Below the pieces are notes generated by a model. It was given only the letters and a program-made list of their open reading frames with translations. It ran no database searches and was not told the origin of the DNA. Shown here piece after piece: positions 1 through 58,205 of a DNA stretch of 58,205 nt. The DNA is from Promethearchaeota archaeon (GTDB taxonomy: Archaea; Asgardarchaeota; Lokiarchaeia; Sigyniarchaeales; SOKP01). How positions within the stretch are numbered: position 1 is the stretch's first letter; every line of letters begins with the position of its first letter. The stretch is from assembly GCA_016926735.1 (NCBI GenBank), contig JAFGOA010000171.1, forward strand, positions 1 to 58,205, given 5' to 3'. Position numbers and translations under genes: made by a program.

Positions 1-46
1 AATTAAATATTTAATTTTTTAAATTAAAATAAAGTCGAATAAAAAA

Positions 47-781
47 ATGACTGAAATTAAACAGAACGCTATAGAATTAAATGATATTTCAAAATCCTAC
101 ATTACTGGTGAGATTAAAGTTATAGCTCTGGACAATATAAAATTAATTGTAAAAACAGGTGAAAAACTTGCTGTATTAGGGCCTTCTGGCTCTGGAAAAA
201 CTACGCTTCTTAACCTTCTTGGAGGAATTACAAATCCTGATTTGGAGAAAGGAAAACTTAGAATATTTCATGAGGAGATACAGAATTATAAATTAAAAGA
301 GTTAAATAATTATAGAAAAACTCGAATTGGATTTATATTTCAATTTTTTAATCTTTTTCCAACATTAACAGCTTTAGAAAATGTTATAATAGGATGTGAA
401 CTCCTCTTAGAGAAGAGAGAAAATTCAATTAATATTTATAAAATTGCAAAAGAATATCTGGAAAAGGTTGGTTTGGGGAAGAGATTAAATCATTATCCTT
501 CCCAACTTAGTGGCGGAGAACAACAAAGAGTCGCAATAGCAAGAGCTTTAGTAAAAATTCCTTTTATTGGTAAAAATTTTCTTCTTTTATTAGATGAACC
601 TACAGGAAATTTAGATTCAAATACAAGTAAGAAAATAATAACACTTATAGGAGATTTAAATGAAAAAGAAGGGATAACATGTATATTAGTAACTCATGAT
701 GAACCCTTGGCAAAACTTTTTGCTTCAAGAATTGTTCATTTGGAAAATGGTAAAATTATCAATGATAATGGTGATCTTTAA
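47..781 (+). CDS. ABC transporter ATP-binding protein (LolD/MacB/SalX-like)
   Basis: Walker A GPSGSGKTT, signature LSGGEQQRVAIARA, Walker B LLLLDEPTGNLD, H-loop VTHD. Confidence 0.95.
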   Translation: MTEIKQNAIELNDISKSYITGEIKVIALDNIKLIVKTGEKLAVLGPSGSGKTTLLNLLGGITNPDLEKGKLRIFHEEIQNYKLKELNNYRKTRIGFIFQFFNLFPTLTALENVIIGCELLLEKRENSINIYKIAKEYLEKVGLGKRLNHYPSQLSGGEQQRVAIARALVKIPFIGKNFLLLLDEPTGNLDSNTSKKIITLIGDLNEKEGITCILVTHDEPLAKLFASRIVHLENGKIINDNGDL

Positions 782-3283
782 TTGGATTTTTTATTAAAAA
801 AAGCATATCGAGATTTTAATAAATTAGGTTGGCGCAAATATCTAATTTTAGGTGTTATATCTTTATGCATTGGAGGAAGTCTTGCTATTAATTATACAAT
901 CTCCGCAAGTTTGCCCATGATAGACTCATATTTTAACAGTGCTAATCATGCAGACTATACTTATCAATTTAATGATAATTCTTGGATTAATTCGTCTCAG
1001 TTTAATGAAATTAAAAATATTCCTGAAATAGATAAATGTACTGGACGACTTATATGGTCTACTTCAATAAAATTAGCAGGACAACAAGATTGGAAGTATG
1101 TTTTATTAATTGGATTAAATAGTACTATTGATTCTCCAGAGGTTTATAAATATTTTATCAGATCAGGAGAAAATTTTAATCAAGGAAGTAATAACTTAAG
1201 TGCAGTAATAGACAATAGCTTTTTTGAAAAAAATCAGTTAGAATTAAATCAAATCTTAAATATTACTAGTTTAAATAATGCTTCTGTTCAGATTACGGGC
1301 ACGTTTAATTCACCAGAATTTTTACTTCCCGTAAGTAATCCAGAATTTATTCTACCCCTTGAAGGTTCAATGGGAATTATTTATTTACCTCAGAAAACAT
1401 TAAAAACCTATATCATTGATCATTATACATATTTGAACAATACAACTCCAGTTAATTATGATTCTCAAATCCTTTATCTCAATCTAATAGACTATAACAA
1501 TATTGCTTTAACATTTAAAGAAGATATTTCTTTAAAAAATGGAGATATAGCAGTCCAAGATTATATCAAAAATAATATGGGACTTGATATTTATGAAGCT
1601 AAGAATTTCTATGAATCGTTTCCATATAGTTATATAAAAGCTGATTTAGGCGAATCTAGTGAATTCATGTGGATTATTCAGATTTTTATTGCATTAACAG
1701 GTATTTTAGTTATATATGTTGTTTTTAATCGATATACGCATACACAAAAACAACAAACAGGCATTCTTGAAGCTTTAGGCTATTCAAAAAAGCAAATATA
1801 TCAATATTATTCAATTATTATGATAATTATTTATTCTATTTCCATACCAATTGGAATTATGATAGGATTTTCAATTGGATATATAATGATAAATGTATTG
1901 CTAACTGAAATGGCGAATATGCATTTTTTTGAATTTGGATTTCTTTTTTTACCAGAAGTTATGTACATAGGACTAATAACTGGAGGATTAATAATATTTT
2001 TAAGTGTATATCTTCCTGTGAGGAAAATTGCTAAAAAAGATACAAGTAAACTTATTTATCAAAAACTTGAACTTAAATATAAGAAAAAACAAAAAATACG
2101 ATTTAATAGAAATAATATTAAGAAAATTTCACAAAAATTACCTTTTAAAAATGCATTTAGGAATAAAAAAAGAATAGTATTCTCATTATTAGCAATTACA
2201 TTCTCACTATTAATTGTAACATCCACTCAATGTATGTTAGATAGTATGTTCTCAAATATCGATACTACATTTAATAACCCAAATGCTTCAGGGAATCCAC
2301 CTGTTGAGAATTGGGATTTGAATGTTCAATTTCAAGACAGTGTTAATAAATCATATTTTGATTCATTAGTTGATAAAATAGAGAATATTATAGGCATTCA
2401 AAATTCATTGGTATATACAAAAGGGATAGGAATAGCTGAAGGAAAAGAAAATAGGTCATTACTTATAATAGGGATGGATCTGAATAATAGCAATATTCAT
2501 AATTTTAAATGGAAAACTAAAATAAGAGAAGATATATACCCATTAGCAGATAATGAAATCATAATTTCTTCTGTCGAAGCTACTAAATTAGGTAAAAATA
2601 TAGGAGATATATTGATAATAAGAAATAGTACAGATCAAATTACATCATTAGAAATTGTAGGAATTCATAGAGATTTAACACTTATCACTTATATTTCAGA
2701 AACATTAGGTAAAATATTATTTCATTCCTCAATAAATCTAGTTGATGGAATATATTTGTCATTAGATTCAGGAGCAGATAAAGAAAATGTAAAAGAACAA
2801 ATTTATAACTTAGGGAATATAGAAGTTATTTTTGATTCTGAAGAAATGGGTAAAGCAAGCACAGATTATATTGAAAATTTTTTCTCAGTTTTCTATGTTC
2901 TTATCTATTATACTTTAGCTGTTGTCTTAATTATTCTAATATATAATTCTATAATGAATATTTATGATAAAAATTATGAATTTGGAATTTTACGATCTCT
3001 TGGATATTCAAAACGAAATATAGGAAAAATGATTTTTATTGAAAATTTAATACAAACTACAATCCCAATTATATTGACATTGATTTTTACCTATCCATTG
3101 TCATTTGAACTGATGTCTATTTATGAATCAAATTTTCCTTTGGATGTAAGTTTTGGACCATTGACTATTATATTTGCAATTATCCCCGCCTTACTAATGA
3201 GTATTTTAGGCTCTTTTATAGCCTTAAGAGTAGTATATAAGAAAACCCTTTATGAACAAGTACAAACAAGCTACGTAGGATAA
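782..3283 (+). CDS. ABC transporter permease, duplicated MacB/FtsX type
   Basis: Two halves, each a periplasmic-type domain plus TM segments with GILEALGYSKK and GILRSLGYSKR motifs; abuts the ATPase gene; TTG start. Confidence 0.9.
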   Translation: MDFLLKKAYRDFNKLGWRKYLILGVISLCIGGSLAINYTISASLPMIDSYFNSANHADYTYQFNDNSWINSSQFNEIKNIPEIDKCTGRLIWSTSIKLAGQQDWKYVLLIGLNSTIDSPEVYKYFIRSGENFNQGSNNLSAVIDNSFFEKNQLELNQILNITSLNNASVQITGTFNSPEFLLPVSNPEFILPLEGSMGIIYLPQKTLKTYIIDHYTYLNNTTPVNYDSQILYLNLIDYNNIALTFKEDISLKNGDIAVQDYIKNNMGLDIYEAKNFYESFPYSYIKADLGESSEFMWIIQIFIALTGILVIYVVFNRYTHTQKQQTGILEALGYSKKQIYQYYSIIMIIIYSISIPIGIMIGFSIGYIMINVLLTEMANMHFFEFGFLFLPEVMYIGLITGGLIIFLSVYLPVRKIAKKDTSKLIYQKLELKYKKKQKIRFNRNNIKKISQKLPFKNAFRNKKRIVFSLLAITFSLLIVTSTQCMLDSMFSNIDTTFNNPNASGNPPVENWDLNVQFQDSVNKSYFDSLVDKIENIIGIQNSLVYTKGIGIAEGKENRSLLIIGMDLNNSNIHNFKWKTKIREDIYPLADNEIIISSVEATKLGKNIGDILIIRNSTDQITSLEIVGIHRDLTLITYISETLGKILFHSSINLVDGIYLSLDSGADKENVKEQIYNLGNIEVIFDSEEMGKASTDYIENFFSVFYVLIYYTLAVVLIILIYNSIMNIYDKNYEFGILRSLGYSKRNIGKMIFIENLIQTTIPIILTLIFTYPLSFELMSIYESNFPLDVSFGPLTIIFAIIPALLMSILGSFIALRVVYKKTLYEQVQTSYVG

Positions 3284-3296
3284 TTAATTTCAATAT

Positions 3297-3361
3297 ATAT
3301 GAATCTACCTAAAATTTTTGTTCTTTAGAGTGTAATAGATTCATATTCTCTTTTTTTTTTT
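3297..3361 (+). terminator. Putative terminator (11-bp inverted repeat plus T-tract)
   Basis: ATATGAATCTA (3297-3307) and TAGATTCATAT (3336-3346) followed by an 11-T run, downstream of the ABC operon. Confidence 0.45.
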
Positions 3362-3574
3362 GATATAAAATTAGATTTTATAGAATTTAATTATTATCTA
3401 TACTGTTTTTGTATTCCTTAAATAGAAAAGTTAATAATTAGAATATATTTTGGAATTTTATTATCAATTTTCAATAAAATATTTTAAATCTTAAATAATT
3501 TTATTTAAAACTATTCTGTAAAACAATTAATAAAAAATAAGATAAAAATTTATGATTATAATGTTCGAAATATC

Positions 3575-4639
3575 TTAACATTTAAGATGAGCAGGTATTT
3601 TCTTCATAATATTTTTTATATTGTCTGTAATAAATAAATTACCTATTAATGTTTTTAATTCATCAAAATTTTCATTTATTTTAATTTTGTCACTTAAAAC
3701 GGATAATCTAGCAAGAGATTCTTTTATATCAATTGGAAGTGGTGAAGCATCTGAAGTACCAAATGCATTAACAAGAGAACTCATAATTTTATCATAATCC
3801 ATTTTAGAAATTTTATTATCGAGCATATTTATTACAGTATGATGTAATATCTTTTGAAATTCTAATTCAGAATGTATATAGTGCATTTTTGTACTAATTT
3901 GTTGATACATATTTATTAATTTTGGATGCATAATTTTATCACTCACTTGAAGAATATAATCGGAATTATTCTCCATTCTGTTAATATTTGACTTTATTTT
4001 TTTATATAGGTTAAACCAGTCATCTGAATTTAAATTATCTTTCTTATAAATGTCTATTAATTTGATGATATCATCATAAATCAATGCTATTTCTTTATCA
4101 AGTAAAATTTTCTCCGTGACAAAAGCTCCACTAAGTCCTAATGTCATCATTTGGATTTTTCCAATTTGTAATCTAGACATCATTTTATATTTTAAAATTG
4201 GAGGAATGCTTTTAAATCCTAAATTTTCTCCGCAATTAATACATGGACCAATATTAGCTAGTAATTCAAAATTATCTTTTCCACATGTGTGAATTTCTGG
4301 AATTTTTTCATTAAATAATCTTTTAAATCCACATTCATAGCATTCCCAGCAATCACAATTAACACATAAAAAAAATTTTGTTTCTATTTTAGATTTTCCA
4401 CATACAGCACATTTTTCATATGTTGTCACTTGTTTTGAATCAAATTCATCAAGTGCATCTATTTTAGATTCATCAAAAACACCAATCCGATAATTTTTAT
4501 TATTACCTTGAGGATTAAGTGTTGCAAGATCTTTATATCCTTTATTTTTTAATTTTTGAACTATTTTATTTGCTTGTTCTTGAGTATTTGCTGTTTTTAA
4601 TATTTTAATCCAAGGCTCTATTGGTAACATAAATATCAT
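3575..4639 (-). CDS. Hypothetical protein with Cys-rich zinc-binding N-terminal region
   Basis: 354-aa ORF with CAVC, CVNC, CYEC and CINC pairs. Confidence 0.7.
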   Translation of the reverse strand: MIFMLPIEPWIKILKTANTQEQANKIVQKLKNKGYKDLATLNPQGNNKNYRIGVFDESKIDALDEFDSKQVTTYEKCAVCGKSKIETKFFLCVNCDCWECYECGFKRLFNEKIPEIHTCGKDNFELLANIGPCINCGENLGFKSIPPILKYKMMSRLQIGKIQMMTLGLSGAFVTEKILLDKEIALIYDDIIKLIDIYKKDNLNSDDWFNLYKKIKSNINRMENNSDYILQVSDKIMHPKLINMYQQISTKMHYIHSELEFQKILHHTVINMLDNKISKMDYDKIMSSLVNAFGTSDASPLPIDIKESLARLSVLSDKIKINENFDELKTLIGNLFITDNIKNIMKKIPAHLKC

Positions 4640-4877
4640 ATTTAATTTTGTGTTATAAATTTTAAGGTATATTTTTTTGACTAAAAAAAATTATATCAGG
4701 ATAAAAATAAGTAATAAACTTTGGAATTTTATTATTAAAATTCAAAAAAATTTTGTATAAATAATTTAAAGGTTATATGAAAATGATATCAACTAAGATT
4801 GTAAAAATCTCGTTGTTGCTATAAAAATTATACCTTAAAACTTATATAAAGATATTTAACTATTCTAAATAGCAAAA

Positions 4878-7184
4878 ATGAAAAAATCAAAATCAATTCT
4901 ATTTCTTCTTTTTTTATTTAATATTATTTTTTTATCCTCAAATATAAGCATACTTAATTATTCAAATAATCGAAATATTTCAATATCGATGATAAATCTT
5001 CCTGATAATAATCCAAATAAGAATTGGAATAATGGATCAAGTAATTCTCCCGATATTGTTATAGATAATAATAATGAAATACATATGGTTTGGTCTGATA
5101 ATACAGAGGGCATTTGGGGTGATGATTATGAAATTATGTATGAAAAGATTGAAGATCAATCCAGTGGGAAAAACACAAGAATTATCTCCGATGGATATCA
5201 AGGAGGGTATTTCAATTGGGGTAATAGTTCCGCTCCTGAAATAGAAATAGATCATAATGGTAAATTTCATGTAGTTTGGATGGATAATTCTGAAGGAATA
5301 TGGACCAATGGACCTTATGATTATGAAATTATGTATGCATCATCTGAAGATGGTATTTTATGGTCAAATGCTACAGTTATTTCAGATGGATTCAATGGAA
5401 TATATTGGAATAATGATGGCAGTTTAAGTCCAGATATTGCTATAGACTCTAATAATAAGATCCATGTAGTATGGAATGATTGGACGGAAGGTCCATGGGG
5501 TACTGATTCTGAAATAATGTATGCATCGTCTTCAGATGGAGTCACATGGTCAAATATTACTATAACATCTGACGGATTTAATGGAACCTATTGGAACAAT
5601 GGATTGAGTTCACAACCATCAATAGTTATCGATAATTCTGATATGATTCATATTGTATGGGATGATGATACACATGGAATATGGGGAGATGATTATGAAA
5701 TTATGTATGCATCATCTGAAGATGGTATTTTATGGTCAAATGCTACAGTTATATCTGATGATGAGACTTATTGGAATAATGGAAATAGTATAAATCCAGC
5801 TATAACCACAGATGTTAATGAAAATATTCATGTAGTATGGCAAGATAATACTGAGGGGGTATGGGATACTGATTCTAAAATAATGTATTGTAGTTTCATA
5901 CAAAGTATAGGATGGTCAAATGCTACTGTGATATCAGATGGATATGGGGGATATTATTGGAATAATGGTACTAGTGAATATCCTTCGATAGCTATTGATG
6001 AGTATAATATAATACATGTAGTATGGTCTGATGATACTGATGGAATATGGGGAAATGATAAAGAAATCATGTATACATCATCTTTAAATGGAGTCACATG
6101 GTTAAATGCTACAGTTATTTCAGAGGAATTTAATAGTGTTTATTGGAATAATGGTGATAGTAAAAATCCCTCGATTGCTATTGATGATTCTAATATGATA
6201 CATGTAGTTTGGTCTGATGATACTGATGGAAAATGGGGAAATGATAAAGAAATCATGTATACATCATCTTTAGAGGGTATAATTTGGTCTAATATTAGTA
6301 TTTTATCTGATCAGCTTGTTTCTATTAATACTCAAGCAATTTATGAATTATATTTTATATTTAATTTAATCATTTCCTTGATACTTCTTGGATGTATATT
6401 TATTCTATCTTTGCTAAAAAAGTTATCAAGAAAAAACAATAAGTCGATTTATTACACAGAAATTCTCGATATTTCCTCTATTCTTATTTCAAGTACACTA
6501 GCAATACCACAAATTTATCAAATCAATTATAATTCATCTATAATCTTTGATAAAACACCAATAGATCTCTTTATTTTTTTATTTCCTTATATTATACTCT
6601 TATTATCTATTATAATAATACTGATTTCTATAATCTCATTAGTTATTTCATTAGATGAATATTATTCTTATATTAGAAGAAAGACTAATCAATATAAAAA
6701 ACATCCAAAACTGAATTTTGATGATATTTTTAAAAATAAAAATAGAGAGAAAATAATTAAGCTGATTCTATCAGAACCAGGAATTCATCATAATGATTTA
6801 CGCAGACGATGTGATTTATATCCTAATCAAATAAATTGGCATTTAAATATCTTATTAGAATATGGTATAATTAAAAAGGATAAAATAAATAATTATACAA
6901 TTTTCTATCCAAATATTCAAGAAGTATCTTCAAAAATAATAACAAAAAAATTAATTAAATCTAAAACCACCCTTGATATACTAAATTTGATTGAAGAACA
7001 ACCAGGAATAAAACCTTCTTCTTTAGGAAGAGATCTGGAATTAAAAAAAACTACCATCTCCTATCATATCAATAAATTAAAAAGAAAAAATATAATAAAA
7101 ACGATTAGAGAAGGAAGGGAATTAAAATTATTTACTTTGGAAAATTGTTCAAAAAATGAACCACAAATGTTTTTATATGACTAA
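4878..7184 (+). CDS. Membrane-anchored regulator: extracellular BNR/beta-propeller-like repeats, TM helices and tandem winged-HTH domains
   Basis: Signal peptide; about 7 repeats of ~60 aa (IHVVWxDxTxGxW...IMY); 3 TM segments; two C-terminal HTH units (EPGIHHNDLRR, EQPGIKPSSLGRDL...TISYHINKL). Confidence 0.8.
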   Translation: MKKSKSILFLLFLFNIIFLSSNISILNYSNNRNISISMINLPDNNPNKNWNNGSSNSPDIVIDNNNEIHMVWSDNTEGIWGDDYEIMYEKIEDQSSGKNTRIISDGYQGGYFNWGNSSAPEIEIDHNGKFHVVWMDNSEGIWTNGPYDYEIMYASSEDGILWSNATVISDGFNGIYWNNDGSLSPDIAIDSNNKIHVVWNDWTEGPWGTDSEIMYASSSDGVTWSNITITSDGFNGTYWNNGLSSQPSIVIDNSDMIHIVWDDDTHGIWGDDYEIMYASSEDGILWSNATVISDDETYWNNGNSINPAITTDVNENIHVVWQDNTEGVWDTDSKIMYCSFIQSIGWSNATVISDGYGGYYWNNGTSEYPSIAIDEYNIIHVVWSDDTDGIWGNDKEIMYTSSLNGVTWLNATVISEEFNSVYWNNGDSKNPSIAIDDSNMIHVVWSDDTDGKWGNDKEIMYTSSLEGIIWSNISILSDQLVSINTQAIYELYFIFNLIISLILLGCIFILSLLKKLSRKNNKSIYYTEILDISSILISSTLAIPQIYQINYNSSIIFDKTPIDLFIFLFPYIILLLSIIIILISIISLVISLDEYYSYIRRKTNQYKKHPKLNFDDIFKNKNREKIIKLILSEPGIHHNDLRRRCDLYPNQINWHLNILLEYGIIKKDKINNYTIFYPNIQEVSSKIITKKLIKSKTTLDILNLIEEQPGIKPSSLGRDLELKKTTISYHINKLKRKNIIKTIREGRELKLFTLENCSKNEPQMFLYD

Positions 7185-7241
7185 CTTTGGTTTAATTAAT
7201 AATTTTTGAATTAGTAAAAAAGAAAAAAAGAAATAACAAAA

Positions 7242-9593
7242 ATGAAGAAATCTAAAAACATAATCTATTCTATTATATTGTTAACCATTATTGTAATAAA
7301 TATCATTAATTTAATTGGATTTTGTAATAATTCAATTTCTAATGAAGAAACACAAAATACTTTTGAGAAAAAAATAAGTTCAATTGAAGTTTCTCCCTTT
7401 ACTGTAATATCTGATGGATATTTAGATTTATATTGGAATGAATATGAATGTGAAAATCCATCAATTATAATGGATAGCACAGGTAAATTTCATTCAGTAT
7501 GGGACTGCAGTATATATATTAACGAACAATATCAGCATGAAATATTGTATGCATCTTCTGATGATGGAATTTCATGGTCTAATATTACAATTGTCTCTAA
7601 TGATTATACTAATTGGAACAGTGGATGGAGTGAATACCCAGATATTGCTGTTGATTCTAATGATAAAATTCATATTGTATGGGATGATGATACAGATGGG
7701 GCATGGGGTACTGATTCTGAAATAATGTATGTTTCTAATGATGGTTCAGGATGGTCAAATGCTACTATAATATCAGATGGATATAGTGGATATTATTGGA
7801 ATAATGGTGACAGTGTTGTTCCAAAAATTGTTATAGATTCCAATGATAAAATTCATGTTATATGGCAAGATGATACAGAAGGAATATGGGGTGGTGGATA
7901 TCATACAGACATTGAATTAATGGATGTATCCTCAGTAGATGGATTTACATGGTCAAATGCTACTGTTATTTCAGATGGATATAGTGGATTTTACTGGAAA
8001 ACAGGGATAATTCGTCATTATGCAATTACATTAGATAATAATAATAATAATATCTATGTTATATGGACTCATTCAGATAGCATAGGTGATTCAACAACTA
8101 CGGATATGTTTGTAACTTATAAGGAGAGTATTGGATGGTCAAATGTAACTCTATTATCTACTGTGGGTATTCAAACATCTTATAGTAGAATTTCTAATCC
8201 CGATATTGTAGCGGATAATGAGGGAATTATTCATATAGTAACAAATCAATTTTCTGGTGGTAACAATCTATTATGTTATATCTCTTATTCAGAAGCACAA
8301 GGATGGAGTGACCCTAAGGTAATTCCAACGGATTTACACGATCCATGGTCTTATGATGATCTTCATATTAAACAATCAATAGATGTTGATTCTTATGGGA
8401 CAATACATATTGTTTATGTAGATGTATATTTACAAATATCTGGTGGCCATACTAGCAGATATGTTAATTATCTTGCTTATAATAATAATTCTGGTCTTCT
8501 TGAAAATGAGGCAGTATCAAATTCTTTTTTTGATATGAATGATGCATATCTTGATCCATCTATTGAGGTCAATTCAGATGGTTCTGCATATGTTGTATGG
8601 ATTGATCCTACGATTGGTCCTTGGACTGGTCAATATAATGAAAAAGAAGTATTTTTTTCTTCAATATATCACAACCCCAATTTGGATAATCCTGAAGATA
8701 TAACATATGAACAAGATATGACAGGGTATTCAATAACTTGGACTCCTACAGGTGTTAATCCACATAATTATACTATTAAAAATGGAGAAAATATTATTCA
8801 ATCAGGTAATTGGACTAATGATATTCCTATTGATATTGATGTTGACGGATTAAGTTATGGTTTATATACATATACAATTAATGTTACAAATAAACAAGGG
8901 AGATATTTTACAGATTCTGTAAATGTAAATGTTTTAGAACCTCTTAACCCAGAAATATCTGAACCTTTAGATCTTACATTTGAAGAAGGTGAAACTGATC
9001 GTTCTATCTTTTGGACAGCAACAGATCTAAATGCAAATAATTATACAATATCAAATAGTACACATTTTATTCAGACAGGAGATTGGACTTCTGGAACCCC
9101 TATTGAATTGAAATTAGGATCAATAAAACAAGGAATACATAATTATGAAATTGAAATTTTTGACAAAGGAAGTCATTCATCAATAGATTCTGTAGTGGTA
9201 GATGTATCACCTCCATTAAAACCTGATTTAACTCAGCCAGAGAATATTACATATGTTCAAAATAGTATAGGTAATAGCATTTCATGGACAGGATTTGACC
9301 TCTTCCCAGATGATTATATAATCACCAGAAATGCATCATATGCAGATAGTGGAAATTGGGATTCAGAACACCCTATTATTCTAGAGATAGATGGGTTACC
9401 TGAAGGATTATATATCTATGAAATATCTATCTATGATAGAGCTAGACATGTAGAGACAAATTCTGTATGGGTCTTAGTTACTCCTGATAATCAAGAAGGA
9501 AAGGGAATATCTCTTGGTTATTCGGCTATAATAATCAGTATAATAAGCATTATTGGAATTGTGTATTATACTAAGAGAAAACTTATTAAATAA
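7242..9593 (+). CDS. Cell-surface protein with BNR-like repeats, three Ig-like repeats and a C-terminal anchor
   Basis: Signal peptide; same repeat family as the upstream gene; three PxDxTY/F...ISWT...GxW repeats; C-terminal ISLGY-TM-basic tail. Confidence 0.8.
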   Translation: MKKSKNIIYSIILLTIIVINIINLIGFCNNSISNEETQNTFEKKISSIEVSPFTVISDGYLDLYWNEYECENPSIIMDSTGKFHSVWDCSIYINEQYQHEILYASSDDGISWSNITIVSNDYTNWNSGWSEYPDIAVDSNDKIHIVWDDDTDGAWGTDSEIMYVSNDGSGWSNATIISDGYSGYYWNNGDSVVPKIVIDSNDKIHVIWQDDTEGIWGGGYHTDIELMDVSSVDGFTWSNATVISDGYSGFYWKTGIIRHYAITLDNNNNNIYVIWTHSDSIGDSTTTDMFVTYKESIGWSNVTLLSTVGIQTSYSRISNPDIVADNEGIIHIVTNQFSGGNNLLCYISYSEAQGWSDPKVIPTDLHDPWSYDDLHIKQSIDVDSYGTIHIVYVDVYLQISGGHTSRYVNYLAYNNNSGLLENEAVSNSFFDMNDAYLDPSIEVNSDGSAYVVWIDPTIGPWTGQYNEKEVFFSSIYHNPNLDNPEDITYEQDMTGYSITWTPTGVNPHNYTIKNGENIIQSGNWTNDIPIDIDVDGLSYGLYTYTINVTNKQGRYFTDSVNVNVLEPLNPEISEPLDLTFEEGETDRSIFWTATDLNANNYTISNSTHFIQTGDWTSGTPIELKLGSIKQGIHNYEIEIFDKGSHSSIDSVVVDVSPPLKPDLTQPENITYVQNSIGNSISWTGFDLFPDDYIITRNASYADSGNWDSEHPIILEIDGLPEGLYIYEISIYDRARHVETNSVWVLVTPDNQEGKGISLGYSAIIISIISIIGIVYYTKRKLIK

Positions 9594-9901
9594 TTTTTAT
9601 TCTTATTTTTACATTTTAAATATATTAGGGCAATTTTAATTACATTATTAGATTTAATAAGAATTTGAAAAATTATGTTTGAATTTAGATTAGAATTAAT
9701 TTGTATGACTCTCCTTGTATCATTTCTTTGTTTAGTAGTTTCAAATAGTCTGCAAATAGAACTTAAATAAACTAATTTACTTTCTTCAGATAGAATTGGC
9801 AATTCTATGTGATAATAGACTTCTATATTATTTTCCTTATTTTTATGTCTGAGAAAATATCTTTTTAATGCTAAAATTCTATTTTTATCATATATATTCA
9901 A
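9566..9901 (-). CDS. Hypothetical protein
   Basis: 111-aa ORF only; its 3' end overlaps the convergent gene by 28 bp. Confidence 0.35.
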   Translation of the reverse strand: MNIYDKNRILALKRYFLRHKNKENNIEVYYHIELPILSEESKLVYLSSICRLFETTKQRNDTRRVIQINSNLNSNIIFQILIKSNNVIKIALIYLKCKNKNKNYLISFLLV

Positions 9902-10040
9902 TATTTTATGATCTTGGATAATATTTAAAAATTTTTATTAAATTTCAATAATATATTTTGGAAATTTACGAGAAATTGTAACGATTTATGAATAATTTAA
10001 AGGTTGAAAAGTAAAGCTTTATATTTACGAAAAAATAATA

Positions 10041-10071
10041 TACCAGTGACTGGTAGTTCCAGTGACTGGTA
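10041..10071. promoter_or_regulatory. Tandem palindromic operator upstream of the PadR gene
   Basis: TACCAGT-G-ACTGGTA (10041-10055) and TTCCAGT-G-ACTGGTA (10057-10071). Confidence 0.7.
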
Positions 10072-10109
10072 TTTGATATTCAAATAAAATAAATCAAAGT
10101 TGATATAAA

Positions 10110-10700
10110 ATAGTTGAAGAATACACAAAAAGTTATGAAAAAGTAATTAAAAAGAACTTTGCAACAATTTTTATTCTTTCTATTCTCAAAGACGGGGCTT
10201 GTCACGGATACAAAATAAATAATAGAATAAGAAAACGTACATTAGGAATGTGGAATCCAAAAGCATCAAGTTTGTACTGGATTTTAAAAAAACAAAGAGA
10301 AATGGGCTTAATAAAACTCGTATTTCAAAAGAAGAACGAAAGAAATAAAAAAGTATATGAAATTACCGATAAAGGAAAAGAAACATTGAGACGTATGATT
10401 AAAAGTCAAAAAAAAATAAGAATGGCTTACGAAAACTTCTTGAAATTATCATCAGAACATATTTTTCCTTTTGATTCAGAAGATTTAGAATATTTTGATA
10501 ATATATTGAATTATCAAATATTTTCAGATATAATTAAATCAGAAAAGGATAATTCGGAAGCGACTTATAAAAAAAAAATCCATCTTCTAAATCTTCAAAA
10601 AGAAAATATTATGATAGTTCGAGATAGATTGAATAATTATATTGAAAAAATAGATGAAATAACTCAAAAATTTAAACAAGAATCAATGAACTTAAATTAA
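10110..10700 (+). CDS. PadR-family transcriptional regulator (extends upstream of the ORF-track start)
   Basis: Frame is open from 10104 and encodes ILSILKDGACHGYKI before MWNP...SLYWILK...KKVYEITDKG; no ATG/GTG/TTG upstream, so ATA at 10110 is the proposed start. Confidence 0.8.
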   Translation: MVEEYTKSYEKVIKKNFATIFILSILKDGACHGYKINNRIRKRTLGMWNPKASSLYWILKKQREMGLIKLVFQKKNERNKKVYEITDKGKETLRRMIKSQKKIRMAYENFLKLSSEHIFPFDSEDLEYFDNILNYQIFSDIIKSEKDNSEATYKKKIHLLNLQKENIMIVRDRLNNYIEKIDEITQKFKQESMNLN

Positions 10701-10772
10701 GAATATCAAGTAGCATAAAAACAAAAAAAAGGTGATCTATTATAGCTAAAAATGAACTCTTTATAACAGTGA

Positions 10773-11045
10773 CTTTTTAAAAGGATATCCCTTAACTATA
10801 AAAAACGAGTTTATGAAATCTTAAACCAATTAAAAATCCCTTTAATAGACGAGAGAGTATATGATAAAGTAAATATAAATATTGGAGATGCTTTGGCAAC
10901 TGTGATTTTTCGATTTGAAGAAGATGAATCTATCATTCAAGGTTTTCTTAGTCTTGCAGAATATTTTCGTACAATTGTTATAAAAAGGAAGGACGAATTT
11001 TTTATTCCTCTTCCTTCAATTTTATTTCGGTTAATTAATACATAG
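10773..11045 (+). pseudogene. Open frame lacking a canonical start; probable 5'-damaged gene
   Basis: 90 sense codons (NYKKRVYEILNQLKIPLIDERVYDKV...SILFRLINT); GGTGA RBS at 10731 but the 5' part has stops or is out of frame. Confidence 0.45.
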
Positions 11046-11138
11046 ATTTTTTTTTCTATCTTTTTCTTTTTTTTTCTTTAATCAAAATTATAATACCATC
11101 CAAGAAGTATTTTAAAACTATTTTTAGACTCCTTTTTC

Positions 11139-11654
11139 TTACTCTCGTGCTTTTAAATAATTTCTTATAAATTGTACTCTGTCTCTGATATATTTGTGTT
11201 CATGATTTTCACATTTCTTTAGTAAATATTCTGCTTCTTTTTCATCAATAAGATATTCCCAAAGTAATTGATCCAAAACACCTATTCCCCATCCCCTAAC
11301 ATTTTCATCATCTAAAAACTCCTCAATCCATTTAAATGCCATAGGATGAGCAATATGTTTAATAAGCCATACAGCATCCATAGCTCTCTGATCTTTTGAG
11401 GTTTTATATATACTATATGCATACTCCGTAGCAGTTGAAGATTTAATATATCTAAGAATGCTTATTATAACGCCTTCTCCTTCTTTATGCTCCAAATAAT
11501 AATCTACCATTTTCTTAATTTCATTTTTATCTAAAATTAATTCTAAAGCATCTCGTGCAATAAAAGTCCCATCAAATTCATGTGTTTTCTTTCCAGAAGA
11601 ATCATATTTAAGACTTCCTGCTTGAATTCCTAGTTCTTTCCAATTATACTTCAT
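11139..11654 (-). CDS. Hypothetical alpha-helical protein
   Basis: 171-aa ORF with protein-like composition. Confidence 0.7.
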   Translation of the reverse strand: MKYNWKELGIQAGSLKYDSSGKKTHEFDGTFIARDALELILDKNEIKKMVDYYLEHKEGEGVIISILRYIKSSTATEYAYSIYKTSKDQRAMDAVWLIKHIAHPMAFKWIEEFLDDENVRGWGIGVLDQLLWEYLIDEKEAEYLLKKCENHEHKYIRDRVQFIRNYLKARE

Positions 11655-11718
11655 AGAGAATTACAATTTTTCTTATCTAAATATATTAATCTAAATTTCC
11701 ATTAATATATTATATATT

Positions 11719-12333
11719 ATGTCGATTAATCCAACTGTGAAAATAGCACCTGATGATGTTGTTCGATATTTATTATATCAACAATTTTATTATGGAGGAG
11801 ATCGTATTTATGGACGTACAAAGGATCAATTTGAATACATTAAAAACTCTGGTAAAGCAATTGAAAGATTTTATATACTTATTACAGATCCCATAAATTT
11901 AATTGATGAGGAAAATCTTGAGAAATATCTGGAATTTTTTAATAACCAAATCCACATTATTCCAATAAAAGCTATAATGGATAAATATCTTGATTATAAG
12001 AATAATTTCAATCTTGAGATGGACAGAAAGATGACACTTTCAGTTGTTATTGGTGAATGTCTTACTCAAATTCATACTGACTGTTTTAATAAAACTATCA
12101 ATCATTTTATTGATTTTATAATAGAAAAAAGGAAATTAAAAAATCCCCAAAAACAGGAAATTAAAAAAAAAATTGAATCTTTATATTGTAGAAGTAATCC
12201 CTCTATTGGAATGCTTTATAGTCTAAGTTTCATGAATTTTATTGCTGAAAAATCGGGTTACGACTCAATTTCAAAAAAATGTCAAGAATTATTGATAAAA
12301 AACTATAATATTCTTTTAGATATTATTGAATGA
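11719..12333 (+). CDS. Hypothetical protein
   Basis: 204-aa ORF. Confidence 0.7.
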   Translation: MSINPTVKIAPDDVVRYLLYQQFYYGGDRIYGRTKDQFEYIKNSGKAIERFYILITDPINLIDEENLEKYLEFFNNQIHIIPIKAIMDKYLDYKNNFNLEMDRKMTLSVVIGECLTQIHTDCFNKTINHFIDFIIEKRKLKNPQKQEIKKKIESLYCRSNPSIGMLYSLSFMNFIAEKSGYDSISKKCQELLIKNYNILLDIIE

Positions 12334-12431
12334 GAGATTATTTTATGGAATACCCTCTATAGTTCAAATTTTTAAAAAATTTCTTTATATAATCTCTTAA
12401 TTTTGTTTTAGTAAAGTGTGGCTAACTTAAA

Positions 12432-12467
12432 GGAATAAAATGTCATTATGATTTTCAATTATATTCC
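12432..12467 (-). promoter_or_regulatory. Candidate 3'-UTR SECIS-like hairpin
   Basis: Minus strand GGAATATAAT-TGAA-AATCATAA-TGAC-ATTTTATTCC: 9 of 10 bp stem capped by possible tandem G.A pairs, 10 nt after the stop of the TGA-containing gene. Confidence 0.35.
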
Positions 12468-12477
12468 CACTAAATCC

Positions 12478-12960
12478 CTATTTATTTATTTTTTTTAATT
12501 CATCAATAATCTCTTTATTTTCAGGAATATCATGCATGTTGTCACTATAATACGCATATCTTATAATTCCATGTTTATCAATAATTATTAATCCAGGCAT
12601 TCTTCCCATTTTCAGAATTTTTATTTCTTGCCTTAAAATTTTAGCTATGTTTTTTTTTTTATCATAAAAAATTGGAAATACTCTAGCATATTTTTGTTGC
12701 ATTTTTACAGCATTTGTTTTGTTATCAACTAAAATGGGGTATAAAAATGTGTCAAGTTCTTTAAATTTCTGAAAATCTTTTCTTAAGTGAACTAGATGTC
12801 TTTTACAATATGGTCAATATATACTCCTTAAAAGAATTATAACAATATTTTTTTTATTTAGTAAACTCTTGATATTAATAAGTTCTCCATTTGTATTTGG
12901 CAATTCAAATTCCTGTATCCTTGTCCCTACTAATTGAAATTTATCTTTAATCTTAATCAC
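12478..12960 (-). CDS. AhpC/TSA peroxiredoxin-like (redoxin) protein, probable selenoprotein with UxxC motif
   Basis: One frame reads ...FELPNTNGELI...VIILLRSIY-TGA-PYCKRHL...PGLIIIDKHGIIRYAY; the only internal stop is TGA (12814-12816) at the first Cys position of the CxxC site. Confidence 0.85.
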
Positions 12961-13254
12961 CTTAATAAATTTACTTATGAAATAGAGGATATTATTATAT
13001 CTAAAATCTATTTTTATAAAAAATAGATGGTTCTTTATAAATAAATTAGCTATAAAATAGTAAAATTTCTCTTAGATATTTTATATCTTTAGCTAAATAT
13101 AATTAAATAAATGGATATGAAATAAAATTGGTTATAACTATAATAATCTTAGCTAATGCTTTTTAAATTTAATAAATGAAAGATATTTTTCAGTATAAGT
13201 TATTTATTTTCGAATTTCTTAAATTCTGTTTTTCATTAATGATTAATGATTAAA

Positions 13255-13299
13255 ATTCATGAATTCATGAATAAGAAAGTATATAATTCACTTATTCAT
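13255..13299. promoter_or_regulatory. Palindromic operator candidates upstream of the ArsR/GyrI regulator
   Basis: Perfect 18-bp palindrome ATTCATGAATTCATGAAT (13255-13272); ATGAATAAG-N15-CTTATTCAT (13267-13299). Confidence 0.45.
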
Positions 13300-13340
13300 A
13301 TCTTCAGTAAAAAATCTTTAAAAAGAGAAGAGAATTACCT

Positions 13341-14243
13341 ATGATAGAACAATCTTTCAACAATGATGATGATATGAAGCATTTTATTTTAGATTCCTTG
13401 GATGAATTAATAGCACTACTAAGAATAGTGGATCATCCTCAAAGAATAAGAATATTAACATTATTAGTTACCGAATCAGCACAATTTAGCGAGCTGGAGC
13501 GATTAACAAAACTCAAAAAAAGTGCTTTAGGTAATCATCTTAGCATTTTGATAAGTAAAAATCTTATAAAAAAGGAACAAAGAGGATTATATAAAATAAG
13601 AAAGGAAGGGAGATTTATTTTAGAAGCTATTGCCAAGAGTTATCTTGAAATAAAAAAATTAGAAGAAGAAAGATTGCTCAAAACAAAAGCCTTGATAAAG
13701 AAATATACAAGAAATGTAGGTAAAAAAATGAATGTTAATAAAATTGAAAATTCTTCTCTCCAAAGAATTGAGGATATGAAAGTAGAAATTGTTATATTAA
13801 AACCAATGAGAGTAGTAAGTTTTCACGAAATAGGTGAAAATCCTGAATTTAAAGTTTTAGAAAAATTAATAAATTGGGCTAAACCAAAAGGATTGCTTAA
13901 AAATCGAGAATTAAATCCAATTTTTGGTTTTAATAATCCTAATCCATTAGAAGGAAAAAAAGAATATGGATATGAATTATGGCTTGTTATTGATGAAGAG
14001 ATGCAGGTATTCGACGATGTAATAATAAAAGAGGTTGAAGGAGGGAAATTTGCGGTTACAAGATGCGAAGTCAGAGGGAATCCAGAAATAATTCCTAAAA
14101 CTTGGGAAAATTTAGCGAAATGGGTGCAAAAAAGCAATTATCGTTATGGAGGACCCTATTGGTATGAAAAATATATTGTTCAAATTGAATCAATTATTGA
14201 AAATGTGAATTTCACATTAGAACTCTATTTCCCCATAGTTTAG
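13341..14243 (+). CDS. ArsR-type HTH plus GyrI-like effector-binding domain regulator
   Basis: N-terminal HPQRIRILTLL...LGNHLSIL; C-terminal FGFNNPNP...GYELW...GGKFAV...ELYFPI. Confidence 0.85.
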   Translation: MIEQSFNNDDDMKHFILDSLDELIALLRIVDHPQRIRILTLLVTESAQFSELERLTKLKKSALGNHLSILISKNLIKKEQRGLYKIRKEGRFILEAIAKSYLEIKKLEEERLLKTKALIKKYTRNVGKKMNVNKIENSSLQRIEDMKVEIVILKPMRVVSFHEIGENPEFKVLEKLINWAKPKGLLKNRELNPIFGFNNPNPLEGKKEYGYELWLVIDEEMQVFDDVIIKEVEGGKFAVTRCEVRGNPEIIPKTWENLAKWVQKSNYRYGGPYWYEKYIVQIESIIENVNFTLELYFPIV

Positions 14244-14502
14244 AAACCAATAGATATACTCTAATGGAATATATATAAAAATTTTTTTTTCTTTTTCAAA
14301 TCATCAATAATTATTTATTGTTTGGAAATAAGGAATTATTTGCCTCATCAAGTCGCTCATCTGTGAAAGAATTTGCATAATCAAAAATTACATTATCAAT
14401 TTCCAGAGGATGTATCGTTTTCTATATAATAATATGTTTCTCATTATTTAATTTATGATTATTATTATAAAATTTTTATATTAGAAAAAGATCTTATCAT
14501 TT

Positions 14503-14691
14503 ATGAGTAAAAAATATGAAAAAAAAGTCAATCATATTAAAGAAAATAAAAAAGAGCATGATCAGCACCACTCAAACAGAGGGAGTTCAAAAATAGATAT
14601 AAGAAATGGATCAAAATTTTCAGTAAAAAAGGAAAAAAAAAATCTTAAAAATATGAAAAAAAAACTCGAACGTAGTAAGAAAATTTGGTAA
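14503..14691 (+). CDS. Small basic hypothetical protein
   Basis: 62-aa Lys-rich ORF with ATG start. Confidence 0.35.
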   Translation: MSKKYEKKVNHIKENKKEHDQHHSNRGSSKIDIRNGSKFSVKKEKKNLKNMKKKLERSKKIW

Positions 14692-14916
14692 ATCATCTAA
14701 AAAATAGATTTTTGCGGGTTTACAGTTTGAAATGGATTCAGATCCTATGATTTTAGAATTAGAAGAAAAAATAGAACCTAAGTCAGAAGGTAATAACTAC
14801 TCATTTTTATTGTTTATAAACTCTCAAAAAAAAAAAGTTAAAAATTATATAAAGGATAATTATAATTTTCTTTTTAGCATAATAAATAATATTCTATATT
14901 TTCATGAGGCCTCATA

Positions 14917-16212
14917 TTGATAAGAAAATTATCTAATGTTGAAAAAGACATCTTTAGAAAAAAAAATAACAAACCAATTTTCTTTGCTACAGTAGCTAGA
15001 ATTATACCAAAAATAAAGAAAGAAAATTTTGTTAAATTACTTCCAAAATTATCAAATAAATATCCCTTATTCTCAGTTCGTGTGAATTATGATGATAAAA
15101 GACAACCATTTTTTTCTAATACAAATGTTGCAGATTTTAATATACAAACAATTATAGGCAAAGAAGATAATGATTGGGTAAATATTGTAGAAAATGATTT
15201 AATGATTCCATTTTCATTAAATAAAGGTCCCTATGTGCGTTTTATATTAATACAATTTAATGAATTTACTGATTTAATTATCACTTTTCATCATGGTATC
15301 TCTGATGGATTATCTGCGATTCTTATACTTAGAGATATAGTAATCCTTTTAGATAATCCTACTATAGAGTTAAATAATAACCCAATAATTCCCTTTTTTA
15401 CAGATTTAATCCCAAATAAAATAAAAGATTACATAATAAATATTTCAAAAAAAGAATTGGAAAAAGGCTTAAATTCTTACAAAAAAAGAGAGTTTACAAA
15501 TGAAATTATTGATATGATAAAACCATTCAAATATATATTAATAGCATGGTCATTATCAAGAGAGCAAACTCAAGCATTAATTATTCGAGCAAGAGAAGAA
15601 AAGACATCTGTACATAGTGCATTAAATGTTGCATTCTTGAGAGCATTTGCACAATTTTATGGAATAAATGAAAATTGGAAAAGAATATTACAAAGCCCAA
15701 TAAATTTTCGACCTTTTTTATCCAAAGGTGTTGAAAATGCACTTGGATTGTTTGTTAGTATAATTAGAATAAATGTTAATTGTTCTCTTAAACGAAATTT
15801 TTGGGATATTGCCAGAGAAATTAAAAATAAAATATAAAAAAAAATTAATTCAAAAGAATTCTTTGCTGATTATATCATACCCGAATATATAACAAAAAAC
15901 TATTCTGATAACGAAAATGCTATTTATGCTATAAATAAAAGAATGAAAGAAATGCTCAAAATGGATTATGAATTCTCTCTATCAAATATAGGCAGAATAA
16001 CTTCTTTAAATAACACTAGCAATTTTAAAATTAAATCTATTAATGGTCCTATATTTAGTGCACATGATAAAGAAAAAATAGTTGGTGTTAATACATTTGA
16101 AGGAATTATGAATATTACTCTTATTTTTAGAGATATAACACTAAATCTTACATCTGGTGAAAGAATTAAACAATTAGCAATGAATGAATTAAATAGAGCA
16201 ATAAATCAATAA
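14917..16212 (+). pseudogene. Condensation-domain (PapA5/alcohol acetyltransferase-like) acyltransferase split by one in-frame TAA
   Basis: HHGISDG catalytic motif; TAA at 15835-15837, then 35 open in-frame codons join ORF 15943-16212 (FSLSNIGR). Confidence 0.8.
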
Positions 16213-16508
16213 TTATTTACAAAAATAAATTATGTTTTTTTATAAATTTTCCAGAGAATATTAAAGTGACTGTAATCGTCTAGATGAGAATCAAAATTGG
16301 TTAGATTTATAAAAACACTTTTGATGATATTAATTGATTTTTAGATAATTATATTTTTATCTGAATTTATTCTTAAAATAGTTATATCATTAAAATCAGA
16401 GAAGATGAATATATATTATAATAAAAAAAAGAAAATAATCTCTAAGTGTACTTTAAAGATATTAATGAAATCTCATAAAATTGGTCATATCTATAAATTT
16501 TTAATAAT

Positions 16509-17342
16509 TTGAATTATTTAAAAGAATTAATGTCTCTTGATTTTTTTGAATTAGATAAAAAAGATAAATATAGATTCCGAATATTGTTATATTTTTTAGC
16601 ACTAATAATTATTTATCTAATCTTGTTTATTATAGCTCTTATACCTCTTTTAAAATATCCTGAATTAGAAATTGGGATAAATCAAACAAGAGATCTTTTA
16701 TATGAAATTGTAAATATATGTGGTATTTTCTTACTTTTTAAATTTCTGTGGCTATTTTTATGTTTTTTTTCTGTTGATAGTGATAAGATTATAAAACATA
16801 ATATACGGGATAAAGATGCAGTAAAATTTTTTAATGAAAATATAAAGATTTTAAAATTACAATATATAAACCTAAAAAAAATAATATTTCTTTTTTCCTA
16901 TAAAAAAAATCGTAATGAGTATCATAAAAAAAAAATTGAACAACTCAGAGAAATCCAAAATGACTTTTTAAGACTGATAAATGAAAATAATATGAAATAT
17001 AACTTGAAATTTGGAGATATTATATTTAAAGAGAACCCTATCACTGAAAATCAACAACGTATATTTAATTTAGTTATTGCAGCGAGAACAATTTATTACA
17101 ATAGAAAAGCATTTAGTCAAACAATATTAGTTATTGCAAGCCATATAATAGATCTAGGTTTTAGTTTTGTTTTATTCTCTGTCTCATTATCTCTAAATTC
17201 TATTATTCTATTTATTGTAGTTTCGGTTGTTAATATTATTGCTATATTTTGGTGGATGTTGATTATAAAACAAAATCTTAGACTCAAGGAACATGCATAT
17301 GTGATTATGGGTGGAATTATTGATCGAATGAAGGTATTATGA
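16509..17342 (+). CDS. Hypothetical membrane protein (about 4 TM)
   Basis: 277-aa ORF with two pairs of hydrophobic segments. Confidence 0.65.
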   Translation: MNYLKELMSLDFFELDKKDKYRFRILLYFLALIIIYLILFIIALIPLLKYPELEIGINQTRDLLYEIVNICGIFLLFKFLWLFLCFFSVDSDKIIKHNIRDKDAVKFFNENIKILKLQYINLKKIIFLFSYKKNRNEYHKKKIEQLREIQNDFLRLINENNMKYNLKFGDIIFKENPITENQQRIFNLVIAARTIYYNRKAFSQTILVIASHIIDLGFSFVLFSVSLSLNSIILFIVVSVVNIIAIFWWMLIIKQNLRLKEHAYVIMGGIIDRMKVL

Positions 17343-17463
17343 ATTCTTTAAAAAAAAGGTCAAATCAATTCTCAATATAATTTTTGTATAATTTATCAAT
17401 CGCTAAATTAATCTCTCTGCATTATGGGTAAATTAAATTTCCCTTTACCAATTGAGTTTTTAA

Positions 17464-18279
17464 TTAGATTCTTTTCATGATTAGATCATAAATTGCCTGA
17501 ATATTTTTCGCCATATTACTTGTATCAAATTCAACACCCAATCTTGAGCGTAGAATCGTTGGAATATCTTCTTTATCCAAAAAGACGGGAATTATAGGTT
17601 TTCCTATAGATTCTGCTGAGGTCCATTCACTTTCAACGGCTTTTGATTCAGATGCATTCCTTGAGCAGAATAAAAGAACCACATCACACTTACCTAAGTT
17701 ATCATTCATGTATTTCACAATATTATCTTTCATATCCTCTTGCCAATAAAGCACATCACCAATATCATCATAAGAGGCTAATTCATAGGCTATTCTCGAT
17801 ATTTTGTATAAAATAGCATCTTTAGTGGAATAACTAATGAAAATTAGAAGACCTTCTTCTTGTTCTTTCTTAATGAGTAGAGAATGCTTTATCTCTTCTA
17901 CTATCTTCACATCCAAAGAATTTCTTATCAATTTATGAGTTGGTTTTATCCCTGCTTTTGCTGTTGATGAAGCCCATGACAATTGATATTGATTATATAC
18001 TTTCAATTTTCCATCTTCTATCTCAAAATGAACCCAGAATTCATATTTGCGCTCAACATCTGGAATATTTTTTATTTCAAATTGGTATATATTATTATCT
18101 GATATCTTTACAAATTCAATTCTATAAATATTCTGAGGATTAAAATACCAAAATCTAATTTTTGAAATATTATTTATCACATCTTGAAGGAAACTTTTAA
18201 GGTCAGCCGGTACTTGGTCGATTGTTTCCAGTAATTGCTCATTAAATAATTTTGATTTAAATTTCAAAGGGTGATTCAC
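17464..18279 (-). CDS. TIR-domain protein (C-terminal TIR_2)
   Basis: IFISYSTKD...CDVVLLFCS...ESEW...KPIIPV, with the Glu at the TIR catalytic position. Confidence 0.85.
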   Translation of the reverse strand: MNHPLKFKSKLFNEQLLETIDQVPADLKSFLQDVINNISKIRFWYFNPQNIYRIEFVKISDNNIYQFEIKNIPDVERKYEFWVHFEIEDGKLKVYNQYQLSWASSTAKAGIKPTHKLIRNSLDVKIVEEIKHSLLIKKEQEEGLLIFISYSTKDAILYKISRIAYELASYDDIGDVLYWQEDMKDNIVKYMNDNLGKCDVVLLFCSRNASESKAVESEWTSAESIGKPIIPVFLDKEDIPTILRSRLGVEFDTSNMAKNIQAIYDLIMKRI

Positions 18280-18410
18280 CTTTTCTTTCTATATGTTAAA
18301 AAATATTTTTAAAAAATAATAACAAAAAGAGCAAATAAGTTTATTGGAAAAATCATAATTTTCTTATTGAATCCAAAATAATCTGGGAATTAAGGAATTA
18401 TATTTCTAGA

Positions 18411-18423
18411 AGTGAAACAGTTA
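18411..18423. repeat. Repeat site 1 (arm left of core)
   Basis: AGTGAAA-CAGTTA, intergenic. Confidence 0.55.
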
Positions 18424-18552
18424 AAATATTAACTTCCTAGTATCAATAATTTTTGCGTAGCAATTTTAAGAAAAATTAAAATATATTTAAAAGGATTTTA
18501 TTACTTTAAATTATTTTATCAATAATATAAATATATAACCACACAAAAAAGG

Positions 18553-19281
18553 ATGAAAATCAAAATAAAAAAAATCTTTCAAGTATTGTTTATTTATACC
18601 TTATTAATATATAATCTCTCAGGTTGCATTTCATCAGTATTATCAATTTCAACTGAACAAGATGAAATGAATGATGTAGTTTGTTGGGATCAATCAATTA
18701 ATAAAAAATCTTACTCAAGTGAATATGATTATTTAGATATAATTGAAATCTCAATAAATGGACAGATAATTAATATAACCTTTTTAGGAGATTTAGCTGA
18801 TTTTGGTGATAATTGTAGCCTTAGACTAAGTTTTTACGAATTCTTTGATCTTAATTCCTTTTTAAATTTAACCGATCCCTATCAATATCCATTTTATGAC
18901 CTTTATTTTGGTTATACAGCAGATATATTTGGAAGTTTAATGTATAGATTAAATGATTCAGAAACTATGTATTGGAATGGTACTGATTTTGAATCAGAAT
19001 ATCATTCAATTACATCTAATTTTACTATTACTCAATATTCAATAATATACGAAATTAGCATATTTGCTTTCAACCTATCAGATATTACAATATTTTATGC
19101 GCAATCTCATTACTATAATTCAACTCATTCAATGGCAGATTTTGCTCCTGAAATTTATAATTGGTGGATTTATGATAGATCATCAAGATTCACAATCCCA
19201 AGCTATGAATTATTTAGCTTGATAGGAGCAATATGTATTGTATCAATTGTGTTAATAAACAAAAACCGAAAAAACAAATGA
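18553..19281 (+). CDS. Secreted protein with Loki-CTERM-like anchor
   Basis: Signal peptide; C-terminal IPSYELF-TM-KNRKNK. Confidence 0.75.
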   Translation: MKIKIKKIFQVLFIYTLLIYNLSGCISSVLSISTEQDEMNDVVCWDQSINKKSYSSEYDYLDIIEISINGQIINITFLGDLADFGDNCSLRLSFYEFFDLNSFLNLTDPYQYPFYDLYFGYTADIFGSLMYRLNDSETMYWNGTDFESEYHSITSNFTITQYSIIYEISIFAFNLSDITIFYAQSHYYNSTHSMADFAPEIYNWWIYDRSSRFTIPSYELFSLIGAICIVSIVLINKNRKNK

Positions 19282-19333
19282 TTAAAATTATATTTTAAAA
19301 AGCTCTAAATTAAAATATTTTCTTTTTTAATTG

Positions 19334-19352
19334 AATCAACATGAAATAACTG
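19334..19352. repeat. Repeat site 2 (arm left of core)
   Basis: AATCAACATGAAA-TAACTG; its reverse complement differs from site 7 at one base. Confidence 0.85.
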
Positions 19353-19444
19353 AATTTTAATTTTTATATATTTAATTCATGCAAATAGTCATTGAGTTAA
19401 CAAAAGATCGTGAATTAGAGAGATATTAATTTTATTGAAATTAT

Positions 19445-20287
19445 TTATTCCTCTAAAACTTGACAAGAAGGACAAAAGTAAATAGCACCTCCAAGATATT
19501 GTTGTTTTTTTATTGAAGTAGTACAAACAGGACAAGGAGTGCCAACTGATTTACTATGCATAATTCTTGGATATCTACCATAATTATTAAATATATCCCT
19601 CTCGCAATCTCTTCCTCCTAGTTTTACCATTTTAGAAAGTTCATTTCGAGTTGTATCATACAGTAATTTAAGTTCCTCTTTTTTCAATGATTTTATCTCT
19701 CTTTTAGGATGAATTTTAGATAAAAAGAAAATATCCTGAATTACTCCATTTCCGATTCCTTTTAATCCTGGTTCTGAAATGAAAAATTTCTTTACACTAC
19801 ATTTCTTTTTATTGGATATTTTCTGTAATAATTCATTAAAAATATTGAATGTAAATTCTTCTGAAAGTGGATCAATTTTATTAAACTGAATATGAGGATG
19901 TTTATCAATTTTATTGGAGGCAATTAATCTTACTTCTCCCCATCCACTTATCGTTACTGTCATATAAGTTTGATCAGTGAATTCCAATAACAGTTGATGT
20001 TTTGGAGGAATAGTTTTATCATGTTTATGATAAAGAATTCTCTCTCCACCACATCCTAGACTTAAAAAATAGTCACGATCTAATTGAATAAGAATAATAT
20101 TTCCATTTGACTTGCTTTCTGTAATTTTTTTTCCTTTAAGGAGAGATGAGAATTCTTCATCTGAATATTCTCCAATAAAAGCAAATCTATGAGGATTTTG
20201 ACCTCTAATAGCAGATTTTATAGATTTTCCTATAAGTGTTTCATTAATCTGTTTAGATATTACAATTGCTTCAGGTAATTCTATCAT
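19445..20287 (-). CDS. Fpg/Nei-family DNA glycosylase/AP lyase-like protein
   Basis: N-terminal MIELPE, H2TH motif GIGN, C-terminal zinc finger CPVC...FCPSCQ. Confidence 0.9.
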   Translation of the reverse strand: MIELPEAIVISKQINETLIGKSIKSAIRGQNPHRFAFIGEYSDEEFSSLLKGKKITESKSNGNIILIQLDRDYFLSLGCGGERILYHKHDKTIPPKHQLLLEFTDQTYMTVTISGWGEVRLIASNKIDKHPHIQFNKIDPLSEEFTFNIFNELLQKISNKKKCSVKKFFISEPGLKGIGNGVIQDIFFLSKIHPKREIKSLKKEELKLLYDTTRNELSKMVKLGGRDCERDIFNNYGRYPRIMHSKSVGTPCPVCTTSIKKQQYLGGAIYFCPSCQVLEE

Positions 20288-20397
20288 TGATAAGTTATGT
20301 ATTATTATTCTTTAAAAAAATTAATGATCTTATAAATAGAAAAGAGTATAATGGAATATATGTATCCACGTAAAACAATTATTGGTATTTAAAAATA

Positions 20398-20787
20398 TCA
20401 TTCTTTTAACATAAATTCAATTCTTTTCAATTCATCCCTAAGTTCCTTTTTTCGCTTTTCTACCTCTTCCTTTCTTAGTTTTATCTCATTAATATTTGGT
20501 TTTTTAAGCGGTATTACACTACTAATATCCTTTATTAAATCTTCCTTTTTATATTCTGCCATTATTTCCTTACGAGATTTTCCTCCCTTAAACTGTGGAT
20601 CATTTTTATCTGGTAGTGTCAATTTATTAAATTTATCAATCTTTTGCCTTATCGAGGATCTTATAAACTCTGATTTGGTTTGAAAGTGTAATTTAGAATA
20701 TCTCTTAATCAGATTATTTTCTTTTTCTGTAACTAAAAATTTTATTTGAACATTTCTTTTATCCTTATCATACTTTTTTGCTATAAT
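20398..20787 (-). CDS. Ribbon-helix-helix (CopG/MobC-like) protein, extended upstream of the ORF-track start
   Basis: Frame is open for 55 more codons: RNVQIKFLVTEKENNLIKRYS...KSEFIRSSI; AGGTG RBS directly upstream; ATT/ATA start. Confidence 0.7.
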   Translation of the reverse strand: MIAKKYDKDKRNVQIKFLVTEKENNLIKRYSKLHFQTKSEFIRSSIRQKIDKFNKLTLPDKNDPQFKGGKSRKEIMAEYKKEDLIKDISSVIPLKKPNINEIKLRKEEVEKRKKELRDELKRIEFMLKE

Positions 20788-20807
20788 TTACACCTTTAAA
20801 AAATAAT

Positions 20808-20824
20808 TGTACATAAAATGTACA
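20808..20824. promoter_or_regulatory. Palindrome upstream of the RHH gene
   Basis: TGTACAT-AAA-ATGTACA. Confidence 0.5.
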
Positions 20825-20930
20825 TATTTATAACTTTTAAAAACTAAAAATATTTATTTATAGAAAATATGAATTTTTAAATAAGCATCTAAGAGGAATG
20901 CTTAAATATAATTAAAAATATGAGAATTAA

Positions 20931-22385
20931 ATGTTTCCAGAAAATGGATATAATATAAAAACAGAGGAAAAAGGAATAAATGATTTGGTATCTGATGTTA
21001 ATGATAAAAAGCTTTCTGATAAATCTTCTGTTGGAAAACGTTTTTTCCAAATAGATTTTATAAAAACAATATGTATTATAATTGTAATTGCAGGTCATAC
21101 ACTTGATCGTTATTTTCCTCTTGAATCTTTATGGCAGATTATCCAGCCAATACCATTATTTTTATTAATTATGGGATTTAATTATGGAAATTCATTTAAG
21201 AAAAGAAACTATCATAAAATTAGCGAAATATATTCTTTTCAATATTTCAAAAGAGCATTTTGGAGATTAATTTTTCCATTACTCTTAATTAATTTAATAT
21301 GTTTTATAATTGATTTAATCTGCGTATTCTTTACAGGATGGCATGTAAATGGATGGAGTAGTACCCAAGTATCTACCTGGAGGAATGTGAGTTGGGGAGA
21401 TACAAATATAGATTATACACCAATGAATCTTTTCTATTTTCTTATTGGGGCGCCATATTTTCCTGGTCCTGGTGAATTCTATGTTGTTATAGCAATTCAA
21501 TTCATTCTGATCTTTCCCTTGATATATAAACTTTTTGATAAGAATCCTATTTTAGGTTTATTTGCTTGTTATACAATTGATTTAGGTTTCCAATTAATAG
21601 CAGGTAATGTGCCTTTAGTAAGTAATTTTTTTGACGATTATTCATTTCTATTCTGTGGAAATATCTTAAGATATATGTCCATAATAGGTTTAGGAATCTG
21701 GTTTGTTAATAACCATAATTTGTTTTCAAAAAAAAATATCTTCATAATAATATTAGCTATCCCTGCTTTATTTTTATTGATGATTGTTTATTGGGGGGAT
21801 ATTATACTTCCAGAATCATTTATTAATAGTGAATTTTTTAATTCTATTTTTACGTCACCTCCTATTGTTACTTTTGGTTATGATCTAAAAATATTTAGAA
21901 CATATCCATGGTGGGGAAAAGCAAATTTATTTACATATTTCTTCCCAGCATTCATCTTTCTATTACTTATGAAAGTCTTACCTTCTGAGTTAAATAAGGA
22001 TAAACCAAGATCACAATCCATTACACGATTCTTTGAAAAATATAGCAAACTTACATATCATATTCTTTTAGTACAAATTGTTTATTTTTTCATAAATATT
22101 CCAATTATGAATGATATAAGTATTTCGATAAATCAGAATATGTATCAAGCATTTATTCAACCTATAACAGAACCTTATGGAATAATAACATCTTGGCAAC
22201 TTACTAATAATCCAGACTTATTAAGTTTTAATGCCTCTATATGTGTATCATTAATAAAACTATTTCTAATATTTATCAATTGTTCGGCTACATTTTCTCT
22301 AGCTATAATTTTCTATAATATTGATACAGGACTTCAAAGAAATCTCAAGAAGATAAAAAGGAAAAAATATAAAAACTTTACATAG
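20931..22385 (+). CDS. Acyltransferase family 3 (OafA-like) membrane protein
   Basis: RFFQIDFIK...VIAGH, PLFLLIMGF, RAFWRLIFP; many TM segments. Confidence 0.85.
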   Translation: MFPENGYNIKTEEKGINDLVSDVNDKKLSDKSSVGKRFFQIDFIKTICIIIVIAGHTLDRYFPLESLWQIIQPIPLFLLIMGFNYGNSFKKRNYHKISEIYSFQYFKRAFWRLIFPLLLINLICFIIDLICVFFTGWHVNGWSSTQVSTWRNVSWGDTNIDYTPMNLFYFLIGAPYFPGPGEFYVVIAIQFILIFPLIYKLFDKNPILGLFACYTIDLGFQLIAGNVPLVSNFFDDYSFLFCGNILRYMSIIGLGIWFVNNHNLFSKKNIFIIILAIPALFLLMIVYWGDIILPESFINSEFFNSIFTSPPIVTFGYDLKIFRTYPWWGKANLFTYFFPAFIFLLLMKVLPSELNKDKPRSQSITRFFEKYSKLTYHILLVQIVYFFINIPIMNDISISINQNMYQAFIQPITEPYGIITSWQLTNNPDLLSFNASICVSLIKLFLIFINCSATFSLAIIFYNIDTGLQRNLKKIKRKKYKNFT

Positions 22386-22453
22386 CTAGCTAATAGACAA
22401 AAATCAAAAGAATAAAAAATTATATAAATATCAAGAAATAGAGATGAATATGT

Positions 22454-22735
22454 ATGAAAGTTGGGTATAATAATATTAAAGGAATTTTAAAAATTAAAAT
22501 ATCAAAGGAGGGATATGGAGATGAAAAATGGGATTGTGTAAATATATATGGAGATCCAAAGGGATTAAAATCATTTGCTTCTGTATTAATTCAATTAGCA
22601 AAACTTAATCAAGATAAATGTGTTGGATTACCTATTGGAAATTCTGAACATATACATCTTTACCCAGAAATAGATCTCACATCAGATTCTAATTCATCAA
22701 TTTTGGGTAGACTTGATAGAAAAAAAGGTAGTTAA
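22454..22735 (+). CDS. Small protein resembling Imm32-type immunity proteins
   Basis: IYGDPKGLKSFA...EHIHL pattern; family assigned from recall. Confidence 0.5.
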   Translation: MKVGYNNIKGILKIKISKEGYGDEKWDCVNIYGDPKGLKSFASVLIQLAKLNQDKCVGLPIGNSEHIHLYPEIDLTSDSNSSILGRLDRKKGS

Positions 22736-22787
22736 TTAGATAAATAAAAAAAACATCTGGAAAACTTATTATTTTACATTCTAAGAT

Positions 22788-22818
22788 AATCATCGTGAAA
22801 TAACTGTTTCACGGTATT
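22788..22818. repeat. Repeat site 3: complete palindromic site (arm-core-arm)
   Basis: AATCAT-CGTGAAA-TAACTG-TTTCACG-GTATT: perfect 7-bp inverted arms around a 6-bp asymmetric spacer. Confidence 0.9.
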
Positions 22819-22905
22819 ATATATTATCTATATATTTCAAATTAACCAAAGATTTAAATGAATAGTAATGTATTAATTTTATTGTGATTAATACATTTAT
22901 TAATA

Positions 22906-23223
22906 ATGGTACTTAAAATGGCTAAAACAATAACAACACGTTTACCTGATGAAATGGTTGAGGACGTTGAAAAAATAGCAGAAATTGAGAAAATTGATAA
23001 ATCTAGTGTGATTAGAAGACTTTTAAATAAAGCCATTCCAAAATGGAAATTAGATTATGCTTCAAAATTGTACCAAGATAAGAAAATTTCTTTGGGAAAA
23101 GCAGCAGAACTTTGCTCTTTATCGATATGGGATATTTTAGAATATTTCTCAAAAAAGAAGATTCCACTTAATTATGATTTGGAAGACTTTAATGATGATT
23201 TAAAAATTGTGGATGAGTTATGA
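22906..23223 (+). CDS. UPF0175-family antitoxin with N-terminal RHH
   Basis: TITTRLPDEM...KSSVIRRLL, then ISLGKAAEL. Confidence 0.85.
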   Translation: MVLKMAKTITTRLPDEMVEDVEKIAEIEKIDKSSVIRRLLNKAIPKWKLDYASKLYQDKKISLGKAAELCSLSIWDILEYFSKKKIPLNYDLEDFNDDLKIVDEL

Positions 23224-23723
23224 ATGATTATACTATTATATCAGATACAACACCCGTATTAGCATTTATTAAAAAGAATGAAATAGATATCTTAAAAAAA
23301 CTATTTAACAGGATATTTATCCCAAAAGCAGTTTATGATGAAATATTAAATACACCAAAAGATCTAGGAAATGAAGCGAGAATTCTACAGGATGAACTGA
23401 AAAAAAAATGGATTATAATAATTGAAATCAAATCATTAAAATATTCCGACTTAGGGTTAGGAAAGGGTGAAAATGAAGCTATTAATTTATGTATGGAATA
23501 CGAAAAGCCTTTATTACTAATTGATGAAAAAAAAGGACGAAATATTGCAAAATCTTTAAATATAAAATTATTAGGAACTCTTGGAATTTTAAATTTAATA
23601 AAGAAAAAAGATTTAAAAAATACTGATGAACTTACTAAAAACATCAATCTACTTGTTAAAAAAGGATTTTATCTTTCTAGTGAGGTAATTCTAAGTTTTA
23701 TAGATAATTTAAAAAATAAATAG
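23220..23723 (+). CDS. DUF3368 PIN-domain toxin (VapC-like)
   Basis: ISDTTP, IPKAVYDE, LGKGENEAI, LLIDEKKGR, GTLGIL; 4-bp overlap with the antitoxin gene. Confidence 0.9.
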   Translation: MNDYTIISDTTPVLAFIKKNEIDILKKLFNRIFIPKAVYDEILNTPKDLGNEARILQDELKKKWIIIIEIKSLKYSDLGLGKGENEAINLCMEYEKPLLLIDEKKGRNIAKSLNIKLLGTLGILNLIKKKDLKNTDELTKNINLLVKKGFYLSSEVILSFIDNLKNK

Positions 23724-23735
23724 AATAATGTTTCT

Positions 23736-23754
23736 CAGTTATTTCACGTGGATC
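23736..23754. repeat. Repeat site 4 (arm right of core)
   Basis: CAGTTA-TTTCACG-TGGATC, 12 bp after the toxin stop codon. Confidence 0.85.
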
Positions 23755-23815
23755 TATATATTCTGAGAAATCTTCTCTATATTGAAGTTTTATTTTTTTA
23801 ATTTAAATTCTTAAA

Positions 23816-24409
23816 TTATTTCTTTTTCATTTTAATTTTTAAATATCTTTTATATAGCAATGTAAGAATTACAAGTGAAGAAAAAATGGTAAAAGTAATA
23901 AAGATGAATGGATCTTGAAAATCAGTCCCAATTAGTGCACCATGAATATAAGCGAATAATATAGCAATATAATTTAATGAATGTAAATATCTCCATATTT
24001 TTGAGATTTTTTTTCTTAAAATTACAGCAACTATAGCAAGATATATCAGAATTAAAGCAGGTCTTCCTGCTAATTTCCAAAAATCGATCCAAGGATAAAA
24101 GATAGGTATAAAGACCGTGATATCCAATTGTTCAATTGCAAACGCTATTGGATGAATAGTAACAAGGATTAATCCTAAAATTGAGTATATATGATGTATT
24201 TTTATAAATGTCTTTCCAAATATCTTATAGATCTTTGGAAGATATAATGTTAAAATTGTGGCAATGAATAAACATATGAAACCATATAAAGCAGCAAACC
24301 TAATTATACCATCAAAAATATTTTCAGATGGGAGTATCTTTATTATTAATAAAATTATCACTAAAATGTTACCTATAATTAATAATATTCTATTTCTTTT
24401 TGTAGACAT
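23816..24409 (-). CDS. Ferric reductase-like / MsrQ-like heme-binding membrane protein
   Basis: 6 TM with His ligands (KIHH, IHP, WRYLHSLNY, IHG). Confidence 0.8.
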   Translation of the reverse strand: MSTKRNRILLIIGNILVIILLIIKILPSENIFDGIIRFAALYGFICLFIATILTLYLPKIYKIFGKTFIKIHHIYSILGLILVTIHPIAFAIEQLDITVFIPIFYPWIDFWKLAGRPALILIYLAIVAVILRKKISKIWRYLHSLNYIAILFAYIHGALIGTDFQDPFIFITFTIFSSLVILTLLYKRYLKIKMKKK

Positions 24410-24537
24410 ATATTTAATTAGGTTATATGAGAATATAAATTTTCATTTATAGGAAATCTGTAATGTTATAAAGAAAATATCCCAATGTGGAGATATAAAG
24501 AAAATTTTTGGTATCATTATCTGATTCTTGAATACTT

Positions 24538-24556
24538 CAGTTATTTCACGATGATC
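24538..24556. repeat. Repeat site 5 (arm right of core)
   Basis: CAGTTA-TTTCACG-ATGATC. Confidence 0.85.
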
Positions 24557-24713
24557 ACCTTAAGTGCGGATATCTCATCTTATCACATGCTTTTTTAATT
24601 TCTATAATAATATCTATAATTGATTATAGAAGTATATTAAAGATTCTGCATAAAATTAATAAATTTAGACGATCTATTTATTATTTTTAAAACTAAGAGG
24701 TAATTGAAAAATA

Positions 24714-25589
24714 ATGAGAATAGGAAAAAAAGATAATAAAAAAATATTTAAGAAAATTACCTTATTAACTATTCTTATATTCGTTATCTTATCGCAAAAA
24801 ATATATTCTTCAAAAGGTAATGGGATGGTTGTCGAATATGATGGTTCTGCAGGATTCTGTCCTTTAGGAGATAACAATTTTACTTTAGCAAATGCCGATA
24901 TTTTATATGATATAGATACTCATGATTATCCTTATACCTTTGATCTAGAGATATATGCAAATTATACAGTTTACAATCCAGATGATGCCGTAAATGTAAC
25001 ATTTGCAGCACCATTTCCGCAATATTCCTCATATTATGAGAATATATCAATAATAGTGGGAAATCATACTATTCCTTATTGTATAGAAGATCCAGAAGCA
25101 TATAAAGATGATAATATAGATCTATATTATTTAACTTGGTGGGATACCTCTTTTTTAATTTTTAATATAAGTCTTCCTAAAAATGATTCAATAGAGGTAA
25201 AATATGAATTAATCTCGATTAATAATCCTTTTCATGGTAATATACAATCAATAACATATGGTCTATTTACAGCTCATTTTTGGAACGAAATTCTTCATGA
25301 AAGAATTGAATTTCATGTCAATGGTACTTATCCAAATAAATATAAAGAACAATTATATGGATATCCGGAAATTAATTGTACAATTGAAAATCATGAGAAT
25401 ACAAGAAGTTATATTTGGGAATGGTATAATAACAACCTTAGTCCAGATGTTATGGATGTTTTTATTTTCTATGAATTTTATTATATTCATCCTACATACA
25501 TTCTTATGTGGATTATAGGTGTATCTGGTGCTCTTATTTTCATATATTTGATTTATTATCTTTTAAAACCAAAAAAATACAAAAGATAA
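24714..25589 (+). CDS. Secreted membrane-anchored protein, paralog of 57005-57865
   Basis: Signal peptide, ANYTVYNP, APFP, WNEI..ERIEF, C-terminal TM plus basic tail. Confidence 0.75.
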   Translation: MRIGKKDNKKIFKKITLLTILIFVILSQKIYSSKGNGMVVEYDGSAGFCPLGDNNFTLANADILYDIDTHDYPYTFDLEIYANYTVYNPDDAVNVTFAAPFPQYSSYYENISIIVGNHTIPYCIEDPEAYKDDNIDLYYLTWWDTSFLIFNISLPKNDSIEVKYELISINNPFHGNIQSITYGLFTAHFWNEILHERIEFHVNGTYPNKYKEQLYGYPEINCTIENHENTRSYIWEWYNNNLSPDVMDVFIFYEFYYIHPTYILMWIIGVSGALIFIYLIYYLLKPKKYKR

Positions 25590-25629
25590 ATTAATTATAC
25601 ATAAGTATTTATAATTCATTTGGATATGT

Positions 25630-25642
25630 TAACTGTTTCATG
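25630..25642. repeat. Repeat site 6 (arm right of core)
   Basis: TAACTG-TTTCATG, 12 bp from the nucleotidyltransferase stop codon. Confidence 0.65.
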
Positions 25643-25654
25643 AAGACTTTTAAG

Positions 25655-26284
25655 TTACTTTGAATGGATTTTTTCAAAAAATTCATCTGGATCAGTTATA
25701 CCAGAGGTAAGTAGACTATATTCTTTTGATATATTTAATTCTTTACTTGATTCTTCTAAAATCTGTTGATTTAATTCTTCTTGAAATCTCATCCAACAAC
25801 CTAAAGCATCTGTAAAATCTTGCCATCCTCCATATACAAGTTTACTTAGAATAAAGTCTTCTTTTGAGGCAATCCAACACTCTATTCCAAATAATTTCTC
25901 TCTCACTCTTCTTTTTAAAGCTAAAGGGCCAATTCGTTTGTATTTTGAGGGATTATTTTTTTCTATAATATGATTATCAATTCTAGTTGTTTCAGTTTTG
26001 TCAAGATATTGGATTATCTTAGTTTCTTCAGCCAGTTTTTCTGTAGCATTCCAATCTTGTATTGGTAAAAAATTAAAATCTTTAATAATATTGATAAATT
26101 CTTTAATTGTTAGGCCTGAATTAAATATATCTACAACAATATCTATATCTCGAGTGATTCTAAAATCAGAATAAAGATTAACTAAAATTCCTCCTACAAA
26201 ATAATACTTAATTTTTTCTTGTTTCTCCAGAGACTCAATTAAATCAACAACTTGTAACAATGTATTTTTATATGTACTTTCCAA
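25655..26284 (-). CDS. Nucleotidyltransferase-fold protein (DUF6036/AbiEii-like), likely TA component
   Basis: VGG...R.TRDIDIVV motif, SKEDFILSKL. Confidence 0.8.
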   Translation of the reverse strand: MESTYKNTLLQVVDLIESLEKQEKIKYYFVGGILVNLYSDFRITRDIDIVVDIFNSGLTIKEFINIIKDFNFLPIQDWNATEKLAEETKIIQYLDKTETTRIDNHIIEKNNPSKYKRIGPLALKRRVREKLFGIECWIASKEDFILSKLVYGGWQDFTDALGCWMRFQEELNQQILEESSKELNISKEYSLLTSGITDPDEFFEKIHSK

Positions 26285-26518
26285 TTATTTCTTCCCTCTT
26301 ATTTTATCATGAAATTTATACATATTAATAATAAGTTGTTTTCTGGTTAAACTTGGATTTCTTTTTTTTTCTAATTGTATATAGTCATTTAGATTAATCT
26401 CATATAATTCGAGAAAGAGATTCTCAAGTTTTTCTAATTTAGTGTTTTTCATATATTGAATTCTACCTTTAAAATCTCTAGCATTTTTCCGATATATTTT
26501 ATCTTCTTTTAGAATCAT
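26285..26518 (-). CDS. Small partner protein of the nucleotidyltransferase
   Basis: 77-aa ORF abutting the downstream gene. Confidence 0.7.
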   Translation of the reverse strand: MILKEDKIYRKNARDFKGRIQYMKNTKLEKLENLFLELYEINLNDYIQLEKKRNPSLTRKQLIINMYKFHDKIRGKK

Positions 26519-26701
26519 GATAATAATAAATATATTTTATTAATTTGTAGAAATCTTATATCTAAGTAATAAATAAAGATTATATCTATTATATTTATTT
26601 ATAAAATTATAAAATATGATATGAATTTTAATTTAAAAATCTGGAAACTTTTTTTTAAAATTTTATAAATTTTATATATATTTCAATTTAAAAGTACTTC
26701 T

Positions 26702-26720
26702 CAGTTATTTCACGTTGATT
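26702..26720. repeat. Repeat site 7 (arm right of core)
   Basis: CAGTTA-TTTCACG-TTGATT. Confidence 0.85.
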
Positions 26721-26899
26721 TTCCATTAAAATTACTGTATTTTCCATGAAGAATAATTTTATTTTTAAAATTATTTTACTAAATTTAGATTAATTTAATT
26801 ATCTACAGATAATTCTTCCCAACTAAACATATACTTACAGATTAAAGCTTTTTTGAATTAAATCTTTTTTTACCAATAGATATTCTAAATATTGAACCA

Positions 26900-27256
26900 T
26901 TGAAATATATTGGTGGAATATTAGTAATAATTGGAGATCTCCTATTCCTCATAGCTTATATAAAGCTTAATTCTTTGAAAAATTCAGTAAATAAATTTGA
27001 CTCAGCTAAATTAATAACAACAGGAATATATGCAATCTCCAGAAATCCTATTTATCTTGCATTACACACAATAACAATAGGATTTACTTTAATAATTCCA
27101 ACATGGATAACATTCGTATGTATTGTAATCTTTATTATTAATTTTCATTTAAGAATTAAGTTAGAAGAAAAAGAATTAGAAGAAACATTTGGAAAGGATT
27201 ATATTGAATATAAGAAAAAAGTACTCAAATATATCGGTCGAAGAATTAAGAATTAA
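26900..27256 (+). pseudogene. ICMT/PEMT-family methyltransferase, probably 5'-truncated
   Basis: LITTGIYAISRNPIY...EEKEL...FG..Y; only 118 aa, and the upstream frame is closed by stops. Confidence 0.6.
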
Positions 27257-27441
27257 ATGAAATCTCTTCTATTTTTTACTATATTTAGAAACACTCTGTT
27301 TTTTTCTTTCAAAAAAAGAAGAAAAAACCTCTATAAATAATTTCTCAAAAAAAATTATTTTCATTATTTGGATTGGAATAATTCTGTTAAATTAACATAC
27401 TTGTTTTATATACAAAATGATAAATAGCTATTTTGAAACAA

Positions 27442-27939
27442 TTATAATTTTTCTTTGTATTTTCTAAAATTTGGGAATATTGCATTTAAATTTTTTTTAT
27501 AATGGACATATAATTCACCGAATTGATTCAAACAATACATTTCCTCCTTTCTAATTAGTATTCGAAATATTATATAATATATTATAGGGATAAAAAATAG
27601 AATATAACTATTAAATAAGAGTACAATTCCAGGAGTCATAAATAAGATAAAAGATGAATAAAGTGGATGTCTGATATATGCATATATCCCATGTGTAACA
27701 AGCCTTGATTCTGAATGAGCTTTATTTATTATTTTTAAAGTTTTAATATATATAATGAAACCAAGCATCAATAAAATAATTCCAATAATAATCGTGTAAA
27801 AGGGATTAATTAGTAATTGAAAGGTTGGAAAAAAATAAAAATGAATGATTGTAAATAAAACTATAAAGGGTAATAAATATAAAATCATTTTAGGGCTAAC
27901 ACCCCATTTTGACATTTTTTTTTTACTTTTTATTTTCAT
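27442..27939 (-). CDS. ICMT/PEMT-family membrane methyltransferase
   Basis: LVTHGIYAYIRHPLYS...EE...FGELY. Confidence 0.85.
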   Translation of the reverse strand: MKIKSKKKMSKWGVSPKMILYLLPFIVLFTIIHFYFFPTFQLLINPFYTIIIGIILLMLGFIIYIKTLKIINKAHSESRLVTHGIYAYIRHPLYSSFILFMTPGIVLLFNSYILFFIPIIYYIIFRILIRKEEMYCLNQFGELYVHYKKNLNAIFPNFRKYKEKL

Positions 27940-28038
27940 TTCTATTTCTTTTACAATTTTAATCTTTGAAAATTCTATTAATTATAATAAATATTTCTAT
28001 TATAATATCATATCTTAACGTTTAAATTGAAGAAGTAT

Positions 28039-28974
28039 TCAGAGCGAACATGAACTCTTTTGAATAATCTCTAACGCTGCAATAGTACCATCTGCTACAG
28101 CAGTTGTAATTTGATTAAACTTTTTAACACGTATATCTCCAATAGCATAAACATTTTTCAGATTAGTAATGCAATTTTCGTCAGTTGGAATATATCCTCG
28201 TTCATCAATATGTATTCCTGAATTTTTCAACCATTCACTATTGGGTTTCATTCCTACAAAAATAAATAATGCATCTCTCTTAATTTTAACAATCTCCTTG
28301 GTATCTAAGTTTTCTGCAGTTATAATCATTTTATTACCATCTCGTTCAAATTTTAGGGATTCATGGTTCCAGATCATAGCTACATTTTTATGACACATGA
28401 CTTGGTCAACGGTACATTTCTCTGCTCTAAGATTATGAAAACCATGATGAATAAATGTAATTGAATTAACATATTTTAGGAGAACTAAACTCTCATTCAT
28501 TGCTGTATCTCCTGCACCTATTACAGCTATGTCTTTTCCAGAATAAAAGTCTCCGTCACAAGCAGCGCAATAGTGAATTCCACAACCTTTAAATTCTTGC
28601 TCACCCGGCAAATTTAATCTGCGTGGACTGATTCCTGTAGCAATAATAATGTTTTCGGATTCAAATTTTTCATCATTATCAACTTCAATCCATTTCAAAT
28701 CATCCTTAAAATTATAATCAGTTATTTCTATTGCTAATTCGAATTTAGCACCAAATGACTTTGCTTGATTGAACATTCTCTTGGTAAGATCTAATCCGGA
28801 GATTGGTTCTGGAAATCCGGGATAATTTGCAACTAAATAAGTATTTTTAACTGTACCCCCCGCAGGAGCGGATTCATCAATTACTAAAACTGATAATGTA
28901 CCACGAGCCGCAAATATTGCGGCTGCAATGCCTGCAGGACCTGCACCTATAATGATTACATCGTATTTTATCAT
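28039..28974 (-). CDS. trxB: Thioredoxin reductase
   Basis: GAGPAG, CAACDG active site, GAGDTA, AIGD. Confidence 0.9.
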   Translation of the reverse strand: MIKYDVIIIGAGPAGIAAAIFAARGTLSVLVIDESAPAGGTVKNTYLVANYPGFPEPISGLDLTKRMFNQAKSFGAKFELAIEITDYNFKDDLKWIEVDNDEKFESENIIIATGISPRRLNLPGEQEFKGCGIHYCAACDGDFYSGKDIAVIGAGDTAMNESLVLLKYVNSITFIHHGFHNLRAEKCTVDQVMCHKNVAMIWNHESLKFERDGNKMIITAENLDTKEIVKIKRDALFIFVGMKPNSEWLKNSGIHIDERGYIPTDENCITNLKNVYAIGDIRVKKFNQITTAVADGTIAALEIIQKSSCSL

Positions 28975-29061
28975 TCTTAGACTCTCTTTAAAAGGTACTT
29001 CATTATATTTTTTTAAATGCCGTTACAACCATTATAATCTTATTATAAATTACAAACGTTA

Positions 29062-29415
29062 TTAAAAACATTCATTTATTTTTGCTTTTATTGATTTTAC
29101 ATCTTGAATTGAAGAAGTTGCTCCAACAACTTTTCCATTTTTATAATAGATTGTGAATGGAAGACCCATAAAGAGTTGACATTCTGGTAATTCTCGAATA
29201 ATTGATGCTCCGGGTACATCAAATGGCATAACAACAAATTTAATATCTAAATAATTTTCTTTTTCTTTCAAAACTTCAAAAGCCCCATAAACAGGTAAGC
29301 ACATGGGACCGTTTCGACCACAACTTATTATAACTTTCTCATTTGTGTTAATTAAATTCTCTACTTCTGATTCTGTTTGAACCTCTTCGAGTGATGATTC
29401 TAAATATTTCGGCAT
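29062..29415 (-). CDS. Atypical thioredoxin-fold protein (CGRNGPMC)
   Basis: CX6C motif, cis-Pro LPFT, YKNGK; directly upstream of trxB. Confidence 0.8.
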   Translation of the reverse strand: MPKYLESSLEEVQTESEVENLINTNEKVIISCGRNGPMCLPVYGAFEVLKEKENYLDIKFVVMPFDVPGASIIRELPECQLFMGLPFTIYYKNGKVVGATSSIQDVKSIKAKINECF

Positions 29416-29449
29416 TTTCTTTTTCTACTTTAATTGATATTTAATAATT

Positions 29450-29465
29450 ATGAATAATTATTCTA
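29450..29465. promoter_or_regulatory. Operator copy 1 (ATGAATAWWTATTCAT type)
   Basis: ATGAATAATTATTCTA, about 35 bp upstream of the thioredoxin-trxB unit. Confidence 0.55.
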
Positions 29466-29611
29466 AATTATTAACTATTTATTAAATTAGACTTTTTTTG
29501 TATATGATAATTTAGGTGAATATATTTCAGTTGTTGTAAAAATCGGAATATTAAATGCTAATAAAAAAATCTGATTTGCTAATAGGTAAATTTTCCGGAT
29601 TAAGGTGAACT

Positions 29612-29935
29612 ATGAAGAAAGCTGGTAGAATTGTTTATTTTATTAGATTAACGGAATATATATTTATAATTTATCATTCATATGTAAAATTAACTAAAAA
29701 GGGTCGAGAACTCGGAAATGAGTTAATGAGGCACTCTCAACTCTTTGAATTATTATTAGTAAGAGAATTAGATTTAACACCCAAAGAAGCTCGAATTGAA
29801 GCTGATAAATTTAATCTACTTTTATCTTGTAAAACTATTGATAAAATTTGTAGTAAATATGGACATCCTAAAACTTGTCCATGTGGCATAGAAATACTTG
29901 AATCTAAAAATTGTCTATGTAAAAAAAAATTTTAA
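29612..29935 (+). pseudogene. DtxR/MntR-family repressor lacking most of the HTH domain
   Basis: VKLTKKG...RHSQLFE...GHPKTCPCG; the N-terminus is not DtxR-like. Confidence 0.65.
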
Positions 29936-30046
29936 TTACTACTAGTTTAAAAATATATACCATATTTAGATGGAATAAAAAAGAAAGAATAATTTCTATT
30001 TCTTTTTAAGGAATATTCTATATAGATTTTTTATCAATTATAGCAA

Positions 30047-30080
30047 AAGAAAACACCCTCCTTTAGGTGTGAGTAGTTCA
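30047..30080 (+). mobile_element. Probable IS200/IS605/IS607-type right-end remnant
   Basis: AAGAAAACACCCTCCTTTAGGTGTGAGTAGTTCA: hairpin with CTTTAGG apex followed by TAGTTCA; no tnpA or tnpB nearby. Confidence 0.5.
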
Positions 30081-30181
30081 ACATATCCTCATTAGGTAAA
30101 CCTATCATTTTACTTTCAATTGCTTTTTTTTGATTATAAGGATGAAATTAATATCAATATTTGTGGGGAATTATAGTTCAA

Positions 30182-30586
30182 TCATTCATGAAAGTCACAA
30201 TTATAGCATATTTCTTTCAGAATTGGAATAAATGTTTTAAATCTTCCAACTTCATATGGTGAAAAATTATTTCCGAATGTCTCAATAAATTTAGATGCTA
30301 CTTTATTTCCTTGTTTTTTCCAGAAATCAACTGAATCATCTTTATCTACTAATAGAATAACATAGATTAGATTATATGGAACTAATATGCAATTATGACC
30401 CCTTTCTCCGATAGTTGATATCAATACAACTGTACCAATGTTTAATTCTTTTGAAATATTTTGCATAGCTGAAAGAAATCCAGTAAAAATATCTGAATGT
30501 TCTGATTTAAAGGGTGTAGATTCTTCTCGGTAATCCAGTAGTTTTACTCCTGATTTAGCATCTTGGATTAAAATTATATCTAACAT
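30182..30586 (-). CDS. Longin/roadblock-like small protein (Asgard type)
   Basis: ILIQDAKSGVKLL...IFTGFLSAMQNISKEL...F pattern. Confidence 0.65.
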   Translation of the reverse strand: MLDIILIQDAKSGVKLLDYREESTPFKSEHSDIFTGFLSAMQNISKELNIGTVVLISTIGERGHNCILVPYNLIYVILLVDKDDSVDFWKKQGNKVASKFIETFGNNFSPYEVGRFKTFIPILKEICYNCDFHE

Positions 30587-30850
30587 ATCTAATCTTATTA
30601 AAATATTAAAAGAAAAAACTAATTATTAATAGTTAATAGTATAATTAAACTATATCGAAACTAATTCTTTTAATAATTTTGTTGAAGATATTCTTTTTTT
30701 AAAGAAATCATATATCTAACCAAATAATGCGTTTGAGAGCTTATATTCCGTATAACATAGTAATTATCCTAACCAATATAAAAAAAAAGAATTAACATTA
30801 ATCCTTAAATATAAATTAAAATTATTTACCGTAAAAATAAGGACAAAATA

Positions 30851-31342
30851 ATGCCTATTTGTACAAAATGCAAAAATAGACTTGAAGTTTCTCAACTTGA
30901 AGAAATTGACGATATTTTAATATGTCATTCTTGCTTATATGAAAAATCGAAACCATTTAAAATCTTTCCTATAGGATTTGTAGAGAATGAATTAGCGAGA
31001 GGTTTAAATTTTGGATTGAAAGGAAATAAATCAAATATTTCTAAAATTCATCTCTTTGAATCTCAAAAACAGTTTCTTTATAAATTAGAAGATGAAAAAT
31101 GGATAATGATTGTTTATTATTTTCATAAACCACGTAATATTCGCTCTGTTTTTCCAAGAGGGTTAGATAATAAAAATGTAGGAATTTTCGCGACTCGAAC
31201 GCCAGATAGATTATCTCGTATTGGGATTTCAAATGTAGAATTAATAAAAATAGAAGATCTTATTTTATTTGTTAAAAATCTTGACGCAATAAACGAAACA
31301 CCAGTTTTAGATATTAAATTAGGAGAAAAATCAAGATGGTAA
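30851..31342 (+). CDS. TsaA/TrmO-like SAM-binding methyltransferase with N-terminal zinc finger
   Basis: CTKC..CHSC, PIGFV, GIFATRTPDR, LDAINETPVLDIK. Confidence 0.85.
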   Translation: MPICTKCKNRLEVSQLEEIDDILICHSCLYEKSKPFKIFPIGFVENELARGLNFGLKGNKSNISKIHLFESQKQFLYKLEDEKWIMIVYYFHKPRNIRSVFPRGLDNKNVGIFATRTPDRLSRIGISNVELIKIEDLILFVKNLDAINETPVLDIKLGEKSRW

Positions 31343-31374
31343 ATTAGAAATAATTAATTAAATTTTTATTTTTA

Positions 31375-31956
31375 ATGTCTGTAGAAGTGTTTAAAAATAA
31401 AATTGAAGTTATAGATAATAATCTCTATTTAGGAAATTTAGGTATTAAAGATATCTCTCAAATTAAAGGTTTAGAAAAATTAACTGAACTTAAGAATCTT
31501 AATTTATTTAATAATAAGATTATTAACATACAACACTTAGAATCTTTACAAAATCTTGAAAAATTAAATTTATATGGAAACTTAATAAAAGAAATTTCAG
31601 GTCTTGATAATTTATGTAATTTAAAAATCTTGTATCTTTCTAATAATCAAATTAAATATATTAAAAATCTTGATTCTCTCCATAATTTAGAAATTCTATC
31701 TTTTGAAGATAATATGATTGAGAAAATTGAAGGATTATCTATATTACATAATTTAAAAGAATTGAATTTATTTGGGAATCAAATAAAAATAATTCAAGGA
31801 ATTGAATCTCTTAATAATTTAACCAAATTAAGAATAGGGCAAAATTTAATACCTAAAGATGTATTGGAAGAATGTGGAGGTATTGATGAGAGAGGCTATG
31901 CTAAAAACCCCATAAAATTTGTTGATTATTCTTCCACAAAGAAAGTAAAAAATTAA
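31375..31956 (+). CDS. Leucine-rich repeat protein (SDS22-like 22-aa repeats)
   Basis: About 6 repeats of LxxLxLxxNxIxxIxGL. Confidence 0.9.
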   Translation: MSVEVFKNKIEVIDNNLYLGNLGIKDISQIKGLEKLTELKNLNLFNNKIINIQHLESLQNLEKLNLYGNLIKEISGLDNLCNLKILYLSNNQIKYIKNLDSLHNLEILSFEDNMIEKIEGLSILHNLKELNLFGNQIKIIQGIESLNNLTKLRIGQNLIPKDVLEECGGIDERGYAKNPIKFVDYSSTKKVKN

Positions 31957-32160
31957 GTCCTATATCATGAAATAGATCTCTTAAAACTATAATGAATAAT
32001 AAACCTATCATATAATCGTAATTCTACTGAAAAAAATATTTTTCTATAAACGTAAATATTAATATTTCGCTAAATTAATTCTTTTAAATTATCTTAAACA
32101 TTTATATGAATAATAAAATTTTTACATATATGAATTAATTTATAACAATAAAGAGAATCA

Positions 32161-32883
32161 ATGAATTTAATAAAATTAACTATCTTAATTGATGATTTAA
32201 ATGAATCTGAACCAGGTTATGTATTATCTTATGGCTTTTCTGTTCTAATTGAAATCGAGGATAAAAAAATATTATTTGATACAGGTACTAATGTAGAGCC
32301 GTTGTTAAAAAATCTCAAGAAATTTGGGCTTAGGCCATCTTCAATTAATGCATTGATTTTATCACATAACCATTATGATCATACAGATGGTACTTTTGGG
32401 ATTTTACCAGAGAATTATGATTTACCTGTATATGTTCACAAAGATTGGAATGTACCTGTAAAATATCAGGGAAAAACGATCCCTAAAAAAAATTTAATAA
32501 TAAATAAAAAAGGAAGGGCAATTGAAGAACTCCAAGGTATTTTTTTAACCGATTCATATTTTTCCTCAGATTATGGGGGAATATATGAGCAAGCCTGTTA
32601 TATTAAGACAAAAGATGCATATATTCTACTATGTGGATGTTGCCATCCGGGATTAAATAATTTTCTGAAAGATAGAAAAAAATTATTTTTTCCTTTAAAT
32701 TCTAAATTGCATTTGATAGGTGGAATGCATAGCTTTGCATTTACAGAACAACAAGCTGTAGAATTAAATCCATTTATTAAATCGGTTATATTATGTCATT
32801 GTAGTATAAAGATTGATGTATTTCAAAAACAATTTGGAGAAAAATGCGAATTAGGTGTTGTAGGAAAAACTTTGATATTTTAG
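32161..32883 (+). CDS. MBL-fold metallo-hydrolase
   Basis: LFDTG, SHNHYDHTDG, GCCHPG, IGGMH, CHC. Confidence 0.9.
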   Translation: MNLIKLTILIDDLNESEPGYVLSYGFSVLIEIEDKKILFDTGTNVEPLLKNLKKFGLRPSSINALILSHNHYDHTDGTFGILPENYDLPVYVHKDWNVPVKYQGKTIPKKNLIINKKGRAIEELQGIFLTDSYFSSDYGGIYEQACYIKTKDAYILLCGCCHPGLNNFLKDRKKLFFPLNSKLHLIGGMHSFAFTEQQAVELNPFIKSVILCHCSIKIDVFQKQFGEKCELGVVGKTLIF

Positions 32884-33014
32884 TTCTAAGAAATTAAAAT
32901 ATTTTGTAGTTTTTAATTGGTTTTGAATTTTTTATTTAATTTCATAAAAATCAAGAAAATTAATTTTAAAAAGGAATTAGCTATGAATATAATTAATTAT
33001 AAATTAATTATTTA

Positions 33015-33380
33015 TCAATTTTTTCTATATCTTCTTCCAGATTTTTTGCTTTTTCTATAATCATAAATAAATTTAATTATTCGAAGGATTATTGCAACTA
33101 ATGCACTTATAGCCGCCCAAATCCATGCATTTTCCCACCAATTAGGTTCTGAATCATTTAATACTTGAATTATTATATTATTAAACTGACAAGAGTTATT
33201 TAGATCTATATTGATACTCATTATTCTATGATATTTTAAATATATAAAATTGTCATACGAAGGATCTAATAATTTGAATTTAGCAATATTTTGAACTAAA
33301 ATAAAACTAAAAAAAAATGATATCAGGAGTATAGAATAAATTAAAATGTTATATTCGGATTTATTTAGTTCTTCTTTCAA
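33015..33380 (-). CDS. Hypothetical membrane protein
   Basis: 121-aa ORF with 2 TM; TTG start. Confidence 0.45.
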   Translation of the reverse strand: MKEELNKSEYNILIYSILLISFFFSFILVQNIAKFKLLDPSYDNFIYLKYHRIMSINIDLNNSCQFNNIIIQVLNDSEPNWWENAWIWAAISALVAIILRIIKFIYDYRKSKKSGRRYRKN

Positions 33381-33582
33381 TATAGTTGTTTATCCTTTCT
33401 TTTGATTGGATTATATAGTAGTTATAATTATTTAAAATTATATTTTTCTATCAATGAGAATAGAAAATGTTGTAGAATCAGATGAAAATCTAAGATTCTT
33501 TATCAGCAAGAGCCATCCATCCTTTGATTAAGCAAATTAAAAAGATATTCTTCTTTCTTTTTTTTCATTATAATAATGCGAT

Positions 33583-33735
33583 TTAAAAAGAAATTTCGAG
33601 AATTAACTTCTTTTTTTCCTTTGGAATATCGCTTAATGCATTAATAAAGCCCATATTAATGTTAGTAAGAACTGTGCTCATTATTTTATTTAATCGAATT
33701 TCTTTCTCGTTTATTTGTAATTTGACTTCTGTCAT
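33583..33735 (-). CDS. Small 50-aa protein missed by the ORF track (MobB C-terminal-like)
   Basis: MTEVKLQINEKEIRLNKIMSTVLTNINMGFINALSDIPKEKKKLILEISF; co-oriented, following the ferredoxin. Confidence 0.6.
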   Translation of the reverse strand: MTEVKLQINEKEIRLNKIMSTVLTNINMGFINALSDIPKEKKKLILEISF

Positions 33736-33802
33736 ATCAAATATGAATTTTTAATTTTACTTAATTTTAACTTATTTTCAAATACAATTCTTGAAACTTT
33801 TA

Positions 33803-34222
33803 TTAATTGATTTCAGGTATAATGGCCTTATTTGGACAATTTTTGAAGCATTCTAAACATTTAGAGCATTCAGAAAAATTTTCTTCTTGGAATTTGATCG
33901 ATTCTTTTCCTTTTTCATTCTTCTGGAGTTCAAAAAGATTTTTAGAGCAAAAACCATTATTTAGACAAATCTTGCAAAGATTACATTTTTTTGAATCAAT
34001 TAAAAATCCTTTTAATCGTCCTTCCTTAATAGAAATAACTTCGATTGCTCCATGTTCACAAACTTCAACACACTTTAAACATCCCTTACATTTATCATAA
34101 TCTACATAGCGCATTGAATTTCTAAAAAATACTGCTTTCGGATGGCAACTATACATGCATTTTAGACATCTAATACATAAATTGGGATTAATACTAATTG
34201 GAAAAAATTTTTCATTATTCAT
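33803..34222 (-). CDS. Polyferredoxin (four 4Fe-4S motifs)
   Basis: Four CxxCxxCxxx(x)C motifs. Confidence 0.9.
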   Translation of the reverse strand: MNNEKFFPISINPNLCIRCLKCMYSCHPKAVFFRNSMRYVDYDKCKGCLKCVEVCEHGAIEVISIKEGRLKGFLIDSKKCNLCKICLNNGFCSKNLFELQKNEKGKESIKFQEENFSECSKCLECFKNCPNKAIIPEIN

Positions 34223-34249
34223 ATAAATTAATAATCCCCTCTATATCTT

Positions 34250-35029
34250 TTAAGATAATATCTTTTTAAAGATTCGTTTCGCCTTATTATAAGCTTCATT
34301 GTTGTTTGGCAAATCTAAAAGATTTTTACCAAATAAATTATATTTCATAATTTCTGAGTTTTCGGGGATCAATCCTAATAATTTGATTCTTATTTCAGTT
34401 AGCATTTTAACTTTTTCTTTAAGCATATACCAATTATTATCTAAAAACTTATTTCCTAAAACCCAGTAATTTTGAAAATTCAAAGTTACTTCTTTTGATA
34501 TATCTAATATTTGTTTTAACGTATGGAAGGACATTTTACTCGGATCTACTACTATAATCAAATCAGACACATCCTTTGTCGTTTTTCGGGCAAAATGTTC
34601 TAAACCAGCAGGAGTATCCACCAAAACAAGATCATAAGCCTCTGAAATAATATCAAAAGCATTTTTTAAAACATTATTTACACTACAATAGCAACCTTCA
34701 CCCTCAGTTCGACCCATTTCTATTAAGTCAAAATTCTTAAAATGGAGTAAACAATTAAAAATTTCAGCTTCAATAGCTTGTTTACTATCCTTATAAGGGG
34801 CAAGCATCTTCATTTTGATTCTTTTCATGATTTCATGCATTTTACCCCCTATAGTATTTTCAAAATGCACGTTCTTGCCCACTAAATCCACAACATTTGC
34901 ATCCGGATCTGCATCTATAACCAAGATTTTATTATAGTTTCCATTCTGGATCAAAAATTTTAAACAAAGAACTAATGAAGTTGTTTTTCCAACTCCGCCT
35001 TTTCCTGTGAATGCTATGGATCTATACAT
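34250..35029 (-). CDS. cooC: CooC/AcsF-type nickel-insertion ATPase
   Basis: GKGGVGKTT, IDADPD, GEGCYC, DTPAGLEHF. Confidence 0.85.
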   Translation of the reverse strand: MYRSIAFTGKGGVGKTTSLVLCLKFLIQNGNYNKILVIDADPDANVVDLVGKNVHFENTIGGKMHEIMKRIKMKMLAPYKDSKQAIEAEIFNCLLHFKNFDLIEMGRTEGEGCYCSVNNVLKNAFDIISEAYDLVLVDTPAGLEHFARKTTKDVSDLIIVVDPSKMSFHTLKQILDISKEVTLNFQNYWVLGNKFLDNNWYMLKEKVKMLTEIRIKLLGLIPENSEIMKYNLFGKNLLDLPNNNEAYNKAKRIFKKILS

Positions 35030-35186
35030 TATATTTCCATTCTCTCTTTTTGTATTTTTTCTAATATTTAATAGATATAATCTGATATCTCTGTTTCTAT
35101 TATCGTCTAAGTCTGGTTACTTATATTTATAAAATATTAAGATATTTTAAAATGATTAGAAGGATTAAGTGGAATCATGAAATTGT

Positions 35187-35744
35187 TTAATCATCCGAAA
35201 TTTTTATCTGATTTAGATTAAAAATTTGATTACTCAATTTTTGAATATTCTTCAATGCTTCTTCATCTTTCGAAACATCCCCTTCTCGGAAGCCAAAGCC
35301 GATCACTCCAGGAATCTTATTTAAATTAAGCCGTGATAAATATCCTTCCATCTCATTAATACCTCCACCAAGGTCCCGCCGTCCAACGATAATATAGCTA
35401 CCGATTTTTCCTTGTAATTGTCCTTTCCTTAAATGCCAAGTTCTTTCCATGAAAGCTCTCATGTAGGAAGTAACTCCACCCATAAAAATAGGACTCCCTA
35501 AAATAATGACCAAGGCTTCCCTAAGTTTAAGATAGAGAGATTGCATGTCATCTTTAATGGAACATTCCTCGTTTTCCATACAATAATAACATTCCTTACA
35601 TGAACTAATATCATATTCTTTTAGATATATCTTTTCAGTTTTAAACCCTTTTGTCAACATATCTAAAAGGGTATCCATTAAAAACACGGTATTACCATTT
35701 TTTCGGGGTGATCCAATAATTCCGATTACTTTTTTCTTTTCCAT
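35187..35744 (-). CDS. Iron-sulfur flavoprotein / flavodoxin family
   Basis: GSPRKNGNT, CKECYYC..C..DDM, GSPIF. Confidence 0.9.
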   Translation of the reverse strand: MEKKKVIGIIGSPRKNGNTVFLMDTLLDMLTKGFKTEKIYLKEYDISSCKECYYCMENEECSIKDDMQSLYLKLREALVIILGSPIFMGGVTSYMRAFMERTWHLRKGQLQGKIGSYIIVGRRDLGGGINEMEGYLSRLNLNKIPGVIGFGFREGDVSKDEEALKNIQKLSNQIFNLNQIKISDD

Positions 35745-35790
35745 TATTATTTCCAGATATTAAATCCTGTTCGTTTAAAACATGAATCAC

Positions 35791-36135
35791 TTACATCTGC
35801 TCAATTATTTTTTTTAATATTATTTCTCCGGTTGCTCCAATCATAACACCTCTATTAACTAAGGTTTCTCCATGAATTTTAATGTCTTTATCTAATAATT
35901 TTCCGTCCTTGAAAAATAGTAGAGTTGGTACAGCATAGACATTCAATATTTGACTTAATTCATGATTTTCATCGATATTAATCTTTATTAATTCTATAAA
36001 CCCTTCATCTCTAAACTTTTCTAAAACGGGTGTTAGTAGTTTACAAGGTCCACACCAATCAGAAGATATGTCTACTATGAGTTTTCCTTTATTAGAGCCA
36101 TCAATACCATATTGCCTTAATTCTTTTATATCCAT
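35791..36135 (-). CDS. trxA: Thioredoxin
   Basis: WCGPC, VPTLLFFKDG. Confidence 0.9.
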   Translation of the reverse strand: MDIKELRQYGIDGSNKGKLIVDISSDWCGPCKLLTPVLEKFRDEGFIELIKINIDENHELSQILNVYAVPTLLFFKDGKLLDKDIKIHGETLVNRGVMIGATGEIILKKIIEQM

Positions 36136-36179
36136 ATGATGACCTATGATTTTATTTTCAACGATCTTATCTTATTATA

Positions 36180-36195
36180 TTGAATAAATATTCAT
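36180..36195. promoter_or_regulatory. Operator copy 2
   Basis: TTGAATAAATATTCAT, about 45 bp upstream of trxA. Confidence 0.55.
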
Positions 36196-36205
36196 GATCG
36201 AATAA

Positions 36206-36520
36206 TCATGTAATTAAAAGAATATTCTCTTTTAAGTATTTTGAATAATCATTCAGAAAAAATTTTATACTAAAAATTAGATGATCCGCTTCTAACAAAT
36301 TTAACATAATCAGCATTACCCTCATTGACCTTATTACCCGCTTCATTTCGACGATAATTTTATTTTTGGGAAAATAATTCTTTCTTTCGTTAGCAAAATT
36401 TGTCATTTTTTATAATTAATAATATGTGCATTGATAATTACAAGTCTTTGAAGGAACGGGATCAGTTTCAAATGACTTTCATACTTTCTTGATGGGAACA
36501 GATTCATAAACATTTTTCAT
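36206..36520 (-). pseudogene. Decayed radical SAM gene (5' fragment)
   Basis: MKNVYESVP...*KSFETDPVPSKTCNYQCTYY*L*KMTNFANERKNYF: eroded CxxxCxxC motif, three stops; shifted frame reads DYVKFVRSG. Confidence 0.7.
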
Positions 36521-36534
36521 GATTACATTATTCA

Positions 36535-36936
36535 CTAAAAATAATGATGATCATGATGCTCATCTGCTTCTGAATGAATCTTTTCAACACCATATCCTTT
36601 ACCTCCTCCTGGAGAACATAGACTTTTACCACCTTCAAGCGTTCCATCTAATATTTTTTTAATAACGTTCTTTATTTTCCCGGTTATTCCCAAAATAACC
36701 TCTATTCCATATTGGTTGAAAAATTGTATGGCTCTCGGACCCATTCCTCCCGTAATCATAATACTTGCACCTTGCTCGTGCACGAATTTTGGGATAGAAC
36801 CAACTTCATGTCCAGGATTGGGAAGTATTTTTTCTTGAACTATTTCATTGTTTTCTATTGTTAAAAATGTAAATTCAGGTGCTCGTCCAAAGTGAGCACA
36901 TATTTCATCTCCATCAGTACTAATGGCAACTTTAAT
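36535..36936 (-). CDS. NifB/NifX-family Fe-Mo cofactor-binding protein, extended upstream
   Basis: IKVAISTDGDEICAHFGRAPEF...GGMGPRA; His-rich tail; ATT start 8 nt after GGAGGTG. Confidence 0.85.
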   Translation of the reverse strand: MKVAISTDGDEICAHFGRAPEFTFLTIENNEIVQEKILPNPGHEVGSIPKFVHEQGASIMITGGMGPRAIQFFNQYGIEVILGITGKIKNVIKKILDGTLEGGKSLCSPGGGKGYGVEKIHSEADEHHDHHYF

Positions 36937-37003
36937 TTTTTTTTCACCTCCTTAAAATTTTACAATAGATAATTTATGTAATATAATTAATATTTTTATT
37001 ATT

Positions 37004-37492
37004 TCATTTGTTTCTGACGGGTTTATATTGATTTTTATAAATTTCAATAGTATGTTTTAATGTTCTTATTGCTAATTCGGCACAATGTTTATGATCCTCG
37101 GGGAGACCTTTTAATGCTTTATCGATGTCTTCTGCTGTTAGTTTTTCTGCATAGTCCAAAGGTTTTTCTTCAATTAAAAGCATTGTTTGACATGCGGCAG
37201 CAAAAGAAGCCCTACACCCATTTGTGATAAAGTTTGCTTTTTCAATTTTATCTCCATTTATTTTTAAAAAAAATTCCATTGAATCTCCACAGGGACCCTC
37301 ATAAGAATGTGATACTGTTATTTCTTCATCAGGCAGCTTACCCCATTTCTGAGGATTATGAAATAAGTTTATAATATACTTATTATATTCTTCTAAATCC
37401 TTTTCTTTTAAGTCTCCTTGAAGTTTTTTTATAAAATCATTAGATTTATTTTTAGACACGTCTTTTGAACCAATTTTAATTCTTTTATCCAT
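37004..37492 (-). CDS. IscU/NifU-like Fe-S scaffold protein
   Basis: GPCGDSM, NGC, HKHCAELA. Confidence 0.9.
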   Translation of the reverse strand: MDKRIKIGSKDVSKNKSNDFIKKLQGDLKEKDLEEYNKYIINLFHNPQKWGKLPDEEITVSHSYEGPCGDSMEFFLKINGDKIEKANFITNGCRASFAAACQTMLLIEEKPLDYAEKLTAEDIDKALKGLPEDHKHCAELAIRTLKHTIEIYKNQYKPVRNK

Positions 37493-37542
37493 GATAGATT
37501 TTCTTCTTAATCATGGAAATTTATATATTATTTTAATTAATC

Positions 37543-37558
37543 ATGAATAATTATTCAT
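37543..37558. promoter_or_regulatory. Operator copy 3 (perfect palindrome)
   Basis: ATGAATAATTATTCAT, about 50 bp upstream of the IscU-like gene. Confidence 0.65.
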
Positions 37559-37843
37559 TATGTATATTAATATTTTTTTAATCTTATAATAGCTTTAAGG
37601 TGAGATATAATTCGCTTGATATTGTAAGAATGAGATGGAACTATTTAAGAATCATCTAAGATCGTTCCAATAATACGATTATTATCAATATCCATTGTTA
37701 AAATGAAAATAAATAAAAGATTTTTAAATTTAGAGAATATGATATAAATTTCTTTCATATGTAAGACTATAAGGTTATATTTGTTTTAATTACAAAAAAA
37801 GAAAAAAAAGAAAATATTTGGATAATTTAACTACAATATAAAA

Positions 37844-40075
37844 TTATAATACTATTCCTCCATCAACAATATCCCAATTATAATTATCTTTAAGATATTG
37901 TCTTGCATCAGCAGCAGCTCCCAAGCTATATTTTGACCCACCAGCAACAAAACGTACGTCAAATTGTAGAGAGGGTAAACTTGCCCATCCTATTAATAAA
38001 CTATCATAATTTACCGTAGATAAAGTGACATATCTAAACATATTATCCATGTTTGAAACACTAGAAATATTCCAACTCCCAATATTTTGATCAAAAGAAG
38101 AAGCTTCTGAGAACATATAACTCATATCGGTAACATAAGAAACACTCCAATTCCCGATATCTTGGTTAAAAGAAGAAGCTTCTGAGAACATATAACTCAT
38201 ATCTGTAACACTAGAAACACTCCAATTCCCGATATCTTGGTTAAAAGAAGAAGCTCCTGAGAACATATGATTCATATCTGTAACATTAGAAACAGTCCAA
38301 TTCCCGATATCTTGGTTAAAATCCCAAGCTTCTGAGAACATATGATTCATATCTGTAACATTGGAAACAGTCCAATTCCCGATATCTTGGTTAAAGTCAT
38401 AAGCAGCAGTGAACATATAACTCATATCTAAAACATTGGAAATATTCCACTTATCGAGAGGTTGATTGAAATAATGAGCCTCTCTGAATAAACTAGCCAT
38501 ATTTGTAACACTAGATACAGTCCAATTTCCAATATCTTGGTCGAAGGAGGTTGCAAAGTAGAACATAGCTTCCATGCTTTCAACATTGGATACATTCCAG
38601 TTTCCGATAGATTGATTGAAGTAAAAAGTATCAGAAAACATATAACTCATATCTATAACATTGGAAACATTCCATTTATCAAGAGGTTGATTGAAATAAT
38701 AAGCCTGATGGAACATATGTCTCATATCTATAACATTGGAAACATTCCATTTATTGATATTTTGATTGAAGGATTGAGCCCTATAGAACATACCGTACAT
38801 AATCTCAACTCCTGAGACATTCCAATCACCAATAGGTTGGTTAAAGTCATAAGCACTAGCGAACATATTACTCATATCGATAACATGGGAAACAGTCCAA
38901 TTTTCGATATTTTGGTTGAAATCACTAGCACCGGCAAATAATCCACTCATATCTCTAACATTGGAAACATCCCATCCACCTATAGATTGATTAAAAGAAG
39001 TAGCTAAATAAAACATACTATTCATGTTTTCAACGCTGGAAACATCCCATTCTCCAATATTTTGGTTGAAATCAGAAGCTCTTTCGAACATATTACTCAT
39101 GTCTGTAACACTGAAAACAGTCCAATTTCCAATATCTTGGTTAAAAGAAAGAGCTAAATTGAACATATTATTCATATCTAAAACATTAGATACATTCCAA
39201 TTTCCTATATCCTCATTAAAGTTATCAGCAGAAAAGAACATATAACTCATATCTGTAACGTTAGAAACATCCCAACTATTCATATTTCCAGAATTACCAA
39301 GAAAATTACATCCTCTAAAGGCTTGATAGAGTGTAGTTGTCCCTGTTAGGTCTAAAGTATCTGTAGCAGTGATATTTAAATTATAACATCCATAGAAATA
39401 GCTACCAGAATTTCCTAATCTTAAATCACCCCATTGTTGAATTTTAAGTAATTTAATCCAATCACCTCCATCATTAAATCTCCATCCAATCAAAGTACCA
39501 TCGATTCTAATCGTGTATACTCCTATTGAAGTATATGTATGAGTTACTTCATCTTGATCCCAGTTTGTAATTGTATCAGCAGTTCCATCGCCCCAAATCA
39601 CTGTAAAATTATAGATTCCACTTGATTCCAATGGTAATTTAACCTGATGCTCATTAGTAGACTCTGTACTTGTCCTATATGTATCCCATATTGAAACAAA
39701 AGATGATCCAGACTCTATTGCATCAACGACGAATGAAACTGATGCTGTCCCAATATTTCCAGCTGAATCATTTGCCCATGCAGTTATAGTATTCAAACCT
39801 TCACTAAATGTAATGGAATGTGGGGACGTATAAGTTACATTCGAGCCATCATTCCATTTATACCAGATAGTATCGATTGCGATATTATCTAACGCTGAAA
39901 TCTCTAATAATTGACTAGCATCATAATAAGTGGTGCTTATAGGACTATTTATTTCTATTGTTGGATTTATTGTATCCTTCTTTTCAATAGGTAAAAGTAG
40001 TACTACACCAATAATAATAGAACTTATAGCAATGATTGATGTTATGAATATTGCTATAATTTTTTTATTAATCAT
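37844..40075 (-). CDS. BspA/DUF285-repeat surface protein with Ig and PKD domains
   Basis: N-terminal TM, DTINPTI Ig-like domain, WGDG PKD motif, about 17 repeats of 25 aa ([20 protein letters not shown]). Confidence 0.9.
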
Positions 40076-40583
40076 TATATTCTAACACCAATATATAATT
40101 TGTTATTAAATTTCAATTTAAATACTAATTATATATTTTTTTTATTTATTAATAATTGTTAAAATTAAATAATTCTTAAAAAAGAATAAGGTATAATTTT
40201 CGCCCTATTTCTTAAAAGGATTGGATAATAGAGACAATTTTTTGTAATATTTTATATTTTATCTAATTAATATCTCTTCAGCTCAAATTCTAACTCAAAC
40301 TATAAAATTGAACTATCTATTTTATGTGAAATTATATGTCTCAGGAGATATTTTTTTTAATTTGGTAAAAATAAACTATCAAAAATAGAAATAATATTAA
40401 AAAAAATGGGTAAATAATATTTGGGTATAATCTATATAAATCAGTTCTTAGGGATTTTACAAATAATATTATATAAAATAGTTCGAAAACTACACCTTAA
40501 ATCTTTATATTTGGATAGATTTTTATCATGTAAAAAATACTCTAAAAAAATAAAACATTATAAAAGAGTTGTTCTAATAAAAT

Positions 40584-40808
40584 ATGTCTAATAAACAAAA
40601 TACAAAAAAATCAAAAATGGGAGCTGCAACTAAAATAGGAATTGCGATATCATTAGGAATTTCATTTGGTGCTATTCTCGCAGTTATATTTGGGTTAATT
40701 TTCGACAACATGAGTATTGGTATAATAGTTACAGTATCAATAGGAGTTGCGATTGGTCCATCAATTGGGCTTGTTATAGATCAAAGCAAACAATCTCATC
40801 ATAAGTAA
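40584..40808 (+). CDS. Small Gly-rich membrane protein
   Basis: 74 aa with two GxxxG-rich TM segments. Confidence 0.65.
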   Translation: MSNKQNTKKSKMGAATKIGIAISLGISFGAILAVIFGLIFDNMSIGIIVTVSIGVAIGPSIGLVIDQSKQSHHK

Positions 40809-40954
40809 AAAGCCTCTTTATTATTTTTATTAAAAATTAACACAAATAAATCTTTTTTTTTTTGGATAAGTCTATAAAATTTGGATGAATTTAGAAAAGG
40901 AGAATTATCTTTAGCCTAATTTGGATAACTAATCCTTTCACAAAGGGTTAATAT

Positions 40955-41056
40955 CTATTCTGATTGTATTTTTTCAGAAGATTTATCTGGATCTAAAATA
41001 CCAGAAATAAGGAGATTATATTCTTTTGATATTTTGAGTTGTTTACTTGAATCTTC
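40955..41056 (-). pseudogene. 3'-end remnant of a nucleotidyltransferase paralog of 25655-26284
   Basis: SSKQLKISKEYNLLISGILDPDKSSEKIQSE* versus SSKELNISKEYSLLTSGITDPDEFFEKIHSK*. Confidence 0.75.
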
Positions 41057-41131
41057 TTAAAGATATTAATTTGGATTATATTTTCTTCTACTTAATTCTT
41101 TTAATCTCTAAATTATTTAATTCTATTTATA

Positions 41132-41380
41132 TTATTCAAAAGTGATATTTCTCAGAACATCTTCTAATAAGATTTTTCGATCATTGGGTGTTAAAGCAAG
41201 CATTTCTTTAATAAAAAGTTGTTTTTCTTCATTATCCTGCCATTTAATTTGATTTACTTTATTAAAGAAATCCTTCTCTAATAAGGTTATTATTATCTCT
41301 TTTGATTTATCTAGTCTCTCAATGAAATATTTCTCTTTAAAAAGTTCTATTAGATGATTATTTTTATATTCCATTTTCAT
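41132..41380 (-). CDS. Hypothetical protein, possibly a C-terminal fragment
   Basis: 82-aa ORF; upstream sequence looks coding-like but contains stops. Confidence 0.45.
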   Translation of the reverse strand: MKMEYKNNHLIELFKEKYFIERLDKSKEIIITLLEKDFFNKVNQIKWQDNEEKQLFIKEMLALTPNDRKILLEDVLRNITFE

Positions 41381-41820
41381 AGTTGTCTTTCAATATCTCT
41401 TATTTTAATTCTCTATTCTTTTTATTCTTTCAAATTTTTAATAGTTCTTTTCAATTTTATCCTACTTTTTTTTAAAATATTCAATTTCATAATCTTTCTG
41501 ATACTTACATATTCTTTATGAATTATACGCTAGAAAGGAGTATTAGATTTCTCTTTTCTACCATGGTATTTAATTGGTTATTTAATAATCTTCTCTAGGA
41601 TAATTTGCCTATTAGTAATAAAATTAATCATTTTCTAAATATAAATATTTTGTATAAAATCTTAATATTCTCTGACTTAAGAAAATAAAAGACATTTCTT
41701 AATTGAAATACTTGTTTTTTATGATTAGAGAATGTTTGAAAATAGGAAATATATCCTATAGAAGATTTAGATATAAATAAACATAATTTTAATAATAATT
41801 GATAAATTTAATCAAGTAGA

Positions 41821-42390
41821 ATGAATAAAAAGCGATGTTGGAAAACGGAAGATACCCTAATGATCAAATACCACGATGAAGAATGGGGAAATCCTATTCA
41901 TGATGATACAAAATTATATGAATTTTTGATATTAGAAGGAGTTCAAGCAGGATTATCATGGCAGACTATATTAAATCGAAGAGAAAACTATCGAATTGCT
42001 TTTGATCAATTTGACTATAGGAAAATTGCACTTTATGATGAAGATAAGATTAATTTATTACTAAACGATAGAGAAATAATTAGAAATAGTTTGAAAATTA
42101 ATGCTGCTGTTATAAATGCTAAAGCATTTCTCAAAATTCAAAAGCAATATGGAAGTTTTGATAAATATCTTTGGAGTTTTACTGAGAATAAACCAATAAT
42201 TAATGAATATAAAGATTTTAAAGATGTCCCTTCAAAAACAGAATTATCAGAAACTATCAGTAAGGATTTAAGAAAAAAAGGATTTAAATTTGTTGGTCCA
42301 ACAATTATATATGCATTCATGCAAGCAATAGGAATGGTAAATGATCATTTAGTTTATTGTTATAGATATCATGAGATAAATAAGAAATAA
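41821..42390 (+). CDS. tag: DNA-3-methyladenine glycosylase I
   Basis: YHDEEWG, LEGVQAGLSW, GFKFVGPTIIYAFMQAIGMVNDH. Confidence 0.95.
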   Translation: MNKKRCWKTEDTLMIKYHDEEWGNPIHDDTKLYEFLILEGVQAGLSWQTILNRRENYRIAFDQFDYRKIALYDEDKINLLLNDREIIRNSLKINAAVINAKAFLKIQKQYGSFDKYLWSFTENKPIINEYKDFKDVPSKTELSETISKDLRKKGFKFVGPTIIYAFMQAIGMVNDHLVYCYRYHEINKK

Positions 42391-42442
42391 TCCCATATGA
42401 ATCAAAGGGATGATTAAAAAGATTTAAAATTATAAGGTTATA

Positions 42443-42901
42443 TTAAAATAACTTCACAATCTCTTGTAGGGTTATCCTCAATCTCATTTGGTTTTCTATA
42501 AAAAATTCTTTAAACCATGGCAATATATCATCCGGAATCGTTAAGACAGCATTTTCCTTTTTATCTTCTCTAAGGAAAATCAAACTAATTATATAAAACT
42601 TTTTAAGAGTGTCATTTATCATTTGTAAAGAAAAATATGGGATATCAGCTATTTTCACCTTATCTATGATTTCTTTTCTCCCTGTTTTAGAGATAAGAGA
42701 TATAAAATAGATACATAAATCAGATAAAGATTTAAACAAATCTATTATAAAATTTTTCTTACTCATTGATTGATCTAATAATTCAACCAATCGCTGTTTA
42801 TCCAATCTTCCATAACCCGAGATTTTCAAATTCATACATATCGCCTTTAGTTCATCTATCGTATATTGGTTTAAAATATCACGTAATTTCATATTTATCA
42901 C
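42443..42901 (-). CDS. Hypothetical protein with Rho_N/SAP-like N-terminal helices
   Basis: TIDELKAIC..LKISGYGRLDKQRLV. Confidence 0.6.
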   Translation of the reverse strand: MINMKLRDILNQYTIDELKAICMNLKISGYGRLDKQRLVELLDQSMSKKNFIIDLFKSLSDLCIYFISLISKTGRKEIIDKVKIADIPYFSLQMINDTLKKFYIISLIFLREDKKENAVLTIPDDILPWFKEFFIENQMRLRITLQEIVKLF

Positions 42902-43080
42902 TTCCTAATTTAATTAACGGTTTTATAAAATAATTTTCCATTAATTCAGATAAGAAAATGAGTCTCAAATAAATTAGTTTATGTTTAGTCTTTTCTTCAG
43001 ACATTCCTTCCTAAAATTCAATCATAATTACTCAAGAAAATCCCTCCCTTTACATTATCAGGTATTTTTTTTTAGAAATT

Positions 43081-43764
43081 TTAATTTTTAAATTTTCCAA
43101 AAAAAAACTCCATAGCAATAATTTCTGCATCTCTTATATGTTTATTTACAGCAGATATGCTTATTCCAAAATGATCTGCTATTTTCTTAGAAGATATCTT
43201 TTTTGGGGAGTTAAAAAATCCATTTTTAGCAGCATATGTAGAGATCTCTTTTTGTCGTTTTGTGAAATTAGGAAATGCTGCAGAATATGGACCAATAATA
43301 CTATCGATATTTTTAATATTATTAATATCTGTTATACTTATTATTTGAAAAGATTCAGTAAATTTTTCGATTGTATTATATAATTTTGAGATATAATCTT
43401 CATGTGATATCAAGTTAATAAGTAATACTTCTTGAGAGATATAGATTGGAAAGATTAAAGCCCAAGGTCCAGAATCAATAATAGGAAAAAATCCCGTGGA
43501 ACTATTCTGGTACATTATACATATAATCTCATCATCAGTTTGCTCAATAATTTGAAAAGTTTCTGGATTAAATCTACTCTTTACCTCAAATATTAAATTA
43601 TGCATAGAATCGGGGTTAAATTTAATTCGTTGAAGCGAAAAGAATTGATTTTGAGAATATTGAAAGGCTTTTAATATTTCAACTGATTTTAACTCTTTAA
43701 ATAATTCTGAAAATCCTATATGTTCTAGGAAATTACCTGAAATTTGTAATCTAATAATTTTCAT
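43081..43764 (-). CDS. Bacterio-opsin-activator-like (HTH_10) regulator
   Basis: FTKRQKE..AAKNGFFNSPKKIS..IADHFGIS..AVNKHIRDAE. Confidence 0.85.
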   Translation of the reverse strand: MKIIRLQISGNFLEHIGFSELFKELKSVEILKAFQYSQNQFFSLQRIKFNPDSMHNLIFEVKSRFNPETFQIIEQTDDEIICIMYQNSSTGFFPIIDSGPWALIFPIYISQEVLLINLISHEDYISKLYNTIEKFTESFQIISITDINNIKNIDSIIGPYSAAFPNFTKRQKEISTYAAKNGFFNSPKKISSKKIADHFGISISAVNKHIRDAEIIAMEFFFGKFKN

Positions 43765-43818
43765 AACTTATTTTAATTCCTTATATTTAAATGTTAAAAT
43801 AAAATCCAATATTTATTA

Positions 43819-43832
43819 GTTGCGATCGCAAC
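43819..43832. promoter_or_regulatory. Palindromic operator between divergent genes
   Basis: Perfect GC-rich palindrome GTTGCGATCGCAAC. Confidence 0.6.
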
Positions 43833-43941
43833 CATATCATTGATTAATTTGAATTAATATAATTTTATCATAAGGAATTATATGTTCTAAGGGATTGAGG
43901 GAATAATTTTATAAAAATAAGGTAAATATTATTCAGTTCTA

Positions 43942-44964
43942 TTGAGTTCTAAAACGATTCCTTATAATATATTAAATTTAAAGGGTGTTAAATTGAAGAT
44001 TTTATTAACTGGAGCTTTTGGAATTGTGGGATTGAAGGTTTTAGATAATTTAGTAAAAGAAAACGATGAAATTAAGTGTTTTGATATTAAAACTCATGAA
44101 AATTGGCTAAAATCTAAAAAATATAAGAAAAGAGTAAATATCTATTGGGGAGATATCCAAAATAAAAGGGATTTAAAAGAAGCTATGGAGGATATAGATA
44201 TAGTAATTCATTTAGCAGCAATTATTCCACCATTAGCAGATAAAAATCCAAATCTTGCTAAAAATGTAAATATCGGTGGAACTAATAATCTAATTGAAGT
44301 TATGGAATCACAAAATAGAAAACCAAGATTAATCTATACATCTTCTATAGCAATTTATGGTGATCGTCGTAATAATCCATTAATTTTCATTACAGATTGT
44401 CCTAATCCTAATCGAAATGATCTATATGCTCAGCAAAAATTAGAATGTGAAAAATTAATAAAGAAATCGAATTTAGATTGGGTAATTTTCCGTTTAACCT
44501 ATATAGTATCTCTAAATAAGCTAAAAATGGATCCATTAATGTTTGAGATGCCTCTCGAGACAAAAATCGAAATTTGTGATGCTAATGATGTTGGTCTTGC
44601 TATAGCTAATGCTATAAAATCCAAGAATATATGGAAAAAAGTATTTCATATTGCTGGAGGGGAAAAATGCAGAACAACCTATAAAGAATATCTTGAAAAT
44701 ATGTTTGAAATTTTTGGTTTAGGTAAAAAAGCATTGGTAGAAGAAGCTTTTAGTAAAAACGAATTTCATTGTGGTTATATGGACACTGCAGAAAGCCAAT
44801 TCCTTCTGCATTATCAAAACTATTCTCTTGAAAATTATTATGAAGATGTTAAGCAGAAACTTAGATTTCTTTCATTTTTTATCAAAATTTTTCGTTATTT
44901 TGCTTTAAATAGTATACTTCATAAATCAAAATATTATCAAGAATTTATCAAAAGTAAAAGATAG
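43942..44964 (+). CDS. NAD-dependent epimerase/dehydratase (extended SDR)
   Basis: TGAFGIVG, HLAA, YxxxK (YAQQK). Confidence 0.9.
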   Translation: MSSKTIPYNILNLKGVKLKILLTGAFGIVGLKVLDNLVKENDEIKCFDIKTHENWLKSKKYKKRVNIYWGDIQNKRDLKEAMEDIDIVIHLAAIIPPLADKNPNLAKNVNIGGTNNLIEVMESQNRKPRLIYTSSIAIYGDRRNNPLIFITDCPNPNRNDLYAQQKLECEKLIKKSNLDWVIFRLTYIVSLNKLKMDPLMFEMPLETKIEICDANDVGLAIANAIKSKNIWKKVFHIAGGEKCRTTYKEYLENMFEIFGLGKKALVEEAFSKNEFHCGYMDTAESQFLLHYQNYSLENYYEDVKQKLRFLSFFIKIFRYFALNSILHKSKYYQEFIKSKR

Positions 44965-45032
44965 TATTTTTATTGGGAATTTTGAGTTTTATTATCAAGT
45001 AGTTATCATAAAAAAAAATAAAAATTTTATAT

Positions 45033-47192
45033 TTATTTAACTAAATCTGATATAGCCTTTTCAATTGATGAATATCCTAACTCATTGCTCAATCTAGAAA
45101 TCATATCTCTTGCATGTTTCTTATGAATTGGGGCAAATGCCAATTCTATCCCAGAGTAATCTGATAAATAAACTAATCCTATTTTTAGAGCTCTTTTTTT
45201 ATTTCCAAGTTTTTCATTGCAAAACATTGCTCTATATGTTACCTTATCTGCATTAGCTCTTATATTTACAAATAATAATCCTTCTAGCGCTAAATCATAC
45301 CAATATATAGCATTCTTCCAATCCTTACAGCGATCATAGAACCCACCCAAAGCTTCAGGAATGGGGGGCAAAGTTGCTTCAGTAACTTTTCCTTCTGTTT
45401 CTTTTAATGAAGATTTTACCGCATATTCAGCAAGTTCTAAATCATCTCCTGCTTCTGCTAGTTGAGTCAGATTTGAGAAAATTAATTGACGATAAGATGA
45501 ATTAAAATTGTTTATTTCTTCAATAATTGGATTATAGATCTCTCGGATCTTTTTATAAACATTTAAAGGAAATTTATAAGTAAGATAATCTGCTTCTTCC
45601 GCGGTAAATGCTTTATTTTCCTCACCAAATTTACCTTTCATTAATTGCATCCAAATAGCTGCTATTCCTAATTCTAATTTTGCTAATACCTTTTTATCAC
45701 AATTTAAAGAAGAACAACGCTTAAGTATATCATCAAATTGATTTCTAATTATTTTATCAATTTCCTCCATAGTAGAAGAATCATCTATTTTGTTATCTAT
45801 AAGAGTATGTATCTCTTTAATATCTTCATCGGAAAGCAATTTATTTGTCTCTTTAAGAATTTCTTTTCCAGATAAATAAAGTATGGAAAGTATTAAAGCA
45901 TCTATACCCTCTTCAAAATATTCTTCTTCTATGTTGAGAATCGATTCAATGAGAAGTTTCAATACTGGTCGTATATTAAAAACTCCCTTTCGTCGTTTTT
46001 CTTCTGGAGTAACTTTTTTTTCTTTTTTAGCCATAATTTCAGTTATTTTCTTTTGATATTCAGCATATTGAAGTTCTCCACTAGTTAATTTTGCCATTAG
46101 TTCTGTAATTTGTTGATTATAATCCATTTGAAGATCTACATTTTGTTTTGTTTCTTTCCATCCGTCTTTCAAATAATTCTGCCATTCTTTGCTATAATTT
46201 TGTATATCAGTTAGCGTAAGACCATAAATATATGGTAAAGGCATTCCTTCTATCCAATTATCTAGCCATATCTTACGCTTTTCTGTTAAATGCTTAAATT
46301 CTTTATCAGACTCTTCTCTATCTAAAGATGTGAGGTTTTTATTATCAATTCCCTTTTTATTAATAATTTCAATTAAAGTGATAGGTAATTCCCCAGTAGT
46401 GAATCTAAATGAATCTATTGGAATAATTTCCTTTAAAGGAGGTCCTTCTTTTTCTCCAGGGCGAATATTCCACATAATTCCCTTAATCATAGGAGATGAT
46501 TTTTCCCAAAAAGTTCTATAATTATTGTGGAGGTAATCCCAACCAGAATACCCAAGGAAAAGACATTCATATTTACTTAATAAATATCTGAAAACCTCTG
46601 CTTTTGGTATTGAAAATCCTTTTGATGTCTTATATTGACTCGCAATAGATACTATTGTATCAGGACGTTCAACTGTACCATGAATTTTAAGAAGAGTATT
46701 TTCTGGAAAATTAGATGTTTTATAATCACTAAATTCTCTATTTGTAACAACTAAATTATAGCTTACCCCCTCGCTTTCAAGCGCTTCTTCAAGAAATCGA
46801 TCAAAATTGGTTGTTATTATTGAATGAATCTTTTTATTTTTCATGAGACGAGCAAGAGCAGTATGAGCCATATTGGGGCGTCCCTCTTGTAATACATTAA
46901 AAACTTCATAAAATCTATTACCTAAAATCGCAGAATAATTCTCAAATATTTCCTCAGGTTGACGATTAATTTTAAAATCAAGATCTCCCATCTCTTTTAT
47001 CTCTTTTACTTGTGTAACTTTAGCAAAGAATGAATCTAATAATTCTTGGGTTAATGTCCACCATGAAGGAGCACATGTAGGAGCGGGTATTGATAGACCT
47101 GCACCAACAAATACTATGATAGGATTCTCTAAAGATTTAATTAATTCATCTTCTGTTGAACCCTTAATATCATAAGGAATCAGTTTTGACAA
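45033..47192 (-). CDS. SIR2-domain protein with helical/TPR-like C-terminus
   Basis: FVGAGLS, ITTNFD, LKIHG, FLGYSGWD; C-terminal LGGFY...AIYWYDLAL. Confidence 0.85.
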   Translation of the reverse strand: MSKLIPYDIKGSTEDELIKSLENPIIVFVGAGLSIPAPTCAPSWWTLTQELLDSFFAKVTQVKEIKEMGDLDFKINRQPEEIFENYSAILGNRFYEVFNVLQEGRPNMAHTALARLMKNKKIHSIITTNFDRFLEEALESEGVSYNLVVTNREFSDYKTSNFPENTLLKIHGTVERPDTIVSIASQYKTSKGFSIPKAEVFRYLLSKYECLFLGYSGWDYLHNNYRTFWEKSSPMIKGIMWNIRPGEKEGPPLKEIIPIDSFRFTTGELPITLIEIINKKGIDNKNLTSLDREESDKEFKHLTEKRKIWLDNWIEGMPLPYIYGLTLTDIQNYSKEWQNYLKDGWKETKQNVDLQMDYNQQITELMAKLTSGELQYAEYQKKITEIMAKKEKKVTPEEKRRKGVFNIRPVLKLLIESILNIEEEYFEEGIDALILSILYLSGKEILKETNKLLSDEDIKEIHTLIDNKIDDSSTMEEIDKIIRNQFDDILKRCSSLNCDKKVLAKLELGIAAIWMQLMKGKFGEENKAFTAEEADYLTYKFPLNVYKKIREIYNPIIEEINNFNSSYRQLIFSNLTQLAEAGDDLELAEYAVKSSLKETEGKVTEATLPPIPEALGGFYDRCKDWKNAIYWYDLALEGLLFVNIRANADKVTYRAMFCNEKLGNKKRALKIGLVYLSDYSGIELAFAPIHKKHARDMISRLSNELGYSSIEKAISDLVK

Positions 47193-47525
47193 TTCTATTC
47201 ATATCCTTTTTTTTGAATTTTCAATAATAATGATATTTCTTAGATATTAATATATCTACTTTTTCGAACTTTTACATAAATCGAGCAATATTTTGTTATA
47301 GAGCTATAATTAGTCGTGTAACGAATTATCAAACAATATAAAAATTTAAAAAAAATCCATATCAACATAAAATATGTAAAATATACAATAGGAATCATTA
47401 TTTTGAAATTGAAGGAGTTTTCAATAAATATCTTTTTATATAGGATATAAGAGCATAATTTAAGTACAAATATTAATTTTTAATTATAATAAAGTTCTTA
47501 TTTATATTTTATTTGATAATAGAAT

Positions 47526-48473
47526 ATGATAAAAATCTCTAGATATTTTGTTATAATAATTGGCGCTGCTATATGTTTGTTATATTGGTTTTTTGAAGCA
47601 TTAATACACAATATAGTATATGGATATTCACATAATATTTTCGAACATATTATATATTTAAGTAGTGCTGAATTAACTCCTCGCGTTTTATTTATGACAA
47701 TTATTCTAATTAATTGTATTATTCTTCAATATTACATAAATAGATTAAAATCAACACAGGAAAATCTTAATGATACCTATGATCAATTAGAAGTACTTAA
47801 TAATATATTTATTCATGATTTATCTAATATTTTTCAAGTAATTCATACATCAGTTTCATATCTTCATCAATTTTCAAAGGGTGAAAATATCAATATCAAA
47901 AATGATGAACTAGTTGAAATGATTTTGAAACAAGATATCAAGGCGAAAATGCTTATATCAAATATGGTTAGTTTTACAAAATTAAAATTTGCTCCTATTC
48001 TCAATTCAATTGATATACAAAATCTTTTATATGACTCAACTAATTTTATCAAAAATAATTTATTAGATAAAAGCATTAAGATTGAATTGCCACATATCGA
48101 TGATAACCTTTATGTAAAAGCTAATGATTTATTGACAAATGTATTTGAAAATGTATTGTATAATGCTGTAAAACATAATAAGAATGACCAAATAGAGATT
48201 GATATTAATATTTCAAAAGAAAATATAGATAAAGTAATATATTTAAAAATAGAGTTTAAGGATAATGGAATAGGAATTCCAGATGAACAAAAAAAAAAAA
48301 TTTTTCAAGAAACTAAATTTATAAGAGATCGTTCTAATGGTATGGGATTTGGATTATCTCTAATAAAAAAAGTTCTATCTTATTATAAAGGATATATAAA
48401 AGTTGAGGATAAGATTCCGGGAAAGTATTCAGAAGGTAGTAATTTTATTGTATATCTCCCAGAAGAGATTTAA
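47526..48473 (+). CDS. Membrane sensor histidine kinase
   Basis: 2 TM, H-box HDLSN, N-box NVLYNAVKH, DNGIGI, GMGFGL. Confidence 0.9.
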   Translation: MIKISRYFVIIIGAAICLLYWFFEALIHNIVYGYSHNIFEHIIYLSSAELTPRVLFMTIILINCIILQYYINRLKSTQENLNDTYDQLEVLNNIFIHDLSNIFQVIHTSVSYLHQFSKGENINIKNDELVEMILKQDIKAKMLISNMVSFTKLKFAPILNSIDIQNLLYDSTNFIKNNLLDKSIKIELPHIDDNLYVKANDLLTNVFENVLYNAVKHNKNDQIEIDINISKENIDKVIYLKIEFKDNGIGIPDEQKKKIFQETKFIRDRSNGMGFGLSLIKKVLSYYKGYIKVEDKIPGKYSEGSNFIVYLPEEI

Positions 48474-48598
48474 TTTAAATTAAAAAATTTTATAATTTAA
48501 TTTTATTTTTTTTAGATATTGAATAACATGATTTATTTTTAATGCCTAAATCTTATTAATAGATAATTTTAATTATACACGATATGTTTATCTAATTC

Positions 48599-49708
48599 AT
48601 GGAAGGAATTAAGTTTGGAACCCAATTATTTTATTCAAATTCGTATGATTTTGTTAGAAAGAAAGTTAGACAAGCATATAAGGAGAATTGGGATTCCATT
48701 TGGTTACCAGATCATCTAAGTGGAATTCCTGGGGGAGCAATTGACGATTTTTTAAGCTTATGGCCAATGTTTGGATCTTTTGCTGAAATAGCTAAGGGAA
48801 AGATCTTAGGATCATCTGTAACTGATCCTCATAGACTTCATCCCGCTGTATTAGCTCAAATTGCTACAACAATTAATCATATAACTGACTCCAAATTTAT
48901 CTTAGGTATAGGTGCGGGAGAGGGAATGAATCTAAAAGCATATAATATAAATTCAGAACATGCCCTCACTAAAATAAGAGAGTCAATAGAAATAATGAAA
49001 TTATTTTGGACAAAAGGTAAAAGAGTAACATATAATGGCAAATATTTTCAAATTAATAAAGCTATTTTGCTACCAAAACCAATAAAAGAAATACCTATAT
49101 GGATTGCCGCAAATGGACCTAAAACAATAGAAATGACGGCCGAATTAGGTGATGGTTGGATTCCATTGGGATTATTTCCAGAGGTTTATAAATCAGGAAA
49201 AGATAAAATAATCAAAATAATAGAAAGAAAAGAACGTGTTTTATCTAAATTTGTATTTGGAGCCTTTTTAAGGATATATATTAATGATGATGAATCTAAA
49301 ATAAGGGAACAGATAGATATAACGAAATATAGTCTTATGACCCAACCTCAATTTATAAAGGAATTAGGACTCTGGAAAACCCAATTTGATGATATTTTTT
49401 ATGATGCAACAGGGTATGATAATAATGAGATGAGTCTGCTTAAAATTGATCGAGAAGATATCAAAAGATTTGATTTTGGAAAATTAAAACCCATTTTTGA
49501 AGATATTCCGAATGAAATTATACGAGAAAACGTTTTGATTGGAACTAAAGAAGAAATTATTAAAAAAATCCAAAAATTTATTGAAGCCGGAACTCAATAT
49601 TTCGTTTTTGAGGTAGTGAATGGTGCTTCTGGTAAGAATTTCCCCTTTACTTATTGGGATGTTTCAAAAATAATTAGTAATGAAATTATTCCAGAATTTA
49701 TTTTATAA
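48599..49708 (+). CDS. LLM-class (likely F420-dependent) oxidoreductase
   Basis: WLPDH, SVTDPHRLHPA, LGIGAGE, ANGPK, GDGW. Confidence 0.9.
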   Translation: MEGIKFGTQLFYSNSYDFVRKKVRQAYKENWDSIWLPDHLSGIPGGAIDDFLSLWPMFGSFAEIAKGKILGSSVTDPHRLHPAVLAQIATTINHITDSKFILGIGAGEGMNLKAYNINSEHALTKIRESIEIMKLFWTKGKRVTYNGKYFQINKAILLPKPIKEIPIWIAANGPKTIEMTAELGDGWIPLGLFPEVYKSGKDKIIKIIERKERVLSKFVFGAFLRIYINDDESKIREQIDITKYSLMTQPQFIKELGLWKTQFDDIFYDATGYDNNEMSLLKIDREDIKRFDFGKLKPIFEDIPNEIIRENVLIGTKEEIIKKIQKFIEAGTQYFVFEVVNGASGKNFPFTYWDVSKIISNEIIPEFIL

Positions 49709-49776
49709 TATATTGTTATTTTTTGATTATGCATATTAAAAATCAATAGATTGATTCAAAAAAAAAAGAAAGTAAT

Positions 49777-50823
49777 TTAAATCTTAAATCCGCAATAACC
49801 ACAAAACTTACTATTGATTTTATTCTCAAAACCGCAATATGAGCAAATTTTTGGTATTTGTTTTTCTATAACCTTGTTTATATTCTGAGGAGAATCTTTG
49901 GGGGGTAATTGATCTATTTTCATTACTTGTTGACTATTTTTCTTTGATGCTACATGTGAACTACTAGCAGCAACTCCAAGAGTAACTATTGGGGCAATTG
50001 GTACATAATAAAAAAGTTTATATATAAATCCTGAATTTTTTTTTTTTTTCCTTAATCCACCACCGTCAAAAATACCACCAACACCGCCTATATCAAGATC
50101 GATGTCTCCTTGCGCATCTAGAATTATTAATGCAATAGTTCCTATAATGATTCCTATTAATACTAAAGAAAGTAAGAAAATAAGCGATACCCGCATTAAA
50201 AATAGCATCCATGAGTTTTTTTTATAATTTCCGCTAACTTTAGCACTATATATCGTAATTAATATAAGTACGTAAAATGAAATTAAACCAGAGGCTATTA
50301 AATAATAAATATTATCATCCAGTTTAAAGAAAATATTAAATAAAACTACAGGTCCCGCAGTCATGATAAAAGAGAGTATAATTTGTAATATACGAGTATT
50401 TTTAGAATAGTAATATCTTCCTAAAATACCTGTTAATAAAAAAATAACTGTAAAAGGAATTATACCAACACAGAAGACAATATAAAGAAATCCAGAGAAT
50501 CTCATAACATATAATAGTAATGTTGGGATTATACCTGAAGTAAATGATAACCCTAGATATAAAACAAAAGCAGAAGAATTATGTCCTTTTAAAGAGAGAT
50601 ATATCGCGGGAATGAATAATATTATTGGAAAGACTATTCCAAGGGCATACAAAGTTGGAGCGGACATTATTGTAAAAATATATTCATATTCTACTAAAAA
50701 ACCAAAAATATAACATGAAAATGTCCAGATAGCACAACTTATGAAAAGATATGGTATAATTTTTCGCACTAATAAGCGCCTATCATACATATTCATTTTA
50801 GATTTTATTTTTGAATCTACCAT
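49777..50823 (-). CDS. Multi-pass membrane protein with C-terminal zinc ribbon
   Basis: 7-8 TM; CSYCG...KFCGYCG. Confidence 0.75.
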   Translation of the reverse strand: MVDSKIKSKMNMYDRRLLVRKIIPYLFISCAIWTFSCYIFGFLVEYEYIFTIMSAPTLYALGIVFPIILFIPAIYLSLKGHNSSAFVLYLGLSFTSGIIPTLLLYVMRFSGFLYIVFCVGIIPFTVIFLLTGILGRYYYSKNTRILQIILSFIMTAGPVVLFNIFFKLDDNIYYLIASGLISFYVLILITIYSAKVSGNYKKNSWMLFLMRVSLIFLLSLVLIGIIIGTIALIILDAQGDIDLDIGGVGGIFDGGGLRKKKKNSGFIYKLFYYVPIAPIVTLGVAASSSHVASKKNSQQVMKIDQLPPKDSPQNINKVIEKQIPKICSYCGFENKINSKFCGYCGFKI

Positions 50824-51007
50824 TTTTCCACCTTTAAGACTATATTTCTATATTTGTTTTTAAGGATAATTAAAATTTACTGAAAGGTGTAGATTTATGA
50901 TCTAAATTTTTTATTTCCAATTTAATTTTAAGTAGAATGAATTACAAAGATTAAAAATAAGTCTCAAATAAGAAGTAAATAGGCATTCTTATCATTAGAT
51001 CTAATTT

Positions 51008-51508
51008 TTAATGATGAGAATGGTCATGATCACAACCACAACCACACATATGCTCGGGATCAGACTCACAACCTGTTTCAAGAATTTTAATTTTAAAGTT
51101 TAATATTTTACCTGCCATTGGATGATTTAAATCAATTGTACAAGTTTCTTTTTCAACTTTTTTAATGCTAGCAGGAATAGGATGACCATGTGAATTCATT
51201 ATCATTATCATCATGCTTTCTTTTGGTTCTTGATCTTTTGGAAAACTGTCTTTTGGAATCATTTGAAGTAATCCGTCCTTATATTCTCCATATGCTTCAA
51301 AAGGTTGTAATTTAATATTATATTCCTCTCCAATGACTTTTCCAACAACAGATTTATCAAAACCAGGAATAATCTGTCCTGCTCCAACCTCAAACTTTAG
51401 AGGAATATTTCCATTATTTTTAGTACTATCAAAAATAGTACCATCTTCAAAAGTTCCAACATATTCGACTTTAATTATATCGCCATTTTTAATTTCCATA
51501 ATTCTCAA
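51008..51508 (-). CDS. slyD: FKBP-type peptidyl-prolyl isomerase (SlyD-like)
   Basis: Y.G...DG..FDS, IIPGF, DLNHPMAGK, Cys/His-rich tail. Confidence 0.9.
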   Translation of the reverse strand: MRIMEIKNGDIIKVEYVGTFEDGTIFDSTKNNGNIPLKFEVGAGQIIPGFDKSVVGKVIGEEYNIKLQPFEAYGEYKDGLLQMIPKDSFPKDQEPKESMMIMIMNSHGHPIPASIKKVEKETCTIDLNHPMAGKILNFKIKILETGCESDPEHMCGCGCDHDHSHH

Positions 51509-51649
51509 TTTATTAATTTAGTATTTAATACTTAATTTCTTCTTAATATTTTAAATAAATGATTAAATAAGTATTTCTCCTTTATTTCCAACAATTACTA
51601 AACATATTCATTTTTAATTTTGAGGAATTTTTTCTTTTTATTGTAAAAA

Positions 51650-52312
51650 ATGGACTCAAATTTATTTATATATTCAATGGGTATATTGTCATTTATAATG
51701 GTATTATTTGATAATTTATATGGAATAGGTAAAAATGAAGTTAATAGAGCATCTCAAGTTTTAGCTGATGCTTTTTCAAAAGATCCTATTTGGAGTGTGC
51801 TTATTAAAGATTATTTTGATAAAGGAAAAAAAGCAGATTTGATATATCAAACTCCTGTTAGATATTCATTAAAATATGGTAGTGTATTTTCTACTTCAAA
51901 AAATTTTGAAGGGATAATTGCATTTTATCCGGGGGATAAGGATATGACAGGATGGAGAATAATCTGGAGTGCAGCAATTATTTCTACTCTTAAAATAGGA
52001 ATGAAATTTGGTAAAATATTATTAGAAGTATTTAAACCAATGAGAGAAGATAAAAAAAAACTTGATATAGATCCATATATATATGTAGGTATTCTTGGAG
52101 TATTAAGAAAATATCAAGGTCAAGGTTTTGGAGGAAAATTATTGAGAGCGCTGATAGAGAAATCAGAAAATGAAGGAAAAGCAATTTATCTCGAAACTGA
52201 AACTGAGGAGAATGTAAAAATGTATGAGAAATTTGGATTTAATGTTATAAAAGAGATTACTCTTCCTATTTTAGAATTACCAATGTGGGAAATGGTTAGA
52301 TATTGTAGTTAA
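51650..52312 (+). CDS. GNAT N-acetyltransferase
   Basis: YQGQGFGGKLL, YLET, NVKMYEKFGF. Confidence 0.9.
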   Translation: MDSNLFIYSMGILSFIMVLFDNLYGIGKNEVNRASQVLADAFSKDPIWSVLIKDYFDKGKKADLIYQTPVRYSLKYGSVFSTSKNFEGIIAFYPGDKDMTGWRIIWSAAIISTLKIGMKFGKILLEVFKPMREDKKKLDIDPYIYVGILGVLRKYQGQGFGGKLLRALIEKSENEGKAIYLETETEENVKMYEKFGFNVIKEITLPILELPMWEMVRYCS

Positions 52313-52334
52313 AGTGAGAATTTCAGGATTAAAA

Positions 52335-53078
52335 CTATTGAATTCTTAAATCTAGTGTTAATCCATTAAATTTTAGCCACTCTTTCATCTTTTTATAATC
52401 AGGAAAAAGGGATTCTACTTTATTCCAAAATTTGGTAGAGTGATTAGGTACTTCAATATGAGCTAATTCATGTACGATCACATAATCAATTACATCCACA
52501 GGAGCCATAATTATTCTCCAATTAAAAATTAATCTTTTATCACTAGTACATGTCCCCCATCGTATCTTATAATCCCTAACTTTAATTTCTTTTGGTTTAT
52601 CATCTAAATACTTAAGATATTTTCCAATACGGTTTTTTATGACATTTAGAGCTTTTTTTTTATACCATTTTACAAGAATTTGTTTTATTTTTTCAAATCT
52701 TTCTTTTTTAGAAAGATTCTTGTTGATATAGATATTTAGAACTCTTGATGAAAAGGAAATTTTAGGATATTTTTGTTCTATTGGATAGATTTTCAATGTG
52801 ATCAATTTATTTTTTAGGAGAAACGTGTTTCCACTAATAATCTCATCTTTTAAAGGATCTGGAAGGATAACTTGTTTATTTTTTTCAATAACCTTTGTAA
52901 TCCATTGTCTTTTTTTATAAATAATTGTATTTATTTTGTCTAAATCTAATTGGTAAGGAACTCTGACTATAACTAAGCCATTAGGCTTTACGCTAATACC
53001 CACTGTTTTTCGGTTTGTTCTAATAATATTATAGGTAATAGAGTTATCTCCAAGATCAATAGTATTTATATCTATCAT
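52335..53078 (-). CDS. YgjP/DUF45 (M48-like) metallo-hydrolase
   Basis: RWGTC, FNWRI, DYVIVHELAH, NHS..FW. Confidence 0.9.
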   Translation of the reverse strand: MIDINTIDLGDNSITYNIIRTNRKTVGISVKPNGLVIVRVPYQLDLDKINTIIYKKRQWITKVIEKNKQVILPDPLKDEIISGNTFLLKNKLITLKIYPIEQKYPKISFSSRVLNIYINKNLSKKERFEKIKQILVKWYKKKALNVIKNRIGKYLKYLDDKPKEIKVRDYKIRWGTCTSDKRLIFNWRIIMAPVDVIDYVIVHELAHIEVPNHSTKFWNKVESLFPDYKKMKEWLKFNGLTLDLRIQ

Positions 53079-53368
53079 TATAATTATTCCACTCCTTTTT
53101 AAAATATTAAAAAATCATTTCTTATTCAATCTTTTTATTAAGGGAAAAGAAATTATTATTATATTCAGGATACCTTCATTATCCTTATTTTTAGTCGATC
53201 AATATAATTAAATCGAACTGAATAAGCAAGGTATATTCTTTAGAAGGAAAATTAATAGAAAAAGAAATTAAAATCATATATTTTAAAGATAGAAAGTTTA
53301 AATAAAATCTAAAAAATTAATTCCTATAAAATTTTGAACATAATGAAAAAATCAAAAAGGTTTAATAT

Positions 53369-53740
53369 ATGTCTAAAGAAAATGAAATGTTAGAAGAATT
53401 GATAAAAATTAGAGAAGCACTCGCACCAACTCCGCCACCTCAAGAAGAGAGGAAGGGGTTAATAAATGAATTCAAAGATTTTATAAAAAAATATAAAGTA
53501 ATGGGATTAGCAGTTGCTTTTATCATGGGTATTTATCTTGGAGCACTTATAAAATCACTCGTTGATAATTTGATTATGCCTATTGTTGAGATTTTCTTGC
53601 CAGAAGATTTAAATTGGGAATCATTAGCATTAGGTCCATTTAGATATGGAGCTTTTATAGGAGATCTAATAACTTTCGTAATAGTAGCTTTTGTAATATT
53701 CTTATTAGTTAAATTTACAACCAGAATAGGTATCGAATAA
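53369..53740 (+). CDS. mscL: Large-conductance mechanosensitive channel
   Basis: EFKDFI...LAVAFIMG...SLVDNLIMP...YGAFI. Confidence 0.9.
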   Translation: MSKENEMLEELIKIREALAPTPPPQEERKGLINEFKDFIKKYKVMGLAVAFIMGIYLGALIKSLVDNLIMPIVEIFLPEDLNWESLALGPFRYGAFIGDLITFVIVAFVIFLLVKFTTRIGIE

Positions 53741-53813
53741 CTCTATTTTTAGTTTTATTTTTTTTCCTTTTTAATTATATTCAGGAAAAAAAAAGATAAT
53801 TTGAAAAAAGGTA

Positions 53814-54065
53814 TTATCCATCCTTTTTATTTAAAAAGTTAGTAAGGATTGTTACTAAAGTATTTGCAAAGATAGCTGCACCTGTCATTAGTATAGTCCT
53901 TGTTTTGAATTGTTTTGTAGTGAAGGATTGTATTTGATGCGTTTCTATAATAATATCCTTATCCCTTAAATTACTTTTTAAGAGTTTATTATCTATGGAA
54001 ACGAAGTTTATTTTTCCAATAAATAATTCAAATTCAGATCCATCTTTAAGGATTATTTTTAAACA
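53814..54065 (-). pseudogene. Open frame without a start codon; probable gene fragment
   Basis: 83 sense codons (KIILKDGSEFELFIGK...GAAIFANTLVTILTNFLNKKDG*). Confidence 0.4.
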
Positions 54066-54243
54066 TTATTTTCACGAATATTATAAATTCCTATCGTTAT
54101 TTTCTTATAGAAAATCTAATGAAATTAAAGAGATTATTCTTAAATGATTTTCAGACTCTGGTAATTGAATAATTATAAAAAAGATGATTATTATTAAGGA
54201 TATTAATTTGAAATATAACTCATCACACATTAAGGGAATTTAG

Positions 54244-55425
54244 ATGGCAAAAAAAAATAAATTTATAGGACAGTTTGTAGATGAAATGTATGGTGTTATC
54301 ATTGGTTTGGGTATTGCAAATATTTTATTCCAAGAAGCATTTGAACCAAGTTCAGTACTTCAGATATTTACAATTTTTATCATAACCTATGTGATTTTAA
54401 CATATTGGTGGGATTGGGCAGAATATGTATCAACAGAAGTATATAGTACAAAACGAGAATTAATCATTGATTTTATGATTTTATTTGTAATGGAACTTTT
54501 TTATGTATTCTATAGTAACCTTCTTTATTTAGCTATTGCTTTTTGTGTTTTAGGGATATGCGATTTTATATGGGTTTCGAATTTTATTTACGAAACACGA
54601 CGAGAAGGGGATTTTTCTATAAGACCTGTAATCTATCTTCTTGAAAAATTAATTTGTATATCAATCTATATCTCCTCATTTATTTTCTGTCTCTATTTAG
54701 AAAATCAAATTTTGATAAAAGATTTTGCAGAATTAAATAAATGGATTCAGTCTTTTAGTGTGCTTATCGCATTTTTAATGGTAAGGAAAGTGGGATTCAA
54801 CCATATAAGAGGTGAAAAATTTTTTTTTTTCCCAGCTGAGATTGAAGATGCAAAAGATATTATTGACATAAATGAGTCATATTTAAGGCAATATAATAAT
54901 AAATTGGGTTTCTTATTAGGCAAATTAGATTATAATGAATTATTAGAAATAATACGCTGTGATCATAAAACTTTTTTTGTAGCAAAAGGAGAAGATAAAG
55001 AATTTCTAGGTTATGTTAAAATTGACGAACATATTGAAGATGATATACTAAAAGATGTTAAATGGAATTGGATTGATAAAAATAACAAAAATGATTTTGA
55101 AAGATTTCAGTATATTTATATTAGTCAATTAGCTATTAAAAAAGAATCATCAAGGAAAGGAATTGGAAAATTTATTTATGAAACCTTATTTAAGAAGTAT
55201 CCTGATAGAAATTTTGTAGCTTTTGTAGCTAAAGAACCATATTTAAATAGAGCTTCAAGAGAATTTCATGAATCATTGGGATTTGATAAAGTAGGTATTT
55301 TCAAAAGAAAGCGATATTTAGAAGTTGATAATTTTGAGTCTTATTTTTTCTATAAGGAAAAACTAATTGAACCAAAAAAAATGCCTTTCCTTAAAAAAAT
55401 TCATAATGAGATAAAAAAGGACTAA
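54244..55425 (+). CDS. Membrane domain (about 6 TM) fused to GNAT acetyltransferase
   Basis: Hydrophobic N-terminal half; C-terminal YISQLAI..RKGIGK..N.ASREFHESLGF. Confidence 0.8.
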   Translation: MAKKNKFIGQFVDEMYGVIIGLGIANILFQEAFEPSSVLQIFTIFIITYVILTYWWDWAEYVSTEVYSTKRELIIDFMILFVMELFYVFYSNLLYLAIAFCVLGICDFIWVSNFIYETRREGDFSIRPVIYLLEKLICISIYISSFIFCLYLENQILIKDFAELNKWIQSFSVLIAFLMVRKVGFNHIRGEKFFFFPAEIEDAKDIIDINESYLRQYNNKLGFLLGKLDYNELLEIIRCDHKTFFVAKGEDKEFLGYVKIDEHIEDDILKDVKWNWIDKNNKNDFERFQYIYISQLAIKKESSRKGIGKFIYETLFKKYPDRNFVAFVAKEPYLNRASREFHESLGFDKVGIFKRKRYLEVDNFESYFFYKEKLIEPKKMPFLKKIHNEIKKD

Positions 55426-55555
55426 TTCTTTATTCTCTTTTTTTTTAATATTTAGAACTCGATAAATTCATAAAAAGAGTTTAGACTTTATTCTAAAATT
55501 ATTTAAATTAACTATTCTTTTAAAGTCTTAAAATTAACTTTAGAGGGGAAGAAGT

Positions 55556-56068
55556 ATGGCGAGAAAAAATACTTATAAAACTATAGTTATATTAGCAGGT
55601 TTTACAATTGCAATAGTCATTATATTAGGAGTTATAATTCCAGATATGGGATGGTGGAATCTTACTTATAAAAGTGGTATTATTACGTGGGAATATGATT
55701 TAAATGCATTTGGTTTTTTTACATCGACTAACGGAGAATCTGAATTTTTAGGAGATTATCTAATTCTTTTACCAGGATTAATGGTATTAATTGGGGCAAT
55801 CTTTATTTCATTAGGAGCAATAAAAGAAAATAAAGGAATAACAATATTATCAGGATTTATTGTAATATTTGGGATAATTCTCTTTTGTGTAGGTTTGAGT
55901 ACAAATGATGATTGGGAGGATCTCAATATTTTAATTGATTTTTTATCAGGAAGCGATAATCTTGTCTTTTGGGGATCTCTTGGAGATTTTTCATGGGGGT
56001 TATCAATTGGATTTTATTTAAGTGTTATTTGCGCAGGAATCGCTATAGTTAGTTCTTTTTATATGTAA
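55556..56068 (+). CDS. Hypothetical 4-TM membrane protein
   Basis: 170 aa with four hydrophobic segments and WGLSIGFYL. Confidence 0.7.
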   Translation: MARKNTYKTIVILAGFTIAIVIILGVIIPDMGWWNLTYKSGIITWEYDLNAFGFFTSTNGESEFLGDYLILLPGLMVLIGAIFISLGAIKENKGITILSGFIVIFGIILFCVGLSTNDDWEDLNILIDFLSGSDNLVFWGSLGDFSWGLSIGFYLSVICAGIAIVSSFYM

Positions 56069-56106
56069 TTAAGCAATACGAAATTATAATATTCTCTTTT
56101 TTTTAA

Positions 56107-56826
56107 TTATTTAGAATTTGTCCACCAATAAGGAATATCCAAATTTTGAATTTCATCAGAAATATATAACCATATTTTATTTTTATAAATTGTAAATATA
56201 AATCCATTTAAAAATAATGGCCAATCTTTTTCAGGAGGGATACCAAACCAGCCCATTCGAAGAGCTAAAAGAAGGATATCATGAGTAATATGAATATCTA
56301 TTCTTTTTTGATCTGTATTATTTGTAGCATTCCATATCGTTTTAGCAGCTTCTTTACAATATTTTTCAAAGGATTGTATTTGTTCTGAAGAATAATATCC
56401 AGCAACCCATTTTTTCAAGAAATGGATAATTGATGAATTAAAAGTCTCACTTATAATAAATTCTCCACTAGCACCTATGTCATATAATGGTTTAAATGTA
56501 CCCATAATCTCAAAATTATTACTTTTTTCTTTATATCCATTCACTATTGCTTCTACTGTTTCTTTGCAACGAGGAGAAATACTATGATATAATCTAATAA
56601 ATCTATTTATTGGAAGAGCATTTCCAAATCTATTGGCAATTTCTATACCATTAGGCGTTAATCTCATTTTAATCATTTTTTTAATATCTCTAGTATCTCC
56701 TCTTTGAGAGTGTCGTATTAAAAGAATTAAATTTGCTTCTTTAGGAAATTCTTCAATAATATTTATCAGTTTTCTAGCATTTAATGCCCAAGAAGCATTA
56801 TTCCATATTTCTTTTGAATCCATCAT
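56107..56826 (-). CDS. Histidine phosphatase family protein
   Basis: LIRHS, LT..G, S...RC.ET, ITHD. Confidence 0.85.
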   Translation of the reverse strand: MMDSKEIWNNASWALNARKLINIIEEFPKEANLILLIRHSQRGDTRDIKKMIKMRLTPNGIEIANRFGNALPINRFIRLYHSISPRCKETVEAIVNGYKEKSNNFEIMGTFKPLYDIGASGEFIISETFNSSIIHFLKKWVAGYYSSEQIQSFEKYCKEAAKTIWNATNNTDQKRIDIHITHDILLLALRMGWFGIPPEKDWPLFLNGFIFTIYKNKIWLYISDEIQNLDIPYWWTNSK

Positions 56827-57004
56827 AGTATTTATTATTTTTATAGTTGTTAAATAAGTAGTTAAGTCCTAAATAATCTTAATTCTAACTAATTATTGCT
56901 AAACATTAAATTTTTTTATTAAGAAAAGATCAAAAGATTAATAAATGTGATTGATACATTATTATTTATTATCTTATTATTGATAATTTAATAAAAAATA
57001 TCTT

Positions 57005-57865
57005 TTGTGGATGAAAATGTTAATTTTTAAAAAAAAAATATTTGCTTTGGGAATGATTTTAATATCTTTTTTCTCTTTTAGTAGAGTAAATAATATATTG
57101 GCAAATCCTGCTATGCCCAATTATGATTCAACTGGAACAATAGGACCTTTTCCAATAACAAACAATAATTGTACTATAAAAAATGCAACTATACTATATA
57201 AAGTATATTGTTCTGATCGACATGACTATAGTCTAACAATTGATGCTAATTATACAATATATAATCCAAATTCAACATTAGAGGCTACAATATTAGCACC
57301 TTTTCCAGATTCCGTGATGTGTGATTTAATTTCCGTTTATTCAGATAATCCCTTTCAAGCTCTCGATTATGAGATTAAATACGATTGGGATTATCCAGAA
57401 TATGATCAATATCTTTCAGTGGTTTATTCTATGATTTTAAAGAGTAACATTACTTTACCTGAAAATAATACATTTAAATTATGTTACTACATAGATTATA
57501 GTTATATATTTTTATCAGCTAATCGTGAGGAGATATTTTATTGGTTATATACTGCTGATTCTTGGAATGAAATATCATATGAAAGAATTGAATACCAAGT
57601 TTATGGATTACAACCTGATTATTTTTCTGATAATGAATACATGGAGATTATAAATCATACAAATTATATAAGTTATATCTGGACATGGAATAATCAATCA
57701 ATTGACGTTAATTCTGTTTATATTGGATATGGGAGTAATAGAGGAATAGGAACAGATACCTTATTGTCATATTTACTTATTATTCAAACAGGAATATTTT
57801 CTATAGTAATTAAAACTATAATAAATAAAAAAAAAAAGAAAGGAGTTAGAATCTGTACCAATTGA
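57005..57865 (+). CDS. Secreted membrane-anchored protein, paralog of 24714-25589
   Basis: ANYTIYNP, APFP, WNEISYERIEY, SYIWTW, C-terminal TM. Confidence 0.75.
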   Translation: MWMKMLIFKKKIFALGMILISFFSFSRVNNILANPAMPNYDSTGTIGPFPITNNNCTIKNATILYKVYCSDRHDYSLTIDANYTIYNPNSTLEATILAPFPDSVMCDLISVYSDNPFQALDYEIKYDWDYPEYDQYLSVVYSMILKSNITLPENNTFKLCYYIDYSYIFLSANREEIFYWLYTADSWNEISYERIEYQVYGLQPDYFSDNEYMEIINHTNYISYIWTWNNQSIDVNSVYIGYGSNRGIGTDTLLSYLLIIQTGIFSIVIKTIINKKKKKGVRICTN

Positions 57866-57881
57866 TTTCTAATAATATATT

Positions 57882-58190
57882 TTAAGGAGTGATACTGGAG
57901 ACTCTCCAGACACCATCTTCTTTTTTGAGAGAAATTGGTTTATTCTTAACGGAAGCACCATCATCAGCTTTGAAAAATAATTTAACTTGTGTATCAGTAT
58001 TTGTAGTTACTTTTTTAGTTTCTTCAGGAGAAAATACATATTTTCTTCCATTCATAGTTTTCCACCAAGAATTGACCATTCTTTCAAGCCATTGCATATC
58101 TCCTCTTTTACCACCTCTCCAACAATCGTTACATAAAGTGTCTAAAAAGAGATCAAAATTCTCATTCATAGAACCTAAGTTTAAAGCCAA
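57882..58190 (-). CDS. Hypothetical protein (NTF2-like C-terminus); may begin beyond the window edge
   Basis: Ends in PISLKKEDGVWRV; frame is open toward the window end. Confidence 0.6.
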   Translation of the reverse strand: MALNLGSMNENFDLFLDTLCNDCWRGGKRGDMQWLERMVNSWWKTMNGRKYVFSPEETKKVTTNTDTQVKLFFKADDGASVKNKPISLKKEDGVWRVSSITP

Positions 58191-58205
58191 ATGAGCTACT
58201 GCTGC

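Follow-up and report, generated by a model that had tools for sequence, protein, structure and literature searches.

Seven intergenic sites between positions 18411 and 26720 of the window, the whole 58,205-nucleotide stretch that was analysed, are probably recombination sites. They would be used by a site-specific system, most likely of the tyrosine-recombinase type and acting in trans, that shuffles modules of 0.6–3.4 kb. Modules are gained, lost and swapped at the site in related genomes, and this points to a gene-shuffling system that, judged from sequence comparison, appears to be undescribed. The array in the window is one of many in the genome, and the system extends far beyond the seven sites.

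Sites and modules in the window

The seven sites each combine a 6-bp core with an arm (Table 1). The 19-mer CAGTTATTTCAYGWKGATY has five exact matches in the window (0.00 expected; 0 of 100 shuffles contain any match), at sites 2, 4, 5 and 7 and at 22788–22806 (−). The 13-mer with up to one mismatch returns the same five loci (0.18 expected). The half-site TAACTGTTTCAY has three exact matches (0.01 expected), at 18412–18423 (−), 22801–22812 (+) and 25630–25641 (+), and its enrichment is weak when one mismatch is allowed (4 matches, 1.13 expected). The sequence confirms the seven copies and the five 19-mer matches, on either strand, of the original prediction, and no further convincing copy is present elsewhere in the window. 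An arm-like ATTCACGATC is located at 19407–19415 (−), inside the composite 3.4-kb stretch.

The core is the most conserved part of the window sites, and one arm is absent at six of the seven. Only site 3 is two-armed, as predicted. It contains the sole full palindrome, CGTGAAA-TAACTG-TTTCACG (22794–22813), in which 7-bp inverted arms surround a 6-bp asymmetric core, and the DNA fold shows a local hairpin there (z −1.38 for a 131-nt stretch). Sites 1 and 2 have the arm on the left side of the core and sites 4–7 have it on the right, also as predicted. On the + strand the core reads CAGTTA at sites 1, 4, 5 and 7 and TAACTG at sites 2, 3 and 6. Cores are therefore present in both polarities, and the mirror symmetry about site 3 that had been proposed holds for the arms but not for the cores.

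All seven sites are intergenic, as had been stated; three are located at convergent gene ends, three at divergent starts and one between tandem genes. Four of the six window modules sit between inverted cores. Module genes are found on both strands, with space for their own promoters. The Pfam matches bear out the claim that the modules hold unrelated accessory genes. The nucleotidyltransferase (25655–26284) is DUF6036/AbiEii-like, with each Pfam match under its curated cut-off. The toxin-antitoxin module has TAACTG-TTTCACGG as its left boundary and TTTCT-CAGTTA as its right one. Across the arrays, modules carry toxin-antitoxin pairs, defence genes and transporters in either orientation (Pfam).

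Table 1. Sites, modules and flanking genes of the array, in window coordinates
Feature	Position	Strand	Basis
Left flank, TIR-domain protein gene	17464..18279	-	Pfam TIR_2 at 6.8e-13
Site 1, half-site	18412..18423	-	TAACTG+TTTCAC on - strand; GTGAAA-CAGTTA on + strand
Module 1, ORF 18553-19281 (242 aa, without Pfam family)	18424..19333	+	ORF list, Pfam
Site 2, S19 half-site CAGTTATTTCATGTTGATT	19334..19352	-	Exact 19-mer match
Composite 3.4-kb stretch	19353..22787	.	Pfam
Fpg/Nei glycosylase	19445-20287	-	Pfam; composite stretch
Small ORF	20398-20622	-	Composite stretch
Acyl_transf_3 membrane protein	20931-22385	+	Pfam; composite stretch
Imm32	22454-22735	+	Pfam; composite stretch
Site 3, full site ATCATCGTGAAA-TAACTG-TTTCACGG	22788..22813	.	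Sequence reading
Toxin-antitoxin module, UPF0175 antitoxin (22906-23223) and DUF3368 PIN-like toxin (23220-23723)	22801..23741	+	Pfam
Site 4, S19 half-site	23736..23754	+	Exact 19-mer match
Module with Ferric_reduct-like membrane protein gene (23816-24409)	23742..24537	-	Pfam 4.1e-05, under curated cut-off
Site 5, S19 half-site	24538..24556	+	Exact 19-mer match
Module with ORF 24714-25589 (291 aa, without Pfam family)	24544..25629	+	ORF list, Pfam
Site 6, half-site TAACTG+TTTCATGAAGAC	25630..25647	+	Exact TAACTGTTTCAY match
Module with nucleotidyltransferase (25655-26284) and 77-aa partner (26285-26518)	25636..26701	-	Pfam
Site 7, S19 half-site, then extension TTTTCCATTAAAA-N8-ATTTTCCATGAAGAA ('CCAT' extension)	26702..26757	+	Exact 19-mer match
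Right flank, PEMT/ICMT-family methyltransferase gene	26900..27256	+	Pfam

Comparison with related genomes

The comparison set consists of three congeneric genomes (G001, G002 and G003) and metagenome contigs. All of the genomes are fragmented metagenome assemblies, and several of the relatives' contigs simply stop at a site, which is an assembly break and not a rearrangement. Homologous modules occupy other contexts in the three genomes and in the metagenome contigs. Between 17 and 27 kb, 7 of the 22 internal homology ends lie no more than 25 bp from a core (0.86 expected; binomial p 1.4e-5).

Contig C147 of this genome contains a clean indel. Its counterpart, G003:C55, is missing 2.4 kb between two direct sites, a length of two cassettes in which a 313-aa ORF and a MazE/PIN pair are located. 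The two contigs are 97% and 94% identical on the two sides of the indel, and the switch falls inside the common ATCATCGTGAAATAACTGAGAA. Hybrid sites are found at two further junctions. C161:624 and G001:C139:4858 share 96% identity as far as CAGTTA, after which the arms diverge, with an S19 arm in one and a TTTTGCA/CCAT arm in the other. C85:18821 and G001:C145:5056 are 31% identical before CAGTTA and 96% identical from the core on.

The toxin-antitoxin unit of the window is present in three other contexts (82% identity in G002:C20, 84% in G001:C82 and 96% in metagenome contig L115), and in L115 it is flanked by DNA that is located on C125 and C147 in this genome. The Ferric_reduct-like module is 79% identical to G001:C33. 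At site 5, homology to G002:C191 begins at 24537, and the module that follows has two matching kinds of boundary site in that contig. At site 6, homology to G002:C230 begins at 25645; the module is 90% identical to G002:C230:2377–3453, whose left edge lacks a recognisable site. The DNA to the right of site 7 is 97% identical to G003:C311, a contig that terminates there.

The left part of the array is less regular than had been proposed. The TIR gene is 94% identical to a copy in G003:C290 that directly adjoins the Fpg gene, and positions 18357–19426 are missing in that contig. The ends of this indel are 62 and 75 bp away from the cores. The 3.4-kb stretch, described earlier as one module, is a mosaic whose pieces match different contigs of the relatives. 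In general, related genomes differ at the sites, as expected of module boundaries. Of the synteny breaks, which had been named beforehand as a check, the 7 homology ends above fall close to a core and the C147 indel lies exactly between two direct sites; the leftmost indel does not end at the sites.

Genome-wide census and site families

A motif scan of the genome had been named beforehand as a check. The strict census returns 72 sites, spread over 28 of the 238 contigs, whereas the reversed genome that served as the control has 0. Sites on the same contig are closely spaced (42 of 44 spacings below 4 kb; median 1.3 kb), and the arrays, which look chromosomal, contain up to 13 sites. Full GTGAAA-N6-8-TTTCAC palindromes make up 9 of the 72. 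Six of the 72 sites are within 300 bp of a contig end, versus 3.7% expected.

There are three composite site families, which have the TTTCACGAT arm in common and contain extra repeats or a hairpin. In the genome, 44 of 69 TTTCACGAT copies lie within non-coding DNA, which is 17% of the genome. Across 33 distinct S19 sites, the consensus reads ttcT-CAGTTA-TTTCACGATgAT. The third family is a bulged hairpin in the DNA fold. When all 7-mer palindromes with a 6-nt spacer are counted, CGTGAAA ranks first (5 versus 0.00 expected) and TGCAAAA second (4 versus 0.11). A separate full site and separate half-sites exist for a second core family, CCCCCA, which is expected if partner sites need a matching core. 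The site sequences are limited to one genus. Among 185,579 species genomes, multi-copy CCAT-type sites are found in only three archaeal MAGs, one of them Promethearchaeota, which agrees with an Asgard host.

All S19 sites of C147 are direct, and three GTGAAA-CAGTT[A/G] sites of opposite polarity are located among them (27415, 30615 and 38968). A gene-less 160-bp TAACTG...CAGTTA unit is present in five copies in G002:C34 and in one copy on C147.

Candidate recombinase

A six-frame genome scan for PF00589, PF00239 and PF01797 gives zero matches on the window's contig, and no recombinase is present among 46 Pfam-scanned window ORFs (these include 42 of the 58 ORFs that reach 100 aa), in agreement with the original prediction. 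No recombinase is found in or adjoining any array examined, and no gene family recurs among the 292 ORFs that neighbour the arrays. The search for a co-occurring tyrosine recombinase returns XerA, which is the only full-length PF00589 protein, one per genome, in all four genomes of the genus; there are also two weak partial matches. A second tyrosine recombinase is not found in this genome in the PF00589 scan. XerA scores 240 bits against the NCBIfam XerA equivalog (cut-off 220) and 85.6 bits against the integron integrase model TIGR02249 (cut-off 265).

XerA is present in 38 of the 41 genomes of the order, and CGTGAAA-N6-TTTCACG is present in 29 (control count 0), with 1–14 copies per genome. 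These palindromes are mostly single, have unique spacers and lie between housekeeping genes, sometimes at orthologous loci; they may have another primary role. Exact copies of palindrome plus spacer recur in unrelated contexts of different genomes. In family f2, genomes with similar XerA contain from 0 to 6 palindromes.

The host's single XerA is the leading candidate, a tentative assignment under which the sites would be archaeal counterparts of Xer-dependent dif modules; otherwise, the enzyme would be an unrecognised recombinase or one outside this genome's bin. The link between XerA and the sites is circumstantial. There is no dif-like palindrome beside xerA in the four genus genomes, a genome search for 11-6-11-type sites gives no enriched family, and no connection between these sites and a dif site emerged. 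Among reported archaeal dif sites, TAA(N6-8)TTA is described as the best conserved feature (PMC11840125). This feature is lacking in the present sites, whose arms end AAA-N6-TTT, and the 72 census sites compare with a single copy per chromosome for archaeal dif.

Proposed mechanism

A complete site consists of a 6-bp asymmetric core, here CAGTTA, between two inverted arms (consensus GATCGTGAAA / TTTCACGATC). Most array sites retain the core and one good arm, with only a weak TTCT motif on the other side. Strand exchange would occur in or next to the core. Exchange between directly repeated cores would insert or delete a module, exchange between inverted cores would invert a segment and a double exchange would swap modules. 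This chemistry is predicted, as are the circular intermediates and the enzyme.

The earlier growth model, in which modules insert repeatedly at a single full site, is too simple. Insertion at site 3 alone yields the polarity of site 3, which is seen at only two of the six half-sites (2 and 6), so inversions or cassette exchange are needed too. The recombination reading overall is largely supported by the genome comparison.

A wider reading, to be held with reserve, is that one Promethearchaeota genus possesses an undescribed cassette-exchange system whose three composite families together amount to about 70 sites per genome. Such a system might have one common arm, predicted to bind the recombinase, and a core that serves as a compatibility code. 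The arm is conserved across the order, which would make the enzyme a host protein of the whole order, most simply XerA. Archaea would then have a first Xer-driven module system, which would be a main route for the exchange of defence, toxin-antitoxin and transport genes among these genomes.

Alternative explanations

The TAACTG...CAGTTA units could instead be non-autonomous transposon-like elements with 6-bp inverted termini and an unrecognised transposase, with the TTTCACG arm as part of the end or of a preferred target. This unlikely reading covers two toxin-antitoxin units of the window, one on C147 and the gene-less 160-bp unit. Three gene-carrying units and the 160-bp unit do have an identical end structure, the window toxin-antitoxin unit moves whole among four contexts and simple circle insertion cannot yield inverted ends. 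However, the inverted termini are just 6 bp long, no target-site duplication is present at any junction inspected, and many sites are direct repeats that are not paired into units, such as the S19 sites of C147 with their single orientation. The genome scan finds no Y1 transposase, the DDE and serine transposases detected come from ordinary IS1, IS607-like and Tn3 elements, and the array-neighbouring ORFs contain zero recurring families. An IS or MITE is rejected on the same observations. The motifs are still less likely to be operators of a dimeric transcription factor or other DNA-binding protein in an accessory island, with no role in recombination. Arms conserved around variable spacers in CGTGAAA-N6-TTTCACG would suit an operator, as would the order-wide copies that adjoin housekeeping genes, sometimes at orthologous loci. 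In the window, however, the would-be spacer is the most conserved part, six of seven sites are without one arm and convergent gene ends surround three of seven. The homology of the relatives switches at the core, and identical palindrome-plus-spacer copies are found in unrelated contexts across genomes.

It is very improbable that the arrays are integrase-less integron cassette arrays (CALINs) acted on by an integron integrase encoded elsewhere. About 8% of Asgard genomes are reported to contain CALINs, and one MAG has as many as 107 attC sites; like the present arrays, integrons and CALINs, including the Asgard ones described, consist of small, mostly unique cassettes, often toxin-antitoxin, with a repeated recombination site between them, and most arrays are without a recombinase (PMC9668308). 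The bulged hairpin of the third site family here is also in line with a CALIN. An integron integrase is not found in the genome, where the only full-length tyrosine recombinase is XerA, far under the TIGR02249 cut-off, and S19 sites with their flanks fold no better than shuffles (z +1.00, +0.03, −0.40 and +0.71; n = 4). An attC site is an imperfect palindrome, about 57–141 nt long, whose single strand folds. With neither IntI nor an attC-type hairpin at S19 sites, an integron attC identity is rejected. Primary sequence is conserved here, not structure, and an Rfam search gives no match. The attC R' consensus is GTTRRRY, which the core context GTTATTT mismatches. Promoterless, co-oriented cassettes of the integron type are not seen either: genes lie both ways round with space for their own promoters, and three of the seven sites are at convergent ends. 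A comparably slight chance is given to homologous recombination at short repeats, or chimeric metagenome assembly, as the source of the mosaic with no dedicated system. All of the genomes are MAGs, many of the relatives' contigs are short and end at sites, and sites of this genome also lie near contig ends, at the frequency given above. The repeats are only about 19–45 bp long, however, and matching junction logic is seen across four independent assemblies and separate metagenome contigs. Hybrid sites change over exactly at the 6-bp core between otherwise unlike arms, and the site families are strongly over-represented and intergenic only (TTTCACGAT, 44/69 non-coding).

Similarity to known systems

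The sfx sites of the R64 shufflon, which is recombined by Rci, have a short core flanked by a conserved arm on the right and a non-conserved one on the left, and they recombine only when inverted. The one-armed sites and mixed polarity of the present arrays resemble sfx. Shufflon segments, however, are alternative 3' ends of one gene beside rci, whereas the modules here are whole unrelated genes and an Rci-like gene was not found. A shufflon is rejected on this difference and on the single tyrosine recombinase of the genome.

IMEX are without a recombinase of their own, integrate at a host site, can pile up in tandem and typically have one good arm. The recombinase-less modules here would likewise enter a host recombinase site and build up in tandem, with one good arm. 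These integrative mobile elements exploiting Xer, named in a review and exemplified by CTX phage at dif, use a single chromosomal dif, unlike the dozens of sites here, several of them full.

Dif (pdif) modules of Acinetobacter plasmids, as described in PMC6449649, are about 0.8–3 kb long and carry unrelated accessory genes, including toxin-antitoxin pairs. They are thought to be moved by host XerC/XerD, and the mechanism is presented there as still open. Their sites have a 6-bp central region with palindromic inner arms, and one arm is well conserved, the other poorly; many modules lie between sites of inverse orientation, with the recombinase outside the module (PMC6449649). Unlike these, the present arrays look chromosomal, with up to 13 sites, and belong to an archaeal host that has a single XerA and not XerC/XerD. 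Conservation within a family is concentrated here in the central region, the arms do not resemble reported dif sites, and there are three composite families with extra repeats or a hairpin. Inverted arms with a 6-bp spacer are the Xer/dif arrangement described in reviews; site 3 has it (CGTGAAA-N6-TTTCACG), and the S19 consensus has one better arm. Module size, unrelated genes that include toxin-antitoxin pairs, the 6-bp centre and modules without a recombinase are likewise common to both.

Sites and modules in the window

The window is one complete contig of 58,205 bp (C222) in a 3.88-Mb assembly of 238 contigs with 26% G+C. All seven sites named in the original prediction are found at their positions when the sequence is read, and the seven-site observation is real. 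The 19-mer half-site CAGTTATTTCAYGWKGATY (S19) has five exact matches in the window, with none expected, and TAACTGTTTCAY has three against an expectation of 0.01. Across 33 distinct copies from this and related assemblies, the consensus of S19 is ttcT-CAGTTA-TTTCACGATgAT. Site 3 is, as proposed, the only full palindrome among the sites (CGTGAAA-TAACTG-TTTCACG). The mirror symmetry proposed around it is present in the arms, which are directed away from site 3, but not in the cores, whose polarity is mixed. The seven sites are all intergenic; convergent gene ends flank three of them, divergent gene starts another three and tandem genes the last one. These positions, which include convergent gene ends, argue against a promoter or operator role.

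The modules, annotated with Pfam, carry the accessory genes listed in the table. The window was proposed to encode no recombinase, and this is borne out: neither a recombinase nor a transposase was found among 46 scanned window ORFs (42 of them from the 58 ORFs that reach 100 aa). Six-frame scans of the genome give no match to tyrosine recombinases, serine recombinases or Y1 transposases on the window contig. The window contains no tRNA gene, and Rfam has no match at E ≤ 1 in window positions 17000-28500 or in two other arrays.

Sites, homology limits, module genes and site families. A, arm TTTCACG; A', CGTGAAA; c, core CAGTTA; c', TAACTG. Site structures are read on the + strand. C numbers without a genome are contigs of this genome
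Feature	Location	Strand	Remarks
Site 1	18412	-	TAACTGTTTCAY, exact; A'c
Site 2	19334	-	CAGTTATTTCAYGWKGATY, exact; A'c'
Site 3, left half	22788	-	CAGTTATTTCAYGWKGATY, exact; full site A'c'A
Site 3, right half	22801	+	TAACTGTTTCAY, exact; full site A'c'A
Site 4	23736	+	CAGTTATTTCAYGWKGATY, exact; cA
Site 5	24538	+	CAGTTATTTCAYGWKGATY, exact; cA
Site 6	25630	+	TAACTGTTTCAY, exact; c'A
Site 7	26702	+	CAGTTATTTCAYGWKGATY, exact; cA
Homology of Imm32 piece	ends 22806
Homology of toxin-antitoxin unit	22798-23759
Homology of module after toxin-antitoxin unit	starts 24537
Homology of nucleotidyltransferase module	25645-26722
Homology of right flank	starts 26707		97% to contig C311 of G003, which ends there; end not counted
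TIR protein, 271 aa	17464-18279	-	Pfam; left flank of array
242-aa protein of unknown family	within array		Pfam scan
Fpg/Nei glycosylase, acyltransferase-3 membrane protein and Imm32 protein	inside 3.4-kb stretch		Pfam
UPF0175/DUF3368 toxin-antitoxin pair	within array		Pfam
Ferric-reductase-like membrane protein	within array		Pfam, under curated cut-off
291-aa protein of unknown family	within array		Pfam scan
DUF6036/AbiEii-like nucleotidyltransferase and small partner	within array		Pfam, under curated cut-offs
PEMT-family gene	right flank of array		Pfam
C147 modules	C147		GIY-YIG nuclease, Fic/Doc pair, MazE/PIN, DUF433/DUF5615, DMP19-like protein, IS1 insertion
Second site family, ~23 copies	C38, C85, C112, C154, C158, C161, C168 and others
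Third site family, 25 exact copies	C1 (13), C15, C24, C153, C167		none in window; forms cassette arrays
Order-wide palindrome, examples	G016, G019, G023 (relatives)		14, 12 and 10 copies

Site families elsewhere in the genome

The array of the original prediction is one part of a far larger system, since the motif recurs across the genome: the 13-mer, the shorter form of S19, is present in 17 copies. Under strict criteria, a census counts 72 sites, which are spread over 28 of the 238 contigs with a median spacing of 1.3 kb; the reversed genome has none. A second core, CCCCCA, has a full site and half-sites of its own. The common 9-mer arm TTTCACGAT has 69 copies, 44 of which are in the non-coding 17% of the genome. 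Contig C147 carries eight copies of the 13-mer and two degenerate copies, all in the same orientation and spaced 0.6-8 kb apart. One of its cassettes contains an IS1-family element (stretch L002, 7772-9085) made up of a helix-turn-helix ORF and a DDE_Tnp_IS1 ORF, with copies at 82-89% identity on contigs C213 and C93 and in the congeneric genome G001.

A second family was found via repeats of window 26702-26770. Its layout is left arm, core and right arm, after which comes TTTTCCATTAAAA-N8-TTTTTCCATGGAAAAAG; the final element of this extension is itself palindromic. The arms are CGTGAAA/TTTCAC or TGCAAAA/TTTTGCA. The extension is also present at window site 7 (26719-26757). On contig C168, an operon of a SNF2-type helicase, an N6-adenine methylase and two more large ORFs (3218-15510) begins directly after a second-family full site and has the look of a defence system borne on one large module.

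A third family emerges from an unbiased palindrome count. Its sequence, N6-TTTCACGATCTTTA-TTCATGA-N5-TCATGAA-GTGAAA, forms a bulged hairpin (DNA fold z -2.68). On contig C1 the array is mirrored, with - strand sites at 1242-7072 and + strand sites at 16371-25266, and the 9-kb centre between them contains genes for GH5-PKD-dockerin and subtilase-dockerin proteins. On the same contig, a 119-aa short-chain dehydrogenase ORF (7111-7470, - strand) contains only the N-terminal half of the domain and ends at a hairpin-type site, as if cut by exchange there.

Comparison with related genomes

When a 20-kb window query is compared with the three other genomes of the genus, the window modules are found singly on different contigs at 79-97% identity. 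Synteny was predicted to break at the cores. From 17 to 27 kb the homologous stretches have 22 internal ends, seven of which are within 25 bp of a core, against 0.86 expected (p = 1.4e-5). Two observations do not fit the proposed model. The segment 18357-19426 is absent from contig C290 of the congeneric genome G003, where the TIR and Fpg genes abut; the ends of the indel are 62 and 75 bp off the cores of sites 1 and 2, and an imperfect direct repeat of 13-15 bp flanks it. A module homologue on contig C230 of G002, likewise a congener, lacks a recognisable site on its left.

Judged from sequence, the evidence for exchange is cleaner on C147 than in the window. Contig C55 of G003 matches C147 at 97% across one cassette and then at 94% into a cassette 2.4 kb onward. 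The switch point falls within the common ATCATCGTGAAATAACTGAGAA, so the presence or absence of two cassettes is delimited exactly by a pair of direct sites. Two cross-genome site pairs form hybrid junctions. In one of them the identity is 96% as far as CAGTTA, and the sequences beyond it are unrelated; the other is unrelated ahead of CAGTTA and 96% identical from it on. The window toxin-antitoxin unit is found at 96% identity in a metagenome contig, flanked by DNA that in this genome is on C125 and C147. The Fic/Doc cassette of C147 is found at 97% identity in another metagenome contig, with a different neighbour on one side.

The original prediction had circular cassettes inserting repeatedly at site 3. 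Conservative insertion of a circle there would keep the core polarity of site 3 at each junction. This polarity is seen only at sites 2 and 6; the four other half-sites have the opposite polarity, for which inversion between opposite cores, or replacement of modules by double exchange, is the minimum required. Inverted cores (TAACTG...CAGTTA) bound three toxin-antitoxin modules, of which two are in the window and the third is on C147. They also bound a 160-bp unit that carries no gene and is repeated five times on contig C34 of G002. The same arrangement, modules bounded by inverted cores, is described for dif modules.

Distribution across the order and beyond

Enrichment of the S19 13-mer is confined to the genus, whose four genomes have 17, 8, 12 and 5 copies; 37 other relatives contain 0-3 copies, mostly a CATG variant. 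The second-family pattern has 15, 30, 3 and 18 copies in the genus and none in the 37 other relatives. Among 185,579 species, each represented by one genome, it is multi-copy only in three archaeal MAGs, one of them labelled Promethearchaeota. Viral carriers were rejected: viral contigs contain four S19 matches, all in unrelated sequence without site flanks, and no match to the other two site patterns.

The bare palindrome CGTGAAA-N6-TTTCACG is more widespread. It is present in 29 of the 41 genomes of the order, in up to 14 copies, and the control count is 0 in all 41. Its arms extend to GATCGTGAAA-N6-TTTCACGATC. Nearly all spacers are distinct, and the copies lie singly in intergenic DNA, with housekeeping genes around them. 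Some spacers are shared between genera although the surrounding sequence is unrelated. For one orthologous pair, the aligned sequence extends from the palindrome on one side, and on the other side one genome has an additional 0.9-kb gene. One palindrome (stretch L095) is ~30 bp beyond the apparent 3' end of a tRNA gene.

Known systems and the candidate enzyme

Of the systems described so far, the dif modules of Acinetobacter plasmids come nearest. These modules are described as small, often carrying toxin-antitoxin pairs or transporters, and flanked by inverted 28-bp sites in which a 6-bp centre separates a conserved arm from a weaker one; their recombinase works in trans, and the source leaves the mechanism of movement unresolved (PMC6449649). 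Integrons differ on the features tested: IntI is lacking, the S19 sites have no folded attC structure, and gene orientation is mixed. Clusters of attC sites without an integrase are reported as enriched in Asgard archaea (PMC9668308). Some of the arrays here may already have been counted among such clusters, and the site system may account for some arrays earlier labelled as archaeal integrons without integrases. Aloposons, described as integrating at tRNA genes and defined by tandem giant genes (PMC8813620), were rejected as unrelated to the site system; next to the C147 array, an ORF of 2038 aa encodes a Peptidase_C25/CARDB/cohesin/dockerin protein. No account of these site sequences or of archaeal Xer-type modules was found in the literature searched, and the terms 'IMEX', 'Asgard' and 'hijack' are absent from a 2021 review on archaeal tyrosine recombinases. 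We consider it probable that the sites delimit recombination modules.

XerA is a candidate for the enzyme acting on them, although we regard this assignment as rather doubtful. The four congeneric genomes each encode a single full-length tyrosine recombinase, which passes the NCBIfam XerA equivalog model (240 bits against a cut-off of 220) and fails the integron-integrase model (85.6 against 265 bits). XerA is present in 38 of the 41 genomes of the order at 46-97% identity, with a single close copy in most. An order-wide enzyme fits the arms, since these are likewise conserved across the order, and the arm-6-bp-arm layout that reviews give for Xer sites matches the sites here. Against XerA, the arms lack TAA(N6-8)TTA, which is described as best conserved among the reported archaeal dif sites (PMC11840125), and dif is single-copy whereas the sites here are multi-copy. 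In family f2, genomes that have similar XerA carry anything between 0 and 6 palindromes, and no dif-like site is conserved beside xerA. In a comparison of ~16 genomes by eye, two have an arm palindrome 2.4 kb (G016) and 3.7 kb (G006) from xerA, to which we give no weight. Among 292 ORFs within 8 kb of sites, no recombinase family recurs next to the arrays. The three serine recombinases of the genome were rejected as candidates: one is a Tn3 resolvase neighbouring a Tn3 transposase, and two look IS607-like from an N-terminal helix-turn-helix and an adjoining large ORF. The Tn3-family fragment is on a short contig (C12, 1-4462), where the DDE_Tnp_Tn3 transposase (889 aa) runs off the contig end.

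Gene flow into and among Asgard archaea is central to ideas on the origin of the eukaryotic gene set, and the biology of their mobile elements is barely known. The system here is defined by sequence: the sites are short and the junctions sharp, each genome has dozens of cassettes, and close relatives clearly differ. If XerA is the enzyme, Xer-exploiting modules would reach archaea from a few bacteria, and the palindromes across a whole archaeal order would gain a function. If it is not, some unrecognised recombinase would be responsible. For these uncultured organisms, the defined sites are also a practical means of cataloguing the pool of accessory genes.

Other genes on the window contig

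An ArsR-type helix-turn-helix fused to a GyrI-like/Cass2 domain is encoded 4 kb left of the array (13341-14243, + strand). Pfam labels the Cass2 domain 'integron-associated effector binding protein', which is probably a coincidence of naming. A SIR2_2-domain protein of 719 aa is encoded at 45033-47192 (- strand). SIR2_2 and TIR domains are of types common among anti-virus defence systems, and with both proteins present, defence genes seem plentiful on the contig outside the array as well. A DUF285-repeat protein of 743 aa (37844-40075, - strand; Pfam E 2e-202) is encoded by DNA that shows a 75-base periodicity in its self-like matches to contig C700 of G003.
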